Below, piece by piece: positions 1-64,000 of a stretch of 64,000 bases of DNA. The stretch covers positions 3,602-67,601 of the forward strand of contig JAAETI010000355.1 of the NCBI GenBank assembly GCA_024228555.1, in the 5' to 3' direction. Source of the stretch: a bacterium (lineage in GTDB: Bacteria > Actinomycetota > Acidimicrobiia > Spongiisociales > UBA5794). The notes under the pieces were generated by a model. That model saw only the letters and a list, made by a program, of their open reading frames with translations. It made no database searches and had not been told where the DNA came from. The translations under genes and the position numbers were made by a program. Numbering within the stretch: position 1 is the stretch's first letter; each line of letters begins with the position of its first letter.

Positions 1-912
1 CACGTAGATGACCCGAGGATCGACATCCGAAGCGATCAGGGCACCAGCAAGCGCCAGCTGTCCTTCAATTGAGTACGTGTCTACCTCGATCGCATCCAAG
101 GCGTCTTGCAACGGTTGCAGGCTGCGTTGCAGACGGTTCTGCGCAGTTGCCGTCGCCGCAATCGCTTTTCGCACCGGGTCGAGTTCGCTGACCGGGATGT
201 GGGCAGGCGCAAAGCCCGACCAGACTCCAGCAAAGTCCCTCGGATCGTCTACCCACCAGGGGAAGCCTGAAGCGAGACCGTTGGTGTCGGAGATGCCGAC
301 GACATACGAGGCGCTTCCCAACAGTGCCTGTGACGGGCCAGGGCCAACCGAAATGCCGGCCAGGATATGCTCGTAGCCAACGGATGCGTCGAGGTAGCGT
401 CCCAGCCATCCGGTGTGATCCGGGGTGGAGGTCCCGTCCCACCATCGTCGCATGGAGACAAAGTGAGACAGGTCGGGGTTGGGGATCCCAAGACCCTCGA
501 CAATGGCGACCTGACCGCTGCTGTACCGATCGGCCACGGTGGTCAAGGCAGGGTGGAGGCCGACGTCGCCATCGAGGCGGATGGGATCTTCGATCGCCGT
601 CGTCGGCCGCAGGTCGCGATAGCGGCTGTTCAACGGAACGATGGTGGAGAGGGAGTCGTTGCCCCCGCCGAGTTCGATGACGACCAGTGTGCGGTCGGTC
701 ACAGGTACTGTTCCGCGTGGGGGCGTTGGCAGGCTCGATGGGGCCAAGGCACCAGGGGCCTGATACGCACCCGAGACGGTGTCGGCCTGCTGGTACACGC
801 TGATCCCTTGGTTGCTACACGCGGCAACCGTGACCGCCGCCCCGAGGCCGGCCAGGAATTTGCGTCTCGAGATGAGATTGCAGGCATCTTCGATTGGATT
901 GCGTTCGGTCAT
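1..912 (-). CDS. DUF1501 domain protein (Tat-signal, sulfatase-like fold), C-terminally truncated by window edge
   Basis: Hand translation of the minus strand from ATG at 912..910 gives MTERNPIEDACNLISRRKFLAGLGAAVTVAAC...VVIELGGGNDSLSTIVP, a Tat RR motif plus the GGNDxxN motif typical of DUF1501. There is no stop codon before position 1, which is why it is absent from the ORF track. It lies 1 nt downstream of the DUF1800 gene. Confidence 0.7.
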   Translation of the reverse strand, partial: MTERNPIEDACNLISRRKFLAGLGAAVTVAACSNQGISVYQQADTVSGAYQAPGALAPSSLPTPPRGTVPVTDRTLVVIELGGGNDSLSTIVPLNSRYRDLRPTTAIEDPIRLDGDVGLHPALTTVADRYSSGQVAIVEGLGIPNPDLSHFVSMRRWWDGTSTPDHTGWLGRYLDASVGYEHILAGISVGPGPSQALLGSASYVVGISDTNGLASGFPWWVDDPRDFAGVWSGFAPAHIPVSELDPVRKAIAATATAQNRLQRSLQPLQDALDAIEVDTYSIEGQLALAGALIASDVDPRVIYV

Positions 913-913
913 T

Positions 914-2173
914 TCACACCACCATGAATTCGGGGGAACCAAATGCCAGTCCCAACTGGAGCCCGGGTCGGGGGAATCGGTCGATCAACGCTCTGGTCTC
1001 GGTCGACACGTCATATACGCCGAGAGCTTCGAAGACGTCGATGGCGGCGACTTCCTCGTCGTCGAGGTTGCGGACCAGATACAGCAGCTCAAATGAACCG
1101 AGCAGCCGAGCCGGGTCGAGTAGGCCTTCACCCGACGGGAATCCCGCTGGATTCGGGGCGTGCAACGGCAGGTAGTTCAGCTTGTTCAGTATCCAGTGCA
1201 CCGAGCTTGGATCGTTATCCTCGGCGAGGGGCAGGCCCTGCAAGATGGTTGCCACCTTCTCCAAAGGGCTGCGCACTTTGGCTCTGATCGCCTCATCCGA
1301 CAGGAAGGCCGGGTCGGCGACGATCTCGCGGACCAGGGGCATGATGTCGTAGGTCTCTGCGAACTTCTTGCCGAGCCGCTGCGCAGTTGCCGGTGGTGCG
1401 TCCAGTCCGATGATCTCCTTGTAGAGCTTTGCGGCCACATGTCGCCCGGTTTCCGGCCGGTCGAGGAGGATCTCAACCACATCCGCGAGACCGAGAGTCC
1501 CGCTATTGCCGAGCAGTGTCTTGGTGCCGGTGTCGTGCCGTTCTGGGTCGAGGAGCGCAACCCAGGGCGGTGCGTAGTCATATTGGAAACCTGGCTCCTC
1601 CCAGTGGGGTTCATTGATGACCCACCCGGTCAGTGCCCTGGAGATCTCCTTGACGTCCTCTTCGGTGTAGTTACCCACGCCAAGGGTGTGCAGCTCCATG
1701 AGCTCTCGACCCAGATTCTCGTTCGGTGTCTCGGCGGTGCTCTCGATGGCGTCTAGGTACCAGAGCATGGCGGCGTCGCTGATGACCGCGCTGAGCATCG
1801 CCCGGAAGTTGCCGGTTGCATGTGCTCTGATTGTCTCGTGGTGTTTCAGCAGAATGTAGGAGTTGTCGGCTTTCTCCCCGCTGATTGCAAAGTGGTCATG
1901 CCAGAACCACACCAGCCGCTCGATCAACGGCTGTTCGCCTGAGCCGATCACATCCATCCACCACGGCATCAGGTGCTCGCCGAGGAGGGAATAGTCGACC
2001 GAGTCCCAGTCAGCTGGGGGATCTACCTGCGGTAGCTGGGCCTGGTCGAATGGCAGATCGAGCATCGCGGCGATAGCGCTTGCGGGGTCGGAGTGTTCGG
2101 CGACGAGTCGGGGGTTTGAGCCGAGACCGAGTCGACGGATCACGTGGGCGGTGCGTTCGCGTTCTGAGTACAT
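914..2173 (-). CDS. DUF1800 family protein
   Basis: 419-aa ORF beginning MYSERERTAHVIRRLGLGSNPRL. DUF1800 proteins are characteristically encoded immediately upstream of DUF1501 genes, as seen here. Confidence 0.7.
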   Translation of the reverse strand: MYSERERTAHVIRRLGLGSNPRLVAEHSDPASAIAAMLDLPFDQAQLPQVDPPADWDSVDYSLLGEHLMPWWMDVIGSGEQPLIERLVWFWHDHFAISGEKADNSYILLKHHETIRAHATGNFRAMLSAVISDAAMLWYLDAIESTAETPNENLGRELMELHTLGVGNYTEEDVKEISRALTGWVINEPHWEEPGFQYDYAPPWVALLDPERHDTGTKTLLGNSGTLGLADVVEILLDRPETGRHVAAKLYKEIIGLDAPPATAQRLGKKFAETYDIMPLVREIVADPAFLSDEAIRAKVRSPLEKVATILQGLPLAEDNDPSSVHWILNKLNYLPLHAPNPAGFPSGEGLLDPARLLGSFELLYLVRNLDDEEVAAIDVFEALGVYDVSTETRALIDRFPRPGLQLGLAFGSPEFMVV

Positions 2174-2317
2174 GCGCTGAAGTTATGGAACAGCACATGA
2201 AAAGAGGATTAAGGCCTGCCTAGTTCGGCTTTGCCGAACTTGGCTAGCTTGCGACCTCGGCAAAGCCGAGGCCGGGGCTGGGGTGGCAAAGTGGGTTTGG
2301 CTTTGCCGAGGTCGGGG

Positions 2318-2670
2318 CTAGTAGTCGGGGCCGAGGAAATACTGCGCTGTGCCCGCCTCGCAGAGAAGGTCGAAGCTACCGGCGACCGCCTCCTGTTGAC
2401 CGTCGTTGTTGAACCATCGGGCCACGTAGCCGAACGAATCGGGTAGATCAGCCGAGCCCAAGCTCACCTGGGCCGACCCGACCTCTGCGCATAATTCGTT
2501 CTCGGGCCGGCTCTCGTCAGGGATGATGCAGACTTCGAAGTCCTCCCCGTGCCCCAGCAATTCGGAAGCGTCAACAGAGATTCTGTCGGGGCGAGGCTCG
2601 TCATAGCAATGGCCGGTGCAGCCACCTAGCAACATGACGATGATGCTCAGGAAAATGGCTTCTGTTCTCA
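2318..2670 (-). CDS. small lipoprotein, hypothetical
   Basis: An internal GTG start gives VRTEAIFLSIIVMLLGGCTGHC, a signal peptide with the lipobox LLGGC. The gene sits directly downstream of the two-component system on the same strand. Confidence 0.45.
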
Positions 2671-2706
2671 CCTGGCTGATCGTAATGCCTGCATCCGTGC
2701 AGCCGA

Positions 2707-3939
2707 CTATCCCGGCAGCGTCAGCGTTGCGATCGCACCACCCTCGGGGCGATTCTCCAATGTGATCGTCCCGTCGTGGGTCTCCGTGATCCACTTGACG
2801 ATGGGTAGGCCGAGGCCGTGACCGCCACTGGTCGGGCCGGTATGGAACCGCTCAAAGACATGCGCAGCCACTGCGGGATCGATGCCGTCGCCGTTGTCGG
2901 TGACTATGACGGTGCTCGGGTAGACCGTCACCTTCACATCGCCACCACCGTGGTTGATGGCGTTGCGGATGAGGTTGGATATCGCCCGCCGCAAAAGTCC
3001 GGGATCGCCTTCAACAACGGTCGCGACCGCAGATACCTCGACTCCCTCGAAACGGCCTGCCAGCTCCTCCACCAGCTGGTCGAGCCGGAGCGGTTCCTTG
3101 TTGAGTTCCTCCCTATCGGCATCGAGCCTGGCGAGAAACAACATGTCATCGACCATCTGCCCGGCATCCTCGCCGAGTCGGGCGACTCGCCCCAGGGCGT
3201 CCTCCGCCGATTCGTCTCCAGCCAGGCCGCTATCGGCGACCGCTCGGATCTTGGCAACCGGGGTCCGCAGCTCGTGAGCTGCATCCGACAACAGGCGTTC
3301 CTGCTGAGCGAGAGCCTCCCCGGTAGCCCGGGTACCCCGGCCGGCCATCCAGTAGCCCGCCCAGGCCGCGGCCCCGACGAGAAACGCAGCCGCAATCCTC
3401 ACCCGGTCGGCTAGTCGGTCATGGTCGGCGTAGAAGCTGCCGCTTTCAGTGACGGCGATTGCGGCAACTCGCGGCTGGTCGTTCCCTGGATCAAGGATGG
3501 CAACACCGCGGGCGTACACCTCGGACTCGGGGCTGATATCGCCGACCCACGACATGTAGGTGCTTTCGTTGAAGAGGACTGCCTCGGCATATGAGTCCAA
3601 ATCGGCGTCGTACCAGTCCTCGACTGGTCCGGCGAGCGCATAGACCTCATCGCCGGAACGTTCGAATAGCCATGCCTGGGGCCAGCCTTCGGTGAGGTTG
3701 GTGTCGTTGACGAATCGATCGATCACTATGGAGCCGTCATCGGTGAACACAACCGAACCGGCGGTCTCTTGGGCCTTGGACAGCAACGCTTCGTTCATGT
3801 CGGACCAGCGCAGGTCGGCGTCGACCCTGACAACGACGTAGACCAGAATCCCCAGGGCGACAGCCATGGCGACCGCATACAGCACCGCGAGGCGGAGGCG
3901 GAGGCGTTGCAAATAGCGATCGGTCAGGCTCCTACTCAT
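2707..3939 (-). CDS. sensor histidine kinase
   Basis: H-box HELRTPVAKI, N/G boxes (NLIRNAINHGGG...DNGDGIDP) and an N-terminal TM segment are present. The ATG at 3939..3937 overlaps the stop of the upstream regulator (ATGA). Confidence 0.85.
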   Translation of the reverse strand: MSRSLTDRYLQRLRLRLAVLYAVAMAVALGILVYVVVRVDADLRWSDMNEALLSKAQETAGSVVFTDDGSIVIDRFVNDTNLTEGWPQAWLFERSGDEVYALAGPVEDWYDADLDSYAEAVLFNESTYMSWVGDISPESEVYARGVAILDPGNDQPRVAAIAVTESGSFYADHDRLADRVRIAAAFLVGAAAWAGYWMAGRGTRATGEALAQQERLLSDAAHELRTPVAKIRAVADSGLAGDESAEDALGRVARLGEDAGQMVDDMLFLARLDADREELNKEPLRLDQLVEELAGRFEGVEVSAVATVVEGDPGLLRRAISNLIRNAINHGGGDVKVTVYPSTVIVTDNGDGIDPAVAAHVFERFHTGPTSGGHGLGLPIVKWITETHDGTITLENRPEGGAIATLTLPG

Positions 3940-4598
3940 GCGATCGCCAACTTGTAGCCCTGGCCGCGCACGGTATGGATGACACCCGGGTCGCCCAGCT
4001 TGCGGCGAAGCGATGCGATGTGGACATCGACGGTATTGGACATGGGGTCGGTCAGTTCGTCCCAGCACGTCTCGATGAGGTGGGTTCTGCTGACAACGAT
4101 TTCGGGACGTGAGGCCAGTTCGACGAGCACGGCGAGTTCCTTGGACGTCAGGGTGAGGAGGATGCCACCGCGCCGGACCTCGGCTCGAGCTTGATCGACC
4201 TCGAGGTCTCCGATGCTGAGGATCGTCGGCGTGGCGTCTGCTGAACGGCGGCAGAGTCGACGGACCCGGACGATGAGTTCCTCCATCGCAAACGGCTTGA
4301 CGAGATAGTCGTCGCCACCGGCTTCGAAGCCGTCCACCCGCTGGGCAACTGCGTCCTTGGCAGTCAGAAACAGAGCAGGGGTGGTCAACCCGCTGCTTCG
4401 CATCGACCGCACCAGGTCGATTGTGTCTCCCGACGGAACCGCACGGTCCAGCACCAGGCAGTCGTAGCGGTTGATCTCGATAGAAAGCTCGGCTTCCGGC
4501 AAGTCACCTGCGGTGTCGACGGCAAAGCCGGAGCCGCGGAGACGGCGTTCCAAAGCCCCGCTCAGCTCGACATCGTCTTCAACTACAAGCACTCGCAT
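3936..4598 (-). CDS. OmpR-family response regulator
   Basis: MRVLVVEDDVELSGALERRL...DCLVLDRAVPSGDTIDLVRSMR...LFLTAKD receiver domain followed by a winged-helix C-terminus. Confidence 0.9.
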   Translation of the reverse strand: MRVLVVEDDVELSGALERRLRGSGFAVDTAGDLPEAELSIEINRYDCLVLDRAVPSGDTIDLVRSMRSSGLTTPALFLTAKDAVAQRVDGFEAGGDDYLVKPFAMEELIVRVRRLCRRSADATPTILSIGDLEVDQARAEVRRGGILLTLTSKELAVLVELASRPEIVVSRTHLIETCWDELTDPMSNTVDVHIASLRRKLGDPGVIHTVRGQGYKLAIA

Positions 4599-4796
4599 CT
4601 GCAGATCCTCTGGCTGCTGGCGGCGAGTGTACCTGTGGCGTGAAACGAGGTCAGAGGGTGGCTTTCGAAACTTCGGTGATGTCCCTATCCCATGCCTGCT
4701 ACCAGAAGTTTCGTTGTCCCTAGATCCTGATAGCCGAAGAAACTAAGGTGTGCGATAGAAATCGCAGAATGACCATTCACAGAACGAGGTGTTTCA

Positions 4797-5279
4797 GTGA
4801 TAATGCCTTCAGGACAGGTGAGTCTTGATGAGACTGACAAGACGATCTTGCGGCTGCTCCAGGCCAATGGCCGGGTCAGCAACGCCGAGGTCGCTCGTCA
4901 GGTCGGGCTATCGGCGCCCGCCACCCATGCTCGGGTCAAACGGCTCGAGGAGAACGGGGTGGTCCGGCAGTACTCAACGCTGCTGAATCGGGAAGCCATC
5001 GGCTACGACATGGTCTGTTTCATCAACGTCTCGCTCCAGCTGCATCAGTTCGAAGCGATTGAGCGTTTCAAGGAATTGATGCAAGACATGCCGGAAGTGT
5101 TGGAGTGCTATCACATCACAGGAGAGTTCGACTATCTGCTCAAGGCAGTGTTTCGCAATCGCGACGAACTCCAGGAATTCGTTGTGAACAAGCTGACTCC
5201 CATTCCCAGCATGGCACGTATCAATACCAGCCTGGCGCTGATCGAGATCAAGGCCACCCAGCAGCTCGCCATCAGGTAG
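4797..5279 (+). CDS. Lrp/AsnC family transcriptional regulator
   Basis: DKTILRLLQANGRVSNAEVARQVGLSAPATHARVKRLEENGVV HTH followed by a RAM domain. Confidence 0.9.
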   Translation: MIMPSGQVSLDETDKTILRLLQANGRVSNAEVARQVGLSAPATHARVKRLEENGVVRQYSTLLNREAIGYDMVCFINVSLQLHQFEAIERFKELMQDMPEVLECYHITGEFDYLLKAVFRNRDELQEFVVNKLTPIPSMARINTSLALIEIKATQQLAIR

Positions 5280-5313
5280 TCCCTGATCGGCTGCACAGCC
5301 GAAAGGGAACTAC

Positions 5314-6726
5314 ATGAGCGAGTGCAGCGAAGGCGTTGCGGAGTACGTCGCGAAGGGTGAAGCGATGGCTGCCGCGGCGGCGAACCGGCGTGCCGTCATG
5401 CGCACCAAAAAGTTCGACACGATTGCGGTGCACGGCATCTATGACATGGAGGCTGCCGCGGCCAACCAAGGCAGCATCATCGAGCCGGGTTACCTGAGCT
5501 CTGCCGAGCACTTCGAAAACAGCGACCATATGGAAGCTGCCCTGGCCTATCTCATGCCGGCATGGGTCTACTCGCGCATCGCCAACCCAACCGTTCACTA
5601 TCTCGAGGAGACGCTTGCGCTGCTCGAAGGCTACGGCTTCGACGGTGAAGTCTCGGCGCTCGCAACTTCATCTGGGATGTCCGCGGTCTTCATGGCGACC
5701 AACCCCTTCTTGGAGGATCCCGAGCCTGGGATGAACATCGTCGTGAGTGCCCGCTGCTACGGAGGCACGTTCATGCTGTTCGGGCAGCGCTATGGCGTCG
5801 AGCGCGGCGTCGATGTGCGCTGGGTCCGGGACCCGCTTGATCTCAACGAGTGGGCAGACAAGATCGATGGCAACACCCGGTTCCTCTACGGTGAGACGCC
5901 TTCAAATCCGTCACTCAGCATTATGGACATCGAAGCGGTGGCGGCCATCGCGCATGCGGCGGATCTACCGCTGATGATCGACAGTACGGTGGCCACTCCC
6001 GCGTTGACGCGACCACTCAACCTCGGCGCCGACATCGTTGTGCACTCGACGACGAAGTCGATGACCTCGTCGGGGTTTGCGATCGGTGGTGCGGTAATCG
6101 CCAAGCACAACATCACGACGCATATCGGGCCCGACGCAATGCGCGAGAACTTCGCCATGTACGTGAAGCTGCTTCCGTTCCGTGATCACGGCCCCGGCAT
6201 CAGTCCGTTCAACGCTCTGATGACGATCAGCGATCTTCGCACACTGCGGCATCGCATGGACACCGTCAGTAACTCGTCAATGAAGGTGGCTCGTTCCCTC
6301 GAGTCCCATGACAGCGTTGACCGAGTTGCCTACCCGGGCTTGGAGTCGATGCCGGGCCATGAGATCGCCGCCCGAAATATGTGGCTTGTCGACGGTGCCG
6401 ACGATTACGGGACGGACATCAATCGCTTCGGGCACCTGCTTGCATTCGAGGTCAAGGGTGGAGCTGTGGCGGCCCGCAAGGTGTTTGACCAGTTCGAAAT
6501 GATCTGGCGTGCCACCGATCTCGGGAGGATCAAGAGCGTAGCCACCATCCCCGCCATCTCGACTCATCAGCAACAGGGTGACGAGGGACGCGATCTGGCT
6601 GCCGTGCCCTCGAACCTGATTCGCCTCAACGTTGGTGGCGAGCATCCGGACGACATCATCGCCGACCTCGACCGGGCGCTGGCGGTTCTCAACGCACGAT
6701 CGGTGGTTTCGCACAGCAGTGCATGA
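5314..6726 (+). CDS. Cys/Met-metabolism PLP-dependent enzyme (O-acetylhomoserine sulfhydrylase / methionine gamma-lyase family)
   Basis: Has the YSRIANPT motif and the PLP-lysine region IVVHSTTKSMTSSG. At 470 aa it is longer than typical MetY. It lies downstream of the Lrp regulator. Confidence 0.8.
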   Translation: MSECSEGVAEYVAKGEAMAAAAANRRAVMRTKKFDTIAVHGIYDMEAAAANQGSIIEPGYLSSAEHFENSDHMEAALAYLMPAWVYSRIANPTVHYLEETLALLEGYGFDGEVSALATSSGMSAVFMATNPFLEDPEPGMNIVVSARCYGGTFMLFGQRYGVERGVDVRWVRDPLDLNEWADKIDGNTRFLYGETPSNPSLSIMDIEAVAAIAHAADLPLMIDSTVATPALTRPLNLGADIVVHSTTKSMTSSGFAIGGAVIAKHNITTHIGPDAMRENFAMYVKLLPFRDHGPGISPFNALMTISDLRTLRHRMDTVSNSSMKVARSLESHDSVDRVAYPGLESMPGHEIAARNMWLVDGADDYGTDINRFGHLLAFEVKGGAVAARKVFDQFEMIWRATDLGRIKSVATIPAISTHQQQGDEGRDLAAVPSNLIRLNVGGEHPDDIIADLDRALAVLNARSVVSHSSA

Positions 6727-6878
6727 GCGCATGGTTGGCCCGCAGCAGAAATCCTATTCGACGATGGATGGCGGATGACAGTTGGCCGTCGTAGCTTCTG
6801 GAGCTATCGGTGCAGCGTACTGAGACCCGTGAATGGGAAGATCACCCGTCTGGAAGTCCGCATTGTCGAGGCGGGGAA

Positions 6879-7319
6879 CTAACCGCCGAGCGAGTAGCGG
6901 TAGACGTTGGTCTCGCGCTGCACAAAGCCGATCCGCTTGTAGAGACGGTTGGCTACGTCGCGGCTCGGCCGTGAGGTGAGATCCACCGTCTTGGCACCTT
7001 CGCGGCGAGCTCGATCAAGGGCAGCTTCGTTGAGGGCGGCTCCGATACCTTGACCTCGCGCTTCCTCGTCGACAACCACGTCCTCGATCCATGCTCGCAT
7101 TCCCGTTGGAATACGGAACAGGGCCAGGGTCAGGCTTCCCACAATCTCGCCGCTGTCGACGTCTCGAGCGACGAACAGGACAGTCGCCGGGCTGGCAACG
7201 ATCGCAGCCAGTTGGTCGGCCCCAGGCGCAGGGCTCGACGAAGAAAGCTGTGGGGTAAGTCGTACAAAGGCGGCGACGAGTTCGTCATCGACCTCGATGA
7301 CCTCGGTGGTATGGATCAA
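6879..7319 (-). CDS. GNAT family N-acetyltransferase
   Basis: Acetyl-CoA binding motif VVVDEEARGQGIGAALNEAAL. Confidence 0.85.
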   Translation of the reverse strand: MIHTTEVIEVDDELVAAFVRLTPQLSSSSPAPGADQLAAIVASPATVLFVARDVDSGEIVGSLTLALFRIPTGMRAWIEDVVVDEEARGQGIGAALNEAALDRARREGAKTVDLTSRPSRDVANRLYKRIGFVQRETNVYRYSLGG

Positions 7320-7352
7320 GGGACTCCTTCCAAAGTCACGGCATTGTAAGGG

Positions 7353-7589
7353 CTACTCGTCCGGCTCCGCGTTGCGAAGGCGCAGCTTGTCAAGTGTCCT
7401 GCGGGCGGCGGGAAACTCGGTGCTCAGTATGCCGAGACCGGCGAGTACGCCGATGATTCCCGGCCCAGGGGTCACCAGCATTACAACCCCGGCCGCGGTT
7501 ACGACAGAACCTGCCACGGCAACGGCGGCCTTGCGTACCGTGCCGGAAGGCTCCTCTTCAATTGGATCGTATGGCTCGGGGTTTGCCAT
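7353..7589 (-). CDS. PGPGW-domain small transmembrane protein
   Basis: VVMLVTPGPGIIGVLAGLGIL matches the PGPGW family signature. Confidence 0.65.
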   Translation of the reverse strand: MANPEPYDPIEEEPSGTVRKAAVAVAGSVVTAAGVVMLVTPGPGIIGVLAGLGILSTEFPAARRTLDKLRLRNAEPDE

Positions 7590-7638
7590 TGCTCTCCGAC
7601 TCTACGTTCCCTGGCGGTTTAGTGCCCCAGAAATGGAA

Positions 7639-7668
7639 GGACCGGCCCGTGGGAGGACGGGCCGGTCC
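7639..7668 (-). terminator. perfect 12-bp stem hairpin downstream of hsp20
   Basis: GGACCGGCCCGT-gggagg-ACGGGCCGGTCC lies immediately 3' of the Hsp20 gene on the minus strand. Confidence 0.6.
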
Positions 7669-7700
7669 TGACAGCGCATAGCTGGGAGGGGAGGGAGGGG

Positions 7701-8102
7701 CTAGCGCTGAATCTCTACCGAAACCTTGCGAGGGAGCACCTCGGGTCGTTTCGGAATGCTGATTTCGAGGATTCCATCCTTGCTGGCGGCAGTGACGGCC
7801 TCAGGATCTATCCCATCTGGGAGCAAGATCGTCCGTTCGAACGAACCCTCGAAGATCTCTCTGCGGTGATAGTTGTCTTCGGTCTCGTCGGCCGTGAAGC
7901 TGCGGGCGCCCTTGATGGTCAGGGTGCCGCCCTCGACGGTCACATTGATGCTCTCCGGTTCGATACCGGGGACCTCGGTGCGGACCACGAGGTTGTTGCC
8001 GCGGTCGAGGACATCGACACGTGGCGTCCACGTGTTGGTTGTCTCAAGGAGGCGCTCGAAGTCGCGCATTGCTGTAAAGGGATCAAATCGTACCAAGTTC
8101 AT
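7701..8102 (-). CDS. Hsp20/alpha-crystallin small heat-shock protein
   Basis: Alpha-crystallin domain RVDVLDRGNNLVVRTEVPGIEPESINVTVEGGTLTIKG...GILEISIPK. Confidence 0.9.
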   Translation of the reverse strand: MNLVRFDPFTAMRDFERLLETTNTWTPRVDVLDRGNNLVVRTEVPGIEPESINVTVEGGTLTIKGARSFTADETEDNYHRREIFEGSFERTILLPDGIDPEAVTAASKDGILEISIPKRPEVLPRKVSVEIQR

Positions 8103-8116
8103 CTTTATCTCCTGTT

Positions 8117-8169
8117 AGAGATCTGTTTTTGATGTCTCTATGTAATCTAAGTCATTCGGACTCAGATTA
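8117..8169. promoter_or_regulatory. candidate operator palindromes in hsp20 promoter region
   Basis: The region is AT-rich. It contains TAATCTAAGTC-attcg-GACTCAGATTA (10/11-bp arms, 8143..8169) and AGAGA-N13-TCTCT (8117..8139). Neither matches HAIR or CIRCE consensus. Confidence 0.4.
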
Positions 8170-8304
8170 CAAGTAAGAATTGACTAAGAAATACCCTCGG
8201 ATTCCGACCGACGCCGACGTCGCATGCGCAAATGGACCGCAAAAGTATCGTCCTGCAGCCGGATCAGAGAGGTCTTGAGTGCAGGCGAGCATTAGGGTGA
8301 TCAG

Positions 8305-9093
8305 ATGAAGAGCATCCTCATAACGAACGATGACGGCATCGGTGCCCCCGCTTTGACACCGCTGGCCACTGCAATGGGACAGATCGCCACGGTTGCAGTT
8401 GCAGCCCCAGATGGCGAACGCAGCTGGATCGGCAAGGCAATCTCCAAGGCCGCCGAAGTCAATGCCGTCCCCGTCGTCCGCGACGGAATCGAGATGTGGT
8501 CGGTGGCCGGCTTCCCCGCAGATTGCGTCCATGTGGGCTCGTTCGGAGTGCTGCCGGCTCCGCCGGACCTCGTCGTCTCGGGAATCAACATCGGAGCCAA
8601 CAAAGGAAGTGCCTTTGCTACGGGGAGCGGGACGTTGGGCGCTGCCGTCGAGGCCAGCAACATCGGCATTGGGGGGATTGCGTTTTCGGCGATGTCGCAG
8701 GGGGAATGGCACGAGTGGGTGGAGTGGGTGTACACACCCGAAGCGCTCGAGATGTGGACCAGATTGGCCGAGGTTGCCGCCGACATTGTTGCGACCGTTC
8801 TTGACGTCGGCTTTCCCGACGGCGTCGATGCACTGTCGGTGAACCTGCCCGCCGATGCGACGTTGGATACGGGGCGTGTTGTCACCGGTCTTGCCAGGAC
8901 GAAGTACGGCGCCCTGTTTGCCGGTTCGAACGGCAGCTATCGGCACGCCTTCGACGGCATCCTTCGGATCGAAGAGGACATCGCAGGATCTGACCTGGCT
9001 GCACTCGATGACGGTCTGGTGTCGATCACGCCGATAAGGATGGCGAACGCCGTTGCTTTGGACAATGGACTCAAAGGCCGGCTGGAGCGGTAG
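8305..9093 (+). CDS. surE: 5'/3'-nucleotidase SurE
   Basis: N-terminal ILITNDDGIGAPAL signature and GINIGANKG. Confidence 0.9.
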   Translation: MKSILITNDDGIGAPALTPLATAMGQIATVAVAAPDGERSWIGKAISKAAEVNAVPVVRDGIEMWSVAGFPADCVHVGSFGVLPAPPDLVVSGINIGANKGSAFATGSGTLGAAVEASNIGIGGIAFSAMSQGEWHEWVEWVYTPEALEMWTRLAEVAADIVATVLDVGFPDGVDALSVNLPADATLDTGRVVTGLARTKYGALFAGSNGSYRHAFDGILRIEEDIAGSDLAALDDGLVSITPIRMANAVALDNGLKGRLER

Positions 9094-10045
9094 AGCATCC
9101 TTCGATACGGTCAAAGCTGTCGGTGACCGCGTCCGCCAGAGCGGCTCGCTGTCGCCACAGCAGGGTGGCGTGTCCGCCGCTCTGCCATCTGAGTTCCGAA
9201 CCGGCCCAATGTTGATGTAGGTGTTCTACGGCCGAAGTCGGGATGAATCCATCTCGGCGGGCGGCCACCATGACCGCAGCATCGGACCAACTGGGAACGG
9301 GCAGGCGAAGTACCGACGCCGCGGTCAGCACCTCCCGGAGACGTTGCTCTTGCCGTCTCCCGCCGAGAGCCTGCCACTGGATACCGTTGCTGATGACACC
9401 GTCCAGGAAGACCGGACCCGGCGCATGCGATGCCGCCAATGGTGCCATTGCGACGGGGAATCCCGCTGCCGCACCAACGAGGGCTCCGATGTTCCCTCCC
9501 ATGGAATACCCGGACACCCCCATCTGGTAGTCCATGCGGAAGTGGGCGAGGAGAGCGCGCCCTTCAGTGATGGCGCCGAGGCCCATGCGGGCGAAGTCGG
9601 CGACCGTCTGGATCGGCTGGTCGTCTGGTCCGACCATGCGCCTACTTCCGTAGTACGGAATCTCGAGTATCAGGCTTCCGACACCACGTTTGAGTAGTTC
9701 CTCGGACAGCTGCTGGCGAGTGTTGTAGCCATGGTCGTTCCATGCGGCCATCAGTAGGCACAATCGGGTGCTCCTCGGAGCCGGCTCGATGATCCGGATG
9801 GTTGCGGTGCGGGCGGTAGTTGGGACATCTGTGATCGCGGGGAATCGGCCGTCGCGAACGGTTCTATCGGCCAGATGTTTGGTCGGTCCCCAAGAGATCT
9901 CGAGTGAAGGTGGCGCGGCTTGCAGGGTCGCGAGATCATTCAACTGGGCTACGTACTTCTCGTCACCCCAGCCGCCGGGGAAGACCCGCAGCCGCTCCGG
10001 TCCGCGCTTGATCATCACCGCGGCAACGCGGTCGATGGGGTGCAT
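9071..10045 (-). CDS. alpha/beta hydrolase
   Basis: Nucleophile elbow GYSMGG. The gene converges on surE with a 23-nt overlap. Confidence 0.75.
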   Translation of the reverse strand: MHPIDRVAAVMIKRGPERLRVFPGGWGDEKYVAQLNDLATLQAAPPSLEISWGPTKHLADRTVRDGRFPAITDVPTTARTATIRIIEPAPRSTRLCLLMAAWNDHGYNTRQQLSEELLKRGVGSLILEIPYYGSRRMVGPDDQPIQTVADFARMGLGAITEGRALLAHFRMDYQMGVSGYSMGGNIGALVGAAAGFPVAMAPLAASHAPGPVFLDGVISNGIQWQALGGRRQEQRLREVLTAASVLRLPVPSWSDAAVMVAARRDGFIPTSAVEHLHQHWAGSELRWQSGGHATLLWRQRAALADAVTDSFDRIEGCSTAPAGL

Positions 10046-10047
10046 AC

Positions 10048-10722
10048 CTAGGCCGGCTTGGTGCCGGCGCTGTTGCTGAGGAGCTGAATCGTGTCCGCGT
10101 GTATTCGTTCTTTGATCGTGGCGAGGGTGTTGCGATCCTTGCCGCCATGTTGGGCTGCGATCGAGATCGCGGTTGGCAGCACCTCATCAGCGGACACCGC
10201 TTCGTTGACAACGCCCAACTGCTTTGCCTCGTCGCCGCCGATTCGCTTGCCGGTGACCATCAGCTGGTGAGCGGAAGTCATCGACATGCGGGTCGTGATG
10301 AGCGCATTCATGCCTGGGGTGAAAGGGATCTTGATGTCAACTTCCGGCAGGCACAAGAACCCGCGGTCGGAACGCATCACCCTGAAGTCGTGACACAGAG
10401 CCAGCATCGCTCCTGCCGCAAACGTATGGCCGTTGCAGGCTGCCACCGTGATGTATGGAGCGGCGAGCACCCTGGCGAGGAACCTCTCCACACCTGCGAC
10501 AAAGGCAGGCATATCGACTCCCGAACCCATGAGCCACTCCAGGTCCAAGCCATTGGAGAAGAACTTATCCTGACCGGTGGTGACCAGCGCCACCGGATCT
10601 GGCGCTTGATCGATCTGGTCCAAAGCGGCGTTCATTCCGTCAAGCCAGCCCTGGTTCATCCGGTTTTCCTCGTCGTCCATGGTGAGGACGAACACGTTGT
10701 CGCTGCGGTCGAGTGTGACCAA
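10048..10722 (-). CDS. enoyl-CoA hydratase/isomerase family protein
   Basis: Crotonase fold (VTTGQDKFFSNGLDL...ACNGHTFAAGAMLALCHD). Its stop overlaps the hydrolase start by 4 nt, indicating operonic coupling. Confidence 0.85.
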   Translation of the reverse strand: MVTLDRSDNVFVLTMDDEENRMNQGWLDGMNAALDQIDQAPDPVALVTTGQDKFFSNGLDLEWLMGSGVDMPAFVAGVERFLARVLAAPYITVAACNGHTFAAGAMLALCHDFRVMRSDRGFLCLPEVDIKIPFTPGMNALITTRMSMTSAHQLMVTGKRIGGDEAKQLGVVNEAVSADEVLPTAISIAAQHGGKDRNTLATIKERIHADTIQLLSNSAGTKPA

Positions 10723-10783
10723 TCTGATACCTCCACGGTGCCGCCAGTACGGTAGCGAAACTGGTGACCGCTATCGTCAACCC

Positions 10784-11134
10784 ATGATTGGATCGACTGC
10801 AGACGTGAGCCTTGTAGTGGCCGACGACGATACGGCCGTTGCGTACCGCTCGGGGGATGTACCGGTGCTGGCAACCCCTCGGGTCGTCGCCCTTGCCGAG
10901 CAGGCCGCGGTTGCGGCGATCGAGGTCGAGCCCAGCCAGACCACCGTCGGGATCTACATCGACATCCACCATCTGAAGGCGACCTCGGTCGGGGGAGCCG
11001 TCACCGCCGGGGCGACTGTCGTTGCTATGGAAGGCCGCAAGATTAGTTTCGAGTTCACCGTGACTGAGGGCGAGGCAACGGTTGCCCACGGCACCCACAC
11101 CAGGGTTGTCGTCGATCGAGACCGATTCGCATAG
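10784..11134 (+). CDS. hotdog-fold thioesterase (4HBT-like)
   Basis: About 116 aa from the internal ATG (MIGSTADVSL...) and a short hotdog-like sequence. The upstream part of the ORF-track ORF looks non-coding. Confidence 0.55.
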   Translation: MIGSTADVSLVVADDDTAVAYRSGDVPVLATPRVVALAEQAAVAAIEVEPSQTTVGIYIDIHHLKATSVGGAVTAGATVVAMEGRKISFEFTVTEGEATVAHGTHTRVVVDRDRFA

Positions 11135-11161
11135 TCGTCGGGGAATACTTCCGGCTGGGGC

Positions 11162-13216
11162 ATGACTGCAGCTAGTATCGAACACATGTTCGCATCAATC
11201 CCCGAAGTGCCCGGTTGGCTCGAAGGTCTCAACGATGAGCAGAGGATGGCCGTCCTCCATGACGATGGTCCGCTGCTTGTCATCGCAGGCGCCGGCAGTG
11301 GCAAGACCAGGACTCTGGCCAGCCGCGTCGCCCGCCTCATCGACGACGGTGTATCACCGGATCGGATACTGCTGCTGACGTTCACACGGCGCGCTTCAGC
11401 CGAGATGCTGCGCCGCGCCGGAGGCTTTGTAGACCAGCAGGCCACCGGTCGCGTTTGGGGTGGGACCTTTCACTCGATTGCCAATCGCCTGCTCCGTAGC
11501 CATGCGGCCGCGGTGGGGTTGAACGACGGATTCACAGTTCTTGACCAGAGCGACTCGTCGGGTCTGTTCGGGCTGCTGCGGGCAGAGTCCGGTTTCGCCG
11601 AGGGTAAGACGCGGTTCCCCCGCAAGGAAACGATCTCTGCCATCTACTCGCGGGCGGTGAATGCCCAAGAGAAGTTGACCACCGTTCTCGACGAGAGGTT
11701 CCCCTGGTGTCGTGATAATGACGACGAACTCAAGGAGATCTTCCGTCTCTACACCGCACGCAAGCGGAAGCACAATGTGGTCGATTTCGATGACCTCTTG
11801 CTGTACTGGCGGGCACTACTCGAAGCCTCACAAGGGGGTTCCATCAGGGGTCTCTTCGACCATGTTCTTGTGGACGAGTATCAAGACACCAACAAGATCC
11901 AGGCGGACATTCTGCGGTTGCTGTGTGGCGAGCGTGGCAACGTAACGGCGGTCGGGGACGATGCCCAAGCGATCTACTCATTCCGGGCTGCATCGGTTGT
12001 CAACATGGTTGAGTTCCCCGAGACATTCCCTTCGACAACTGTCGTGAAGCTCGAACAGAACTATCGCTCAACCCCTGAGATCCTGGCTGCTGCCAACGCC
12101 GTTATCGCTCAGGCCACGGACACGTTTCCCAAGACGCTGTGGTCGGGTCGTGCGGCGGGACCGCGCCCCGACCTGGTCACCTGTACTGACGAGGCAGCGC
12201 AGGCCGATTGGGTGTGTGATCGTGTCTTGGAGATGAGGGAGTTGGGTGTTCCCCTCCAAGATCAGGCGGTGTTGTTCCGCACCGGGCACCACAGCGATGG
12301 TCTCGAGATCGAGCTCAGCCGACGCAAGATTCCCTACATGAAGTTTGGTGGGCTGCGGTTCCTCGAAGCCGCCCACGTCAAAGACCTGATGTCGATGTTG
12401 CGCATCCTCGACAATCCGCGCGATGAGCTGGCGTGGCACAGGGTGCTCCAGCTGATCCCCGGAATCGGCCCTTCGACAGCTCGCCGCATCATGGCCGACC
12501 TAACCGAGTCGAACGAGGCCCCGGTTCGGCAATTCTGCGAGACATCGTTTCCGGTTGTTGCTGAAGCCAGACCGTTCCTGGTCGAACTTCAGGATGCGAT
12601 GGGCGATTGCACTGCGGAAGGGCTCGATCCAGGCGCCCAGATCGAGCGGCTGACTCCGTTTGCCAAGGCCGTCATCGAGCGCAGCTATGACGATGCCGCC
12701 GTCAGGGTGGGTGACTTGGCGCAGCTCCGTGATATCGCAAGCAGCTACAGCGATCGAACCCGCTTTCTAGCCGAGGTCACCCTCGATCCGCCACATTCAA
12801 CGACAGAGGTTGGCCCTCCCCATCTGGACGACGACTACCTGATCCTCAGCACGGTCCACTCTGCAAAGGGTGGCGAGTGGCCGGTTGTGCATGTGATCCA
12901 TGCCGCCGATGGCAACATTCCCTCCGATATGGCGCTCAACGAGCCGGGCGGTGTCGACGAGGAACGGCGGCTGCTGTATGTCGCGCTGACGCGGGCCAAG
13001 GATCATCTGTCCGTATCGTTCCCGCAACGCTTCTATCACCGGCGTTTCGGTGGTGACAGCCGGCATAGTTATGCGGTCCCGAGCCGCTTCCTCACTCCTG
13101 TGGTCGAACACTTTGAGCCGGTCGTTGCCGGGGTACCGGAAGAAGAGGGCGGTGCAAAATCGTCAGTCGCCGGCAAAGACACGGTGGCTGCCGTGCTCGA
13201 GTCCCTCTGGGAATAG
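11162..13216 (+). CDS. UvrD/PcrA/Rep-family ATP-dependent DNA helicase
   Basis: LNDEQRMAVLHDDGPLLVIAGAGSGKTRTL Walker A and the downstream helicase motifs. Confidence 0.9.
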   Translation: MTAASIEHMFASIPEVPGWLEGLNDEQRMAVLHDDGPLLVIAGAGSGKTRTLASRVARLIDDGVSPDRILLLTFTRRASAEMLRRAGGFVDQQATGRVWGGTFHSIANRLLRSHAAAVGLNDGFTVLDQSDSSGLFGLLRAESGFAEGKTRFPRKETISAIYSRAVNAQEKLTTVLDERFPWCRDNDDELKEIFRLYTARKRKHNVVDFDDLLLYWRALLEASQGGSIRGLFDHVLVDEYQDTNKIQADILRLLCGERGNVTAVGDDAQAIYSFRAASVVNMVEFPETFPSTTVVKLEQNYRSTPEILAAANAVIAQATDTFPKTLWSGRAAGPRPDLVTCTDEAAQADWVCDRVLEMRELGVPLQDQAVLFRTGHHSDGLEIELSRRKIPYMKFGGLRFLEAAHVKDLMSMLRILDNPRDELAWHRVLQLIPGIGPSTARRIMADLTESNEAPVRQFCETSFPVVAEARPFLVELQDAMGDCTAEGLDPGAQIERLTPFAKAVIERSYDDAAVRVGDLAQLRDIASSYSDRTRFLAEVTLDPPHSTTEVGPPHLDDDYLILSTVHSAKGGEWPVVHVIHAADGNIPSDMALNEPGGVDEERRLLYVALTRAKDHLSVSFPQRFYHRRFGGDSRHSYAVPSRFLTPVVEHFEPVVAGVPEEEGGAKSSVAGKDTVAAVLESLWE

Positions 13217-13241
13217 GGGAACTCGCCTTTGGCGAGTTCCC
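13217..13241. terminator. bidirectional hairpin between convergent genes
   Basis: GGGAACTCGCC-ttt-GGCGAGTTCCC, a perfect 11-bp stem. Confidence 0.6.
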
Positions 13242-13364
13242 TGGAGTCCACAGAGCGAACTCCAGGGGGCGCCGGGGCTGAACCGATCCGCTTCTTGCGT
13301 ATCTGGTGCCGCAAATGCGACGGTGGGTTCAGGTGGTGAGCGCGACGGGTGGGGTATCGGTGGT

Positions 13365-14246
13365 CTAGACGGGGACTATCTGGCTGAGCCAGGCTTCGAC
13401 AATCGAGACGAATAGCTCTGGGTCTTCCAGCTGGGGCGTGTGGCCCATGTTTTCGATCATTGTGAATCGCCAATCGGGCCGCTCTTTGGCCGCCCACCGG
13501 GCAGAAGCCGGATGGACTACCCGATCGTCCGTGCCGTGGATCATCAGCGTCGGCTGGCTGACTCGGTGGATCTTGCGTCGGAACCGCCGTGTCGACGCCA
13601 ACTCCACCGCAATGGACCGAGCTGCCTCGGTGAAAGCCCCGATGCTCCACTCCATCTCCCTACGGGCCCGCGCCATCTCGATTGCTGCGGCTCGTTGTAT
13701 CGGATCGATCTCCGTCCCTGGGCTCAGCACCAGGCGCAACGTGTCGTCCACTTCGTCCTCGGGAGTGCGCTCGTGGTAGTAGTAGCGGGCGGCGCTGTTG
13801 CCGAACAGCGGCATGAGCGGAAGGACGAGACGCTGGCTGTCACGCGAGATAGACCTCATCGATACGACCGGGAGAGCCGGGTTTACCAAGATGAGACGTT
13901 CAACCAGGTCGGGCCGGTCGATTGCGGCCAGAATCGAAACGAGACCACCCATTGAGTTGCCGACCAACGTCACGGTTTGGTCGGTCATGGTCTCGGCAAA
14001 CTCGATCAGCAGCTCGGCATTGCGTTGCACAGAAGCACTGCGGCCATGCGGCGGTGTGAACCCGAATCCGATCAGGTCGATGGCGAGCACCCGATGCGTC
14101 TTGCCGAGCAACTCGACTACGGGATCCCACGAGAGGTACGAAGCACCGATACCGTGGACCAGGATCAGGACGGGCCCGTCAACACCTGTCTCTTGATAGT
14201 GGGTTGGCCCATCAACGTCGATGAAATGCGACTGCATGGCTGCCAA
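13365..14246 (-). CDS. alpha/beta hydrolase
   Basis: HGIGASYLSW...LVGNSMGG nucleophile elbow. Confidence 0.85.
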   Translation of the reverse strand: MAAMQSHFIDVDGPTHYQETGVDGPVLILVHGIGASYLSWDPVVELLGKTHRVLAIDLIGFGFTPPHGRSASVQRNAELLIEFAETMTDQTVTLVGNSMGGLVSILAAIDRPDLVERLILVNPALPVVSMRSISRDSQRLVLPLMPLFGNSAARYYYHERTPEDEVDDTLRLVLSPGTEIDPIQRAAAIEMARARREMEWSIGAFTEAARSIAVELASTRRFRRKIHRVSQPTLMIHGTDDRVVHPASARWAAKERPDWRFTMIENMGHTPQLEDPELFVSIVEAWLSQIVPV

Positions 14247-14251
14247 TGTAG

Positions 14252-15148
14252 TCAGCTTGCCCTGCTGCGAGACGGGCTAAGACGATTCGACCGGCCTTCG
14301 GTTGCCACTGCTACCAACGCAATCAGGACCAGAGCGAACCCGACCCAGGCCAGCGGCGGTGGTCGTTCTCCGACTGCGACGACGCCGAGCAGTGCTGCGG
14401 TGACAGGTTCACCGAGGCTGAGGGTCGTAGCGGTGGTGGACTTGGTTGATCGCAACCCGGCTGCAAAGAGCAGGTAAGCGGCCGCCGTAGCCAGCACCCC
14501 GAGATGGAGCACTGTGAGTGTGCCCGCGGTCGTAGCAACCCAGCCAAGATCGTCGACCGCTAGCAGCGGCAGCAGCAGCGCTGCCGCGATCGAAAAAATG
14601 ATCGCAGTCGAGCCGACAACGTTGCCGTCTCTGGCGAACTGACGGGCCGCGATGACGTAGGTGGCGTATGCAGCTCCGGCGACGAGTGCGAACACAATCC
14701 CTTCTGCGCTGGCCGCGGCGTCACTGCCTGCTGCGACCAAGATTGCCACGCCGGCGATGGCAACGCCTGTCGCCGTCACCCAAAGCCGCGACGGTGCCGT
14801 CTTGTCATACCCCCACGCCAGCAGTCCCGCAAACACAGGGGCGCTGCCGATGGCAACGATGGTTCCGACGACGACGCCCGTTCGATCGACCCCCAGAAAG
14901 AAGAACGGTTGGTAGGTGGCGACACCGATTGCCGCGACCAGGGTTGCGGGCCGCCGCATCTTGCTCAGGTTGTGCAACTCGCCGGCAACTCCGGCGATCA
15001 GCATGACCACAACTGCAGCCAGCAACAGCCGGAGGGATCCGACCGCAAGCGGGGTGGCGGCCTCCGGAGCCAGCTCTTGAGCCGTACCGGTGGTTCCCCA
15101 TAAGATGGTGGCGAGAACGATGAGCAGTGGTCCGGGGAGGCGTCGCAT
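14252..15148 (-). CDS. EamA/DMT family transporter
   Basis: 10-TM hydrophobic profile. The start is taken at the internal Met (MRRLPGPLLIVLATILWG); the extended N-terminus looks non-coding. Confidence 0.75.
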   Translation of the reverse strand: MRRLPGPLLIVLATILWGTTGTAQELAPEAATPLAVGSLRLLLAAVVVMLIAGVAGELHNLSKMRRPATLVAAIGVATYQPFFFLGVDRTGVVVGTIVAIGSAPVFAGLLAWGYDKTAPSRLWVTATGVAIAGVAILVAAGSDAAASAEGIVFALVAGAAYATYVIAARQFARDGNVVGSTAIIFSIAAALLLPLLAVDDLGWVATTAGTLTVLHLGVLATAAAYLLFAAGLRSTKSTTATTLSLGEPVTAALLGVVAVGERPPPLAWVGFALVLIALVAVATEGRSNRLSPSRSRAS

Positions 15149-15211
15149 GGCGCTAGCTTCGCAGAGATCCGGCATCGACCGTGATTCCCTCTCTCCGAGT
15201 AGAGGAGGCTG

Positions 15212-16138
15212 ATGGGTGCCCACACAGTGACCGAAGCGACGTTCGCCGCTCGTGACGGCTGTTTGCTGTCGGGGACGATCGTGGTACCGGATCGTGAGGG
15301 ACCTCATCCGGCTGCGCTGCTGCTCAGCGGGTCTGGTCCACTCGACCGAGACTCCAACATGGAGGGCCAGATCCTCGGTATCTCGTGGGCTGTTGCTGAG
15401 ATGCTGGCCGATGCCGGGATCGCATCGCTGCGATACGATAAACGTGGTGTCGGTAGGTCGGAGGGTGATTACTTCGAAACCGGATTCGAAACCGAAACGT
15501 CAGACGCCTTCTCGGCACGGCAGTTTCTGTGCGGAGCTACCGCTGTGGATTCGGCACGGGTCGGAACCATCGGCCATTCGGTCGGAGCGACCATTGCGCT
15601 GCGCAAGGCAGCAGTCGACCCCAGTGTTGCTTTCACCGTCCTTCTTGCTGTGGCCAGTTCTCCCGGCCGGGAGGTCGTGGAGTGGCAAAGCGGCAGAATC
15701 GCAGCCAGCCTGCCTGGACCTGATTGGTTGTTGGGTCGCTGGTTCCGGAGTCGCCAGCAACGGGACCGAGAACGGTTGCTGGCCTCAACCGAGGACGTCA
15801 TTTGGCTGCGCCGCCAGAGGACTCCTGCCAAGTGGTTGCGCGAGTACATGGCACATGACCCAGGGCTCGAGCTTGCCGCGATACGTACACCCGTCCTTGC
15901 GGTCACCGGAGCCAAAGACCTGCAGATCGATCCGGCTGAGCTGGCCGTCATCGGTGATCAGGTGCAAGGACCTTGCCAGACGGAGTCGCCCCACGACTTG
16001 ACGCACGTTCTTCGCAGCGAACCGGGCAAGCCCAAGCTGTCGGATTACCCCGATCTAATCGTCAGGCCTGTCGACGCTGAACTGTTGCAGTTGCTCACAG
16101 CCTGGATCAGGGCCACGATTGGAGCACCAAACGGCTAG
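15212..16138 (+). CDS. alpha/beta hydrolase (dienelactone hydrolase-like)
   Basis: GHSVGA nucleophile elbow. Confidence 0.75.
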   Translation: MGAHTVTEATFAARDGCLLSGTIVVPDREGPHPAALLLSGSGPLDRDSNMEGQILGISWAVAEMLADAGIASLRYDKRGVGRSEGDYFETGFETETSDAFSARQFLCGATAVDSARVGTIGHSVGATIALRKAAVDPSVAFTVLLAVASSPGREVVEWQSGRIAASLPGPDWLLGRWFRSRQQRDRERLLASTEDVIWLRRQRTPAKWLREYMAHDPGLELAAIRTPVLAVTGAKDLQIDPAELAVIGDQVQGPCQTESPHDLTHVLRSEPGKPKLSDYPDLIVRPVDAELLQLLTAWIRATIGAPNG

Positions 16139-17661
16139 GCAGTTTCGTCCTGCTCGACCCCAGCCATCATCAATCCGACCTCTTCACGAGTGGCGGTCCT
16201 GGGATCAACGATGCCCATTACCTGCCCTTCGTACATGACCGCAACTCGATCGGAAACACCGAAGACCTCATCGAGATCCTCTGAGATCATCAGGATCGCA
16301 GTGTCCTCATCACGTTGTTTGATCAGTCGGGTATGGATGTACTCGGCAGCGCCGATATCGACACCGCGCGTCGGCTGGGCGGCGACCAACACCTCCGGCG
16401 TCCCCGATAGCTCGCGGGCGATGATCATCTTCTGGATATTGCCGCCAGATAGATTGCGCGCCGGTGTATCGAGCGTGGGGGTCTTCACCGTGTACTCGTC
16501 AACCAACTGCCGGGAGTGCTTCTTGATCGCACCGAAGTCAAACAACCCGTGGTTGAGATAGTGCTCGTCATTGTGATCAATCAGCAGGATGTTCTCCGAC
16601 ACAGTGAAATCGCCGATCGCCCCGTCCTTCATGCGCTTCTCGGGAACGTAGGCAAGGCCGGTTGTACGTACCTGCTTCGGGGTCATGCCGACCACCTCGG
16701 TTCCTGCGATTTCGATGGAGCCTGCGCTCGGTGCGCGTAGGCCTGCGATCGCTTCGGCGAGCAACATCTGGCCGTTGCCGGATACGCCGGCAACACCGAG
16801 AATCTCGCCAGCATGAACATCGAGATCTAGATCGCGGACACCATCGCCCCCGCGATCGCGGGCAACACGGAGGCCACGGATCTTGAGTGCGACATTGCCA
16901 GGCTTGGCCTCGGTCTTGTCGGGTGCCAGTTTGACCGCCCTCCCGACCATCATCTGGGCGAGGCTCTCCCTGGTGGCACCTTCGACGGGAACGCTACCGG
17001 TGACCTTGCCGTGACGGAGGACGGTGATTCTGGTGCTGAGCGCCAGCACCTCGTGAAGCTTGTGAGAAATGAAGATGAGGCCACAGCCGTCATCTTTGAG
17101 CTGACGCAACGTCACAAACAGCTGATCGACCTCTTGGGGGGTGAGCACTGCAGTCGGCTCATCAAGGATCAGCAGCTTGGCTTCGCGATAGAGCGCCTTG
17201 ATTATCTCAACACGCTGTTGCTCGCCAACGGCCATCTGCCAGATCGGCGCAGACGGGTCGACATGGAGCCCGTACGTTTCGCCGAGTTCGACGATCCGCT
17301 CCGAAACTGCGTCGAGATCGGTGAGTACACCACGGCTTGACTTGAGACCAAGCGCCACATTCTCAGCAACAGTCAGCGGTGGCACCAGCATGAAATGCTG
17401 GTGGATCATTCCGATCCCGTGGGTAATGGCATCGGTTGGGTTCTTGATGCTCAGAGGCTCGCCGTGGAGGCGAACTTCGCCCTCGTCTGCCTCGTAGAGG
17501 CCATAGAGGATCTTCATCAGGGTGCTCTTGCCTGCGCCATTTTCCCCGAGAAGCGTGTGCACCTCTCCAGGGAATACGTCAAAGTCGACATTGTCGCTGG
17601 CGAGCACCCCGGGGAACCGTTTGGTGATGCCGCGCATCTCGAGCATCGGGGTTCCAGTCAC
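16135..17661 (-). CDS. ABC transporter ATP-binding protein (duplicated ATPase, nucleoside/sugar type)
   Basis: Two NBDs: GENGAGKSTLMKIL...LSGGNIQK plus a second Walker set. Confidence 0.9.
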   Translation of the reverse strand: MTGTPMLEMRGITKRFPGVLASDNVDFDVFPGEVHTLLGENGAGKSTLMKILYGLYEADEGEVRLHGEPLSIKNPTDAITHGIGMIHQHFMLVPPLTVAENVALGLKSSRGVLTDLDAVSERIVELGETYGLHVDPSAPIWQMAVGEQQRVEIIKALYREAKLLILDEPTAVLTPQEVDQLFVTLRQLKDDGCGLIFISHKLHEVLALSTRITVLRHGKVTGSVPVEGATRESLAQMMVGRAVKLAPDKTEAKPGNVALKIRGLRVARDRGGDGVRDLDLDVHAGEILGVAGVSGNGQMLLAEAIAGLRAPSAGSIEIAGTEVVGMTPKQVRTTGLAYVPEKRMKDGAIGDFTVSENILLIDHNDEHYLNHGLFDFGAIKKHSRQLVDEYTVKTPTLDTPARNLSGGNIQKMIIARELSGTPEVLVAAQPTRGVDIGAAEYIHTRLIKQRDEDTAILMISEDLDEVFGVSDRVAVMYEGQVMGIVDPRTATREEVGLMMAGVEQDETA

Positions 17662-17735
17662 CTCTATTGCCTTTCTCGTCTTGAGGTGGGAGGGCCCATG
17701 GCCCTCCCACCTCGGAGTTACTTGCTAGTCGGGGC

Positions 17736-18827
17736 TCAGCTTCCGGTGGAGATGGAACCGTCGATGATGCCGGCGATAGTCGCATCGGCCTTGGCGACTA
17801 CGTCGGCGGGTACCTCGTAGCCGGGGTTGTACTCGATTACCTCGCCACCGTTGGCAAGGTCAATGACGAATACCTCGCCACCCAGGGTTCCAGCTTGGAC
17901 CTGTGCGACGATTTGGCTGATGACAACCTCCCAGTGATAGACCTGGGAAGCGACGACGATCTCAGGTGCGAGCTGGGCCTGGTTGGCCTGGGTCCCGAAC
18001 CAAAGGATGCCGTTCTCGGCGGCGACGCCGACGGCGCCGACGACCATCTGAGCGCTACCGGTGAGCACGTCAGCGCCCGCGGTTGCGTGAGCTTGTGCCG
18101 TCTCGGAGGCAAGGGCCACATCGCTGAACGAGCCTGTGTAGACGATCTTGACATCGGCGCCAGGATTCTCGCCGAGGACGCCTGCGGCAAAGCCATCGAC
18201 GTATAGCTTGGCATCGCCAACCTCAACCGGTCCAACAACACCAACGGTGTCGCTCTCGCTCAGAGCGGCGGCGAGCACGCCCATGACATAGCCACCTTCA
18301 TCGGATGCGGCTTCGTATGCGTACACATTTGGCAGGCCAAAGGTGTCGGCAGCGGTGCCCCATGCGAACGACACGTCAGGGAAGTCCGGTGCGATTTCAA
18401 CGAGCGATCCGCCGTACTGCGAACCGTGGGCGATGACGAGGTCATAGCCCTGGTCTGCGTAGTCACGGATTGCCGAGGCAGCATCTTCAACGATGAAGGT
18501 GCCGTCAGTGATGGCGATCTCCATATCAACGCTGCCACTGACCACATTCACTGCGTCAACCATTGACTGGGTGAACGCAAGGTCATTCTGAGCCGAAGGA
18601 GCGATGACGGCGACGCGGAACGCTTCGGCCGGTGCTTCGGTTGTGTCCGAAGGCGCTTCGGTTGTCTCCGAAGGTGCTTCGGTTGTCTCTGAAGGTGCTT
18701 CGGTTGTCTCACCGGAAGCCACCGTTGTTTCAGTCGTTTCGTCGTCGTCGCCGCCACTGAGCGCAACGACGAGTATCGCTACGATCGCCACGACTCCGAG
18801 GCCGATCCATAGATATCTCTTTTCCAT
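17736..18827 (-). CDS. BMP-family (PnrA/Med-like) ABC substrate-binding lipoprotein
   Basis: BMP fold (FRVAVIAPSAQNDLAFTQSM...). Has an N-terminal TM/signal and a Thr/Glu-rich linker with ETTEAPS x4. Confidence 0.85.
   Translation of the reverse strand: MEKRYLWIGLGVVAIVAILVVALSGGDDDETTETTVASGETTEAPSETTEAPSETTEAPSDTTEAPAEAFRVAVIAPSAQNDLAFTQSMVDAVNVVSGSVDMEIAITDGTFIVEDAASAIRDYADQGYDLVIAHGSQYGGSLVEIAPDFPDVSFAWGTAADTFGLPNVYAYEAASDEGGYVMGVLAAALSESDTVGVVGPVEVGDAKLYVDGFAAGVLGENPGADVKIVYTGSFSDVALASETAQAHATAGADVLTGSAQMVVGAVGVAAENGILWFGTQANQAQLAPEIVVASQVYHWEVVISQIVAQVQAGTLGGEVFVIDLANGGEVIEYNPGYEVPADVVAKADATIAGIIDGSISTGS
18627..18710. repeat. about 4 tandem copies of a 21-bp repeat inside the BMP SBP gene
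   Basis: cgaaggYgcttcggttgtStc is repeated about 4 times and encodes the ETTEAPS heptad linker. Confidence 0.8.
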
Positions 18828-18867
18828 TATTTGAGTTTCCTCCTTGTATTTCCCGCAAAGCGGAAAT

Positions 18868-19800
18868 CTATCTTCCTCGTTCGAATGGCTTGGTGAGGGC
18901 GGCAGGCGGTTTGAATCGCTGCGCCACGATCACCAGAGCCAAGATCGTCACAATTGCTGGCGCCATCGCGGCGATGTCCGACCAGCTTCTCGGGATGATG
19001 CCCAGTGTTTTGAGCTGCAACACGATTGAGTTTACGAAACCGTAGAGCAAGGCACCACCCATGACCCCGAGGGGACGCCACGCCCCGAAGTAGACCAGAG
19101 CGATGGCGATGAACCCTGCCGCGTTGGTCAGGTTCTGCTGGAAGATCTTCAGGTCGATTGCTAGTGCGGCGCCTGCTACACCGGCAAGCAAACCACCGAT
19201 GATGAGCGTTGCGTAGCGGACCTTCGTGACGCTGACACCGAGGCTGTCGGCCGCCTCCGGGTTCTCGCCAACGGCCCGGATCTTCATTCCGAAGTTGGTC
19301 CGGTTGATGATGAACATGCTGAGCGGCACCGCAGCAAACGCGATGTATACAACCGCGCTGTGCCGGAACAGCATCTCGCCGATGATCGGTATGTCAGACA
19401 GCACGGGGATGTTGATCTTGGGGAAGGCCTTGATTGGCAGCGGGGTACCTACCCATTTCTGGAACAGCAGGTCGCTGAAGCCCAAACCAAACAGGTAGAT
19501 CCCGATACCGCTAATGCCTTGCTCCGCCTTGAGCGTGACCGACATCACGGCAGTAATCAGCCCGAAGACGACGCCGATGGCGACGCCCACCAACAGACCT
19601 AGCCACACGTTGTCCGTCTTGAGCACCGCGTAGTAGCCGCCAAAGGCGCCAAGCAACATCACTCCGTCAACGCCAAGGTTGAGAACACCGCTGCGCTGGC
19701 CAAACATCTCGCCGAGCGACGCAAAAAGCAGCGGAACGGCTAGTCGGATGCCACCAGCGACGGTTGCGATCAGCACCGCTTCTGTGAAGAAGTCACTCAT
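18868..19800 (-). CDS. ABC transporter permease (BMP/nucleoside type)
   Basis: Multi-TM protein with a 4-nt overlap with the upstream permease. Confidence 0.85.
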   Translation of the reverse strand: MSDFFTEAVLIATVAGGIRLAVPLLFASLGEMFGQRSGVLNLGVDGVMLLGAFGGYYAVLKTDNVWLGLLVGVAIGVVFGLITAVMSVTLKAEQGISGIGIYLFGLGFSDLLFQKWVGTPLPIKAFPKINIPVLSDIPIIGEMLFRHSAVVYIAFAAVPLSMFIINRTNFGMKIRAVGENPEAADSLGVSVTKVRYATLIIGGLLAGVAGAALAIDLKIFQQNLTNAAGFIAIALVYFGAWRPLGVMGGALLYGFVNSIVLQLKTLGIIPRSWSDIAAMAPAIVTILALVIVAQRFKPPAALTKPFERGR

Positions 19801-21005
19801 GATCCACCTCCATCAGGGGCCGGGGGCGGCCCGGTGTCGGGCGGATCCGGTGCTTCCTTTTCGGGCTCAGCGGCCGGTTCTTCTACGACCGCCGGCTGCC
19901 GCTCGAGGAGGCGGCGACGGAAGCCCTCTGTCGAGACTACGAAGACGACGACGAGGCCGTTGAGCGCAAGAATCAGGGCAGCCGGCACCTGCACAGCACG
20001 TTGCAGGGCGTTGCCGCCGACCAGCAATCCACCGAACAGGAATGAGGCGGGGATGGTCCACAACGGATGCAGCGCACCAAATAGTGCAGCGACGATTCCG
20101 TTAAAACCCGCACTTCCGGTGAAGCCGGCGGTGGAGCCGTCAGTGACCATGCGGTGGCTCTCGCTACCGAAGACGAGCACCGCCCCGGCGAGCCCGGCCA
20201 TGGCACCGCTCATCGTGAGGGCAAGCACGATCGTCCGCTTGACCGGAATGCCGGCGTAGCGGGAAGCGTCGGTGTTTTGCCCGACTGCCCGAACCCGATA
20301 ACCAAGCGGTGTCCGCCACAGAAGGATATACGCCGCGATAGCGGCGGCGATGGCGAGCAGCGGCCCAATGTGAAGACGGTCGGAACCAAAGAGGAATGGG
20401 AGGTCGGCCGCCTCCGGTAGGCGCTCTGTCTGCGGGATCCGGGTGCCTCGCTCGATCTCTGCCGGATCGATCAGCGGTCCGCGCAGCAAGTAGTTCATGA
20501 ACTGCACTGCCACCACGTTGAGCATGATCGTGCTCAGGATTTCGTTGACTCCGTAGTAGGCCTTGAGTGCACCTGGGATTGCCCCCCAGATAGCGCCACC
20601 AATCAGGCCTGCGATGAGAACCGCGGGAAGCATGATCGCCGCAGGGACGTCGGGCATGTTGAGCGCAACAATCGTGGACAGGAGGGCGCCCATAACCATT
20701 TGCCCTTCACCACCGATGTTGATGACGTTGGCGCGGAAGGCGATAGTGATACCGACACCGACGAAGAGAAGTGGTGTCGCCTTCAGCAGTGTTGCAGTGA
20801 GGGCCTTACCCGAGCCAAAGGCTCCGTCGAACATCGCTTTGACCCCTTCGACGGGGCTGGCATCAAGAGCGATGAGCATGAGCGCACCGAGGACCAAGGC
20901 GGCGAGAACCGAAGCAATTGGGACGCTGTAGGCGAGGAGTCGGCGCCCGCTAATCCCTCCCTGAGACGTCACTCGCTCGACTCCTCTCGAAGTTTCAGGC
21001 CACAT
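19797..21005 (-). CDS. ABC transporter permease (BMP/nucleoside type) with Pro-rich C-terminal tail
   Basis: Multi-TM protein. The C-terminus reads EPAAEPEKEAPDPPDTGPPPAPDGGGS. Confidence 0.85.
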   Translation of the reverse strand: MWPETSRGVERVTSQGGISGRRLLAYSVPIASVLAALVLGALMLIALDASPVEGVKAMFDGAFGSGKALTATLLKATPLLFVGVGITIAFRANVINIGGEGQMVMGALLSTIVALNMPDVPAAIMLPAVLIAGLIGGAIWGAIPGALKAYYGVNEILSTIMLNVVAVQFMNYLLRGPLIDPAEIERGTRIPQTERLPEAADLPFLFGSDRLHIGPLLAIAAAIAAYILLWRTPLGYRVRAVGQNTDASRYAGIPVKRTIVLALTMSGAMAGLAGAVLVFGSESHRMVTDGSTAGFTGSAGFNGIVAALFGALHPLWTIPASFLFGGLLVGGNALQRAVQVPAALILALNGLVVVFVVSTEGFRRRLLERQPAVVEEPAAEPEKEAPDPPDTGPPPAPDGGGS

Positions 21006-21041
21006 GACTGCGGCGTTTGCGTAAGGCTGCTATTTGCTTTA

Positions 21042-21056
21042 CGAATTGTCAATTCG
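21042..21056. promoter_or_regulatory. perfect 7-bp inverted repeat upstream of BMP ABC operon
   Basis: CGAATTG-t-CAATTCG sits in a relatively AT-rich spacer between the PucR-like gene and the transporter operon. Confidence 0.35.
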
Positions 21057-21086
21057 GACGGTCTAGATCTTGCGATTTCGACGACG

Positions 21087-21449
21087 CTAGTCCTTGATGG
21101 CGTTTAGGTAGTTGTAGATCGTGATTCGGCTCACATCCATGGCGTCCGCCACGTACTCGATCGACTTGCGCAGCAGGAAGGCGCCTTGCTCGTCGAGCAT
21201 GCGGACTGCGACTTGCTTGCCGACACGGTCGAGATCCGCCAGTGGCGCTCCCAGTTCCATCTCGATGCGCGAGACAAGAAGCTCGAGTGCATGTGACAGC
21301 GGGGGAAGCCGAATTGCTCCGACCACTTCACCCTCCCAGGAGATCGGGATGTCGCTGCTCTCGATGGCGGGTGCCTCTACGGCGTCGCCGCCGATTGCAT
21401 CGAGCAGAGGTTGCAGTGCTTCGAGCAACTGCTTGCTTGTTTCATCCAT
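21087..21449 (-). CDS. PucR/CdaR-like HTH regulatory protein (short form)
   Basis: C-terminal HTH LLRKSIEYVADAMDVSRITIYNYLNAI resembles PucR_C HTH. Confidence 0.6.
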   Translation of the reverse strand: MDETSKQLLEALQPLLDAIGGDAVEAPAIESSDIPISWEGEVVGAIRLPPLSHALELLVSRIEMELGAPLADLDRVGKQVAVRMLDEQGAFLLRKSIEYVADAMDVSRITIYNYLNAIKD

Positions 21450-21723
21450 CGCGAGTAATTACCTGGATGGATACACGGGAAGCGCCGGCATCGTTGGCCG
21501 CATCGAGCAGCCCTTTGACTGCTTCGATTACGTGTTCGGTATCACCTTCGATGGTCGTACCGAACGGTCCGATTTCTGGCTCAAACCCGTGGACCCGCAC
21601 GGCCTCGACCGCGGCGATGACGTGCGGGCCAGGATTGCCGACCTCGAAAGGCTCGACCAGGAATTCGGCGCTGCAGATGGACGGCACGACGCTCCTCTCA
21701 GATGACGCCACTCTAACCCTCAT
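21442..21723 (-). CDS. YkoF/MTH1187 family (thiamine/HMP-binding-like) protein
   Basis: About 93 aa from the internal Met. SVVPSICS...FGTTIEGDTEHVIEAVKGLLDAANDAGASRVSIQVITRDG matches the MTH1187/YkoF pattern. Confidence 0.65.
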   Translation of the reverse strand: MRVRVASSERSVVPSICSAEFLVEPFEVGNPGPHVIAAVEAVRVHGFEPEIGPFGTTIEGDTEHVIEAVKGLLDAANDAGASRVSIQVITRDG

Positions 21724-21782
21724 ATCTGCAAGGTCGTCTTCCTTGCGGCGTGGGCCAGCCCGTGCGGCGCCGCACAACAGAT

Positions 21783-21838
21783 TTGACAAAAAGTAAAGCC
21801 TCTAAGATGATCAAGAATGCTTTTATTGAGGAGGAGGT
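21783..21838 (+). promoter_or_regulatory. candidate sigma70-like promoter and RBS for xdhD-like operon
   Basis: Consensus -35 TTGACA at 21783..21788 and a weaker -10 candidate (GATGAT) 17 nt downstream. A GAGGAGGAGG RBS lies 3-4 nt before the ATG at 21842. Confidence 0.4.
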
Positions 21839-21841
21839 GCG

Positions 21842-24421
21842 ATGTCTGAAACCACGTCTTTCTCTGTTAACGGACGTGACGTCCAGGTGCGGAGCGATCA
21901 TCCCCATCTGCTGTCAGCTTTGCGCGAAGAAGTAGGGGTTACGTCACCAAAGGACGGTTGCTCCCCTTCGGGTCAATGTGGTGCATGCACTGTATTGCTG
22001 GACGGCAAGGCAATCCAGAGTTGTCTCGTCAATATGGAGAAGGCCTCGGGCAAGACCGTCACAACGCTCGAGGGCTTTGATCCTGACGAACGTGACCGTC
22101 TTTCAAAGGTCTTTGCAGTAACCGGCGCCTTGCAGTGCGGTTTCTGTACTCCCGGCATCTTGGTTCGCACCAAGGCGCTGTTTGATCAGAAAGGCCCGGC
22201 TGGGGTCACTTCGCAGGTGGCCGCGGGTCGCCTCGGTGCGCACCTCTGCCGTTGCACCGGGTACACCAAGATTCTCGAAGCCGTTGAGATGTTGGCAACG
22301 GGCAATATCCCCGAACCGGCCACCCCGCAGCGGATCGGCGATAACGGTGCCAAGTACGAAGGCGTCGAACTGGCGCTCGGTGATCGTGGTTATGTCGACG
22401 ACATGTACCCGGATGGGATGTTGCACGGGGCATTGCGGATGACGGATCACTCCCGCGCTGACATCATCAAGATCGACACATCTGCTGCTGAGGCAGCCGA
22501 AGGTGTCGTCGGTGTGTTCACCGGAGCTGATGTTCCCGGCGAACTCAAGGTGGGGATCATCTACACCGACTGGCCGGTCTTCATCCCCGAGGACGGCCGT
22601 ACCTCGTACTACGGCGATGTCCTGGCCATCGTTGTGGCGGAGACCAAGGCACAAGCGCGCGCCGCCGCCGAGCTTGTCGAGGTTGAGTACAACGTGCTGA
22701 AGCCATTTGCCGATGCGAAGTCGGCTTTGGCTTCTGACGAGGACGCGGTGTGGGGTCTCGACGGCAACGTTCTGTCGACCTCCAAGTACAAGAGGGGAGA
22801 TGTTGACGAAGCGCTCGCGGGTTCTGCACATACCCTGCACGAGGTGTTCAAGACACAGCGCGTCGAGCATGCATTCCTGGAGCCTGAGTCGACGCTTGCT
22901 GTGCCCGACGGCAACGGCAATCTCATGGTCTACTCCGGCGGTCAAGGTGTGTGGGATGATCGCAACCAGATCGCCTCGCTCCTCGGTATCGAGCAGAGCG
23001 CGGTAACGGTCGAACTTGTTTCCAACGGCGGTGCCTTCGGTGGCAAAGAGGACATGTCGAACCAGGGGCAGACGGCTCTTGCCGCCCATCTGCTCGGGCG
23101 ACCGGTCAAGTGCACTCTGTCTCGCGAGGAGTCATTCCGCATTCACGCCAAGCGGCACCCGATCGAGATCGAGGTCTGGGCGGGTTGCGATGCTGACGGC
23201 AAGCTAACCGGTCTTCGGTCGCGGATGATTGGCGATTCCGGCCCGTACGCTTCCGTCGGGATGAAGGTGTTGGAGCGTGCCGCCGGTCACATGTGCGGCC
23301 CGTATGTGTGGGAGACCGTCGATGTCGAAGCGATCGCGGTCCGCACCAACAACCCGGTGTGTGGCGCCTTCCGTGGCTTTGGTGCCAACCAGGCTCAGTT
23401 TGCGATGGAAGGGATCATGGATCGTCTTGCCAGTGCCGTCGGGATCAGCGGGTGGGAAATGCGTTCCCGCAACGTCATCAGCCCCGGGGTGGTGTGGGGT
23501 CCCGGTCAGATCATGGACGACGGCAGCCGTGGCGCCAGGGAATGTCTTGATGCAGTCAAGCCTGCGTACGACCAAGCGCGCGCCGATGGCAAGGCTGTCG
23601 GTATAGGGCTTGGCCTCAAGAACTCGGGTCTTGGCAACGGCTTCCTGGAGATCTCCAAGGCTGTCGTTCGATTTGAGGATGATGGGACTGTCGAGGTGCG
23701 GCATTGCTGGACCGAGATGGGTCAAGGTGTGCACACGGTCGCCCTCCAGGTAGCTGCGGAAGAGCTCAATATCGATGCCGACCGCATCCGGGTTGTGGTT
23801 GACACCACCCGGGAACTCGGAGCGGGACAGACCACAGGTTCCCGTGGCACTTTGATGGTTGCCGGCGGTGTCGCCGACGCGTGCCGGGTTGCCAATGAGC
23901 ACAACCAGGCGCCTGGGGTTGATTATGAAGGCGAGTATCGGGTCGATTGGACCAACGCTCTCGAAGAGGAAGTGGAGAATCCAATTCTGCACTCGGCATT
24001 CGGGTATGCATGTCAGGTCGTTGTCGCCGACAAGGGCACCGGCAAGTTCGACAAGGTGATCGCGGCTCACGACGTGGGCCGCGCCGTCAACCCGATGCTG
24101 GTCGTCGGTCAGGTCGAAGGCGCCGTGCACATGGGTCTTGGATATGCCCTCACTGAGGAGTTCCCGACCGACGACGATGCTCGGCCCACAAACTGGACCT
24201 TGCGTAGCCTGGGGATCCTGCGGGCGAAGGACATGCCGGAGGTGGAAACCATCCTCGTTGAGGTCCCGCAACCTCGTGCTCCCTATGGTGTCAAAGGTGT
24301 CGGAGAAATCGGACTGGTGCCAACTGCAGGCGCGGTTGCCGGAGCCTTCTATGAGGTCGATGGCAAGCGCCGCACTCAGGTGCCGTTCAACATTCATCAG
24401 CCTCTGGAGGTAGCGAAGTGA
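21842..24421 (+). CDS. molybdenum hydroxylase, fused [2Fe-2S] + molybdopterin-binding subunit (XdhD-like)
   Basis: N-terminal ferredoxin with all 8 Cys (CSPSGQCGAC...SC; QCGFCTPG; CRCTGY). Followed by a xanthine dehydrogenase-family MoCo domain (GGAFGGK, GVKGVGEIG). No FAD domain is present. Confidence 0.9.
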   Translation: MSETTSFSVNGRDVQVRSDHPHLLSALREEVGVTSPKDGCSPSGQCGACTVLLDGKAIQSCLVNMEKASGKTVTTLEGFDPDERDRLSKVFAVTGALQCGFCTPGILVRTKALFDQKGPAGVTSQVAAGRLGAHLCRCTGYTKILEAVEMLATGNIPEPATPQRIGDNGAKYEGVELALGDRGYVDDMYPDGMLHGALRMTDHSRADIIKIDTSAAEAAEGVVGVFTGADVPGELKVGIIYTDWPVFIPEDGRTSYYGDVLAIVVAETKAQARAAAELVEVEYNVLKPFADAKSALASDEDAVWGLDGNVLSTSKYKRGDVDEALAGSAHTLHEVFKTQRVEHAFLEPESTLAVPDGNGNLMVYSGGQGVWDDRNQIASLLGIEQSAVTVELVSNGGAFGGKEDMSNQGQTALAAHLLGRPVKCTLSREESFRIHAKRHPIEIEVWAGCDADGKLTGLRSRMIGDSGPYASVGMKVLERAAGHMCGPYVWETVDVEAIAVRTNNPVCGAFRGFGANQAQFAMEGIMDRLASAVGISGWEMRSRNVISPGVVWGPGQIMDDGSRGARECLDAVKPAYDQARADGKAVGIGLGLKNSGLGNGFLEISKAVVRFEDDGTVEVRHCWTEMGQGVHTVALQVAAEELNIDADRIRVVVDTTRELGAGQTTGSRGTLMVAGGVADACRVANEHNQAPGVDYEGEYRVDWTNALEEEVENPILHSAFGYACQVVVADKGTGKFDKVIAAHDVGRAVNPMLVVGQVEGAVHMGLGYALTEEFPTDDDARPTNWTLRSLGILRAKDMPEVETILVEVPQPRAPYGVKGVGEIGLVPTAGAVAGAFYEVDGKRRTQVPFNIHQPLEVAK

Positions 24422-25440
24422 CCACCACAACACCCGGGCTTGTTTGCGCCCACCACCACCTGTACTCGGAGCTGGCAAGAGGAATGCCGGCACCGCCTGC
24501 GGTCGCGACCAACTTTCAGGAGATCCTGGAGCAGGTTTGGTGGCGGCTCGACCGTGCTCTCGACTTGGACATGCTCTATGCATCGGCCCGTCTCGGTGCG
24601 CTCGAAGCTCTCGAATCGGGTACGACTGCCATCGTCGATCACAACGAAAGCCCGAACGCTATCGAGGGCTCGCTGTCTGTTCTTGCGGACGCATGTGAGG
24701 AAGTCGGGGTGAGGCTGCTTACCGCATATGGCGTCAGCGACCGTAATGGGCCCGATCAGGTGAAGCGCGGTCTCGCCGAGAACGAGCGGTTTATCAAAGG
24801 TGGCGGAAAAGCGTTGGTCGGTATCCACGCCGCGTTCACCTGTACCGATGAGTCGCTGGAAGCCGCGGCGGGGCTCGCCAAGGATCTGGGCGTAGGAGTT
24901 CATATCCACGTTTGCGAAGGCATCGGCGATATCGATGCACCAAAGCGGCTCGAAGGTCTAACCGAGGACAACTGGCTCATCAGCCACTGTGTCCACCTTC
25001 CGACGGATCACAACCTCAAGGGCACGATCCTGCACAACCCGCGATCGAATCTAAACAATGGTGTGGGCTACGCCGATCCTGCTCGGTTCGGCAACCCGGT
25101 TGCACTGGGCACCGATGGTATCGGCGCCAACATGATCGAGTCGTTCCGGTTGGCGTATGTGATGCAGCGCTCGGTCGATGTCACCGTTGGCCCCGACCCG
25201 GCGTGGTCATGGCTCGAAGAGGGCTGGAATATCGTGCCCGAGGCACGCAACGACGAGGTCACTTGGTCATACGATCCGATGGACCCCTGGCACATCGCGT
25301 TCACGCCCGGCATCCACCCGCTCGAGGTCAAGGTCGACGGTGAAGTCGTCTTTGCCGGCGGCAAGCCGACGCGGGTCGATGGTGAGGAGATCCGCGCCAA
25401 GGCACGCGAGCAAGCCGCTCGACTGCACGCCAAGCTATAG
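24418..25440 (+). CDS. amidohydrolase (SsnA/chlorohydrolase-like)
   Basis: N-terminal metal-binding HHHLYS. The GTG start overlaps the xdhD stop (GTGA). Placement is syntenic with E. coli ssnA. Confidence 0.8.
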   Translation: MTTTTPGLVCAHHHLYSELARGMPAPPAVATNFQEILEQVWWRLDRALDLDMLYASARLGALEALESGTTAIVDHNESPNAIEGSLSVLADACEEVGVRLLTAYGVSDRNGPDQVKRGLAENERFIKGGGKALVGIHAAFTCTDESLEAAAGLAKDLGVGVHIHVCEGIGDIDAPKRLEGLTEDNWLISHCVHLPTDHNLKGTILHNPRSNLNNGVGYADPARFGNPVALGTDGIGANMIESFRLAYVMQRSVDVTVGPDPAWSWLEEGWNIVPEARNDEVTWSYDPMDPWHIAFTPGIHPLEVKVDGEVVFAGGKPTRVDGEEIRAKAREQAARLHAKL

Positions 25441-25522
25441 ATCTCACAGACAATTGAAAGAGGAGCCCATCACGGGCCACGCAAGTGGTGCCATGGTGGA
25501 CTGAGGCTGAGAGGAGCCGCGC

Positions 25523-29095
<3,573 letters not shown>

Positions 29096-29119
29096 CTAGC
29101 ACTGTCGCCGAATCTGGAG

Positions 29120-29153
29120 CGGAAGCCAGGGGAGGGAATTCCCCTGGCTTCGC
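29120..29153 (+). terminator. strong hairpin after ygfK-like gene
   Basis: GAAGCCAGGGG-agggaatt-CCCCTGGCTTC. Confidence 0.6.
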
Positions 29154-29427
29154 TAATCGCCGTACGGGTCTATGGGCTGCTAGGTGCGGGTAGCAGCAGG
29201 CCGCCTGTCCATTTCAGGTTTCGGTCGCGGAGATCGCCTTGCGTCTGCTCAGCGGGCAAACCCCACGAGATTATGCGGTTGATGCGCTGCGTATGCCGAA
29301 CGGTGAAGGGCAGGTCGCGCATCGTCGTGGTCTCCATGAGTCCAGACCAACTGGGCCGGATACTCGCTAGGCCGAGGGCGAACTACAAGGAGGGAACCGT
29401 GGGCACTCTCGCATTGCAGGAGCACAC

Positions 29428-29528
29428 CTAGAGGGCCAGGGTCACCAGCGGGGCGATGAGACCGATGGCGATGACGGCGCCAACGACCGCACCGAGAAGT
29501 TGAGATTCGCCTCTGCTTCTTTCGGTCA
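29428..29528 (-). CDS. possible 33-aa hydrophobic micro-protein
   Basis: MTERSRGESQLLGAVVGAVIAIGLIAPLVTLAL is a single TM helix. It is below the ORF-track size cutoff and is speculative. Confidence 0.25.
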
Positions 29529-29658
29529 TACTCGTTCCTGCTCCTCGATCTTGCTGAGACCATGTGCGACATGGTGGATCTGCTATTCAGACACTAGTCT
29601 GCGCCACACTAGGACGAAATGCCGACCAGTTTGTGTCGCCGGAATGCGGTGGTGAGTA

Positions 29659-30141
29659 GTGACAACCGATACCAAGAACGACGTACCCAACAGCGAATCT
29701 GAGGGTGAGGACGAGAAGTCCTTCTTTGCTCGCGGCGTCCTGCTGGGTCTCTTCGGCGGCGCTCTTGCCGCGATTCTGGTGATCAGCATCTTCGCATCGG
29801 TTCTTTCGTTGGTCGACGACGTTTTTGGGTCTTCCACCGCGGCGGTGGCCGATTCCAACGAGCCTCCTACCGGTGAAGCCTCGCTCATCGCCACCGGTGA
29901 GGACCTGGCTACGACCAAAGGTTGCGTTGGGTGCCACTCGACCGACGGGCTGGACGGTGTCGGGCCGACATGGAGTGGTCTTGGGGCCACCACCGATGAC
30001 GACTACATCCGGCTCTCCATCACCGACCCCAATGCGGATATCGCGGCAGGGTTTGCGCCCGACTTGATGCCGGCGATTTATGCCGACACGCTGAGCAGCG
30101 ACGACCTTGACGCCCTTGTTGCCTACATCGGGTCTCTCTAG
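29659..30141 (+). CDS. membrane-anchored c-type cytochrome
   Basis: Haem-binding CVGCH motif, an N-terminal TM helix and a class I cytochrome c-like C-terminus. Confidence 0.75.
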   Translation: MTTDTKNDVPNSESEGEDEKSFFARGVLLGLFGGALAAILVISIFASVLSLVDDVFGSSTAAVADSNEPPTGEASLIATGEDLATTKGCVGCHSTDGLDGVGPTWSGLGATTDDDYIRLSITDPNADIAAGFAPDLMPAIYADTLSSDDLDALVAYIGSL

Positions 30142-30145
30142 TCGC

Positions 30146-30586
30146 TCAATTGACCTGCTCCAAGCCTGCAATCTGCACAAACGCATGCAGGCCCATGTCC
30201 TGGGTGTCGTCGAAGCCCATCGCTCGATAGAACCGATGTTGCGAAGTCATATCGTCCGTTAACAGGACCTTCTGCCGAACATGCAAAAACCTGTCTAGGC
30301 AATTCTGCACAAGCAGCCGACCAACTCCACGGTGCTGCCAATCAGGACGCACTAGGACGTCCTGCAGATAGAAAATCGAGACATCGTCGGACAGGCCCCG
30401 GGAGAGGCCGATGAGTTCGGCACCGTTGCGGGCGGTTACGACATGAGTGGAGTTGGCTATCGCGTCGGCTAGAGCGGTGCGGTCTCTGGTGTAGGCGGTC
30501 CAGCCGACAGAGCCGTAGAGGTCATGCAACTCGTCGGCATCAAGAGTCGTCGCTACCTCGATGACCATTTCTGTGTGCGCATCCAT
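30146..30586 (-). CDS. GNAT family N-acetyltransferase
   Basis: VRPDWQHRGVGRLLVQNCLD acetyl-CoA motif. Confidence 0.85.
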   Translation of the reverse strand: MDAHTEMVIEVATTLDADELHDLYGSVGWTAYTRDRTALADAIANSTHVVTARNGAELIGLSRGLSDDVSIFYLQDVLVRPDWQHRGVGRLLVQNCLDRFLHVRQKVLLTDDMTSQHRFYRAMGFDDTQDMGLHAFVQIAGLEQVN

Positions 30587-30633
30587 CTGCCCTGCCTCTC
30601 GCTAGCTTGGCATGAAGTATCCCTCATGACGGC

Positions 30634-31821
30634 CTAGCCCGATCCAACAACGAGCGAGACGCCACCTTCATCCAGGATTGTTTCGGCGCGTTCAGTGATC
30701 GTGCCGTCGTGCACCCTGTGATAGAGATTCTCGCCGGGGCAGGACGTTGCCGCGTGATCGCGGTGACCCGAGATGGTGTCGATGGGCACGTCAAAGGTTG
30801 TGGATGCCCAGGCGACCATCTGTGCCAGAGTCTCGAGTTGCTGTGGTGAAGGGATGTCAGAGTTGTAGTCTCCCTCGACGACGATGAGGAAGTGCCCGTG
30901 CGGGTCGTATTCCGTTGCGGTGTCTCCGGCAGCCCAATCCGGTCGACCTTCGAAGACCGTGCCGTCCCTTCCGACGATGAAATGGTAGGCGACGTCCGGC
31001 CATCCAAGAGACTGGTGCCAGCCTTGCCAGATGCGATATAGCGCCGGCCCCGTCGTGCTGGTGGTGTCGTCGCTGTGGTGGATGGTTATCTGCTGGATCG
31101 AATGTGGGCGCAGGCCGTCTGCCGCCGGCTTTGCCCCCCAACTCTCGCGGGAGACCACGTCGACGGTGTAGGGATGGGGTAGAACCTCGATCTCTTCCAG
31201 ATCGAGGGCGCGAGCGACGAACGTTGCCATCTCGGCTCGGGTGACGGCGCTGGTCGGGCAGAACCGGTCGTTGCTTGGCGGGTTGCAGCCATTGGTGATT
31301 CCGGCCGCACGCAGCTTCTCAATGTCTGCCTCGAACAGAGACTCGTTGTCGTCAACGAAGCTGTCCGCGGTGGCTTCCACCAGACCGAGGCCTCTGCTGA
31401 GGAACGCCGCCATCTGTTCCCTACTCACGGCTTCGTTGGGACAGAATCGTGTATTGGCAGGCGGATTGCATCCGACAGTGATCTGAGCGGCAGCAAGTCG
31501 ATCGATGTCGTCGGCGAATATCGACGTTGTGGTGTCCGTGAATCCGGCCGCCGCGGCGCTCGGCAACTCGAGAGCCCGAACCAGGAATGCAGCCATTTCG
31601 CCGCGAGTCACAGAGTTGGTGGGGCAGAAGCGGGTGTTCAACGGAGGATTGCAGCCCTGAGTAATGCCGGAGGCCGCGATTGCCTCGATGGACCCTTCGT
31701 GGATGCTGGTGTCATCGTCAGCAAACGTCCCGCCAGGCGAGGTATCGGCTACCCCAATCGCGAGTGGGCTCAGCGCGGTAAGGATCATGGCCGTAGCGGT
31801 GAATCGGATGAGGGTACGCAC
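30634..31821 (-). CDS. secreted N-acetylmuramoyl-L-alanine amidase (PGRP/Amidase_2) with three SLH-like Cys-containing repeats
   Basis: Signal peptide, then three ~50-aa repeats of the form F.DD..S.H...I..L...GIT.GCNPP.N.RFCP...VTR.EMAAFL.RAL. The C-terminal Amidase_2 domain has the Zn ligands H...H...C. Confidence 0.85.
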   Translation of the reverse strand: MRTLIRFTATAMILTALSPLAIGVADTSPGGTFADDDTSIHEGSIEAIAASGITQGCNPPLNTRFCPTNSVTRGEMAAFLVRALELPSAAAAGFTDTTTSIFADDIDRLAAAQITVGCNPPANTRFCPNEAVSREQMAAFLSRGLGLVEATADSFVDDNESLFEADIEKLRAAGITNGCNPPSNDRFCPTSAVTRAEMATFVARALDLEEIEVLPHPYTVDVVSRESWGAKPAADGLRPHSIQQITIHHSDDTTSTTGPALYRIWQGWHQSLGWPDVAYHFIVGRDGTVFEGRPDWAAGDTATEYDPHGHFLIVVEGDYNSDIPSPQQLETLAQMVAWASTTFDVPIDTISGHRDHAATSCPGENLYHRVHDGTITERAETILDEGGVSLVVGSG

Positions 31822-31866
31822 GGCGCTGATGGTAGGTCTTTGCCCGGATTGACGTTTTCTGGGTCG

Positions 31867-32706
31867 ATGAGAACGCGAAAAACAGGCGTAAAGGTAGTCC
31901 CCGGAGCTGCCGATAATGGGGGGGTGACTCCAGAGGAACGCGCTGTCGAAGAGGCAAGCGCTCAGAAGGAATTCTCGATAGTCCGGAAGGGATACGACCC
32001 GGCCGAGGTGGATGCTCAGTTGGCCGAGTACGACGAAGCCCTATCCGAGCTCGAGGAGTATGTCGCGCGCCTAGGTCGAGAACTCCAGGATGCCCGGCGC
32101 GAAATCGCCCGCATGAAGGCAGCTGAGAAAGACGCCGTCGAGAAGGCAATGGCTGCCGTATTTGATGCAAAGGAACGCATCATCGATCGCGCCGTGGCCA
32201 AGGCGAAGGAGATCGAAAACCAGGCTCTCACCACGGCAGGCCGACCGACGGTTGAGCTTCCAGCTATCGCCATACCCGACCTGGTCGAAACACCATCGGC
32301 TTCCGCTGACTCTGCAACTGGCGTGGGACCAGACGATGTCCTCCAACAGATGCTCACCGAGGCAGCGACAATCCGCACCCGATTGGACCTTGGCCTCGCC
32401 GCCGCCTTTGACCAGATGGAGCAGATGCAGCAGGACGCCGAACAGCGCGCTTCGAGCATGCTGGATGAAGCCAAGCGGGAATCGGAGAGACTTCGTGCCA
32501 CCGCTGCGGTGACGGCCGCCGAGACGATCATCGAGGTCCAGTTGCCTGGTGAAGCGCCCCCGCCTCAGGACCGGCCCCGACAGTCCCGATATTCGCGCAA
32601 CTCAGCTGGCTTGCCGCGGATCGGGGAAGACGGAGAGGCGTCCGTCATCGAGACCATGAAGGGTCTCCGCACCAAGTTCCGCGAGAGCGAAGAAGCAGCT
32701 CGGTAG
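31867..32706 (+). CDS. DivIVA-domain protein
   Basis: FSIVRKGYDPAEVDAQLAEYDE DivIVA N-terminal motif followed by a coiled-coil. The start is ambiguous (ATG 31867 or GTG 31924). Confidence 0.7.
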   Translation: MRTRKTGVKVVPGAADNGGVTPEERAVEEASAQKEFSIVRKGYDPAEVDAQLAEYDEALSELEEYVARLGRELQDARREIARMKAAEKDAVEKAMAAVFDAKERIIDRAVAKAKEIENQALTTAGRPTVELPAIAIPDLVETPSASADSATGVGPDDVLQQMLTEAATIRTRLDLGLAAAFDQMEQMQQDAEQRASSMLDEAKRESERLRATAAVTAAETIIEVQLPGEAPPPQDRPRQSRYSRNSAGLPRIGEDGEASVIETMKGLRTKFRESEEAAR

Positions 32707-32947
32707 TCGCCCCGTCAGGCTCATACCAATCGCAGGGCTGCGATCAACGGATGTCCACTTCCGCAGAGTCCGAGCCCGAATCGCCAAAGGCCAGCACTCG
32801 GAGAACCGGCCGCAGCGACGCATCTTCAACATGACCGGCCTGGGTCGGGTCCTCAACAACCCGGATCTGCGATACCACGGTCGCGACCGACGCAACGGGT
32901 TCATCCTTCTTCCACGAGACTTTGGTCGAAGTGGTGGCGGCTACGAA

Positions 32948-33667
32948 CTAGCCCGCTACCGGCACAGTGACGACGGTCACGTCGGGGGCGAGTAGACCGA
33001 CTGCATCAGTCACGGATCTTGCCGCCTGCTGATCTGCCGTCGAATTGGCCTTGGTCAATCCAATGAACACCCGGCTCCCCGCAGGGCAGGCCCGCAATGC
33101 GCCCTCGGGGTGCACCAGGATTGCAGCACAGTCAGCCGGGGTCAGAATGTGGTTCGAGTCGAGCCCCGTAAACCGCACCGCCTCTTCGATTCGATGGGTG
33201 ACCTCGCCGAGGGGTTGTCCCACGGCCTCGATTCCTACGAGGATCACAACGACCGTCGACAGCGATGGAATGACCGGCTCGTGTGCCGCGGGTGCCTTGA
33301 GCGGACGACCACGAGATCCATCGGCCTCGACAACGATGTAGTCGATCTTGGGTTCCTTGAACAGGTCGTCCACGACATCTGGGGGCGGCCCCGTTACCTT
33401 GTGATCATCGCCACCGGTGATGATCATTACCGGTCCTGGCTTGTCGAGAGCTTCGATCACATAGCGAGTGTCTGCCGACCGGCAGATAGTTTCTACCACC
33501 GTTGTTTGGTCTCTGCCCATCTTCGTGGTTGTCGTGAGAACAATCCGCTTCCCCGCCGCGGTCAGTTCATCGCCAAGCCTAAAGAGCATCGTCGACTTGC
33601 CGCCGCCACCGACCAGCGAGATGAGTTCGCGGTCACCAAGACCGAGGAGACCGGCTAGATCTGTCAT
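32948..33667 (-). CDS. selenium-dependent hydroxylase accessory protein YqeC family (P-loop)
   Basis: LISLVGGGGKSTMLFRLGDEL...RIVLTTTTKMG matches the YqeC (TIGR03172-type) pattern as I recall it. Confidence 0.7.
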   Translation of the reverse strand: MTDLAGLLGLGDRELISLVGGGGKSTMLFRLGDELTAAGKRIVLTTTTKMGRDQTTVVETICRSADTRYVIEALDKPGPVMIITGGDDHKVTGPPPDVVDDLFKEPKIDYIVVEADGSRGRPLKAPAAHEPVIPSLSTVVVILVGIEAVGQPLGEVTHRIEEAVRFTGLDSNHILTPADCAAILVHPEGALRACPAGSRVFIGLTKANSTADQQAARSVTDAVGLLAPDVTVVTVPVAG

Positions 33668-33670
33668 CTG

Positions 33671-34471
33671 CTAGCGATTCCCCAGCCAGGTGAGGGTCGC
33701 TTCGACGACACCGCCACCGATCGACAGCGCCTTGTCGGAAATCTCAAAGCATGCCGAGGAGTCGGCACGGGGATCAATATCGGCAAGCTTCCAATCCCAC
33801 TCGACCTCGTAGCCGGGGGCCAGCAGACCGCGCACGACACCCCCGATGCGTGACCTGATGGGGACCCCGTTGATATCGCCGAGCACGTCGCCTGCCGCAA
33901 CCATATCGGCGATCCCGACCTTCCAAGTGAGGATCCCGAATGTGGGTGCCCGCACGACGCGTTCGCTGGTCTTGCCCCCGATGACACCGGGCTCGCCGGT
34001 GTTTGCCGTGGCTTCACCGTCCCAGATCACCCGGCCCAGATAGTGGCCGCGCATGGTTTCGACAACAGCGTGACAGTCGGTGCCGGCGTTGAAGCCCGGG
34101 CCTAGTCCGATTACGAGTGGAGCGTCGTTGATGTTTGTGTCGATATTGCGTTTGGCAATCCTGGCGTCGACCACCACCGATGGCTCCCAGGGCAGTTGTA
34201 GCAGTGTTGGGCTGACAAGCACGGGGATGGCCCCCGACTTGGCGATCTCGAGCGCCTCATCGATATCGTCGACCCGGATCGCATCTAGGTCCTCGATCAG
34301 AGCGCGCTCCTCGATCACCGCAGCCGCCACCGAGACCGTGCGTCTGATTGCCAAGGGTTGTGCTAGTTCCAGCACCAGCACAGGGAACCCCGCACGGCGT
34401 AGCCGGTAGATCGTTCCTGTCGCCAAATCGCCGCCGCCCCTGACTACGACGAGGTGATCCTGGAAGAGCAT
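33671..34471 (-). CDS. selenium-dependent molybdenum hydroxylase system protein, YqeB family
   Basis: VVVRGGGDLATGTIYRLRRAGFPVLVLELAQPLAIRRTVS matches the YqeB/EF2563-family pattern. Its start overlaps the xdhC stop. Confidence 0.65.
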   Translation of the reverse strand: MLFQDHLVVVRGGGDLATGTIYRLRRAGFPVLVLELAQPLAIRRTVSVAAAVIEERALIEDLDAIRVDDIDEALEIAKSGAIPVLVSPTLLQLPWEPSVVVDARIAKRNIDTNINDAPLVIGLGPGFNAGTDCHAVVETMRGHYLGRVIWDGEATANTGEPGVIGGKTSERVVRAPTFGILTWKVGIADMVAAGDVLGDINGVPIRSRIGGVVRGLLAPGYEVEWDWKLADIDPRADSSACFEISDKALSIGGGVVEATLTWLGNR

Positions 34472-35262
34472 CAGTCGGCTTCCGATCTGTTCTTGCGAAT
34501 GACTTCGGAGAGGATCGATACTGCGATCTCCTCCAGAGTTTCGGCATTGAGTTCGATCCCGATTGGCACGTGGATCCTGTCGAGGTCCTCAGCCGTGATG
34601 TCGCCGGCTACCAGCTGTTCCTTTGTCGAACGCCACCGGGTGCGGCTACCCATGACACCGATGTACCGCGCTGGTGTTTCGAGCAACTCGGGGAGGATGC
34701 GGACATCCACCTCGGGGCTGCGCGTCACAACGATCACTGAAGTGTTCTCGGTAATCGGGTATTTGGCGATGGCGTCACTGACCGTCCCTGCGAAGCGAGA
34801 GTCGGCGTTGGGCATTGCCTCTTCGCTGACAAGATCGGGGCGATCGTCGACCGCAATTGTGCGATAGCCCAGCCAGTGGGCAAGATCGACAACGGTACGG
34901 CCGACATGACCGCAGCCGATTACGTAGACGGTGTGTGGTGGCATGTATGGCTCCAGGTATAGCGTGAGTTCGCCGCCGCAGATCCCAGGGTCGCCCTCTT
35001 TCGGATTGACCAATTCGTATTCGACAAGACGGGAGCGGCCCTCGGTTATTGTCTCGAGTGCCGTGGCGATCACCGTGGCCTCCATCTGTCCGCCGCCCAC
35101 AGTTCCCGTGGTTTCGCCGTCGCCGAAGACCAACATCTTGGTACCGGCATGGCGGGGCACCGACCGGCGGGTAGCGACGATCGTGGCCAAGACCACAGGA
35201 CGGTCGGCCTCGATGGCTGCATTGAGTTTGCGCAGGATCAGCGCATTGTCCGCAGCACTCAT
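34471..35262 (-). CDS. XdhC/CoxI family molybdenum cofactor insertion chaperone
   Basis: XdhC N-terminal domain plus XdhC Rossmann domain (VYVIGCGHVGRTVVDLAHWLGYRTIAVDDR). Confidence 0.85.
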   Translation of the reverse strand: MSAADNALILRKLNAAIEADRPVVLATIVATRRSVPRHAGTKMLVFGDGETTGTVGGGQMEATVIATALETITEGRSRLVEYELVNPKEGDPGICGGELTLYLEPYMPPHTVYVIGCGHVGRTVVDLAHWLGYRTIAVDDRPDLVSEEAMPNADSRFAGTVSDAIAKYPITENTSVIVVTRSPEVDVRILPELLETPARYIGVMGSRTRWRSTKEQLVAGDITAEDLDRIHVPIGIELNAETLEEIAVSILSEVIRKNRSEAD

Positions 35263-35265
35263 CTT

Positions 35266-38178
35266 CTAGCCCGATTGCATCGCCCGCCACACCCGTTCCG
35301 GGGTGAACGGGAGGTTGTCTATCTGTGTTCCGGTTGCGTTGAAGATGGCGTTGCGGATGGCGGGTGCCACACCGTCCTTGGGGATCTCTGCGATTGCTTT
35401 CGCACCGAACGGACCCGACTTCTCCATCGTCTGCACCATGTAGGCCTCGATCTGGGGCATCTCGTCTGCCCTGTAGATCTTGTACGGCCCAAAGCGGGCA
35501 TTGACCATGTTGCCTTCATCATCGAGGGCCATCTCCTCGCAGTGCCCGTAACCCAGCGCCTGCACCATGCCGCCTTCAACCTGGCCTGCCGATGTCAACG
35601 GGTTGATCGGGACACCGCAGTCGACAGCCATCACCAGGTTGTTGACGGTCACCTGGCCGGTGTCGATGTCGACCTCGATCTCCGCAAACTGGGCCGCATA
35701 TGGTGGTGGCGAGTCGGGGGCAACGTACGAAGCGGTCGCCATGATCTGGTGCTGATCGTCTTGATGCAGCGAGTGCAGCGCAACTTCAGCGAGGGTTACG
35801 GAACGGCCATCGGGGGCAAAGGCCGCCTTCTCCTTGAGCTCAATGTCGCCAGGCGAGTCGACGTCGAGCATGATCGCTGCCCTGGTGACGATCTGGCGAT
35901 GAACCTCGTCGGCCGCCTTCTTGACGGCCATGCCCGACACGTAGGTCGTCGAGGAGGCGTAGGCACCGACATCGAACGGTGTCATGTCGGTGTCGGCTGC
36001 GTAGACGACGATCTCTTCGGTCGGCACGCCGAGCACCTCGGCTGCCATCTGCGCCAGGATCGTGTCGGCCCCTGTGCCCAGGTCGGTGGCACCCATCAAC
36101 AGGTTGAACGAACCGTCATCGTTGATCTTGATGCTGGCTCCACCCATGTCGAGCCCAGAGATGGCGCTGCCGTGCATGCACATCGCAAACCCGAGACCAC
36201 GCCGGATGTTGGGTCGATCCGCCGGTTGTACCCAAGCGGGGTCGTTGCGACGGTGCCAGGCGACGGCACGCTGACCTTGCACGACACACTCGTCCATGCC
36301 GCTGGAGGTCACTACGGGGACGAACTTCATGTCGGCGGCGCCTTCACCCAATTCGGCTGCCACGTCGAGAGGGTCACCGACCTTGGTCCAGTTCTTGCGA
36401 CGGAACTCGAGAACATCCATACCCAGTTCGGTAGCGATGTCATCCATGTGCGATTCGAGAGCAAACAACGCTTGCGGAGCCCCGTAGCCGCGGTAGGCGC
36501 CGGCCACCGGAGTGTTGGTGTAGGCAACGTCGCAATCGAACTTCTTGTTGGGGCAGTTGTAGGTGCTGAGGCCGCGCAGACCGCTCACCATCTGCACCGT
36601 CAGCGAGTGCGTTCCATACGGGCCAGTGTTGCCGACCGTGCGCATACGTTGTGCGACCAGGGTGCCGTCGTTGCTGACGCCGGTGGTGAAAGTGATCGTC
36701 TGCGGATGACGAGTTCGGCTCGAGACGAACTCCTCTTGCCTGTTGAGTTCCATACGGACCGGCTTGCCGGTAGCAATGGCCAGGTGGCCGACGATGTCCT
36801 CGATCAACATCTCCTGCTTCACGCCAAAGCCACCGCCGATGCGGGGCTTGACGATACGAATGTCGCGAACCGGCATTCCGAGCAGTGGAGCGACCATGCG
36901 ACGCACGTGGAAGGGAACCTGCGTAGAGGTCCTGATGACCATTCGCTCGTCGCTGTCCAGCCAGGCAATGGCGATGTGCGGCTCGATGGGTGCTTGCTGC
37001 ACCTGATGAACCCTGAAGACCCGTTCGAAGACTCGATCAGCGGCGGCGAGACCGGCTTCAATGTCGCCGACCTCAGCGTCGATGTGAGTGACGATGTTGC
37101 GGGCCGGGTCGTGGGCACCTTCCATCTCGTCTTCGTCGTGGATGATCGGAGCGTTCCCTGAGATGGCCTCGTTCTCGTCGAAGACCGCTGGCAGCACCTC
37201 GTACTCGACTTCGATCAGCTTGACTGCTGCTTCGGCGATTTCGATGCTATCGGCGGCGACAACGGCGACCCGATCACCGACATGGCGAACCTTGTTGTCG
37301 AAGCTCACCTGGTCGTAGGGGAGCGGGTTCGGGTAGCTCTGTCCACCCGAGGCGTAGCGGATCCTGGCAACGTTCTCGTGATGCAGGACGGCTTTCACAC
37401 CGGGAAGGGAGCGTGCCTTGGAGTCGTCGATTGCGACGATGCGGGCGTGGGCGTGCGGGCTGTAGAGCATCTTGGCGTAGAGCATCCCCCGCATCTCGAT
37501 GTCATCGACGAAGGCTGGGTTTCCCTTAGCGAGCTTCACCGCATCGACCTTGCGTTCGGGCTTCCCAACGACATTGGTCTCGGGGACCTCGGGGCTGGGA
37601 ACGACACGTGGTGCCAACGGATCGAGGTTCAGCGCCGGATTGGCTGCTGACATATCCGGCGTCCCTCCGAGTGCCACCAGCGGCTCCACTATGGCGGGTT
37701 CAACCGGTTCCGGCTTCTCGCCCCGCAGCATGGCGGCAGCCCGCAACACGGCGTGAACAGGGCGCAGATAACCGGTCTCCCTGTCCAGGATCCCGGAGAG
37801 GGCATCGCGGACCTCAGCCTCGGTGGGGTTCGGATTGGAGTCGATCAGCGCCTTGGCGGCGAGGATGGTTGCAGGCGTTGAGTAACCCGACTGGATAGCT
37901 CCGCTGGACACAAACGCTTCTTGGATGGGGTGCAAGCCGCGGGGTAGATTTAGGCCCTCGAGTGTCTCGACTGCGTGCCCATCGGCTTGTGCCGCCAGCA
38001 TCACCTCAGATGAGACAAGACGACCGTCGAGCAGGATCGCATCGGCTCCGGTCTCGCCGGTTTCGGCACCGAAGCGGACGCTGAAGAACCCCTCACGACG
38101 CAGCACTGCACGGAGTGACTCGTGTGGCTGGCATTCATAGGTGCGCTGGTCCCCGTTGACGGTGAGGTTGATGTTCAT
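35266..38178 (-). CDS. molybdenum hydroxylase MoCo subunit fused to a cysteine-less (degenerate) [2Fe-2S] ferredoxin-like domain
   Basis: The MoCo domain is intact (GGGFGVKQE, GAKAIAEIP). In the N-terminal Fer2/Fer2_2-like region every Fe-S ligand Cys is replaced. GADA replaces CGAC, SGYSTPA replaces CGFCTPG, and LDRETGY replaces LCRCTGY. Confidence 0.9.
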   Translation of the reverse strand: MNINLTVNGDQRTYECQPHESLRAVLRREGFFSVRFGAETGETGADAILLDGRLVSSEVMLAAQADGHAVETLEGLNLPRGLHPIQEAFVSSGAIQSGYSTPATILAAKALIDSNPNPTEAEVRDALSGILDRETGYLRPVHAVLRAAAMLRGEKPEPVEPAIVEPLVALGGTPDMSAANPALNLDPLAPRVVPSPEVPETNVVGKPERKVDAVKLAKGNPAFVDDIEMRGMLYAKMLYSPHAHARIVAIDDSKARSLPGVKAVLHHENVARIRYASGGQSYPNPLPYDQVSFDNKVRHVGDRVAVVAADSIEIAEAAVKLIEVEYEVLPAVFDENEAISGNAPIIHDEDEMEGAHDPARNIVTHIDAEVGDIEAGLAAADRVFERVFRVHQVQQAPIEPHIAIAWLDSDERMVIRTSTQVPFHVRRMVAPLLGMPVRDIRIVKPRIGGGFGVKQEMLIEDIVGHLAIATGKPVRMELNRQEEFVSSRTRHPQTITFTTGVSNDGTLVAQRMRTVGNTGPYGTHSLTVQMVSGLRGLSTYNCPNKKFDCDVAYTNTPVAGAYRGYGAPQALFALESHMDDIATELGMDVLEFRRKNWTKVGDPLDVAAELGEGAADMKFVPVVTSSGMDECVVQGQRAVAWHRRNDPAWVQPADRPNIRRGLGFAMCMHGSAISGLDMGGASIKINDDGSFNLLMGATDLGTGADTILAQMAAEVLGVPTEEIVVYAADTDMTPFDVGAYASSTTYVSGMAVKKAADEVHRQIVTRAAIMLDVDSPGDIELKEKAAFAPDGRSVTLAEVALHSLHQDDQHQIMATASYVAPDSPPPYAAQFAEIEVDIDTGQVTVNNLVMAVDCGVPINPLTSAGQVEGGMVQALGYGHCEEMALDDEGNMVNARFGPYKIYRADEMPQIEAYMVQTMEKSGPFGAKAIAEIPKDGVAPAIRNAIFNATGTQIDNLPFTPERVWRAMQSG

Positions 38179-38918
38179 GCGGAACCTCCGAGTTGGTCGG
38201 CGACTCGTCTGACGAGCACCTCGGCGAGCTGTCGGCGGTATTCGCTCGTTCCGCGGAAGTCGGCTGGCGGGTCGAGCGATGAGACACTGTCGACACTGAC
38301 GAGAACTGGAGTCGCGGCCACTCCGGTCAGGGCGATACGAAGACCGGTGGCGACGATACGGCCGGCGGCTGCCACGATCGACGTGTCGGCGGGCGTCCTT
38401 CCCGTGCGCTCGGCAGCGGTCGCGCCACCAATAGCAACGGTGACCGTCGTGACTACCGCCCTATCAAGCACCGAGAAGTCGGCGAGAAGATCTTCGAGAG
38501 CGAGGTCACGGGATCCCGACGAATCGGCAACGGTCACCAGAGCTTCGTGGACGAGAAGCCCAGCGAGAAGCTCGCTTTCCGGGTCGCCTTCGGCAACGGT
38601 CCCGCCGACGGTAGAAACGTTGCGCAGTGTGTTGGGACCCTCCCGCTTGGCAAGGGCGGTCAGCAGAGGCGGGGTGTCGTCGTGATCGATGAGGTCCTGA
38701 AGCCGTGTCATGGCGCCGAAGCCGACGCGGTCACCATCACGGGAAATGCCCGCAGCGACAGCTGCTTGCAGGTCAACCACCTCGGTATTGGCAGGGAGAT
38801 CGGTGGTGTTCACCGCGGTGCCTCCAGCGAGAACTGTCGTGGTGACATCGGTTCTTGCAAGCAATACGATCGCCTCGTCGAGCGTTGCGGGCCGGTGGTA
38901 CGAACTGATGCGATTCAT
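38175..38918 (-). CDS. molybdenum hydroxylase FAD-binding subunit (CoxM/YgfM-like)
   Basis: FAD_binding_5-like motifs LAGGTAV...STVGGTVA. The gene is first in the operon and overlaps the next gene by 4 nt. Confidence 0.8.
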   Translation of the reverse strand: MNRISSYHRPATLDEAIVLLARTDVTTTVLAGGTAVNTTDLPANTEVVDLQAAVAAGISRDGDRVGFGAMTRLQDLIDHDDTPPLLTALAKREGPNTLRNVSTVGGTVAEGDPESELLAGLLVHEALVTVADSSGSRDLALEDLLADFSVLDRAVVTTVTVAIGGATAAERTGRTPADTSIVAAAGRIVATGLRIALTGVAATPVLVSVDSVSSLDPPADFRGTSEYRRQLAEVLVRRVADQLGGSA

Positions 38919-39091
38919 GTGAGTTTCTCCGCTGCTCGACTGGTGTATCCAGGATAGTTGGTGGGATCTCGGTGCATTCCAAGTACAGCCGGATTCGCCT
39001 ATCCCTCGATATTTCTGATTCCCATTGGGAAGTTACGATCGGCTTGCTTCAGGTTCTCGTCCCGACGGCCATCAACTCCACTCGCCGGTCA

Positions 39092-39289
39092 GTGTGCATC
39101 GGCGATGACGGGTTCCTTCTGGTCACCGATCGGCTCAAGGACATCATCATCGAGTCGTTTGCTCCTCTGGATCGTGAGTTCTCGCAAGAGGACAGCAAGA
39201 TCACACCGACACAGAAGATCCGTCGCCGCTTCGTGGAGCAGAGCTTTGCTGACGAGACCGATGCGGTGTACGCCACCGCAGGCACGTGA
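39092..39289 (+). pseudogene. remnant of long-chain acyl-CoA synthetase (FadD) C-terminus
   Basis: DDGFLLVTDRLKDIIIES joins directly to EFSQEDSKITPTQKIRRRFVEQSFADETDAVYA. This has the typical FadD C-terminal residues, but the central ~80 aa are missing and there is no N-terminal body. Confidence 0.5.
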
Positions 39290-39308
39290 ACCGCCTATCT
39301 TGCGACCC

Positions 39309-39890
39309 ATGATTGGTGGCATTGTCCTTGCGGCCGGCCTATCAGAGAGGATGGTCGGCGACGTACCCAAGCAGCTCTTGCCGCTTGGTGATGTCCCGAT
39401 TGTGGCCGTCACCGTTGGCCACGCCGAGGCGTCATCCCTTGACCAGGTTGTGGTTGTCACCGGTCACCGCGGCGCCGAGGTGGCGGCGGCCGTGTCCGAT
39501 AGTCGAGCGATCGTGGTCGCGAACCCCGATTACCGCCAAGGGAACATGACCTCGTTCCGTGCTGGTTTTTTGGCGCAGGCCGAATGCGATGCCTATGTGA
39601 TTCTTCTTGCAGACATGCCAACGGTGACTAGCGAGATGATCAATCGCTTTGTCGACCTGTGGACTCACGCCCGTCCGTGGGCGGCGGTAGCCCGATACCG
39701 GGAGGGGCCTGCTCATCCATTGCTTCTGTCTGCAGATGCGATTGCGGAGGCGATTGCGATGGAGGGGGCCAAAGGTGTGTGGCGCTTTCTCGCCGCGGCT
39801 CCTGCAGATCAAGTGGCTGAGGTTCTGTTCGACCAGGCAACGCCGCCCGACATCAACACCGTCGAGGACTACGAGCGAGTCACGCCCTAG
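39309..39890 (+). CDS. mocA: MocA-type molybdenum cofactor cytidylyltransferase (nucleotidyltransferase family)
   Basis: MIGGIVLAAGLSERMVGDVPKQLLPLGDVPIV MobA-like fold. It is encoded divergently from the hydroxylase operon. Confidence 0.8.
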   Translation: MIGGIVLAAGLSERMVGDVPKQLLPLGDVPIVAVTVGHAEASSLDQVVVVTGHRGAEVAAAVSDSRAIVVANPDYRQGNMTSFRAGFLAQAECDAYVILLADMPTVTSEMINRFVDLWTHARPWAAVARYREGPAHPLLLSADAIAEAIAMEGAKGVWRFLAAAPADQVAEVLFDQATPPDINTVEDYERVTP

Positions 39891-41032
39891 AGATCCTCGA
39901 GCCAGGCTCGAATCGTCGCACCGTGCTCGTCGAGATCGGGAGGCGGGAGCTTGCTCCCCACTTCACTGTCCGAGAGTCGGATAGGCGACCGCACCCCCCG
40001 AGCATCGGATCCGGCAAACCCGACGATCGGGTCGAGGTCATTGTCGGTGGCCCATGCGAACGCTGCATCGATGTTGTTGATAGGACCGGCCGGGACACCT
40101 TCGGTGCGCAATGCCGCTATCCAATGGTCGGCTGGTTTGGTGTCAAAGGTTCGCTGCAACTCGCTCTCGAGTGTATCGATGTTGTTGCGTCGGTCGCTGT
40201 TGGAGGAAAACCGAGGGTCACCGGACAGGTCTTCTCTGTCGATCGCAGTGCAAGTCCGCAGCCACATTCGGTCGTTGGCGGCGGCGAGAACAAAGGCTCG
40301 ATCCGATGCTTGGAACGATTGGTAGGGGGCGATGGAGGGATGTCGATTGCCCTGGGCGGACCCGACGACCCCAGCATTGATGAACGCAGACCCTTGGTTG
40401 AGGAGAGAGTTGAGCGCTGAATCAAACAATGAGACGTCGACTCGTTGCCCCCGGCCGGTAACCGCTCGCTGTTGCAGTGCGGCGAGAACGCCGATCGTTG
40501 CATAGAGACCCGCAGTCATGTCGGTGATGGCAGCCCCGACCTTGGTCGGCGGATTGTCGGGCTGGCCGGTGACGCTCATGATGCCGCTCATCGCCTGGAT
40601 CAGGAGGTCATATCCGGCAAGTTTCGCGGTGGGCCCCTCGGGGGCAAATCCGGAGATGGAGCAGTAGATCAAGCCAGGGTTGGAGCTGCTCAGCCGGCCG
40701 TAGCCGAGACCGAACTGATCCATGAGCCCGGAGCGGAAGTTCTCGATCACGACGTCGGCTCGCACCGCCAACTTCCGCGCCAGTTCCAGATCCAGGGGGT
40801 TCTTGAGATCAAGCGCAATGCTGCGCTTCCCGCGGTTGAGGCCTAGGTAATAGGTCGAGTCGCCGGATTCGGTCCATGGTGGTCCCCACGAACGGGTGTC
40901 ATCTCCATTGTGCGGTCGTTCGACCTTGACGACGTTGGCACCGAGATCGGCGAGATTCATCGAAACGATCGGTGCGGCAAGGACTCGGGAGAAGTCGGCG
41001 ACAAGCAGCCCGGAGAGAGGTTGGCCGGCTAT
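39887..41032 (-). CDS. CaiB/BaiF family (class III) CoA-transferase; start codon unresolved
   Basis: The first ATG gives MNLADLGANVVKVERP. The conserved N-terminus (PLSGLLVADFSRVLAAPIVS) continues upstream in frame, with no ATG/GTG/TTG before the next stop. Confidence 0.75.
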   Translation of the reverse strand: MAGQPLSGLLVADFSRVLAAPIVSMNLADLGANVVKVERPHNGDDTRSWGPPWTESGDSTYYLGLNRGKRSIALDLKNPLDLELARKLAVRADVVIENFRSGLMDQFGLGYGRLSSSNPGLIYCSISGFAPEGPTAKLAGYDLLIQAMSGIMSVTGQPDNPPTKVGAAITDMTAGLYATIGVLAALQQRAVTGRGQRVDVSLFDSALNSLLNQGSAFINAGVVGSAQGNRHPSIAPYQSFQASDRAFVLAAANDRMWLRTCTAIDREDLSGDPRFSSNSDRRNNIDTLESELQRTFDTKPADHWIAALRTEGVPAGPINNIDAAFAWATDNDLDPIVGFAGSDARGVRSPIRLSDSEVGSKLPPPDLDEHGATIRAWLEDL

Positions 41033-41403
41033 GCCAGTAGCTCGAGGGCTCGGTCGAGAGTGTCGGCAGGGTCCAACAGTTCGACGACACTTGGAGCATC
41101 GGGGAGGCGGTCCCTAATGGAGTCGTGCATAGTTGCGGGGACCACGAGGAGAAGCGGAATGCTGTAGGTCCGGCAGATGTGGAATACGTCCTGTGCCTGG
41201 ATGGCGTCGCCTTTTTGGGCGCAGATCTTGTGAACATAGCCCATGAGAAGAGCGTGGCGATTCTGGTTGTCGATCCGAGTGATGCTCATGCCGTGTCGGT
41301 CCGATCCGTTGGAGATCGGCACGGTGTCGTACCCGTTGATTACGAGATTGGTGAGCAGCGTCGAGTCTGTTCCTTCGAAGTAGCCGACTGATTTGCGTGT
41401 CAT
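41029..41403 (-). CDS. conserved hypothetical protein, tandem paralog 1
   Basis: MTRKSVGYFEGTDSTLLT...ICRTYSIPLLLVVP...LDRALELLA. About 55% identical to the neighbouring ORF. Confidence 0.6.
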   Translation of the reverse strand: MTRKSVGYFEGTDSTLLTNLVINGYDTVPISNGSDRHGMSITRIDNQNRHALLMGYVHKICAQKGDAIQAQDVFHICRTYSIPLLLVVPATMHDSIRDRLPDAPSVVELLDPADTLDRALELLA

Positions 41404-41408
41404 AGTGC

Positions 41409-41786
41409 CTATGCCAACAGGGCCAGTGCCCGGTCGAGAATCTCGCTCGGGTCAAGGAATTCGACGACATCGGGAGCGTCGGGCATCAACTCCTGGGCTT
41501 TCTCCTTGAGATCATTGGGGACCTCGAGCAGAAGCGGGATGCTGTATGTGCGGCAGATTCGAAAGACCTCCTGATAGGGCAGGTCGTACTCAACCGGCGC
41601 ATACAACTTGTGTATGTAGCCGATGAGAATGTCGTACTTCTCTTGCGAGTTGATCCGACGAACATTCTTGCCGTGGTGATCGACGCCGTTCGACACGGGC
41701 AGTGTGTCAAAGCCTGAGCAAATAAGACCCGTCAACAGCGTCGAGTCTGTCCCTTCGAAATATCCAACTGACTTTCTAGTCATCAT
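41409..41786 (-). CDS. conserved hypothetical protein, tandem paralog 2
   Basis: MMTRKSVGYFEGTDSTLLT...ICRTYSIPLLLEVP...LDRALALLA. Confidence 0.6.
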   Translation of the reverse strand: MMTRKSVGYFEGTDSTLLTGLICSGFDTLPVSNGVDHHGKNVRRINSQEKYDILIGYIHKLYAPVEYDLPYQEVFRICRTYSIPLLLEVPNDLKEKAQELMPDAPDVVEFLDPSEILDRALALLA

Positions 41787-41832
41787 GCCTCCACCGCATT
41801 ATCGCGGACCTCAGAGCACCTAAATCCGCTAG

Positions 41833-43176
41833 CTAGACAACACCCTGCGAGAGCATCGCATCGGCAACCTTGAGGAAGCCTGCGATGTTTGCACCATTGA
41901 CATAATTCCCAGGGGTTCCTGCCGTCTCCGCGGCTTGGTAACAGTTCTTGTGGATGTCAACCATGATGTTGCGCAGCTTCTTGTCGACCGTGTTGCGGTC
42001 CCATGTTGTGTGACCCGCGTTCTGCGCCATCTCGAGACCGCTGGTGGCCACACCACCGGCATTGGCCGCCTTGCCCGGAGCAAACAGTGTTCCCTCATCT
42101 TGGAACAGACGCACTCCGTCGGGGACGGTCGGCATATTCGCACCTTCGGCAACCAGGGTGATGCTGTTGGCGGCGAGCGCCTTGGCATCTTCCAGGTCGA
42201 TCTCGTTTTGGGTGGCACAGGGGAAGGCGCAGTCGGCACCCTCGACTGTCCAGGGCCGTTTGCCTTCGTAGTAGGCGACCCCAAAGTGCTCGGCGTACTC
42301 CGAGATGCGCCCACGGCGGACATTCTTGAGGTCCATCACCCAAGTCAGCTTCTCGTCGTCGATGCCATCCTTGTCGTAGATGTAGCCACCGGAGTCCGAC
42401 AGCGTCACGGCCTTGCCACCGATGCGGTTGATGTTCTCGACGGCGTATTGGGCAACGTTCCCGGAACCAGAGACCAAGCAGGTCTTCTCGTAGATGCTGT
42501 CGTCCTTTATCTTCAGCATTTCTTCGGCGAAGTAGATGGTGCCGTATCCGGTTGCCTCGGGACGGATGAGGCTTCCACCCCAACCGTGGCCCTTGCCGGT
42601 GAGGACACCGCTGAATTCGTTGGCCAGCTTCTTGTACATCCCGAAGAGGAAGCCGATTTCACGGCCACCGACACCGATGTCGCCAGCGGGCACGTCGGTA
42701 CGGGGGCCGATGTGGCGCCACAGTTCGCTCATGAACGACTGGCAGAAGCGCATGACCTCGACGTCGCTCTTGCCCTTGGGATCGAAGTCAGATCCACCCT
42801 TGCCGCCACCCATTGGGAGAGTGGTCAAGGCGTTCTTGAAGACCTGCTCGAACCCAAGGAACTTGAGGATCCCCAGGTTGACGCTTGGGTGGAAGCGGAG
42901 ACCGCCCTTGTAGGGGCCGATCGCGCTGTTCATCTCGACCCGGAAGCCGCGATTGACGTGGACTTCTCCAGCGTCGTCTACCCAGGGTACGCGGAACATG
43001 ATGACCCGTTCGGGCTCAACCATCCGCTCCAGGATCTTGGCTTGGCGAATCTCGGGGAAATCATCGAGAACCGGAATGATCGATTCGACGACTTCTTGGA
43101 CCGCTTGGTGGAATTCGGCTTCACCGGGGCTGCGTTGTGCAACCTTCTCCATGAACGCCGGTACAGAATTAGTCAC
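41833..43176 (-). CDS. gdhA: NADP-specific glutamate dehydrogenase
   Basis: GGGKGG and GVGGREIGFLFG motifs, with full-length Glu/Leu/Phe/Val dehydrogenase family architecture. Confidence 0.95.
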   Translation of the reverse strand: MTNSVPAFMEKVAQRSPGEAEFHQAVQEVVESIIPVLDDFPEIRQAKILERMVEPERVIMFRVPWVDDAGEVHVNRGFRVEMNSAIGPYKGGLRFHPSVNLGILKFLGFEQVFKNALTTLPMGGGKGGSDFDPKGKSDVEVMRFCQSFMSELWRHIGPRTDVPAGDIGVGGREIGFLFGMYKKLANEFSGVLTGKGHGWGGSLIRPEATGYGTIYFAEEMLKIKDDSIYEKTCLVSGSGNVAQYAVENINRIGGKAVTLSDSGGYIYDKDGIDDEKLTWVMDLKNVRRGRISEYAEHFGVAYYEGKRPWTVEGADCAFPCATQNEIDLEDAKALAANSITLVAEGANMPTVPDGVRLFQDEGTLFAPGKAANAGGVATSGLEMAQNAGHTTWDRNTVDKKLRNIMVDIHKNCYQAAETAGTPGNYVNGANIAGFLKVADAMLSQGVV

Positions 43177-43501
43177 GCCTTACGCCTCCGTGGGACGGGT
43201 ATCGAAAACGCATCTCTCTTCTTCTTCTGTCGGCATACGCCGGGTGACAATTCACCATCTTGTTGGCTACTGCCGTGATTTCTGGCGGTACCAACAGGAC
43301 CCGAAGCCACAGATTGAATCCCAGGTAAGAGAGAACTGAGTATCCATCTCGCTACAGCCTATAGCCTTCGCCCAGATTTGGCATGGACCGTTGTGCCCTG
43401 TCCCAAAGGCCCTTTGACAGAAAGTACAGAACGAGTCCGCAAAAGCGCCGCCGAGCGGCCGTTCAAACACGAACACCCGACCCGGTGGGTGGGTGTGAGA
43501 A

Positions 43502-43527
43502 TTCGGCGACAGCCCGCTGTCGCCGAA
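43502..43527 (-). terminator. hairpin downstream of second BMP ABC operon
   Basis: TTCGGCGACAG-cccg-CTGTCGCCGAA. Confidence 0.5.
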
Positions 43528-43530
43528 CCC

Positions 43531-44484
43531 CTATCTCTGTTCGCGGAAGTACGGTATACCCAGCGCCGCAGGGGCTCCGAGGAACCGGGCGCGTTTGCCA
43601 CTGGTGAGCACGATCATGGCAACGATGGCAAGGACGAACGGCAGCATCGCCAGCAAGCTGGACGGGATGTTGCTCCACGGTTCGCCGAGGGTTTGCAACG
43701 TGAAGCCAATCCGCTCCGCCGCACCAAACAGGTAGGCGGCGAATAGGGCTCGCCACGGCCGCCAGCTCGCCAGGATCACGAGGGAGATGGCAATCCAGCC
43801 GGCTGGCCCGATCGGCTCGTTCTGCCAGGTTGGGACCAAAGCCAGCGAGTAGTAGGCGCCACCAAGACCGGCCAATGCCCCACCGACCATGATGTGCACG
43901 TAGCGAATTCGTGCGACATTCACCCCGGCCGACTCAGCGCTGGCCGGGTCTTCGCCCACGGCGCGAAGCGACAGTCCCATCCGGGTGCGGAAGAGGTAGA
44001 AGCTCGCAGCCGCCACCGTCAACCAAGAGACATAGACGAGGATGTCGTGGCCAAAGATCAGTGGACCGATAACGGGGATGTCGGCAAGGCCGCCTTCGAG
44101 GATTGGCTCGAAGGTCGCCTTTGAAGGCTCACCAACCAGGGGCTCTGCACCGGCCTCGCCGAGGAAGCTCGACAAGCCGGCTCCGAAGATTGTCAAAGCC
44201 AGCCCGGAGACGATCTGGCTGACTCGGAGCGTGACCGAGGCGAAAGCGTGGATCATGGAGAAGCCAGCCCCGGCGATCATCGCAACGATTACCCCAAGCA
44301 GCAGACTTTCGGTGTTGTACGTTGCCCAGAAACCAGCGACGGCGCCGACAAGCATCATGCCCTGGACCCCAAGGTTGAGGTTGCCCGCCCGTTCGGTGAT
44401 GATTTCTCCGACGGTGGCATAGACGATGCCGGTACCCAGCCCCATGGCCGCAAACAGTGTGAGGATCAGCGTTGACTCGTTCAT
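43531..44484 (-). CDS. ABC transporter permease (BMP/nucleoside type)
   Basis: Multi-TM protein with a 4-nt overlap with the upstream permease. Confidence 0.85.
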   Translation of the reverse strand: MNESTLILTLFAAMGLGTGIVYATVGEIITERAGNLNLGVQGMMLVGAVAGFWATYNTESLLLGVIVAMIAGAGFSMIHAFASVTLRVSQIVSGLALTIFGAGLSSFLGEAGAEPLVGEPSKATFEPILEGGLADIPVIGPLIFGHDILVYVSWLTVAAASFYLFRTRMGLSLRAVGEDPASAESAGVNVARIRYVHIMVGGALAGLGGAYYSLALVPTWQNEPIGPAGWIAISLVILASWRPWRALFAAYLFGAAERIGFTLQTLGEPWSNIPSSLLAMLPFVLAIVAMIVLTSGKRARFLGAPAALGIPYFREQR

Positions 44485-45596
44485 GCTTCAACCCCCTCGG
44501 CTCCGGGAGACATAGACGGTTTCTTCTCCGGCTTGCGTACTCGATTGGCGATGAAGAACTCACCGGCAACAGCAAAGATAAGGATGGCGCCCTGGAGCAT
44601 GGTGACGGTGGACGCCGGCACCCGGATGGACTGAAGAGAGGGGCCGGCGTTGTTGAGCGCACCCATCAAGATGCCGACCGGGATGACTGCGATCGGATTG
44701 AGCCGGGCCAACGCGGCAACGATGATCCCGGTGAAGCCAAGGCCCAGATCCAGCGATCGAGGGTCGAGCGCTCCTACCGGTCCGGCAACATAGAGAGAAC
44801 CGGCGAGACCGGCGAAGGCTCCGGACATCAGGAAGACTCCGAGGAACTTTCGGGGAACCGCGATGCCGGCGTAGCGAGCAGTATCGGCCGAGTCACCGAC
44901 GATACGAACCTCGAATCCCCACTTCGTCTTGCTGATCAGGAACCAGGCGAGGATGGCGAGGAGCACGGCCACGACGAAACCCCAGTCGAGGCGATTGAAG
45001 AATTCGGGGATACGCGAGCTGTCGGGCAGCGGACGCCCGGTTGGGAATTGACTGACCTCTGGATCACGCCACGGGCTCTCGCTACCAAAGATCAAATAGT
45101 TCATGAAGTTGAGGGCTATGAAGTTGAGCATCAGGGTTGTGATGATCTCGTTCGTGCCGAGATACACCTTGGGCACTGCCGAAACCGATGCCCAGAAGGC
45201 GCCGCCGATTCCACCGGCGATGATCACCAGCGGCAGCGCAATCGCCATTGGCGTGCCTGGTCCGAGGGCAATGGCGAGACCTGCCGCAAAGATGGCGCCC
45301 ATGATGAACTGGCCTTCCGCACCGATGTTCCAGACCAGCATCTTGAATGCCACCGCGGCGGCAACACCGGTGAGGATCAGCGGTGTTGCCGAAATCAGAG
45401 TCTCGCTGATACCACGGCTGGAGCCGAACGAGGTCTTGGCCATCTTGGTGTAGACCTCCCACGGGTCGTTACCGGTGAGGGCTAGAAAGATGGCGCCGAC
45501 GATCAGAGCCAGCAGAACGGAAACCAGCGGAACGGCCAGCGTCAGCCGTCCCGAGGCAAGACCTCTCGGTTCAACAATGAGGCGTCGGGCGGTCAT
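44481..45596 (-). CDS. ABC transporter permease (BMP/nucleoside type)
   Basis: Multi-TM protein with a 4-nt overlap with the ATPase gene. Confidence 0.85.
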   Translation of the reverse strand: MTARRLIVEPRGLASGRLTLAVPLVSVLLALIVGAIFLALTGNDPWEVYTKMAKTSFGSSRGISETLISATPLILTGVAAAVAFKMLVWNIGAEGQFIMGAIFAAGLAIALGPGTPMAIALPLVIIAGGIGGAFWASVSAVPKVYLGTNEIITTLMLNFIALNFMNYLIFGSESPWRDPEVSQFPTGRPLPDSSRIPEFFNRLDWGFVVAVLLAILAWFLISKTKWGFEVRIVGDSADTARYAGIAVPRKFLGVFLMSGAFAGLAGSLYVAGPVGALDPRSLDLGLGFTGIIVAALARLNPIAVIPVGILMGALNNAGPSLQSIRVPASTVTMLQGAILIFAVAGEFFIANRVRKPEKKPSMSPGAEGVEA

Positions 45597-47125
45597 GTCG
45601 TTGCCTCCTCTTTTTGACCAGCCATAAGCAGGCCGAGCCGCTCCGGGGTCGCCTCATCAGCGGGCATTTCCCCGGCCACCGTACCCTCGTAGATCACAAT
45701 GACTCGGTCAGAGAGTGCCAGCAGCTCATCGAGATCCTCCGATACGAGCAGCACCGCGGTTCCTTCCGCTCGTTCAGCAAGGATCTGGTTGCGCACCGCC
45801 TCGGTGGCACCAACATCGAGACCACGAGTGGGGGAGCGGGCAATCAAGACCTTCGGGTTCAACTCAACCTCGCGAGCCAGTAGGGCTTTCTGCAGATTGC
45901 CACCGGACAGCAGGCGGATCGGTAGACCGGGTCGTACACCACGGATGTCGTACTTCTCGATCCATTCCTCTCCACGCTCCTTGAAGACGCTGGCGGTGAG
46001 CATGGGACCGTTGGAATAGGGTGGTTTGCGATAGGCCTTGAGGCCGAGGTTCTCCTCGGTGGTGAGGCCCGGAGCCAGCCCCATTCCGAGCCTGCTCTGG
46101 GGGACGTAGGCAACGCCGCGATCGGTGCGGTCGGACACAGACATCTTTGTGACATCCTCGCCGTCCAGTTTGATAGTCCCCGAGGTGGGGATACGAAGCC
46201 CGACAAGACCGTAGGCAAGCTCGCGTTGTCCGTTGCCCGAGACACCGGAAATCCCGAGGACCTCTCCCGATCTGATCGTGAAGGTCATGCCACGGACTGC
46301 TTCGAGACCGCGGTCGCCGTCGACACGTATTGAGTCCACTTCGAGCATTGGGCCACCGATATCTGGGTTCTCTTCCCTTGTGGGTAGCTCGAGATCGCGG
46401 CCAACCATCATTCGGGCAAGGTCGCGTGGCTCGGCATCGGCAGTGTCGGCGCCACCAACTGTGGTGCCGTCGCGCAGCACGGTCACTCGGTCAGACACCT
46501 GCTTGACCTCGTGGAGCTTGTGTGAGACGAAGATCACCGAGCGGCCTTCTTCAGCCATCTGACGCATCGTCTTGAAGAGCTGCTGGGCCTCCTGTGGCGT
46601 CAGCACCGCGGTCGGCTCATCGAGGATCAGAATCTTGGCGTTGCGGTACAGCAGTTTGAGGATCTCAACCCGCTGCTGCTCGCCGACAGACAGCTGCCAA
46701 ATGCGGGCGGCGGGATCGACCGGAAGGCCGTACTCCTCGCCAAGTTCCCGAGCTTCCTCTTCCAGCTGACTCTGAGAGATGGTCACCCCGAGCTTCGGGT
46801 GGCCGAGGGCCAGGTTCTCGGCGACGGTGAGGTTGGAGACCAGGCGGAAGTGCTGATAGACCATGCCGACACCGGCAGCAAGAGCATCCTTTGGCGTCTT
46901 GAAGACCGTTGGCTTGCCTTCGTAGAGGAACTCTCCTGCATCAGGGCGATACAGCCCAGCGAGGATTGAGCACAGCGTCGACTTGCCAGCCCCGTTCTCG
47001 CCAAGAAGAGCATGAACCTCTCCGTGACGTAATTCGAAGTTGACGTTGTCATTGGCTTTTACGCCATAGAACGCCTTGTCGATGTTGCGAAACTCTACTG
47101 CCAGTGTGTCTGCGTGATCGGCCAT
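45593..47125 (-). CDS. ABC transporter ATP-binding protein (duplicated ATPase)
   Basis: GENGAGKSTLCSIL plus a second NBD. Confidence 0.9.
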   Translation of the reverse strand: MADHADTLAVEFRNIDKAFYGVKANDNVNFELRHGEVHALLGENGAGKSTLCSILAGLYRPDAGEFLYEGKPTVFKTPKDALAAGVGMVYQHFRLVSNLTVAENLALGHPKLGVTISQSQLEEEARELGEEYGLPVDPAARIWQLSVGEQQRVEILKLLYRNAKILILDEPTAVLTPQEAQQLFKTMRQMAEEGRSVIFVSHKLHEVKQVSDRVTVLRDGTTVGGADTADAEPRDLARMMVGRDLELPTREENPDIGGPMLEVDSIRVDGDRGLEAVRGMTFTIRSGEVLGISGVSGNGQRELAYGLVGLRIPTSGTIKLDGEDVTKMSVSDRTDRGVAYVPQSRLGMGLAPGLTTEENLGLKAYRKPPYSNGPMLTASVFKERGEEWIEKYDIRGVRPGLPIRLLSGGNLQKALLAREVELNPKVLIARSPTRGLDVGATEAVRNQILAERAEGTAVLLVSEDLDELLALSDRVIVIYEGTVAGEMPADEATPERLGLLMAGQKEEATT

Positions 47126-47227
47126 TGCCGTAGCCTAGCCAGTCGTCTTCCTCGTGGCTCGTTGCGCCCAAAAAGCAAGAAGGGCCCCGCCAGAAGCGGG
47201 GCCCTTCTTCATGTTTGTGTGTATCGA

Positions 47228-48349
47228 TCAGCCGGTTGGGCTACCGATAACACCATTGACGAAGAAGTCCATACCGAAGATGTCGCCGAGCTCGCGCTCA
47301 TTGCCATCCTGATCAACGATCGGGTCGGGCAGCACGCTGAACGTGCCGGCGATGATCTCGGCCTTGCGCTCTTCGATGAGAGTACGAGTGGCGTCGTCGA
47401 CCGAGTCGCCGAACGGTGCAATGTCAACCATGCCGCTGGCCATCGTGCCGTAGGCGAAGCCGGGTTCGAAGGTACCGGCCTGGACGGCCTGTGCGACCTC
47501 TAGGTAGTACGGGCCCCAGTCCCAGATGGCTGCGGTGAGCCAGGCGCTGGGGGCGAACTCGGTCATGTCGGTGTTGTAGCCGACCCACTTGGCTCCGGCT
47601 GCTTCGGCCGTCTGGCCGGGAGCTGCCGAGTCCTGGTGCATGGCGATGACGTCTGCGCCGGCGTCGAGCAGCGATTGTGCGGCCGCGCCTTCCTTCGGCG
47701 GATCAAACCAGGTTGATGTCCAGACGACCTGGACCTGTGCGTCCGGGTTGACTTCCTGGGCGCCCAATGTGAAGGCGTTGATGCCACGCAGCACCTCAGG
47801 GATCGGGAAGGCAGCGACGTAGCCGATGAGGTTGCCCTCGGTGGCTGCGCCCGCGGCCATTCCGCTCAGGTAGCGACCCTCTTCGGCAGCGCCGAAGTAG
47901 TTGCCCATGTTCTCAGAGGCCTTGTAGCCAGTGGCGTGCATGAAGGTCACATCCGGGTAGTTCTCCGCTGCGGCCAGCATCGGATCCATGTAGCCAAACG
48001 ATGTGCCGAAAATGAGCGTGTTGCCGTCGGCGGCAAGATCCTCAAACACACGCTGGGAGTCCGAGCCCTCGGGAATGCTCTCGAGGAACACCGTCTCGAC
48101 GTTCATGTTGTCTTCGAGATACTGCATGCCCTGGTCATGTGCCCAGGACCAGCCTTTGTCAGCTACGGGGCCGACGTGGACAAAGGCAACCTTGAGTGGC
48201 TCGCCATCATCCACCGGTGCGGCGGTGGTCTCGGTTCCGCCTGCTGCTGCCGTGGTTGTCGTGTCCTCATCGTCTCCGCCACACGCCGCCGCGACGAGCG
48301 CAAGAGCAAGAGCGAGGATTGCGAGCAACCGCCAATTGATACGGTTCAT
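47228..48349 (-). CDS. BMP-family (PnrA-like) ABC substrate-binding lipoprotein
   Basis: Lipobox LVAAACGG followed by a BMP fold. Confidence 0.85.
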   Translation of the reverse strand: MNRINWRLLAILALALALVAAACGGDDEDTTTTAAAGGTETTAAPVDDGEPLKVAFVHVGPVADKGWSWAHDQGMQYLEDNMNVETVFLESIPEGSDSQRVFEDLAADGNTLIFGTSFGYMDPMLAAAENYPDVTFMHATGYKASENMGNYFGAAEEGRYLSGMAAGAATEGNLIGYVAAFPIPEVLRGINAFTLGAQEVNPDAQVQVVWTSTWFDPPKEGAAAQSLLDAGADVIAMHQDSAAPGQTAEAAGAKWVGYNTDMTEFAPSAWLTAAIWDWGPYYLEVAQAVQAGTFEPGFAYGTMASGMVDIAPFGDSVDDATRTLIEERKAEIIAGTFSVLPDPIVDQDGNERELGDIFGMDFFVNGVIGSPTG

Positions 48350-48537
48350 TGATCCTTCTTTCTGGAATCGTCATCCCGGATTTGATGCCGGGAGAGAAAC
48401 GTAGCCTTTACTTTAGGTAGAGGACCGAGATAGCGCCTATCGGTTTGCCGCGGTGGGGCCACAAGCGCCCGCAGAAAGTGACTCCTGTCGCATGAATTGG
48501 GCCTTGCAAATCCTGTTGGGGCAGATCATGTTGAGAA

Positions 48538-49170
48538 GTGGACACATCCGACTTGGAGGCCAAAGTGGCATTTCGCAGGCTGCAGGGGTGGCGCTGTACA
48601 GCCCTTTCGCCTCGATGCAAGTCCGCACTCTGTGGCGCCCTCGCCGGTGCCGTTCTCAGTCTGGTCCTGGTGGCAGGACCGCTGTGGCTGATCGGTGGAG
48701 GGAGAACTGCTGCGTCCGGTGTTGGCGGAGCCGCTCCTTTGGCTGCGCTGTCAACCGTGCCTGCGGAGTCTTCCCAGTTTGATATATCGGGCTTGCTCGT
48801 CGGTGATTGGATCGGCGAGATGTGTGACGATGAGGGCGAACCAGTTCCGATCCGCTTTGAGTTCGTTCACGATCAGAGCGACGACGTGTATTACTCGCTC
48901 AGCCTCGATGGTGTCATCCATTCGCAGGGGACCCTTGGAAGTGGTGCATGCGAGGTTGAGGGCGAGGACGTGGCCTTTCATACATTCCTGGCGATCCTGA
49001 ACGACTGTGACGACGCTTGTGGGGTTGACCGCGTCTACGAGGGCCACTTTGAGGAGGGGGCCCTCGTCGGGAGCTACACCGATGCGGTCATGGATGAGGC
49101 ATGCGTCTCCTGTGTCGGAGGCGGGACCTGGTGGCTGGAGCCAGCCGCGGTGACCGAGTCAGATCTCTAG
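48538..49170 (+). CDS. hypothetical Cys-rich, probably exported protein
   Basis: Hydrophobic N-terminal segment and an acidic Cys-containing C-terminus (CDDEGEP...CEVEGED...CDDACGVD...CVSCVGGG). Start uncertain. Confidence 0.35.
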   Translation: MDTSDLEAKVAFRRLQGWRCTALSPRCKSALCGALAGAVLSLVLVAGPLWLIGGGRTAASGVGGAAPLAALSTVPAESSQFDISGLLVGDWIGEMCDDEGEPVPIRFEFVHDQSDDVYYSLSLDGVIHSQGTLGSGACEVEGEDVAFHTFLAILNDCDDACGVDRVYEGHFEEGALVGSYTDAVMDEACVSCVGGGTWWLEPAAVTESDL

Positions 49171-49202
49171 AAGCAACGTACGCTGCGGATTACAGTTTCC
49201 AT

Positions 49203-49748
49203 ATGGGACCATCCAATCGAGCACTACACGATCCCCGCTATCAACAACCACTCGAAGCAGGATGGTGGAAGACGGTTGCCGGGTGGCGGTCGATTCTGAA
49301 ATCACATCGGATTGATCGGCGCGCCAAGCCGATTGTGATTGTGTTCATTCTTGCAATCTTCCTGTTGGTCGGTCTGGCGACGCAATGGAAGGGTTGGGGG
49401 CTGTATGCGGCCGCCGCCGGCCTATTGATCCTGGTGGTCTCTGTCTTCAGCCCTCTAGATGTTGCCGACTACCGCGACCGGGAGCCGCTCGAGCCGGGTT
49501 GGTGGAGGTCAGCCTCCGGCTGGAGGCAGGCCCAGTTGGCCGGCTTGGACGAGCCGGGAATGGCCGGTGCCACTCTTGTGGTCGGGCTGTGCGGCGCCGC
49601 GCTTTTGCTTGTCGTCAGCGGAGGCGAGAGATGGGGTGGGGCGATGGCGGTGGTGTCGGTGTCCTCCCGTGGATTTCTGCCGGTGCAATATCGGTGGCTA
49701 ACTGTGGCTGCTGGGCTCGCTCTTGTCTTTGCCGGCGCCGCGTCGTAG
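49203..49748 (+). CDS. hypothetical membrane protein with duplicated EPLExGWW(K/R)...GWR motif
   Basis: Internal repeat QQPLEAGWWKTVAGWRS / REPLEPGWWRSASGWRQ, each followed by a TM helix. Confidence 0.4.
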   Translation: MGPSNRALHDPRYQQPLEAGWWKTVAGWRSILKSHRIDRRAKPIVIVFILAIFLLVGLATQWKGWGLYAAAAGLLILVVSVFSPLDVADYRDREPLEPGWWRSASGWRQAQLAGLDEPGMAGATLVVGLCGAALLLVVSGGERWGGAMAVVSVSSRGFLPVQYRWLTVAAGLALVFAGAAS

Positions 49749-49757
49749 GGGCAGGGC

Positions 49758-51434
49758 CTAGCTGCCACCCTCACTACGAACCATCCGGTACCGGTGATCC
49801 CACCACAGCGCCGACTCGCCGAGTTCATGCGGGATGCCGTTCACCGTCACGGTCGGCTGCAGGCTTGTGGAGACGACGTCGTGGATGTTCGCCAAAAAGG
49901 TATCGATGTCGTCCTGAACTGCGTTGGCTACTCCGAAGCCGACACCGGCTTCAACCATTGCAGTTGACAAGCCGATTCTGAAGGCAGCGAACACCGGTGC
50001 GAGTACCAGATCGGCTGCAGCTACAGCGGCGGTGATGAGATTGATGTCGTCCTTGGCATCGTCGGCATATCTGGCAAGGGCGTTGTTCAGAGATCCAGCG
50101 AAGTAGGCAAGATTCTGGGCGTGCGGATACCGGTAGTCGGGGTCGGCACCGAAGGAAGCGAAACGCCGCGGATCGACAGCGTCCCCACCGCGCAATGTGG
50201 CGGCGATCGTTCCGATCGTTGCACTCTCACCGCCACTAACCATCTCAAATAGAAAGTCGCTGAATACGGTGCCGAGAGGGTCGACCGTGGTCGCCAGCGA
50301 TTCGATGACGCGATCGGGGTCGGTCGCGAGAAGCCGATTCGCCAGTTCGAGCAAGACCGGCTCTGCCTGAGCCAGCGCAAGTGCAGCTGTTCTGACTCGT
50401 TCGAGGTTTTCCGTCCTCGTCACGAGACTGCGCTGAGCTGCCGCATCTGTGACGAAGGGGACGATCACGTGTAGTGCAGTGGCCGCCACATCAGGATCGG
50501 TGACGCGTCCCAGGACCCTACCGAGATTGGAGAGTAGATCGGTGCCGTTGGGCATTGCCAGGCTGTCGGCGACGAGAAGGGGGAGCGCACCACCCTCGAC
50601 GATCTGATCGACCATTCCGTTGACGATTGCCGGTTCCTCGACTTCACCAATCGCCGCCAAGATCGCAACCGTCGAATAGGGAGTGGCTTTCAGGTTGGTG
50701 GCGAGGACATCGGCGACAAAGCGGGCGATGACTGCGTCGCTGACTGCGGCCCCAACGGCGGCCCCGAAGTCGATTGCATCCGCTGGGGTGCCGCCAGCGA
50801 GGATGGCGTCGTGGACCTTGCCCAGGGAGTTGGGCGAGCGAGCGAGCAACGCAAACACCTCTTGCTTCTCAGCACGGGAGAAGCCGTTGATGCGGTTTCC
50901 CATTTCGGCTATCCAACGTTTGAGCTGCGGTTGGGACAAGCCTGCGATGACTCCCTCGAGTTCGGATGGAGATAGCCCGCCGATTGCTTGCCGGATGTTG
51001 TGCAGATCGGCGTTGGTCACGTCCCAGTCTCTCCACGTCTCGTTGAGCCAGGCTGACACGTTGACGATGGTCTCATCGATGTGGTTGCATCCGGCTGCAG
51101 ACTGCTCGACCCATCGCAGATATGTCTCCGCAAGGTTCTCCATCGAAAACGTAGCGGACACGGCGAAGTGGGCACGCAAGTTGGCGGCCAAACTGAAGTG
51201 TTCGCCTTGGACGTTGTCGATGGCGGCCGCCCGCCATTGCAGTGTGCTGCAAGTCTGGTCGGACCAATTGTGCGCCCGGCCTACGACGGCGGCTATCTCT
51301 GCTGCGTCGGAGGTCCGCCCATTGCTGCCGAGGATGGCGACGGTGGCGATGCTGAGTTGGCGGGCGTTGCCGCAATGTCTTGCCAGCTCGATGACGAGAC
51401 CGCCGAGTCCCGCGGGGTCGATGCCTCGAAACAA
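49758..51434 (-). CDS. large Ala-rich hypothetical protein (558 aa), no recognisable domain
   Basis: Long ORF with GC3-consistent codon usage and no TM or signal peptide. Lies 66 nt downstream of the ABC-2 permease. Confidence 0.6.
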   Translation of the reverse strand: MFRGIDPAGLGGLVIELARHCGNARQLSIATVAILGSNGRTSDAAEIAAVVGRAHNWSDQTCSTLQWRAAAIDNVQGEHFSLAANLRAHFAVSATFSMENLAETYLRWVEQSAAGCNHIDETIVNVSAWLNETWRDWDVTNADLHNIRQAIGGLSPSELEGVIAGLSQPQLKRWIAEMGNRINGFSRAEKQEVFALLARSPNSLGKVHDAILAGGTPADAIDFGAAVGAAVSDAVIARFVADVLATNLKATPYSTVAILAAIGEVEEPAIVNGMVDQIVEGGALPLLVADSLAMPNGTDLLSNLGRVLGRVTDPDVAATALHVIVPFVTDAAAQRSLVTRTENLERVRTAALALAQAEPVLLELANRLLATDPDRVIESLATTVDPLGTVFSDFLFEMVSGGESATIGTIAATLRGGDAVDPRRFASFGADPDYRYPHAQNLAYFAGSLNNALARYADDAKDDINLITAAVAAADLVLAPVFAAFRIGLSTAMVEAGVGFGVANAVQDDIDTFLANIHDVVSTSLQPTVTVNGIPHELGESALWWDHRYRMVRSEGGS

Positions 51435-51499
51435 CTAATCCTACCCTGGTAGATAGCAGTATGTTACGATATGTACCAGAGTAAGACAATACCTCAGTA
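51435..51499 (-). promoter_or_regulatory. low-GC intergenic spacer with imperfect palindrome
   Basis: CTGGTAGAT-N17-ATGTACCAG, an 8/9 inverted repeat, sits in a strikingly AT-rich 65-nt spacer. Confidence 0.3.
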
Positions 51500-53164
51500 T
51501 CAGCCAGTTTGACGCAGGTCACGCCGATCAAACAACCAAACTGCGGCCAGGATCAGCACACCGGTTGTCCCCAGCAGCACCGCAGCATTGCCCCAGTGCA
51601 TACCGGTGTTGAGCGGGTCGCTGGTCAGGTAGTAGTTGAATGGCGACAGCACCGCAAGGCCTTCCACCGTGTCGTTGAGGATCGCAATCGAGTTGATCAG
51701 GTAGGTAGCGAGTGCAACTCCCACTGTGCCAAAGACGGCGATCTTGACTCGACCGGTAGCGGCGCTCAGCACCAGTGACAGCGCTCCGAAGACGAGGCCA
51801 ACCAACGTGGCCAACAGAGATGCCGCTGCGATATTGACAGGACTCATGCCAAGTCTCCCGAGCAGCGAGCCGATCCACACGCCCGCCCACGTGAAGACAC
51901 CGACGGCTACGGCGTAGGCAATCATTGCATAGGTCTTCTCGATGACGACCGTCGACCGTTTGAGCGGGTTGGAGAGGAGGAGGCCCATTGTGCGTTTGGC
52001 TTCTTCGCCCGCCAGGGCCTGGGAGCCAATGACCACGCCAACCACGATGACGGCGATCGGAGCCATCATGCCGAATGTCTCGAGTTCGTAGAAGCCTTCT
52101 GCGGTGCTCATGTTGCCACCGCTGGATCCGACAAACGCATACATCGCCTCTGGTATCTGATCCGAGAACTTCAGCAGTGACTCGTCCATCAATCCGTAGA
52201 GCGGTCCCATTAGGACACCCATGAGGAAGAACATCATGTATGCCGTGATGATGAGTAATCCTTGGTGCTCGGATGCAGTCTTGATCCAGATTCGAGAAAC
52301 CCGTGTCGAGCCCGCAAGGCGATCGAAGACCTTCTTTGTCATTGGGTTGGCCCGCAGACGATCAACCAGATTCTCGCCGACGGTTTGACTGCGGAGATCG
52401 CGCCTGTTGAGCCCAATCTGGGCGATTCCAGCAAGGAGAGCTGATCCTCCGAGGAGGACAGTGAGATGACCCCAGCTTGGTCCATTGCCGATGGGGTCGG
52501 CTCCGTCGAAGTAGTACCAAGGGAATACCTTGGCGACGTTCTCCCACCCCTCAACAAGGGGGGCGATCCCGGCGACCATGAAGCCAACAATCATCAGGCC
52601 CGCGGCGACACCAGATGCCATTGCCCGGCTGCCGGTCCACGCACCGATGGCGAATGCCAGGAATCCGTAGAACAGCGTGTTGGCAAAGAGGTGGAACGAA
52701 TAGCTCCCCACGTGCATGCCGGTGACGCTGACGTTCAGGAAATCGGCCACCAGGTGGGCGGCTCCCCACAGGAACAGTGTTCCGAGGGCACTGAGCGCCA
52801 CCAGGGTTGCCCCCTTGGATGCGAGGATATGAGTTCGGCTCTTGGGGTTGCCCAACAGCAGGCCCATCGTGCCGGAGCTCTCTTCACCTGCGATGGATGC
52901 AGAACCCATCGAGATGGCTAGACCCGCCAGAGTGAAGGCTCCGTACAGGCCATAGAGGACCCCAATGGAGAGCCCGGCGGCGTCGGCGCCGTCGGGTATC
53001 CCCACCATCGAGCGGAATACCTCGGGCATGTCGTCATAGAACGAGAGGTCAAACTCCCGGTAGACGGCCATGGCGAGCGCCAAGAGTGCAGCAAGGCTGA
53101 TCGACGCTATCCCGACCCCACGCCAGCGGTCTTGGAATGTCTTGGTGAAGACGTTGGCGAGCAT
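51500..53164 (-). CDS. ABC-2 family exporter permease (duplicated 6-TM)
   Basis: About 12 predicted TM segments with an internal duplication, coupled to the ATPase. Confidence 0.8.
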   Translation of the reverse strand: MLANVFTKTFQDRWRGVGIASISLAALLALAMAVYREFDLSFYDDMPEVFRSMVGIPDGADAAGLSIGVLYGLYGAFTLAGLAISMGSASIAGEESSGTMGLLLGNPKSRTHILASKGATLVALSALGTLFLWGAAHLVADFLNVSVTGMHVGSYSFHLFANTLFYGFLAFAIGAWTGSRAMASGVAAGLMIVGFMVAGIAPLVEGWENVAKVFPWYYFDGADPIGNGPSWGHLTVLLGGSALLAGIAQIGLNRRDLRSQTVGENLVDRLRANPMTKKVFDRLAGSTRVSRIWIKTASEHQGLLIITAYMMFFLMGVLMGPLYGLMDESLLKFSDQIPEAMYAFVGSSGGNMSTAEGFYELETFGMMAPIAVIVVGVVIGSQALAGEEAKRTMGLLLSNPLKRSTVVIEKTYAMIAYAVAVGVFTWAGVWIGSLLGRLGMSPVNIAAASLLATLVGLVFGALSLVLSAATGRVKIAVFGTVGVALATYLINSIAILNDTVEGLAVLSPFNYYLTSDPLNTGMHWGNAAVLLGTTGVLILAAVWLFDRRDLRQTG

Positions 53165-54060
53165 CAGGCCTGGACCTCCTCGTAGTAAGTGAGAAAGATC
53201 TCTTCGAGGTCCGCCTCGTGGGTGGCGATGTCGACGAGGCTGTACCGCTCGGCGGCAACCTTGAGCAACGTCTCCATCTGGCCATCGAACGACATCGTGA
53301 CGTGGTGGTTCTCCACTTTGATCTCGCGGACGCCGGGAAGAGGTTCGAACACCGAGCCATCGACCGTCTCATCAAAATAGAGATTGACCGTACGGATCGC
53401 CTTTGATCGCAACTCGGCCACGTCTTCAACGGCGATGAGCTTGCCGTGGCGGATGATGCCGACCCGGTCGGCGACCCGTTGCACCTCAGAGAGCGTGTGG
53501 CTGGAGAGGAAGACGGTGCGTCCGTCGGAGGCGACTTCGCGCATCATGGTCTGGAATTCACGCTGGACCAGCGGGTCGAGACCAGAGCTTGGTTCGTCCA
53601 TGATCAGAACGTCGGGCTTGTTCATGAATGCCTGGATCAGCCCGACTTTTTGCCGGTTCCCGGATGACAGGTCTCCAACCTTCTTGGTGAGATCTGCATC
53701 GAGCCGGTCGGCCAGTGAATCGACATAGGTCCAGTCCACACCGTCGCGCAGGTTGGCGAAGTAGGTGAGCGTGTCGCGCCCCGTGAGGTTGGGATACAGG
53801 GCGAGATCTCCGGGCACATACCCGATGTGATTGCGGATTTCCACTGTGTGCTTGTGTGTATCCAACCCAGCGATGGTTGCGCTGCCAGAGGTGGGGCGAA
53901 TCTCGTCGAGGATGGTCCGGATCATCGTCGTCTTGCCCGCACCGTTCGGTCCGAGGAACCCAAAGATCTCGCCCACCTTTACGTCGAGGTTGAGGTCAAC
54001 CAGGGCGGGGAAGTCTCCGTAGTGCTTGGTGAGCGCTTCGGCGTGGATTGCGATAGTCAT
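53164..54060 (-). CDS. ABC transporter ATP-binding protein
   Basis: Start at MTIAIHAEALTKHYGDFPAL. Has GPNGAGKTT, LSSGNRQK and ILIMDEPSSGLDP motifs. Its ATG overlaps the TetR stop (ATGA). Confidence 0.9.
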   Translation of the reverse strand: MTIAIHAEALTKHYGDFPALVDLNLDVKVGEIFGFLGPNGAGKTTMIRTILDEIRPTSGSATIAGLDTHKHTVEIRNHIGYVPGDLALYPNLTGRDTLTYFANLRDGVDWTYVDSLADRLDADLTKKVGDLSSGNRQKVGLIQAFMNKPDVLIMDEPSSGLDPLVQREFQTMMREVASDGRTVFLSSHTLSEVQRVADRVGIIRHGKLIAVEDVAELRSKAIRTVNLYFDETVDGSVFEPLPGVREIKVENHHVTMSFDGQMETLLKVAAERYSLVDIATHEADLEEIFLTYYEEVQA

Positions 54061-54728
54061 GCGGTTTCCTTTTCTTGTCCTTCGGCGGCGGCGTCTACAA
54101 ACGCCGTGCTCATGAGTTTCACTGTGGCTTCGGTGAGTAGTCCTTTTGAGTAGATCTCGAGGATTGGCGCCATGTAGCCCGAGATGGCCTTGGGGTCCTT
54201 GCTGAAGTCGGCGGTGATGTTGACGCCGATCAGTCGCTCCAGGTGCTCGTGAAGCACCAACGCGCCGAGGCCCCAAACCACGAGGATCGCGGCCCTTTCC
54301 TGCTCGTGATTGGTCGGTTGGACCATTCCGGTCTCGACACCGACAGCGAGGTAATCGACGGCGTCCATGACCAATTCGTCGACAAGCTCAGCCACATGGG
54401 GGGACCCGTCAATCAACGTCCTGGCAAGGAATTTGGAGGCGGGGATGTGCCCGATGCTGCGGAAGGCCGCGGTGACATCGAAGGCGCCACCTGAAGCCAT
54501 CGCACCGCCCTTGACCTCTCGGATCACGCCCGCAACGTACTCATCGCAGGCGACACGGAGGTTGTCCTTCGAACCAAAGTGGTGGATCACCAGACCCGGC
54601 GAGACACCGGCCGTGGAGGCGATGGTGCGCACACTGGTCCCGGCGATGCCGTTGGCCGCAAACTCGGTGATCGCGGCATCCCGAATCCGAGCTGCCGTTG
54701 TTCTGTCATCGCTTGAACGCATGTTCAA
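54057..54728 (-). CDS. TetR/AcrR family transcriptional regulator
   Basis: RIRDAAITEFAANGIAGTSVRTIASTAGVSPGLVIHHFGSKDNL HTH. Confidence 0.9.
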   Translation of the reverse strand: MNMRSSDDRTTAARIRDAAITEFAANGIAGTSVRTIASTAGVSPGLVIHHFGSKDNLRVACDEYVAGVIREVKGGAMASGGAFDVTAAFRSIGHIPASKFLARTLIDGSPHVAELVDELVMDAVDYLAVGVETGMVQPTNHEQERAAILVVWGLGALVLHEHLERLIGVNITADFSKDPKAISGYMAPILEIYSKGLLTEATVKLMSTAFVDAAAEGQEKETA

Positions 54729-54996
54729 TATACTAAACGATTGTTCAGGAAGTGTGAAGATGGTTTCGGGTCAACCAGATTCCGTCTCTGAGATACCGAG
54801 AACCTGTCTGGTTCACGGGCAGGTCGGAGATACCTCTACCGGAGCATTATCACGGTTCAGATGCTCAATCTGGGTTTCCCCTTTGAGAACTCTGGGCTAT
54901 TCACACTGTCGGCGATCGCCGGCCTCGCCGGTGCATCCCTGCGGATTACGACCGAAGACCGAGTTCAGAACCCATTGGAAGTCAGGGAATTGGAAG

Positions 54997-55974
54997 TCAG
55001 GGAAGACGGCCGAACCAGGCCAATGAGGCCGCGCCCGCCAGACCGAGTAGTACAACGGCGATGCCTGCGAACCAGTCGGCGACCTCAGTACGGACTGATT
55101 CGACCTGCACGCTCCGCCCCAAGTCTTCGTAGACCTGGTTGAGCTGCTCTGCGGTGGCAGCGGTGAGGGACTGCCCATCGGTCTGGAACGCCAACTGCTC
55201 TAGTGCCTGCTCGTTGACCGGAACCGGGATTCTGCCGTTGAAGGGGTCGTCGATGAATCCAGCACGAGTGCCAAAGGCAATCGTGTGCACTGGGACGTTG
55301 CGGTCTCGCGCCTCGGAGGCAGCCTCGTCGTTGGAACGACCCGACGTCGTATCACCGTCCGAAAGCAGTACGACGGTCCCGACGGGCTTGGCTGAATCCG
55401 TCTGTTCGTTCTCGGCCCGGACGGCCGCGTCTTCGATTGCATCGAGGGCCAAGAACACAGCTTCGCCAATGGCGGTTCCCTCGCCGAGGTCGGCGTCCCG
55501 CTCGATGGTTCGGCGCACCGCATCGAGGCGAGTGGTTGGCGATATGAGGAGCCGGGCCCGGCTGTCGAAGCCGACAACGCCTACAGCAACCCCGTCGGGG
55601 ACCGTGTCCAAGAACGCAGTGGCCGACTCCCGAGCCGCCTCCATCCGGGTTGGGGTGACATCCTCGGCGTCCATCGAAAGCGACATGTCGATTGCCAGGA
55701 TCACCAGTTGCTGAGCCTCAGTGGACTCGCCCGCAACCACCGGTCGGGCGAACCCGATTGTGGCGATAATGACGGCCAGCAGCAGTCCGATGGCGGGAAG
55801 ATGACGTCGCCAGCCCGGTTGATCGGGGGCTACCTCGTCGAGAAGGTCAAGCGTCGTGAAGCGAAGTGCGTAGCGATGCCGTTGCCTCTGCATCATGGCG
55901 TAGCCCAAGGCGAGGGCGACTGGGACGATGAGCAGCCAGAGCCGGGCGGGCGCAAGAAAGCCAAAGTCGCTCAT
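54997..55974 (-). CDS. VWA-domain protein (BatA-like) with TM anchors
   Basis: N-terminal TM segment and a VWA MIDAS motif (DMSLSMDAED). Confidence 0.8.
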   Translation of the reverse strand: MSDFGFLAPARLWLLIVPVALALGYAMMQRQRHRYALRFTTLDLLDEVAPDQPGWRRHLPAIGLLLAVIIATIGFARPVVAGESTEAQQLVILAIDMSLSMDAEDVTPTRMEAARESATAFLDTVPDGVAVGVVGFDSRARLLISPTTRLDAVRRTIERDADLGEGTAIGEAVFLALDAIEDAAVRAENEQTDSAKPVGTVVLLSDGDTTSGRSNDEAASEARDRNVPVHTIAFGTRAGFIDDPFNGRIPVPVNEQALEQLAFQTDGQSLTAATAEQLNQVYEDLGRSVQVESVRTEVADWFAGIAVVLLGLAGAASLAWFGRLP

Positions 55975-56933
55975 CGGGCACGTCTTCCTGCGGCGAGGAG
56001 TCGCGAGCGCCGTGTCGCCACAAACTGGACAAAGTCCAGCACCCAGTCGCGATCGGTGGAAAGCACCAAGTGATCGGCACCGCATCGGGCGAGTGCTTGA
56101 CGCACATCAGCCCGGTGCGCTGCGGCGAGTTCTGCATACCGTTCCCTGGTTCGGGTCTGTGCAGTATCAACAACGCGGGCCCGCCCGGTTTCGGGGTCAC
56201 GCACCGAGATCAGCCCCACGTCGGGGAGCCGAAGCTCACGCTCGTCAACGACCTCGATGGCCACTAGCTCGTGACGGTGGCTGAGGGCCCGCATCGGACG
56301 TTCCCAAGAGGTCGAACCCAGGAAGTCCGAAACGACGACTGCCATACCGCGGCGGCGAGCGGTTCGTCGCACCATATCGATCGCCGCTGGTAGGTCGCCC
56401 GACACGCCGTCTTCGGGCGGATGATGTAGAGACGCCAGCACAGCACCGACATGATTGGCTCCGGCCCGGGCCGGGAGAAGGCGGGGTCGGGCTTTGTCCC
56501 CGTGTGGGGTCGTTGTGATGGAGCCGACTCTGTTGCCCCGATCGGAGGCGAGCAACGCCATCGCTCCGGCCGCAGACCAAGCGATCTCATGTTTGGTCGC
56601 AATACCGGTTCCAAAGGCAAGGCTCGAGGAGCTGTCCAGGACCAACCACAGTTCGAGTTCGTGGTCGGCGATGGTGTCGCGAACGTGGGGCTCGTTGGTG
56701 CGGGCGGTGACTGCCCAATCGATGTGACGAGGATCGTCACCCGGCTCGTACGGTCGAGCTTCACCGTATTCGGTTCCATGACCGGGAAACAGGCCGGCAT
56801 GGTCACCGGCGAGGAGTCCATCAAGGCGGCGCAGCACCGTCAACTGCAGCCGATCGATCGGTGCTTGCGATACCGACGTCAGCCGGTGCTGGCGGGGGAT
56901 CGCTTGCGTGTCCGGCGGTGCGGCCCTTTTCAT
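55971..56933 (-). CDS. DUF58 domain protein (MoxR-associated)
   Basis: FPGHGTEYGEARPYEPGDDPRHIDWAVTAR is a DUF58 signature. The gene overlaps both neighbours by 4 nt. Confidence 0.85.
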   Translation of the reverse strand: MKRAAPPDTQAIPRQHRLTSVSQAPIDRLQLTVLRRLDGLLAGDHAGLFPGHGTEYGEARPYEPGDDPRHIDWAVTARTNEPHVRDTIADHELELWLVLDSSSSLAFGTGIATKHEIAWSAAGAMALLASDRGNRVGSITTTPHGDKARPRLLPARAGANHVGAVLASLHHPPEDGVSGDLPAAIDMVRRTARRRGMAVVVSDFLGSTSWERPMRALSHRHELVAIEVVDERELRLPDVGLISVRDPETGRARVVDTAQTRTRERYAELAAAHRADVRQALARCGADHLVLSTDRDWVLDFVQFVATRRSRLLAAGRRAR

Positions 56934-57952
56934 TGCTGCGGCTGCGGAGCTGTCGATGCCGGCAGCCGGGGGGCGATAACCGTGGTCAGCAGTTCGACCA
57001 GAACGTCGTCGACCGTTACCCCGTCGGCAACGGCGTCGAAGGAGGGCACGAGACGGTGGTTGAGAACGTCATACGCGACGTCGTAAACGTCTTGGGGAAG
57101 CACGTGGTCGCGTCCTCTCAAGAGCGCCAGCGCCCGGCCCGCCTGAACCAGTCCGATGCTGGCCCGGGGACTGGCTCCGTACGCAAGGAGGCCGTCGATA
57201 TCGACACCGTGCTTGGCCGGGGTCCGGGTTGCGAGCACGAGTCGGATCGCATAGTCCTGGACTTGCGGGTCAACGTGGACAGACGCTGCCGCCGTCTGCA
57301 GCCCGGCGACCTCATCCGTCGAGAGCACCTCATTGGCAACAGGTGTTGCTCCACTGGCCCGTTCGACGATGTCGTGTTCTTGCTGTGGTGTCGGGTAGTC
57401 GACGGGGATCCGCATGAGGAAGCGATCGCGTTGCGCTTCTGGCAGGGGATAGACGCCTTCGGATTCGATCGGGTTCTGCGTCGCCAACACCAGGAATGGC
57501 GCGGGCAGGGGATGCGTAATCCCTCCCAGTGAGACCTGACGTTCCGCCATCACCTCGAGGAGCGCCGACTGCACTTTCGCCGGAGCGCGGTTTATCTCAT
57601 CGGTGAGTACAAAGTTGGCGAACACCGGACCGAGTTCAACATCGAAGCTCTCGGTGGAAGGGCGGTAGATCCGGGTGCCGACGATGTCGGATGGTAGGAG
57701 ATCGGGGGTGAACTGGATCCGGGCGAACGTCCCGCCGAGCGTCTTGGCGAGGGTCGATACCGTCAGCGTCTTGCCGATGCCGGGGACTCCCTCCAGCAGA
57801 CAGTGGCCTCCGGCGAGTAGCGCGACCAGCACTCGTTCGAGCACGCGGTCCTGACCGACAATGACTTGCTTCATCTCGGTCTGCACCTGTCGTAGCTGCA
57901 TTCCGGCCAGCTTCAGATCCAACGGTTCGAGTCGGGGTTCCGGTGCGGTCAT
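56930..57952 (-). CDS. MoxR-family AAA+ ATPase
   Basis: Walker A LLEGVPGIGKT, Walker B and the sensor region are present. Confidence 0.9.
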   Translation of the reverse strand: MTAPEPRLEPLDLKLAGMQLRQVQTEMKQVIVGQDRVLERVLVALLAGGHCLLEGVPGIGKTLTVSTLAKTLGGTFARIQFTPDLLPSDIVGTRIYRPSTESFDVELGPVFANFVLTDEINRAPAKVQSALLEVMAERQVSLGGITHPLPAPFLVLATQNPIESEGVYPLPEAQRDRFLMRIPVDYPTPQQEHDIVERASGATPVANEVLSTDEVAGLQTAAASVHVDPQVQDYAIRLVLATRTPAKHGVDIDGLLAYGASPRASIGLVQAGRALALLRGRDHVLPQDVYDVAYDVLNHRLVPSFDAVADGVTVDDVLVELLTTVIAPRLPASTAPQPQQ

Positions 57953-59178
57953 GTCGAACCTCCGTCTTCCCCTGGGAGAACCCCGGAGATCCCAAAGAAG
58001 TCATCGAGCAGGTCCTGGAGCTCGGGTGGCATCACCTCGGTTCCCAGCAACTCGTCGAGCAGCTCCCCAAGCCCCGGCAGCTCGTCGAACCCGGGCAGTG
58101 GTTGGGGCTGGAGGGGGTTTGGCTCCGGGGTCGCTCCAGGGGTTGGCTGCAACATCTCATCGAGAAGTTCGTCAAGCCCAGGGAACAGTTCTTCGAGATC
58201 CTCGAGCCCGGGGAACAGGTTGTCGAGGCCGCCTGCATCCTCGGGGGCGGGGATGGTTGGGGCATCAATGCCGCCCGCCGTCTCGACTTCTTCGAGAAGC
58301 GAGTCGAACGCTTCCACCGGTATTGCAAACCCGACACCATCGTTTCCTCCAGAGACCGAGGCGATGGCGGTATTGATTCCAATGACCTTGGCCTCGGCGT
58401 CGGCGAGCGGGCCTCCGGAGTTGCCGGGATTGATCGGGGCGTCGGTCTGGATGAGCCCGGTGAGCAACCCAATGGGGGTTTCGAGTTCTCGGTCAAGACC
58501 GGAGATGATGCCGGCGGTCACTGACTGCTGGAATCCGAACGGGCTACCCATGGCGAATGCGGGCTCGCCCACCTCAACTGAGCCGGGGTCGGCGATGGTG
58601 GCCGCGACCAGATCGGTGGCATCGTCGAGAGCAACGATTGCGAGGTCTCGCTCTGGTGCCCTGCCCACGACGCGGCCGTTGAAGACGCGATCGTCAGCGG
58701 TGCGGATAGACACTTCGTCCGAGAACGAAACAACGTGGTGTGCGGTGAGAACAAGGCCGGCGGTGTCATAGATGACGCCGGACCCGACTCCTCCACCGGC
58801 GTCAAGCCCACCGAGAAGCTCGATCTGCACTACTGCGGGCCCAAGTGCGGCAGCAACGGTGCCGGGCGTGCTGGCCTCGGCTTCCACCAGCGCTGTTGTT
58901 TCACCACGATCGGTCCTCGTAAGGAAAGACCCGAGAATGTACCCACCGACAAGCGCGGCGATCAGGAGCCCGATAAACAGCGGCACACGATTGCGCCTCT
59001 TTGGTTCCGGAGCGACAGGGGTGATATCCGGCGCCGGCATCTCCAACGTGGGAGCTGCTGTGTTGGCGACCGGAGTGAACTGCGGGATCTCGTCGGACAC
59101 CGGTGGAGATGCAGGTAGATCACGCCAGGAGCGTCCCCGGGCGATGTCCTCCGGGGTAGTGGTGTCGAGCTGGGTCAC
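57949..59178 (-). CDS. membrane-anchored trypsin-like (S1C/HtrA-like) serine protease with acidic repeat tail instead of PDZ
   Basis: Catalytic triad contexts TAHHVV, DLAIV and GNSGGPL. The C-terminal tail is repetitive (FPGLEDLEELFPGLDELLDE...LPGFDELPGLGELLDELLG...LQDLLDDFFG). Confidence 0.8.
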   Translation of the reverse strand: MTQLDTTTPEDIARGRSWRDLPASPPVSDEIPQFTPVANTAAPTLEMPAPDITPVAPEPKRRNRVPLFIGLLIAALVGGYILGSFLTRTDRGETTALVEAEASTPGTVAAALGPAVVQIELLGGLDAGGGVGSGVIYDTAGLVLTAHHVVSFSDEVSIRTADDRVFNGRVVGRAPERDLAIVALDDATDLVAATIADPGSVEVGEPAFAMGSPFGFQQSVTAGIISGLDRELETPIGLLTGLIQTDAPINPGNSGGPLADAEAKVIGINTAIASVSGGNDGVGFAIPVEAFDSLLEEVETAGGIDAPTIPAPEDAGGLDNLFPGLEDLEELFPGLDELLDEMLQPTPGATPEPNPLQPQPLPGFDELPGLGELLDELLGTEVMPPELQDLLDDFFGISGVLPGEDGGST

Positions 59179-59539
59179 GAAAGCCTCCGCTGCTGTCGAT
59201 GGGTTCAGCCGTCACGATGATGGCGGCGACAATCGGCACACTGCGCCGGAACCCGTGTCAATCAAATAGCCGTTGTTGCTACTTAGACGCAAACCAGGGC
59301 CTGAGAGTTCCCGGGTTTGGTTCCCACAACCGTCAGAGTATCCGATGGTTATCGCTCCCAATTGTGTAGTTGTGTGCTGCAAAGTCGACTTGACGAGGTG
59401 AACTCGCAGATCGCAGGCTCCGACCGGATCCGAGGTGTCAAGGGTGAGGCGGGACTACGCGGGTTTCGATTTGGTCTTCCACCGAGATCAAGCGGGGGCA
59501 GGCTCGATCGAGGTATCGAACTCACCCGTTGCCATGTAG

Positions 59540-60040
59540 GGTCCGCTAGCCATCACGGCTCCGCTGCGGATCCTGGTCACGATTTCGAGTCCAAACGACA
59601 ATGCGCCGCTGGTTGCTGCCGGGGAGTGGAGAAGGCTTGAGCTGGCATTGCGAGATTCAGTCGACCAAGGTCTCGTCGAACTTGGCAGAGCGCAGGATGG
59701 GTCGCTGCAATCGCTACAGCAGCAGCTGCGATGCGACGACTACCACGTTCTTCACTTCATCGGCCATGGTGTCTTTGACCAGGCGATGGGCGATGGGTGA
59801 TGGTGTGCTCACCTCGAAGACGACCGGCAGGTCGGTGGCGAGGACTTTGGGATGATCCTCCATGAGCATCGTTCGCTCCGTCTGGAGATTCTCAATGCTT
59901 GCGAGGGCGCTCGTTCGTCTCGAACTGATCCGTTCTCAGGTACGGGCAAGAGCCTCGTCCAACAGGGCATACCTGCCGTAGTAGCGATGATCACCTACAA
60001 GGGCTACGGCGCTCTCGACCTGAGGGCTATCTGGACCTGA
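59540..60040 (+). pseudogene. CHAT-domain (caspase-like) gene remnant with in-frame TGA
   Basis: A single frame encodes RILVTISSPNDNAPL...YHVLHFIGHGVFD...GDG*...LEDDRQVGGED...LEILNACEGAR...GIPAVVAM, which are the CHAT His and Cys regions. There is an in-frame stop at 59798..59800, no start codon, and the usual large N-terminal region is absent. Confidence 0.5.
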
Positions 60041-60234
60041 CAGCGTCGTGGGTCGATGAATTCCTAGAGCGCTTCCCCTAGATCGAGCGGAGCAGTCATT
60101 CGCACACTGACTGGTGCGTTCCCCTGTTCCTGCGTACCAGGGCGCACATCGCCGCCACTCAGGTACGCAAGAACGGTTCCTGCGTGTTGTAGCGGATATG
60201 ATCGCCCAACCAACGATGACAAGGATTCGGTGCC

Positions 60235-61575
60235 ATGGCCCATACGAGCGCAAGCGGTCTTCCCCGGGCGCGTCCGTTCCAAAGGCTGATTGCCCGAGGT
60301 GCCCGGCTGCTGGCCAGGGGAATCTATCGATCGGTTGAAGTCGAGAACGAGGAGACCGGTTGGAGCCGACATCCGGTCATCCTTGTTGCCAACCATCCCA
60401 CCGGCTTCTCGGACCCGGCCCTGTTGCTGGGCCTGTTGGAACGGAGCCCACGCTTTCTGGCAAAGGCGACGTTGTGGAAGACGCCGGGTCTTGGCTGGTT
60501 TCTGGACCGCATCGGGGCGATCCCCGTCTACCGCGCTCAGGACGGATCAACGGCACGGAACGACGAGATGTTTGCAGCGGCTTTTGATGCGCTCCGCGCC
60601 CATGACACGATTGCGTTGTTTCCTGAAGGCGGCGCGGTCGACGCCGCTTCGATCGGGCCAATCAAGACCGGTGCGGCACGGCTCGCCCTTGGGGCTCGGG
60701 CCGCCGGCATCGCAGGGCTCCAAGTTGTCCCGGTGGGGATCCACTACGAGGACAAGGCTGCGGTGCGAAAAAGAGCCTATGTAAAGGTGGGCGATGTCAT
60801 CGACTTGGATCATGGGCTCGATGAATGGGTCGATTCCGATCGAGTCAAACCAGAGGATCACCAGGCGGTGCAACAGGTGACCGAGGAGATTGAGTCAAGA
60901 CTTCGGGCCTGCGCTCCGGATCACGCATCGGGTGAGGAGGCTCAAACGCTGTCGTTTGCCGGGGCTGTGGCGCTGCGCGAACCGACCACGCCGTGGGTGT
61001 CGTATGCCGACCGGGAAAGGGTGTCTGCTCGCCTCGGCCAGGTGGGCTCTGAAGCTCGGCTGGATGTCGTCAACCGGGCTAACCCCTATGCCGCGGAATT
61101 GGCGGCGGCGAGAGTCAGAGATACGGATGTGATGTTGGCGCAGGGCAAGACCGGGTTACGTCAGAGTTTGATCGGGGTGCTGGCCCTGCTGATCGTATTG
61201 GCTCCGTTTGCGGTTGCTGGGATCATCCTCAACTTCCTGCCGTATGTGGCGTTGCGGGCCGCCATGCGGATGCGCCACGACGCGATGACTCCATCAACGA
61301 TCCGCCTGTTCGCCGCGATCTTCCTTTTCTTCTTGATGTGGCTCACCTGGATGGTGGTCGCGTGGAGCTTGTGGGACTGGCGAATGGCACTGGTTACCTT
61401 GGTGGCCTGCCCGGTTTATGGGGGCGTTGCTGTGGCGGTCTTGGATCGCTCAGTTCGCTGGTGGCGTGATTGGTCAGGCCGGCGCCGGGTCCGGCGGCTC
61501 GGCTCGGGTGTCCTGGAGCTGTTGGAGCAGCGGCGATTGGTTGTTTCGAGTGTGGAGGAGGCGTTGGCTGCATGA
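60235..61575 (+). CDS. 1-acyl-sn-glycerol-3-phosphate acyltransferase-family protein with C-terminal TM domain
   Basis: HxxxxD acyltransferase motif (VANHPTGFSDP) and FPEGG. Confidence 0.75.
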   Translation: MAHTSASGLPRARPFQRLIARGARLLARGIYRSVEVENEETGWSRHPVILVANHPTGFSDPALLLGLLERSPRFLAKATLWKTPGLGWFLDRIGAIPVYRAQDGSTARNDEMFAAAFDALRAHDTIALFPEGGAVDAASIGPIKTGAARLALGARAAGIAGLQVVPVGIHYEDKAAVRKRAYVKVGDVIDLDHGLDEWVDSDRVKPEDHQAVQQVTEEIESRLRACAPDHASGEEAQTLSFAGAVALREPTTPWVSYADRERVSARLGQVGSEARLDVVNRANPYAAELAAARVRDTDVMLAQGKTGLRQSLIGVLALLIVLAPFAVAGIILNFLPYVALRAAMRMRHDAMTPSTIRLFAAIFLFFLMWLTWMVVAWSLWDWRMALVTLVACPVYGGVAVAVLDRSVRWWRDWSGRRRVRRLGSGVLELLEQRRLVVSSVEEALAA

Positions 61576-61853
61576 GTCCGTTTTGGGCGGGAGTCCTCAT
61601 CGTCCTGACCGTTGTGCCGGTGGTTGCGCTCTCGGTGTTTTCGATCGTCGACACGGTGCGTCGTCCCGATTTGTCGGCAGCAACCAAGGTGGTGTGGATC
61701 GCAGGTATCGCCTTGGTTCCTCTCGTCGGCGGCGCGGCGTATTTGATCTTCCGGCCCACCAAGCCCGGAGACATTCGGGGTTTTGGTCGACGGGGCAGGC
61801 GAAGCAGCCGGTTCAATGAGTTGGTACCCGGCGGTGACGAAGAGGACCGCTAG
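61572..61853 (+). CDS. PLDc_N-domain small membrane protein
   Basis: KVVWIAGIALVPLVGGAAYLIF is the PLD-nuclease N-terminal TM domain signature. Its ATG overlaps the upstream stop (ATGA). Confidence 0.65.
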   Translation: MSPFWAGVLIVLTVVPVVALSVFSIVDTVRRPDLSAATKVVWIAGIALVPLVGGAAYLIFRPTKPGDIRGFGRRGRRSSRFNELVPGGDEEDR

Positions 61854-61912
61854 GCGGTTCAGCCTGCCGAAGTCCCCCAAGTTCAGCGCCCCTGCCTCTA
61901 CGCTGCGGTGCG

Positions 61913-62728
61913 ATGGAGCCGAGCCGAAACGGATGGCGGGGACGAGTCCGCCACATCATCTTTGACCATGACACGCCTGAATCAAGGGCGTTCGATGTAT
62001 TCCTGCTTGCCCTAATCAGCTTCAGCGTGCTGCTCGTCATGCTCGAGACCGTCGAGGAGCTTGACGACCGCTACGGCGACCTTCTGCTCACGCTCGAGTG
62101 GATCGTGACGATCCTGTTCACTGTGGAGTATCTCGCCCGGCTGGCAACCGTCGATAACAAGCTCCGCTATGCCCGAAGCTTCTTCGGCATCGTTGACTTG
62201 TTGGCGATCTTGCCGGTTTATTTGAGCTTGTTCGGTCCGGGTACGCAGTCTCTCCTTGTCATCCGGTCGCTGCGGCTGTTGCGAGTCTTTCGGGTGTTCA
62301 AGATGGCGCGGTGGATGAGCGATGCGAACTATCTGGTGCGGGCCATCAAGGCAAGCTCCCGCAAGATCGTCGTGTTCCTGATCGTGGTGGTTCTCATCAA
62401 CGTCATCGTTGGCTCGACCATGTACCTGATCGAAGGCCCGGAGCATGGGTTCGACTCGATGTTCCGCGGGCTCTATTGGTCGATAGTCACAATGAGCACC
62501 GTCGGCTTCGGCGACATCGCGCCTTCGACACCTCCCGGTCAGATTCTGGCTGCGATCCTGATGATCACCGGCTACAGCGTCATCGCGGTGCCAACCGGAA
62601 TCGTCTCCGCAGAGGTGGCAGTCGCAGGTCAGCGGGAGACGTCGTGCCCCGGTTGCGGCTCGGCGGTGCATTCGAGGACGGCCCGCTTCTGCGACGCATG
62701 CGGCTCTGAACTTTCCAGCGGTTCCTAG
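61913..62728 (+). CDS. voltage-gated K+ channel (Kv-like, S1-S6) with C-terminal zinc-ribbon
   Basis: S4 Arg ladder LRLLRVFRVFKMARW, selectivity filter TVGFGD, and C-terminal CPGCGS...CDACGS. Confidence 0.8.
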   Translation: MEPSRNGWRGRVRHIIFDHDTPESRAFDVFLLALISFSVLLVMLETVEELDDRYGDLLLTLEWIVTILFTVEYLARLATVDNKLRYARSFFGIVDLLAILPVYLSLFGPGTQSLLVIRSLRLLRVFRVFKMARWMSDANYLVRAIKASSRKIVVFLIVVVLINVIVGSTMYLIEGPEHGFDSMFRGLYWSIVTMSTVGFGDIAPSTPPGQILAAILMITGYSVIAVPTGIVSAEVAVAGQRETSCPGCGSAVHSRTARFCDACGSELSSGS

Positions 62729-62833
62729 CGGGACGCGAAAAAGAAGACGGGCCACCCGAAGGTGGCCCGTCTTCTTCTGTTCTTGCGTAGATCGGTGCGC
62801 ATATGCAACGGCGATGTACGCAAGTTTGGTTTC

Positions 62834-64000
62834 TTAGAGTCCGACTCGCTCGTTGAACTGACCGATCAGTTCGTCGATGGGATCGACCATGGCCTGGATT
62901 GAGGTCCAGTAGTCCGGGTCGTACCACTGCGCCTGGATCTCGTCGTAGGTCTTGCCTTGCTGCTCGACCCACGTGTAGTACTTCAGGTTGTGGACCCGCT
63001 TCTTGTCGTAGTACGACAGTTCCTGAACGTGGTCGATGCCTGCTCCGTGAAGGTGGCGTGCCATCGTGGCGGCCGCATTGACGTTCGTGAACTCGCCGCG
63101 CTCTTCGTTGAGCTCGACAAGACGTGATCCGTACATTTCCATCGAGTCGGTACCGACGGTCATGATGACGTCGTTGGAATCCATCTCGTAGTACTTCGCC
63201 ATCTTGATGGCGGACAACATGTTGCCAACACCGGAGATACCAAGCAGCGGCAGCTGCTCGATGAGATCGGGCTTTACACCCTGATCGACGAGGTAGCTGA
63301 CACCTGCAGGTTCGTTGAACAAGCGGATGATCTCCATCGATGCCTCATCGTCGAGACCGATACCGAGATCGGTGTTCTTGACGTTGTGCACCCATGGGAT
63401 GTGTTTGTCGCCGATACCTTCGATGCGATGCTCGCCAAACCCGTTGTACAGGATGGTCGGGCATTGCACGGCTTCGCCTGCTGCAATCTTGGAGGTCGGG
63501 AAGACCTGCTTGAGATAGTCGCCGGAACCGATGGTTCCTGCCGAGCCGGTTGTCAGGGTGACGCCGGCGAACCGGTCGTTGGGACCCATGACCTGGTTGA
63601 GTACCTCAACCATTGCGGGGCCGGTCACTGCGTAGTGCCACAGGTAGTTGCCGAACTCGTCGAACTGGTTGAAGATGACGAGGTCCTGGCCGGACTGCCG
63701 CAACTCGTTGCACTTGTCGAAGATCTCTTTGACGTTGGACTCTGAGCCCGGTGTTTTGATGATCTCGCCTGCAACGCTCTCGAGCCACTCGAACCGTTCC
63801 CGGCTCATGCCCTCGGGGAGGATGGCGATGGATTCGCAACCGAGAAGGTTGGAGTCGTATGCGCCACCCCGGCAGTAGTTGCCGGTCGAAGGCCACACGG
63901 CCTTCTGGGTTGCCGGGTCGAACTGGCCGGTGACCAGCCGCGGGGCCAGACATCCGAACGCAGCGCCGACTTTGTGGGCACCGGTCGGGAACCACTTGCC
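62834..64000 (-). CDS. fold-type II PLP-dependent enzyme (cysteine synthase/TrpB-like family), N-terminus beyond window
   Basis: Hand-extended upstream to the window edge, giving GKWFPTGAHKVGAAF...WPSTGNYCRGGA...LPEGMSRERFEWLESVAGEIIKT. These match the PLP-lysine, glycine-loop and MPE.MS.ER blocks of the cysteine synthase fold. Confidence 0.65.
   Translation of the reverse strand, partial: GKWFPTGAHKVGAAFGCLAPRLVTGQFDPATQKAVWPSTGNYCRGGAYDSNLLGCESIAILPEGMSRERFEWLESVAGEIIKTPGSESNVKEIFDKCNELRQSGQDLVIFNQFDEFGNYLWHYAVTGPAMVEVLNQVMGPNDRFAGVTLTTGSAGTIGSGDYLKQVFPTSKIAAGEAVQCPTILYNGFGEHRIEGIGDKHIPWVHNVKNTDLGIGLDDEASMEIIRLFNEPAGVSYLVDQGVKPDLIEQLPLLGISGVGNMLSAIKMAKYYEMDSNDVIMTVGTDSMEMYGSRLVELNEERGEFTNVNAAATMARHLHGAGIDHVQELSYYDKKRVHNLKYYTWVEQQGKTYDEIQAQWYDPDYWTSIQAMVDPIDELIGQFNERVGL

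Follow-up and report, generated by a model that had tools for sequence, protein, structure and literature searches.

The operon studied here encodes a molybdenum hydroxylase in company with accessory genes of the labile-selenium class, and it raises the question of what such an enzyme does once the domain that normally carries its two [2Fe-2S] clusters has lost the ligands. The window (the whole 64,000-nucleotide stretch of DNA that was analysed; GC content approximately 61%) derives from an Acidimicrobiia metagenome-assembled genome (MAG), an uncultured marine-type actinobacterium. Exactly the same protein is present in NCBI assembly GCA_024223445.1, and the relatives that match at 75-98% identity come from Acidimicrobiia MAGs, in keeping with the actinobacterial origin guessed in a preliminary description of this DNA.

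Gene content and maturation functions

Family searches confirmed the gene set and order given in that description, namely FAD subunit, molybdenum subunit, XdhC, YqeB and YqeC on the minus strand (32948-38918) with a divergent mocA (Table 1). The successive junctions (4-nt overlap, 3-nt gap, 1-nt overlap and 3-nt gap) are so close that we regard the five genes as a single operon. The longest MocA-like open reading frame, a MobA-like NTP-transferase, covers 38958-39890 on the plus strand, but translation almost certainly begins at the ATG at 39312, the position from which it matches E. coli MocA; the NCBI annotation is of 193 aa. The divergent intergenic region matched no Rfam family, and a promoter scan of it gave no more hits than were found in shuffled sequence.

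Table 1. Features of the two molybdenum hydroxylase loci in the window
Feature	Position	Strand	Basis
Second Mo hydroxylase, fused Fe-S/Mo without FAD subunit, Se-XDH/DOPDH-like	21842..24421	+	TIGR03311 806 bits (cut-off 830, just under)
SsnA-like amidohydrolase, compact 340-aa variant	24418..25440	+	NF005540 260 bits, TIGR03314 248 bits; both below cut-off
YgfK, Fe-S flavoprotein	25523..29095	+	TIGR03315 916 bits (cut-off 835)
YqeC, selenium-cofactor accessory protein, last operon gene	32948..33667	-	TIGR03172 173.2 bits (cut-off 73.05); PF19842 137.7 bits
YqeB, selenium-dependent Mo-cofactor maturation protein	33671..34471	-	TIGR03309 323.5 bits (cut-off 220)
XdhC-family Moco insertion chaperone	34471..35262	-	PF02625 87.5 bits; PF13478 125.3 bits
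XdhD-like fused subunit, 970 aa: cysteine-less double [2Fe-2S]-like domain, linker, Mo-cofactor domain	35266..38178	-	Pfam Fer2_2, Ald_Xan_dh_C (hammerhead), MoCoBD_1, MoCoBD_2
N-terminal domain of the 970-aa subunit, residues 1-150, relic of two [2Fe-2S] sites	37729..38178	-	Alignments
YgfM-like short FAD-binding subunit, 247 aa, first operon gene	38175..38918	-	PF00941 (FAD_binding_5) 71 bits
Divergent intergenic region, ygfM-like/mocA-like; presumed promoters	38919..39311	.	Start-site reasoning
MocA-like molybdenum cofactor cytidylyltransferase	39312..39890	+	PF12804 112 bits; TIGR03310 125.5 bits (cut-off 186.45, below)

Both accessory markers of the selenium-dependent molybdenum hydroxylases (SDMHs) named in the preliminary description are indeed there, with YqeC and YqeB above their curated cut-offs. 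YqeC is 38% identical to its E. coli counterpart. The E. coli YqeB is an XdhC-YqeB fusion; its C-terminal half is 45% identical to the YqeB of the window, and its N-terminal half 33% identical to the separate XdhC-like protein, in which the Pfam XdhC_CoxI and XdhC_C domains both exceed threshold while the NCBIfam equivalogs fall below cut-off. MocA would make the cytidine dinucleotide form, giving the 970-aa subunit a molybdenum cofactor of the MCD type, inserted by the XdhC-like chaperone; YqeB and YqeC would mark the installation of a labile selenium ligand, and the 247-aa YgfM-like subunit is predicted to bind FAD. The last of these shows 28% identity to E. coli YgfM and scores 70 bits with the YgfM model (TIGR03312; cut-off 241.5). 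It retains the AGGT and TxGG FAD motifs, and has a deletion of about 28 aa in its C-terminal domain.

As the preliminary description stated, selD is absent from the window: a tblastn search with E. coli SelD returned no matches at E<=1e-5. Two sister loci (L012 and L031) carry the gene for a true SelD 1.8 kb from yqeB, and at the position of Cys17 this gene has an in-frame UGA. Judging by these genes the lineage uses selenium, which we count in favour of a selenium-bearing cofactor in the window enzyme, where we infer it. Against it stand the absence of selD from the window and a published doubt that E. coli produces SDMHs (PMC11448449).

Loss of the iron-sulfur ligands

The best NCBIfam match of the 970-aa subunit is TIGR03313, at 699 bits against a cut-off of 1102, and it aligns end to end with E. 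coli XdhD at 36% identity. With the ligand columns read from an alignment to the canonical hydroxylase of the window and E. coli XdhC, all eight [2Fe-2S] ligand cysteines are replaced (A,T,D,E / S,S,D,E), and a domain of this sequence cannot bind clusters. A single non-ligand cysteine, Cys16, is left and is conserved in 124 of 129 clade members; the original remark that the domain had lost all cysteines holds for the ligands and is otherwise slightly overstated. Since the ligands are also missing from all 80 homologous loci found in other genomes, the loss is not a sequencing artefact.

The relic domain is under purifying selection. Over 79 homologues the N-terminal domain averages 72.5% identity and the molybdenum domain 78.8%, with the linker far below both. 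A superposition of the AF2 model (pTM 0.75) on the fused aldehyde oxidoreductase of D. gigas (TM 0.73-0.79) indicates that the fold of the Fe-S domain and the domain arrangement are retained. The N-terminal domain would then be a structural relic, folded and placed like the two [2Fe-2S] domains, whose remaining role is probably to hold the FAD subunit against the molybdenum domain. That the protein is instead a decaying or non-catalytic pseudo-enzyme, its cysteines lost under relaxed selection, is suggested by the loss of two cofactor sites and by the low model confidence of the cofactor-binding loops. This is very improbable, for across 79 genomes conservation of the relic domain comes close to that of the molybdenum domain, the residues replacing the ligands are themselves conserved, the catalytic Glu and the Mo-site motifs are invariant, and a dedicated maturation operon is retained. 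Neither a dN/dS near 1 for the gene nor frequent frameshifts or stops in orthologues were seen.

The configuration had been thought undescribed, a claim that has to be withdrawn. E. coli K-12 possesses the same set (yqeB, yqeC, mocA, ygfK, ssnA, ygfM and xdhD), tabulated by Haft & Self 2008 (PMC2276186), and its XdhD likewise lacks all eight Fe-S cysteines; moreover, Li et al. 2025 had already pointed to uricolytic clusters centred on SsnA in both Actinomycetota and Chloroflexota. What seems to be new is the evolutionary pattern, a second, independent loss of both clusters. The closest relatives of the window protein keep all eight cysteines and are 57% identical to it, versus 39% for XdhD. 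In bootstrap trees the window clade grouped with the eight-cysteine protein P0121 in 197 of 200 replicates and with the unfused P0123 in 193 of 200, and never with the E. coli clade (0/200). When the ligand columns were masked, the N-terminal domain by itself gave 54-55% identity to the cysteine-bearing P0121 and P0126 and 33% to E. coli XdhD. Loss of both clusters in the Acidimicrobiia/Chloroflexota clade is therefore an event separate from the one in the lineage of E. coli XdhD. Strict orthology with XdhD does not hold, the two being non-monophyletic and the TIGR03313 score falling short. Neither the non-orthology nor the independent loss is recognised in the literature searched or in the preliminary description.

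In the molybdenum domain the metagenomic P0121 (fused) and P0123 (FAD, Fe-S and Mo as three genes) share 57.5% and 52.9% identity with the window protein; the figure for the N-terminal domain is 54%. They resemble it in gene order, active-site residues and an active-site insertion discussed below, but retain the eight cysteines, those of P0123 on a separate Fer2/Fer2_2 subunit; on their contigs, which are short, XdhC, YqeB and YqeC are not adjacent. Sister operons can be arranged in a series that runs from three separate genes through fusion to cysteine loss, and one protein, P0124, is half-way, having lost cluster 1 and kept cluster 2. The cluster-less state would have arisen from a cysteine-bearing fused ancestor, in a clade that retains an intact molybdenum site and the FAD subunit.

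A second locus and the uricolytic context

About 10 kb upstream of the XdhD-like operon, a second hydroxylase, ssnA and ygfK share one apparent operon. These genes (21842-29095), including a hydroxylase with intact cysteines, had been overlooked in the preliminary description. The second hydroxylase retains 8/8 Fe-S cysteines, its molybdenum domain has the Se-dependent nicotinate dehydrogenase 3HRD as best solved relative, and it carries Thr at the A1078 equivalent. The SsnA-like protein is 34% identical to E. coli SsnA, keeps the HxH motif, and is 77-80% conserved in sister loci. A gene for a membrane-anchored cytochrome c (CVGCH) comes after ygfK and is conserved in seven sister loci. The downstream uricolytic genes hyuA, ygeW, ygeX, ygeY and yqeA were not found within the window, a point against a uricolytic role.

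In sister genomes ssnA-ygfK is directly divergent from ygfM-xdhD-xdhC-yqeB-yqeC, and in locus L046 a hyuA homologue follows yqeC. An Anaerolineae locus places the same enzyme clade among YgeY (375 bits, cut-off 321), a D-hydantoinase (481, cut-off 393), a YgeW-like carbamoyltransferase, an SsnA-like amidohydrolase and an F420 LLM reductase, a gene set which matches the Chloroflexota cluster variant of Li et al. The XdhD-like enzyme, YgfK, SsnA and the second hydroxylase may together constitute the upper part of reductive (2,8-dioxopurine) uric-acid/purine degradation.

In both E. coli and C. sporogenes YgfK acts as a 2,8-dioxopurine reductase. Older annotation of YgfK/YgfM/YgfN reads "putative selenate reductase molybdopterin-binding subunit", a name supported by the JGI labels of many homologues and by the TIGRFAM-era nomenclature of Haft & Self 2008 (PMC2276186). 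Selenate reduction is hardly credible here: YgfK neither needs nor is stimulated by selenate, according to Liu et al. (bioRxiv 10.1101/2025.04.24.650524), the substrates established for the E. coli proteins are purines (PMC12507026, PMC12990295), and the context in the window and sister loci is purine and ureide catabolism.

Proposed reaction and electron supply

We propose, with a probability of about 0.6, that the XdhD-like and YgfM-like proteins form an NAD(P)H-linked urate/2,8-dioxopurine oxidoreductase with a selenium-bearing cofactor and a cluster-less relic domain of independent origin. By analogy with E. coli XdhD-YgfM, the enzyme would most likely interconvert urate and 2,8-dioxopurine in an NAD(P)H-linked reaction; substrate, NAD(P)H dependence, selenium and an FAD-to-Mo electron route without the two clusters are all elements that we infer. 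For E. coli XdhD-YgfM, reduction of urate to 2,8-dioxopurine was demonstrated in 2025 (PMC12507026), and the biochemistry of XdhD-YgfM, YgfK and SsnA is described in PMC12507026, bioRxiv 10.1101/2025.04.24.650524 and PMC12990295. The earlier suggestion of a function unlike that of canonical XDH fits well with an enzyme of this type working reductively.

The two systems share a short FAD subunit gene overlapping the start of the fused Fe-S-like/Mo subunit gene, the accessory genes, the partners YgfK and SsnA, and the missing cysteines. The active site retains the catalytic Glu and the equivalents of R880 and E. coli E606, the Glu singled out by Li et al. The latter lies within an LGEG insertion, present in only 16 of 140 relatives, which the window and E. 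coli XdhD clades have and E. coli XdhA lacks; both proteins also have Gln at the E802 equivalent, Glu in xanthine dehydrogenases. They differ in that identity is only 36-39%, with scores under the TIGR03313 and TIGR03312 cut-offs and no sister relationship, in the separate xdhC and yqeB genes, in maturation genes co-operonic with the enzyme, and in the downstream uricolytic genes, not adjacent in the window. With the equivalog cut-offs missed and monophyly with E. coli XdhD lacking, the functional assignment draws on context and active-site features and not on orthology. The R880 equivalent is Arg in the window protein and Gln in the clade of E. coli XdhD, and the two may therefore handle substrate differently.

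The same Arg is found in true xanthine dehydrogenases, and it bears on a possible but doubtful exchange of roles, in which the second hydroxylase would reduce urate to 2,8-dioxopurine as in clostridia, and the XdhD-like/YgfM-like enzyme would take another purine step (for example hypoxanthine or xanthine oxidation) or another N-heterocycle. The selenium-dependent 2,8-dioxopurine dehydrogenase (DOPDH, XdhAC) of C. sporogenes, proposed for the same pathway step, is linked to YgfK, SsnA, YqeB/YqeC and SelD (bioRxiv 10.1101/2025.04.24.650524). Its Fe-S domains are intact, it has no FAD subunit and does not use NAD(H), and it resembles the second hydroxylase (21842-24421), not the cysteine-less enzyme; the former has this FAD-free Fe-S and Mo architecture, is co-operonic with ssnA and ygfK, is closest to 3HRD among solved structures, and bears the Thr that Liu et al. 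(bioRxiv 10.1101/2025.04.24.650524) give as a DOPDH signature. Against an exchange, Chloroflexota loci have no hydroxylase other than the XdhD-like clade within 10 kb of their uricolytic genes, and the window protein shares with E. coli XdhD the rare E606-bearing insertion and lacks the xanthine-dehydrogenase Glu at the E802 equivalent.

In bovine XDH the two clusters span roughly 25-30 A between FAD and molybdenum, beyond single-step tunnelling, which makes a simple FAD-to-Mo path physically problematic without them. If the XdhD-like enzyme works as proposed, electron delivery to the molybdenum needs explaining. One unlikely solution dispenses with the internal wire: a hypothetical external donor (YgfK, the second hydroxylase or the cytochrome c) would act at or near the Mo/pterin, or the enzyme would follow a redox-neutral, transhydroxylase-like ping-pong, the FAD subunit being structural or regulatory. 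Two independent losses of both clusters with the molybdenum site intact fit poorly with an FAD->Fe-S->Fe-S->Mo relay, and both the half-lost P0124 and the conserved cytochrome c gene may point the same way. However, every YgfM-like subunit compared has kept the FAD-binding motifs, and E. coli XdhD co-purified with a protein of ~30 kDa was reported to convert urate with NADH to 2,8-dioxopurine (PMC12507026). An E. coli delta-xdhA strain did not consume xanthine (PMC12507026), which speaks against xanthine as a ping-pong reductant for XdhD.

The NAD(P)H-linked reading can also be set beside solved enzymes of the family. 4-Hydroxybenzoyl-CoA reductase is a xanthine-oxidase-family enzyme which is physiologically a reductive dehydroxylase, with two [2Fe-2S] clusters and an extra [4Fe-4S] cluster in the FAD subunit. 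The alpha subunit of the Thauera aromatica enzyme (PDB 1RM6) is the closest solved relative by sequence of the molybdenum part of the 970-aa subunit (331 bits), which favours the proposed reading; it differs in having more electron-transfer cofactors, not none, and another substrate. The SDMHs of purinolytic clostridia and the nicotinate dehydrogenase of Eubacterium barkeri (PDB 3HRD) share the YqeB/YqeC markers and a xanthine-oxidase-family molybdenum subunit with the window enzyme but retain their Fe-S clusters, and the XdhD-like molybdenum domain is closer to 4-hydroxybenzoyl-CoA reductase or aldehyde oxidoreductase than to 3HRD (218 bits).

Gene content and comparison with known systems

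Five ORFs, all on the minus strand, occupy positions 38918 to 32948; from the first to the last, neighbours overlap by 4 nt, lie 3 nt apart, overlap by 1 nt and lie 3 nt apart. The XdhD/YgfN-family architecture is present, a short FAD subunit gene being followed by fused Fe-S-like and Mo domains. The 970 amino acid subunit scores 699.1 bits against the XdhD/YgfN model (TIGR03313), below its cut-off of 1101.9, and the YgfM-like subunit, which retains the AGGT and TxGG FAD motifs and carries a deletion of approximately 28 residues in its C-terminal domain, scores 69.9 bits against TIGR03312, below the cut-off of 241.5. YqeB and YqeC had been named in the preliminary description from the sequence alone; in searches with the family models both accessory markers clear their trusted cut-offs.

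Features of the locus, with their positions in the window
Feature	Coordinates	Strand	Evidence or remarks
FAD_binding_5 subunit, YgfM-like, 247 aa	38175-38918	-	profile search
Fer2_2 + a/b-hammerhead + MoCoBD_1 + MoCoBD_2 fusion, 970 aa	35266-38178	-	profile search; MoCoBD_1 271.6 bits, MoCoBD_2 244.5 bits
XdhC-family protein	34471-35262	-	profile search
YqeB	33671-34471	-	TIGR03309 323.5 bits, cut-off 220
YqeC, adjoining yqeB	32948-33667	-	TIGR03172 173.2 bits, cut-off 73.05
MobA-like NTP-transferase ORF (mocA-like)	38958-39890	+	Pfam NTP_transf_3 above cut-off
105-aa ORF in ygfM/mocA divergent region	38972-39289	+	publicly annotated as hypothetical gene
Second hydroxylase, 859 aa, Fe-S/Mo, without FAD subunit, 8/8 cysteines	21842-24421	+	TIGR03311 806 bits, just under the 830 cut-off
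SsnA-like amidohydrolase, compact, 340 aa	24418-25440	+	248-260 bits against cut-offs of 444-455 (TIGR03314 / NF005540)
YgfK	25523-29095	+	TIGR03315 916.4 bits, cut-off 835.3
Membrane-anchored monohaem cytochrome c, 160 aa	29659-30141	+	CVGCH motif, N-terminal hydrophobic helix
SLH-domain N-acetylmuramoyl-L-alanine amidase	30634-31821	-	
DivIVA-like protein	31699-32706	+	
Bmp/PnrA-type ABC uptake system	16135-21005	-	binding protein, double ATPase, two permeases
Bmp/PnrA-type ABC uptake system	43531-48349	-	binding protein, double ATPase, two permeases
MoxR AAA+ ATPase, DUF58, VWA/BatA-type trio	54997-57952	-	unrelated to purine genes

The mocA-like ORF scores 125.5 bits against the YgfJ/MocA model TIGR03310 (cut-off 186.45) and is 29% identical to full-length E. 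coli MocA. The ATG at 39312 marks where homology to the latter starts, and a protein of 193 amino acids is publicly annotated on the same contig; a start at this position therefore leaves approximately 390 bp of divergent intergenic DNA. No riboswitch or other known RNA was found in this region with Rfam at gathering or E<=1 thresholds. The scans for promoters and terminators of the operon returned sites no more numerous than in shuffled sequence and were hence uninformative, and no tRNA genes were found in the window. The 105 amino acid ORF in the divergent region has an atypical composition, matches no family and is probably non-coding.

Homologues at 66-98% identity occur at 80 related loci in species-representative genomes, with Acidimicrobiia MAGs closest, then Anaerolineae and other Chloroflexota; the actinobacterial origin guessed for this DNA was correct. 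The exact protein is also found in NCBI assembly GCA_024223445.1 on the 45-kb contig JAAEOG010000774.1, which falls inside the span of the window.

The arrangement had been put forward as an undescribed configuration. E. coli K-12 carries yqeB, yqeC, mocA, ygfK, ssnA, ygfM and xdhD side by side, the same set as the window, and its XdhD likewise lacks all eight cysteines, so at the level of gene content this claim fails. The alignment of XdhD with the 970 amino acid protein covers the whole length of both (36% identity), and the 541 amino acid E. coli YqeB is an XdhC-YqeB fusion whose halves match two separate genes of the window. The same neighbourhood was tabulated by Haft and Self (2008) when they defined the accessory markers of selenium-dependent molybdenum hydroxylases (SDMH; PMC2276186). 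The reductive uric-acid pathway encoded by the cluster was shown in 2025 by two groups: urate is converted to 2,8-dioxopurine by XdhD-YgfM with NADH in E. coli, or in C. sporogenes by the 2,8-dioxopurine dehydrogenase DOPDH/XdhAC, which contains Fe-S, lacks FAD and depends on SelD; 2,8-dioxopurine is then reduced by YgfK and the ring is opened by SsnA (PMC12507026, bioRxiv 10.1101/2025.04.24.650524, PMC12990295). SsnA-centred clusters have been reported in Actinomycetota and Chloroflexota (Li et al.). No mention of the missing Fe-S ligands of XdhD was found in the open-access papers searched.

Uricolytic partners and the predicted use of selenium

Three genes overlooked in the preliminary description lie on the plus strand some 10 kb upstream of the operon and encode the second hydroxylase, the SsnA-like amidohydrolase and YgfK. 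The compact SsnA is 34% identical to the E. coli protein and keeps the HxH motif; relative to the 442 amino acid E. coli protein it lacks ~55 residues at the N-terminus and several internal segments. We considered and rejected a pseudogene here, given the retained HxH motif, the alignment to the E. coli C-terminus and the 77-80% conservation in sister loci. Homologues of hyuA, ygeW (YgeW/UacY), ygeX, ygeY and yqeA gave no tblastn match within the 64-kb window. In the sister genomes ssnA-ygfK and ygfM-xdhD-xdhC-yqeB-yqeC are immediate neighbours in divergent orientation, and in one of them (L046) a hyuA homologue follows yqeC. At an Anaerolineae locus (L049) the genes around that of the enzyme encode YgeY, D-hydantoinase, a YgeW-like carbamoyltransferase, an SsnA-like hydrolase and an F420 LLM reductase. 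This genomic context supports a putative uricolytic role. The pathway was worked out only in 2025 and has been presented as a property of anaerobes of the gut; its upper half, together with a complete in-operon set for selenium and Mo-cofactor maturation, is widespread in environmental Acidimicrobiia and Chloroflexota.

For the SDMH system we followed the criteria of Haft and Self (2008) and Zhang et al. (2008). The joint occurrence of YqeB and YqeC is a marker of the selenium cofactor rather than proof of it; in C. difficile a clear phenotype was obtained from yqeB only (PMC11448449). As had been stated, the 64-kb window contains no selD, tblastn with E. coli SelD giving none. In two sister genomes (L012 and L031), whose XdhD-like protein is 89% identical to that of the window, SelD is encoded 1.8 kb beyond yqeB (TIGR00476, 362 bits, cut-off 125; L012:16244-17311 on the plus strand, and around 16220 in L031). 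Both genes have an in-frame UGA at the position of Cys17 of E. coli SelD ('HGAG*ACK' vs 'HGAGCGCK'), and the proteins are predicted to contain selenocysteine. From this UGA it follows that the lineage uses selenium and selenocysteine. No YqeC match was found at these two loci.

The purine-catabolic genes are flanked by two complete Bmp/PnrA-type ABC uptake systems, which are plausible candidates for nucleoside or purine importers. Downstream of ygfK is a small cytochrome c gene, an arrangement kept in seven of the closest sister loci (L002, L004-L007, L013 and L019); its product could act as a redox partner or have no connection with the pathway. For the small ORFs lying between the two sets of purine genes (GNAT, SLH-amidase and DivIVA-like protein), a pathway role was considered and rejected. 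Several sister loci keep the SLH-amidase in synteny; in Actinomycetota, SLH domains are unusual.

The cysteine-less domain and its relatives

The first 150 residues of the 970 amino acid protein align with canonical double-[2Fe-2S] subunits, and 0/8 ligand cysteines are kept, the replacements being A,T,D,E and S,S,D,E. The reported loss of cysteines is confirmed for all eight ligand positions; one non-ligand cysteine (Cys16, codon at 38131-38133) is left. It lies in a Y-E-C-Q-P motif kept in 124/129 members of the window clade, and is missing from E. coli XdhD and from P0121, a metagenome relative. All 80 homologues lack the ligands, five having a single Cys at one position, and the replacement residues are themselves conserved. 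Mean identity to the window protein over 79 homologues is 72.5% in the relic domain and 78.8% in the Mo domain; the linker that joins them drifts freely. By these comparisons the cysteine-less domain is conserved and under selection; that the protein is a decaying pseudo-enzyme is highly improbable. In an AlphaFold2 model (pLDDT 73, pTM 0.75) confidence is lowest in the former cluster-1 loop. Over its full length the model can be superimposed, at TM 0.73-0.79, on aldehyde oxidoreductases of Desulfovibrio, which are Fe-S/Mo fusions; the predicted fold and domain arrangement are therefore kept. In the PDB, no XdhD-type or TIGR03311-type enzyme with a solved structure was found.

HMMER, run exhaustively against 1.84 billion cluster representatives, yielded 150 relatives. 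The fused N-terminal domain is found in 44, and 36/44 keep the eight cysteines; among these 44, zero ligand cysteines are seen only in the window's own cluster and in the E. coli XdhD type (P0137, P0163). Trees of the Mo domain were calculated from a 730-column alignment by neighbour-joining rather than maximum likelihood, with 200 bootstraps. The window clade grouped with P0121, a 942 amino acid protein with eight cysteines and 57.5% identity, in 197/200 replicates, and with P0121 and the unfused P0123 in 193/200; an exclusive grouping with the E. coli XdhD clade (39% identical) was obtained in 0/200. With the eight ligand columns masked, the N-terminal domain shares 54-55% identity with P0121 and P0126, both cysteine-bearing, and 33% with E. 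coli XdhD; the corresponding tree brought all cysteine-less sequences together in 1/200 replicates. We therefore reject a single inherited cysteine-less trait of the XdhD/YgfN family, which the shared condition of E. coli XdhD might suggest. A swap, with the N-terminal domain derived from an XdhD-type gene, is excluded by the same N-terminal comparison. On these trees, the window clade lost its cysteines INDEPENDENTLY of E. coli XdhD.

The operons of the sister enzymes can be arranged as a series. P0123 sits after separate genes for FAD (276 aa) and Fer2/Fer2_2 (155 aa) proteins, the canonical three-gene state; P0121 is fused with its cysteines; P0124 (L086:1479-4310), preceded by a 270 amino acid FAD subunit, is half-way, having lost the cysteines of cluster 1 (D,G,D,G) and kept the four of cluster 2; and in the window clade and E. 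coli XdhD the loss is complete. On their short contigs, P0121 and P0124 have the FAD-subunit gene ahead with the same 4-nt overlap as the window operon. The gene set belongs to a known system; what is new, and goes unmentioned in the open-access papers searched, is the selected, independently evolved loss of both clusters, with natural intermediates. The mirror image of the series is provided by P0126 and P0128 (L087:2348-5281), fused proteins of 977-980 amino acids with a 321 amino acid FAD subunit ahead, in which the eight Fe-S cysteines are intact and the Mo site is degenerate (GGGFG to GSAGGR/SGDAAR, the R880 equivalent to C/Y and the catalytic Glu to T/N). Their N-terminal domain is the nearest of all to that of the window (55%).

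Active site and electron transfer

In the Mo domain of the 970 amino acid subunit, the catalytic Glu (equivalent to bovine E1261) is conserved, as is the Arg at the R880 position, and the E802 equivalent is Gln. E612 corresponds to E. coli E606, singled out by Li et al. (2025) as an XdhD-specific Glu. It belongs to an LGEG insertion that only 16/140 relatives have, among them the window clade, P0121, P0123, P0124, P0127 and the E. coli XdhD clade, and that E. coli XdhA lacks. The nearest solved relative by sequence is 4-hydroxybenzoyl-CoA reductase, the classic reductive dehydroxylase of its family. A selenate reductase, as in an obsolete annotation, is very improbable.

We propose, with a probability of roughly 0.6, that the 970 amino acid enzyme is an NAD(P)H-linked urate/2,8-dioxopurine oxidoreductase with a selenium-bearing MCD cofactor and the relic domain as a scaffold. 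The MCD cofactor would be made by MocA and inserted by XdhC, its labile selenium ligand would be added via YqeB/YqeC, and the relic domain would be the scaffold that joins the FAD subunit to the Mo domain. The second window hydroxylase is similar to the clostridial DOPDH: among solved proteins it comes nearest to the Se-dependent nicotinate dehydrogenase, and it carries Thr at the A1078 equivalent; the urate reducer could therefore be either window enzyme. An exchange of roles, in which this second hydroxylase reduces urate, is unlikely.

The proposed oxidoreductase leaves the transfer of electrons between FAD and Mo unexplained. In the xanthine-oxidase family the electron wire consists of Mo, two [2Fe-2S] clusters and FAD, and in bovine XDH the two clusters span roughly 25-30 Å between FAD and Mo, beyond single-step tunnelling. 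The enzyme with which the pathway is reported to begin in E. coli does not have this wire, and the window clade has lost it a second time; the independent double loss thus raises a question about E. coli XdhD too, namely how FAD and Mo exchange electrons over the two-cluster distance and whether this is linked to the reductive direction or the selenium ligand. An external electron donor, or chemistry that needs no relay, is a rival reading that we regard as rather improbable. More generally, and tentatively, the family may have shed both [2Fe-2S] clusters at least twice, in enterobacterial XdhD and in Acidimicrobiia/Chloroflexota, while keeping the Mo site, the FAD subunit and the selenium-maturation genes. 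If so, this subclass would use a mode of electron delivery unknown in the xanthine-oxidase family; candidates are a large domain motion bringing FAD to the pterin, external reduction (by YgfK or the cytochrome c) and selenium-Mo chemistry without a one-electron relay.

At two of the related loci (L046:4279-6926 and L062:628-3233) a third hydroxylase is encoded beside a mocA-like gene. Made up of a small, separate Fe-S-like ORF and a Mo subunit, it shares only 33-38% identity with the window proteins.

Follow-up and report, generated by a model that had tools for sequence, protein, structure and literature searches.

The analysed 64,000-nt stretch of DNA from a member of the Acidimicrobiia (hereafter, the window) encodes a 970-aa protein which combines a ferredoxin-like part with a MoCo-binding part and lacks the cysteines that would hold two [2Fe-2S] clusters, raising the question of how such an enzyme could exchange electrons. 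To our knowledge, every characterised member of the xanthine oxidase family has been described with two [2Fe-2S] clusters between MoCo and the electron partner. In solved family members (bovine XDH, CODH), Mo, FeS I, FeS II, and FAD are connected in three hops of about 15, 12, and 8 Å. Our best reading of the sequence is that the 970-aa protein would serve as the catalytic subunit in a selenium-dependent molybdenum hydroxylase of the XdhD/YgfM type, devoid of iron–sulfur clusters. The features considered are listed in Table 1.

Table 1. Features of the 970-aa protein and of neighbouring genes (window coordinates)
Feature	Position	Strand	Basis or remarks
YqeC selenium cofactor biosynthesis protein	32948..33667	-	TIGR03172, 173.2 bits (cutoff 73); PF19842
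YqeB-type selenium-dependent MoCo maturation protein	33671..34471	-	TIGR03309, 323.5 bits (cutoff 220)
XdhC-like MoCo insertion/maturation factor	34471..35262	-	PF02625, PF13478
Fused ferredoxin-like and MoCo protein	35266..38178	-	970 aa, uninterrupted ORF
a/b-hammerhead and two MoCo-binding domains, residues 201-970	35266..37578	-	PF01315, PF02738, PF20256
Catalytic Glu E931	35386-35388	-	motif alignment
XdhD-type GEG loop, E612	36343-36345	-	motif alignment
Pro/Ala-rich linker, residues 151-200	37579..37728	-	poorly conserved
Pseudo Fer2_2 helical domain, residues 71-150	37729..37968	-	PF01799, 1.4e-19
Site-2 ligand equivalents	S97 37888-37890, S100 37879-37881, D132 37783-37785, E134 37777-37779	-	alignment, codons
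Pseudo plant-type ferredoxin domain, residues 1-70	37969..38178	-	alignment to paralogue and 8-Cys orthologues
Site-1 ligand equivalents	A38 38065-38067, T43 38050-38052, D46 38041-38043, E58 38005-38007	-	codons checked
YgfM-like FAD subunit, 247 aa	38175..38918	-	PF00941, PF03450; 28% identity to E. coli YgfM
MocA-like MoCo cytidylyltransferase	38958..39890	+	PF12804; divergently transcribed
Paralogue, fused 2x[2Fe-2S] and MoCo, XdhAC / selenium-dependent XDH type	21842..24421	+	TIGR03311
Short SsnA-like amidohydrolase, 340 aa	24418..25440	+	TIGR03314 / NF005540
YgfK, Fe-S flavoprotein	25523..29095	+	TIGR03315, 916 bits (cutoff 835)

Ligand positions and fold of the N-terminal module

The N-terminus of the 970-aa protein could be aligned with that of the paralogue encoded elsewhere in the window without any frame problems. 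The paralogue carries all eight ligand cysteines, of which C40, C46, C49, and C61 align with A38, T43, D46, and E58, and C99, C102, C136, and C138 with S97, S100, D132, and E134 of the 970-aa protein. The codons at these positions (GCC, ACC, GAT, GAG, TCG, TCA, GAC, and GAG) are each 2–3 nt away from TGY, and the sole cysteine among residues 1–160, C16, lies outside the ligand positions. The replacement of all eight ligand cysteines claimed in the initial annotation is therefore confirmed by alignment and codons. A frameshift or alternative frame restoring the cysteines, considered there as an objection, was rejected, since the other frames over 37700..38200 contain no cysteine motif and the codon distances offer none either. 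No substitute conserved Cys or His ligands were found, C16, H19, H68, and H83 being clade-specific or equally present in eight-cysteine orthologues, and a six-frame HMM scan of the window, in which only the two fused domains were matched, detected no separate CoxS-like Fe-S subunit. Thus, the two-[2Fe-2S], eight-cysteine pattern of the xanthine oxidase family is missing, and canonical clusters cannot be held by the 970-aa protein, because the Cys/His ligand set is absent.

The module itself is retained in residues 1–150 (37729..38178) and not deleted, as had been noticed initially, and no frameshift is involved. Residues 1–70, the former site of the FAD-proximal cluster, gave no match to Fer2 (PF00111) at E ≤ 0.01 in the Pfam search, while residues 71–150, the former site of the pterin-proximal cluster, match Fer2_2 (PF01799) with 70.4 bits (cutoff 30.3) over residues 72–144. 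The structure prediction of the protein alone, suggested in the initial annotation as a check, returned a fold for the full chain: the AlphaFold model, based on a 67-sequence alignment, had a pLDDT of 76 and a pTM of 0.79. Residues 1–70 are predicted to form beta-grasp strands and a helix, with a pLDDT below 50 in the former cluster loop 32–42, and residues 71–150 have a pLDDT of 75–95. The best PDB fold matches of the full chain, including both N-terminal domains, were the fused FeS-MoCo aldehyde oxidoreductases (MOP) of Desulfovibrio gigas and D. desulfuricans (1sij and 1dgj; TM 0.73–0.79, ~1020 alignment columns), which are likewise single chains without an FAD domain; unlike the 970-aa protein, with which they share 26–27% identity, they hold two [2Fe-2S] clusters by eight cysteines.

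Gln96 is kept and is invariant across the homologue alignment, and the cluster-free clades share the conserved motifs QSGYSTPA and LDRETGY. Within-clade pairwise identity is 0.33 for the linker versus 0.71 for the MoCo part. The ratio of conservation of the N-domain to that of the MoCo part is 0.90 in the group with no ligand cysteines and 0.89 in the eight-cysteine group, and for domain II alone it is 0.94–0.95 in all groups; the relative constraint on the cluster-free module equals that in cluster-bearing orthologues. We infer that residues 1–150 have been preserved in a scaffolding role, in which domain II, with Gln96 kept, would still cap the pterin side of the cofactor and domain I would dock the FAD subunit.

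Gene neighbourhood and family assignment

The FAD and MoCo genes overlap in the sequence ATGA, which combines the TGA stop codon of the former with the ATG of the latter, and an adjacent YgfM-type FAD gene is a trait of XdhD/YgfN enzymes. The 247-aa product is a putative FAD-binding subunit (PF00941, 71 bits) retaining the LAGGT and TVGGTVAEGDP motifs, with a TIGR03312 score of 69.9, below the cutoff of 241.5. Genes for YqeB and YqeC, whose location beside a hydroxylase marks selenium-dependent molybdenum hydroxylases as defined by Haft & Self 2008 (PMC2276186, accessible text), are both present in the operon of the 970-aa protein. None of the scanned window ORFs was recognised as SelD. The MocA-like protein scored 125.5 bits against TIGR03310, below the cutoff of 186, and confinement of its domain to residues 121–281 suggests that the listed TTG start may lie too far upstream.

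All Pfam matches of the MoCo part exceeded their cutoffs (PF01315, 102 bits; PF02738, 272 bits; PF20256, 245 bits), and structural matches to 1sij, 1dgj, and 1rm6 agree with the xanthine oxidase / molybdenum hydroxylase fold. Its best PDB sequence match (1.2e-97), 4-hydroxybenzoyl-CoA reductase (1rm6), is a family member running in the reductive, dehydroxylating direction on an aromatic CoA-thioester. The Fe-S and FAD subunits of that enzyme are separate chains, and an extra [4Fe-4S] cluster supplements the full cluster sets. E931, located in FGAKAIAEIP, aligns with the Glu of the GEI/SEI motif in the paralogue and in E. coli XdhD, and the GGGFG region is conserved among homologues. The LGEG motif with E612, missing from the paralogue and more distant XDHs, is the equivalent of the loop with E606 in E. 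coli XdhD, for which an active-site role has been proposed (PMC12507026, accessible text). The best-scoring family model was TIGR03313 (XdhD/YgfN) with 699.1 bits, below its cutoff of 1101.9; the score against TIGR03311 (selenium-dependent XDH / XdhAC) was 401 bits, below the cutoff of 830.

E. coli K-12 XdhD-YgfM (b2881/b2880; TIGR03313/TIGR03312) has the same fused architecture, XdhD and the 970-aa protein being collinear over their full length. All eight ligand positions of E. coli XdhD are likewise occupied by residues other than cysteine (D38, A44, D47, S59, S98, N101, S133, and D135), and the GEG loop, the catalytic Glu, the FAD subunit gene directly upstream, and YqeB, YqeC, and MocA in the neighbourhood are common to both systems. 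The replacement residues differ, however, as does the site-1 spacing (x5 in E. coli versus x4). The accessible text of Li et al. 2025 (PMC12507026) reports that XdhD-YgfM converts urate to 2,8-dioxopurine ('yanthine') with NADH. The substrate of the 970-aa protein is assigned by homology (36% identity to E. coli XdhD; TIGR03313 below cutoff), according to which urate 6-dehydroxylation to 2,8-dioxopurine is its most likely activity.

The cysteine-bearing paralogue was also labelled XdhD-like in the initial annotation, which is incorrect: it is only 27% identical to the 970-aa protein, and its score of 806 bits against TIGR03311 ('selenium-dependent XDH'), slightly below the cutoff, points to the clostridial XdhAC type. 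According to the accessible text of bioRxiv 10.1101/2025.04.24.650524, XdhAC of Clostridium sporogenes (2,8-dioxopurine dehydrogenase) is a selenium-dependent fused ferredoxin-like and MoCo chain, as is our query, and the pathway step reported for it is that of XdhD; unlike the query, it contains domains that bind Fe-S, and it works with viologen instead of NAD(P)H. In the window, the gene of this type lies beside ssnA and ygfK, the SsnA-like ORF covering profile positions 57–333 of 441.

The presence of YgfK in the window bears on the possibility that the internal clusters are replaced in trans by a separate docking Fe-S protein, either YgfK or a ferredoxin. YgfK first received its name as the 'Fe-S subunit' in a three-subunit YgfK/M/N enzyme, a proposal cited in PMC2744661 and used in PMC2276186 (accessible passages of both), and ygfK-ssnA-ygfM-xdhD form one gene string in E. 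coli. Nevertheless, this arrangement is improbable, since ygfK is located 6 kb away in the window, beside the cluster-bearing paralogue, and occurs within 10 kb in few related loci. Moreover, the accessible literature assigns YgfK a demonstrated task of its own, as the 2,8-dioxopurine reductase of the published pathway, and describes E. coli XdhD as co-purified solely with a protein of ~30 kDa. The retained pseudo-domain also covers the pterin face, which would leave an external cluster little chance of approaching to 14 Å or less.

Cysteine loss among homologues

The feature is no peculiarity of this contig or of a second paralogue: the cysteines are also lost in E. coli K-12 XdhD and in dozens of species. 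Inspection of homologues from related genomes, which the initial annotation recommended, revealed no cysteine at any of the eight positions in all 120 close homologues (73–96% identity, many independent assemblies), which rules out a contig-specific sequencing or assembly artefact. Altogether, the ligands are absent in more than 160 relatives besides the 970-aa protein and E. coli XdhD.

The 76 typed species-level orthologues (GTDB loci) form a graded series, with eight ligand cysteines in 15, four in 4, one in 10, and none in 47; the N-terminal cluster is the one lost in the four-cysteine forms, and all four classes retain the catalytic Glu as well as the GEG loop. On a bootstrapped NJ tree, the deep nodes of which are weak, the typed orthologue loci form one clade (BS 95) with E. 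coli XdhD outside, and the four-cysteine clade is sister to eight-cysteine loci (BS 95). The site-1 C-x4-C loop length is common to members with eight and with no cysteines, while E. coli XdhD has x5. The tree and the loop indel indicate at least three independent cysteine losses, and within one orthologous group the clusters were evidently lost stepwise and more than once. The loss in the window clade was probably independent of that in E. coli XdhD, because this clade is separate and its basal members have eight cysteines.

Pseudo-enzymes typically lack cofactor ligands, and their loss here, together with the TIGR03313 score below cutoff, could mark the protein as a decaying or non-catalytic relic, such as a pseudo-enzyme or a MoCo/Se carrier. 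This is highly improbable, since the ORF is intact and conserved (73–96% identity in 120 clusters, 54–92% in 80 species), the conserved features including the catalytic Glu as well as the GGGFG region and GEG loop, the gene belongs to a tight operon with maturation genes, and the E. coli counterpart is active (PMC12507026, accessible text).

The initial annotation also suggested that the carboxylates bind a different metal. At the second site, corresponding to the former FeS I ligands S97, S100, D132, and E134, two of the cluster-free clades strongly conserve S, S/N, D, and E (QSGY[SN]TPA, LDRETGY), and Asp recurs in several lineages at positions one and three of the first site (D-x-D-G). However, the first site varies among close relatives, its third position being A, D, S, or G and one position having 73 Ala versus 45 Asp, and its loop is predicted with low confidence. 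The seventh position is S or I in E. coli and P0137, and oxygen-only ligands without His or Cys would fit Mg or Ca rather than a redox metal. A structural or redox metal other than a cluster at the former FeS I site is therefore a rather remote prospect, and for the first site the suggestion found no backing.

The FAD gene is directly upstream in 31 of the 34 window-clade loci, and its motifs are strictly kept in this clade, AGGT and T[VI]GG being found in YgfM as well. In several lineages, including the DxD clade, these motifs are degenerate, and none of the ten one-cysteine loci (Chloroflexota) has an FAD-like gene upstream. The neighbourhood comparison of these FAD-less loci found no conserved context; their FAD subunits could be encoded elsewhere in the genome. 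At one of them, L033, a DHO_dh (UacX-like) gene is located upstream.

Electron route and implications

The module is probably a structural domain free of clusters, belonging to an active Se/Mo enzyme which would have no need of the classical Mo-FeS-FeS-FAD relay. Operation without the canonical relay and a purely structural domain had initially been proposed as alternatives; the comparative data favour both, and the opposition between them falls away. The relay has decayed in a mosaic manner: the clusters have disappeared, some lineages no longer have the FAD motifs, and no FAD gene lies beside the ten one-cysteine orthologues. This repeated decay suggests that the reaction is independent of the classical wire.

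Alternatively, the relay could be shortened, with electrons passing from NAD(P)H to FAD on the YgfM-like subunit and then directly to pterin/Mo, either across the cluster-free domain, by hopping or long-range tunnelling, or with the FAD subunit placed nearer to MoCo than in canonical enzymes. NADH drives urate reduction by E. coli XdhD-YgfM (PMC12507026, accessible text), implying that electrons pass from FAD to Mo to some extent, and the conserved FAD motifs in the window clade and YgfM, the position of the FAD gene directly upstream, and its ATGA overlap with the MoCo gene also speak for this route. However, the assay described in the same text used 10 µM enzyme and an end-point read-out without kinetics, so that a very slow electron route would suffice. 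We consider a shortened relay unlikely, since a single flavin-to-pterin jump of ~20 Å or more would be orders of magnitude slower, the cluster-free forms have not gained any conserved aromatic, Cys, or His residue, the one-cysteine subclade has no adjacent FAD gene, and the FAD motifs of the DxD clade are degenerate.

As the most likely route we tentatively propose that the Mo(Se) centre is both reduced and reoxidised inside the substrate pocket, the partner in this ping-pong being a second reducing substrate or else a small diffusible reductant. In the window clade the FAD subunit is conserved, and its strictly kept motifs and translational coupling to the MoCo gene imply some role; on this route it would be accessory or would admit electrons from NAD(P)H slowly. 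A model for such Mo-only ping-pong is provided by pyrogallol-phloroglucinol transhydroxylase, a Mo enzyme whose substrates reduce and reoxidise Mo in a net reaction without external electron transfer. It belongs to the DMSO-reductase family, with an unrelated fold and Fe-S clusters kept, and is invoked as a functional analogy only, homology not being claimed. Xanthine is unlikely to be the second substrate in E. coli, since a delta-xdhA strain leaves xanthine unconsumed (PMC12507026, accessible text).

Judging from its sequences, the XdhD lineage cannot bind canonical clusters. In the most relevant of the openly searchable XdhD/ygfN papers, the gene-name and Fe-S passages contained no mention of the missing ligands, and XdhD is still annotated as "Fe-S binding subunit" (RefSeq product name; NCBIfam TIGR03313 name). 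To the cluster-free lineage belongs the E. coli enzyme with which the anaerobic urate pathway of the gut begins, relevant to gout and hyperuricaemia, so that the assumed NADH-FAD-FeS-Mo mechanism needs re-examination, and the engineering of uricolytic probiotics is affected, because the set of cofactors to be supplied changes. The natural variants with eight, four, one, or no cysteines and with intact or degenerate FAD motifs offer a direct test of the purpose of the relay. One could go further and hypothesise, although we regard this as doubtful, that XdhD-type urate dehydroxylases are the first xanthine-oxidase-family enzymes without any iron–sulfur cluster, with a self-sufficient Mo(Se) site, like a purine transhydroxylase. 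If true, this would explain why the internal wire was discarded at least three times independently, and the orthologues with eight, four, one, and no cysteines would represent a natural series in the dismantling of an electron-transfer chain.

Ligand residues and gene neighbourhood of the XdhD-like protein

The ORF of the XdhD-like protein comprises 970 uninterrupted codons, and its C-terminal 770 residues contain three xanthine-oxidase-family domains; the best NCBIfam model was TIGR03313 (XdhD/YgfN family), with a score of 699, below the cutoff of 1102. Over residues 1–150 (37729..38178), the protein can be aligned position by position to the N-terminal part of the fused FeS-MoCo protein encoded in the second cluster of the window (the paralogue), which has a complete ligand set, C-x5-C-x2-C...C and C-x2-C...C-x-C. 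At these eight positions the XdhD-like protein has A38, T43, D46, E58, S97, S100, D132, and E134, which confirmed the replacement of all [2Fe-2S] ligand cysteines proposed in the initial annotation. Each ligand codon is two or three substitutions away from a cysteine codon, and no Cys motif that an alternative reading or a frameshift could restore is encoded in the other frames over the N-terminus. In the Pfam search, the second domain matched PF01799 (70 bits) and the first domain did not match PF00111. None of the 120 database homologues (73–96% identity; the majority from metagenome bins of Acidimicrobiia) has Cys at any of the eight positions; the loss is therefore genuine and not an assembly artefact.

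The second cluster, located 6 kb from the operon of the XdhD-like protein, consists of the TIGR03311-type paralogue, a short SsnA, and YgfK, and BMP-type ABC transporters lie on the flanks of both clusters. This gene set corresponds to that of the reductive urate (2,8-dioxopurine) pathway, which was described recently (PMC12507026, PMC12990295, bioRxiv 10.1101/2025.04.24.650524). Judged by sequence, the protein is of a known kind, an XdhD/YgfM-type selenium-dependent molybdenum hydroxylase of the urate pathway.

Features of the two purine-catabolic clusters and their flanks (window positions)
Feature	Position	Strand	Remarks
BMP-family ABC transporter operon	16135..21005	minus	complete (ATPase, two permeases, binding protein)
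Urate 6-dehydroxylase candidates, both reported types	21842..29095 and 32948..39890		in one genome
Paralogue, XdhAC/TIGR03311-type candidate	21842..24421	plus	all eight Cys; ssnA then ygfK directly after
SsnA-like ORF	24418..25440	plus	340 aa; GTG start overlaps stop of upstream MoCo gene
XdhC-like and TIGR03309 YqeB ORFs	33671..35262	minus	263 and 266 aa; separate, abutting, 1-nt overlap
XdhC-like factor		minus	in MoCo gene operon; the 263-aa ORF above
YqeB, YqeC		minus	same operon (YqeB is the 266-aa ORF above); the two genes mark selenium-dependent molybdenum hydroxylases, and each scored above its cutoff
MoCo gene, XdhD/YgfM-type candidate	35266..38178	minus	Cys-free; second in tight operon after FAD subunit gene, with own maturation genes
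YgfM-like FAD subunit	38175..38918	minus	stop overlaps MoCo gene start as ATGA
MocA-like gene	38958..39890	plus	divergent to MoCo gene operon; 310 aa from listed TTG start
BMP-family ABC transporter operon	43531..48349	minus	complete (same four components)

The two candidate types lie no more than 10 kb apart in many related loci (e.g., L008, L014, L026, L027, L040, L041, L054, L056, and L075; L numbers denote species-level GTDB loci with orthologues). The SsnA-like ORF covers only profile positions 57–333 of the 441-position SsnA model, and its short length recurs in L013; many XdhD-type genes in other species are flanked by longer, more distant SsnA-like amidohydrolases (23–34% identity). 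E. coli YqeB is a single 541-aa protein, annotated as 'XdhC-CoxI family protein YqeB', and the split arrangement found in the window recurs in related loci. The two BMP-family transporters, which scored below cutoff on 'B6 ABC transporter' models, are possibly purine or nucleoside importers. In the MocA-like ORF, the nucleotidyltransferase domain occupies residues 121–281 only and the first 120 residues have no Pfam match; its true start is probably downstream of the listed TTG, in which case about 350 bp of intergenic sequence would separate it from the divergent ygfM-like gene.

Graded cysteine series and number of losses

Scanning a single genome for each GTDB species yielded 80 loci with 54–92% identity to the XdhD-like protein, spread over Acidimicrobiia, other Actinomycetota, and many Chloroflexota.

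Residual ligand cysteines among the 76 typed orthologous loci
Class	Loci	Pattern
No Cys	47	40 'ST' type (e.g., STADSSDE, including the window); 7 'DxD' type (e.g., DTDQSNDE)
One Cys	10	typically STADSSCE
Four Cys	4 (Caldilineaceae)	DSDG-CCCC; only the N-terminal cluster lost
Eight Cys	15	typically CCCCCCCC

Flanking residues are near-identical along the series (SVKHGCE-TGECGAC, SVKHADE-TGESGAD, SVRFGAE-TGETGAD), as are the second-site motif (QCGYCTPA, QSGYSTPA) and the third motif (LCRCTGY, LCRETGY, LDRETGY). The same pattern emerged from an exhaustive search of representative proteins: P0121 (56% identity) has all eight Cys, P0124 is half-lost (DGDG-CCCC), and P0137 and P0163 are E. coli-like and Cys-free. 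The half-lost Caldilineaceae orthologues (L072, L074, L077, and L079) have two insertions as well: one of 8 residues within domain I (residues 1–70, the FAD-proximal site 1) and an acidic one, some 15 residues long, that falls between domains I and II. Two of the closest loci, L003 (CAXMRC010000066.1, 92% identity) and L013 (CAXMQV010000010.1, 77%), come from bins labelled Gemmatimonadales and Gammaproteobacteria and have the gene order of Acidimicrobiia loci; these labels probably reflect mis-binning.

E. coli K-12 XdhD (b2881), 36% identical over the whole length, likewise has no Cys at the ligand positions (D38, A44, D47, S59, S98, N101, S133, and D135). The loss is a property of the whole XdhD/YgfM-type lineage and not a local oddity of this window.

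On a bootstrapped neighbour-joining tree of the MoCo part, all GTDB loci and P0121 form one clade (bootstrap 95), with the E. coli XdhD clade (100) outside. The 4-Cys clade is sister to 8-Cys loci (95); the Cys-free ST and DxD clades (100 each) are not sisters, with weak intervening nodes. Site-1 C-x4-C spacing is common to 8-Cys and 0-Cys members of the GTDB-loci clade, while E. coli XdhD has x5. The tree and this spacing indicate at least three losses of the clusters, namely those in the E. coli lineage and the window lineage(s) and a half-loss in Caldilineaceae. In the intermediates that survive, the FAD-proximal cluster was the first to be lost.

Catalytic part, empty domain, and FAD subunit

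The catalytic glutamate, E931, is kept in the aligned 0-, 1-, 4-, and 8-Cys orthologues and in E. coli XdhD, and a pseudo-enzyme is very unlikely. The loop glutamate E606 of the E. coli protein was singled out as XdhD-specific by Li et al. (PMC12507026). The loop with its equivalent, E612 (motif LGEG), is kept throughout that set, apart from the minor variants LGEA and LGER; the motif alignment shows no such loop in the paralogue or in more distant XDHs.

Within groups, the ratio of N-terminal-module identity to MoCo-part identity was the same for Cys-free (0.90) and 8-Cys (0.89) orthologues. For domain II (residues 71–150, pterin-proximal) alone, the ratio was 0.94–0.95 in every group; for domain I, a drop (to 0.73) is confined to the 1-Cys subclade without an adjacent FAD gene. 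Gln96, invariant among homologues, is the glutamine of the canonical Q-C-G-[FY]-C motif, which contacts the pterin in MOP and XDH structures. The AlphaFold model of the protein alone (67 homologues; pLDDT 76, pTM 0.79) recovered the whole architecture, with pLDDT 75–95 in domain II and low confidence in the former site-1 loop; its best PDB matches, 1sij and 1dgj, are fused FeS-MoCo aldehyde oxidoreductases aligning over the full chain. The constraint, equal to that in 8-Cys orthologues, the invariant Gln96, and the predicted fold bear out a retained pseudo-ferredoxin and show the N-terminal module to be a structural domain that is cluster-free yet maintained. Binding of a metal other than a cluster at the conserved S/S/D/E site is a weaker alternative, and an improbable one.

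Both dinucleotide-binding motifs (AGGT and T[VI]GG) are kept in the FAD-like subunits of the window clade, E. coli YgfM, and the 4-Cys clade; the DxD clade has degenerate versions, and so do five of the six FAD-like genes beside 8-Cys orthologues. Of 34 window-clade loci, 31 have an FAD-like gene immediately upstream; of the 10 loci with 1-Cys orthologues, none does. The window contains no gene for a separate small Fe-S subunit. Provision of Fe-S in trans, from YgfK or a ferredoxin, is another weaker alternative to which we give little credence.

The FAD-like ORFs with degenerate glycine motifs upstream of 8-Cys orthologues belong to L066, L070, L073, L081, and L082, and FAD-subunit homologues in L043, L052, and L053 are likewise degenerate (examples among these loci are LVVSPR / TVAGAL and QIHRAL). 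By sequence they look like pseudo-flavoprotein subunits beside enzymes with Fe-S ligands, the converse of the situation in the window. In L033, a DHO_dh-family gene (8824..9960, plus strand), of the family of the C. difficile alternative 2,8-dioxopurine reductase UacX, lies directly upstream of a 1-Cys orthologue; in L002, a Bac_luciferase gene (16390..17529, plus strand), whose family includes the putative F420-dependent reductase, is found close to a 0-Cys orthologue, as are carbamate kinase and two PALP genes.

Electron route and annotation of XdhD

Sequence comparison shows that the protein has no cluster ligands, an intact catalytic site, and a retained domain, and that parts of the relay disappeared repeatedly among its orthologues. 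The reaction catalysed by these orthologues would be independent of the Mo-FeS-FeS-FAD wire, and the pseudo-domains would persist as part of the MoCo pocket and a docking surface for the FAD subunit. We tentatively favour reduction and reoxidation of Mo(Se) inside the substrate pocket, because the 1-Cys subclade appears to contain viable Mo-only forms and because such ping-pong chemistry has long been known for xanthine oxidase. Counting against this route, E. coli ΔxdhA did not consume xanthine (PMC12507026), and therefore xanthine is unlikely to be the reducing co-substrate in E. coli.

The main rival, direct but slow transfer from FAD to the pterin, is less likely; the conserved FAD motifs speak for it, as does the conversion of urate to 2,8-dioxopurine with NADH by purified E. 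coli XdhD, with which a protein of about 30 kDa (taken as YgfM) co-purified; the complex was modelled on Rhodobacter XDH (Li et al. 2025, PMC12507026). That assay used 10 µM enzyme and an end-point read-out (PMC12507026), and therefore cannot tell a physiological from a very slow route.

Fe-S clusters or cysteines of XdhD are unmentioned in the text of that study (PMC12507026), and the missing ligands in the available parts of the accompanying commentary (PMC12990295) and the Stanford preprint (bioRxiv 10.1101/2025.04.24.650524). The loss was not noted in the passages around gene names and Fe-S terms in the most relevant openly accessible papers on XdhD and ygfN. A xanthine oxidase family member free of Fe-S appears not to have been reported previously. 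Current annotation of XdhD claims the opposite, the RefSeq name being 'molybdopterin-binding subunit and Fe-S binding subunit' and the NCBIfam name 'Mo/Fe-S-binding subunit', and the 8/4/1/0-Cys series with independent losses provides new comparative evidence.
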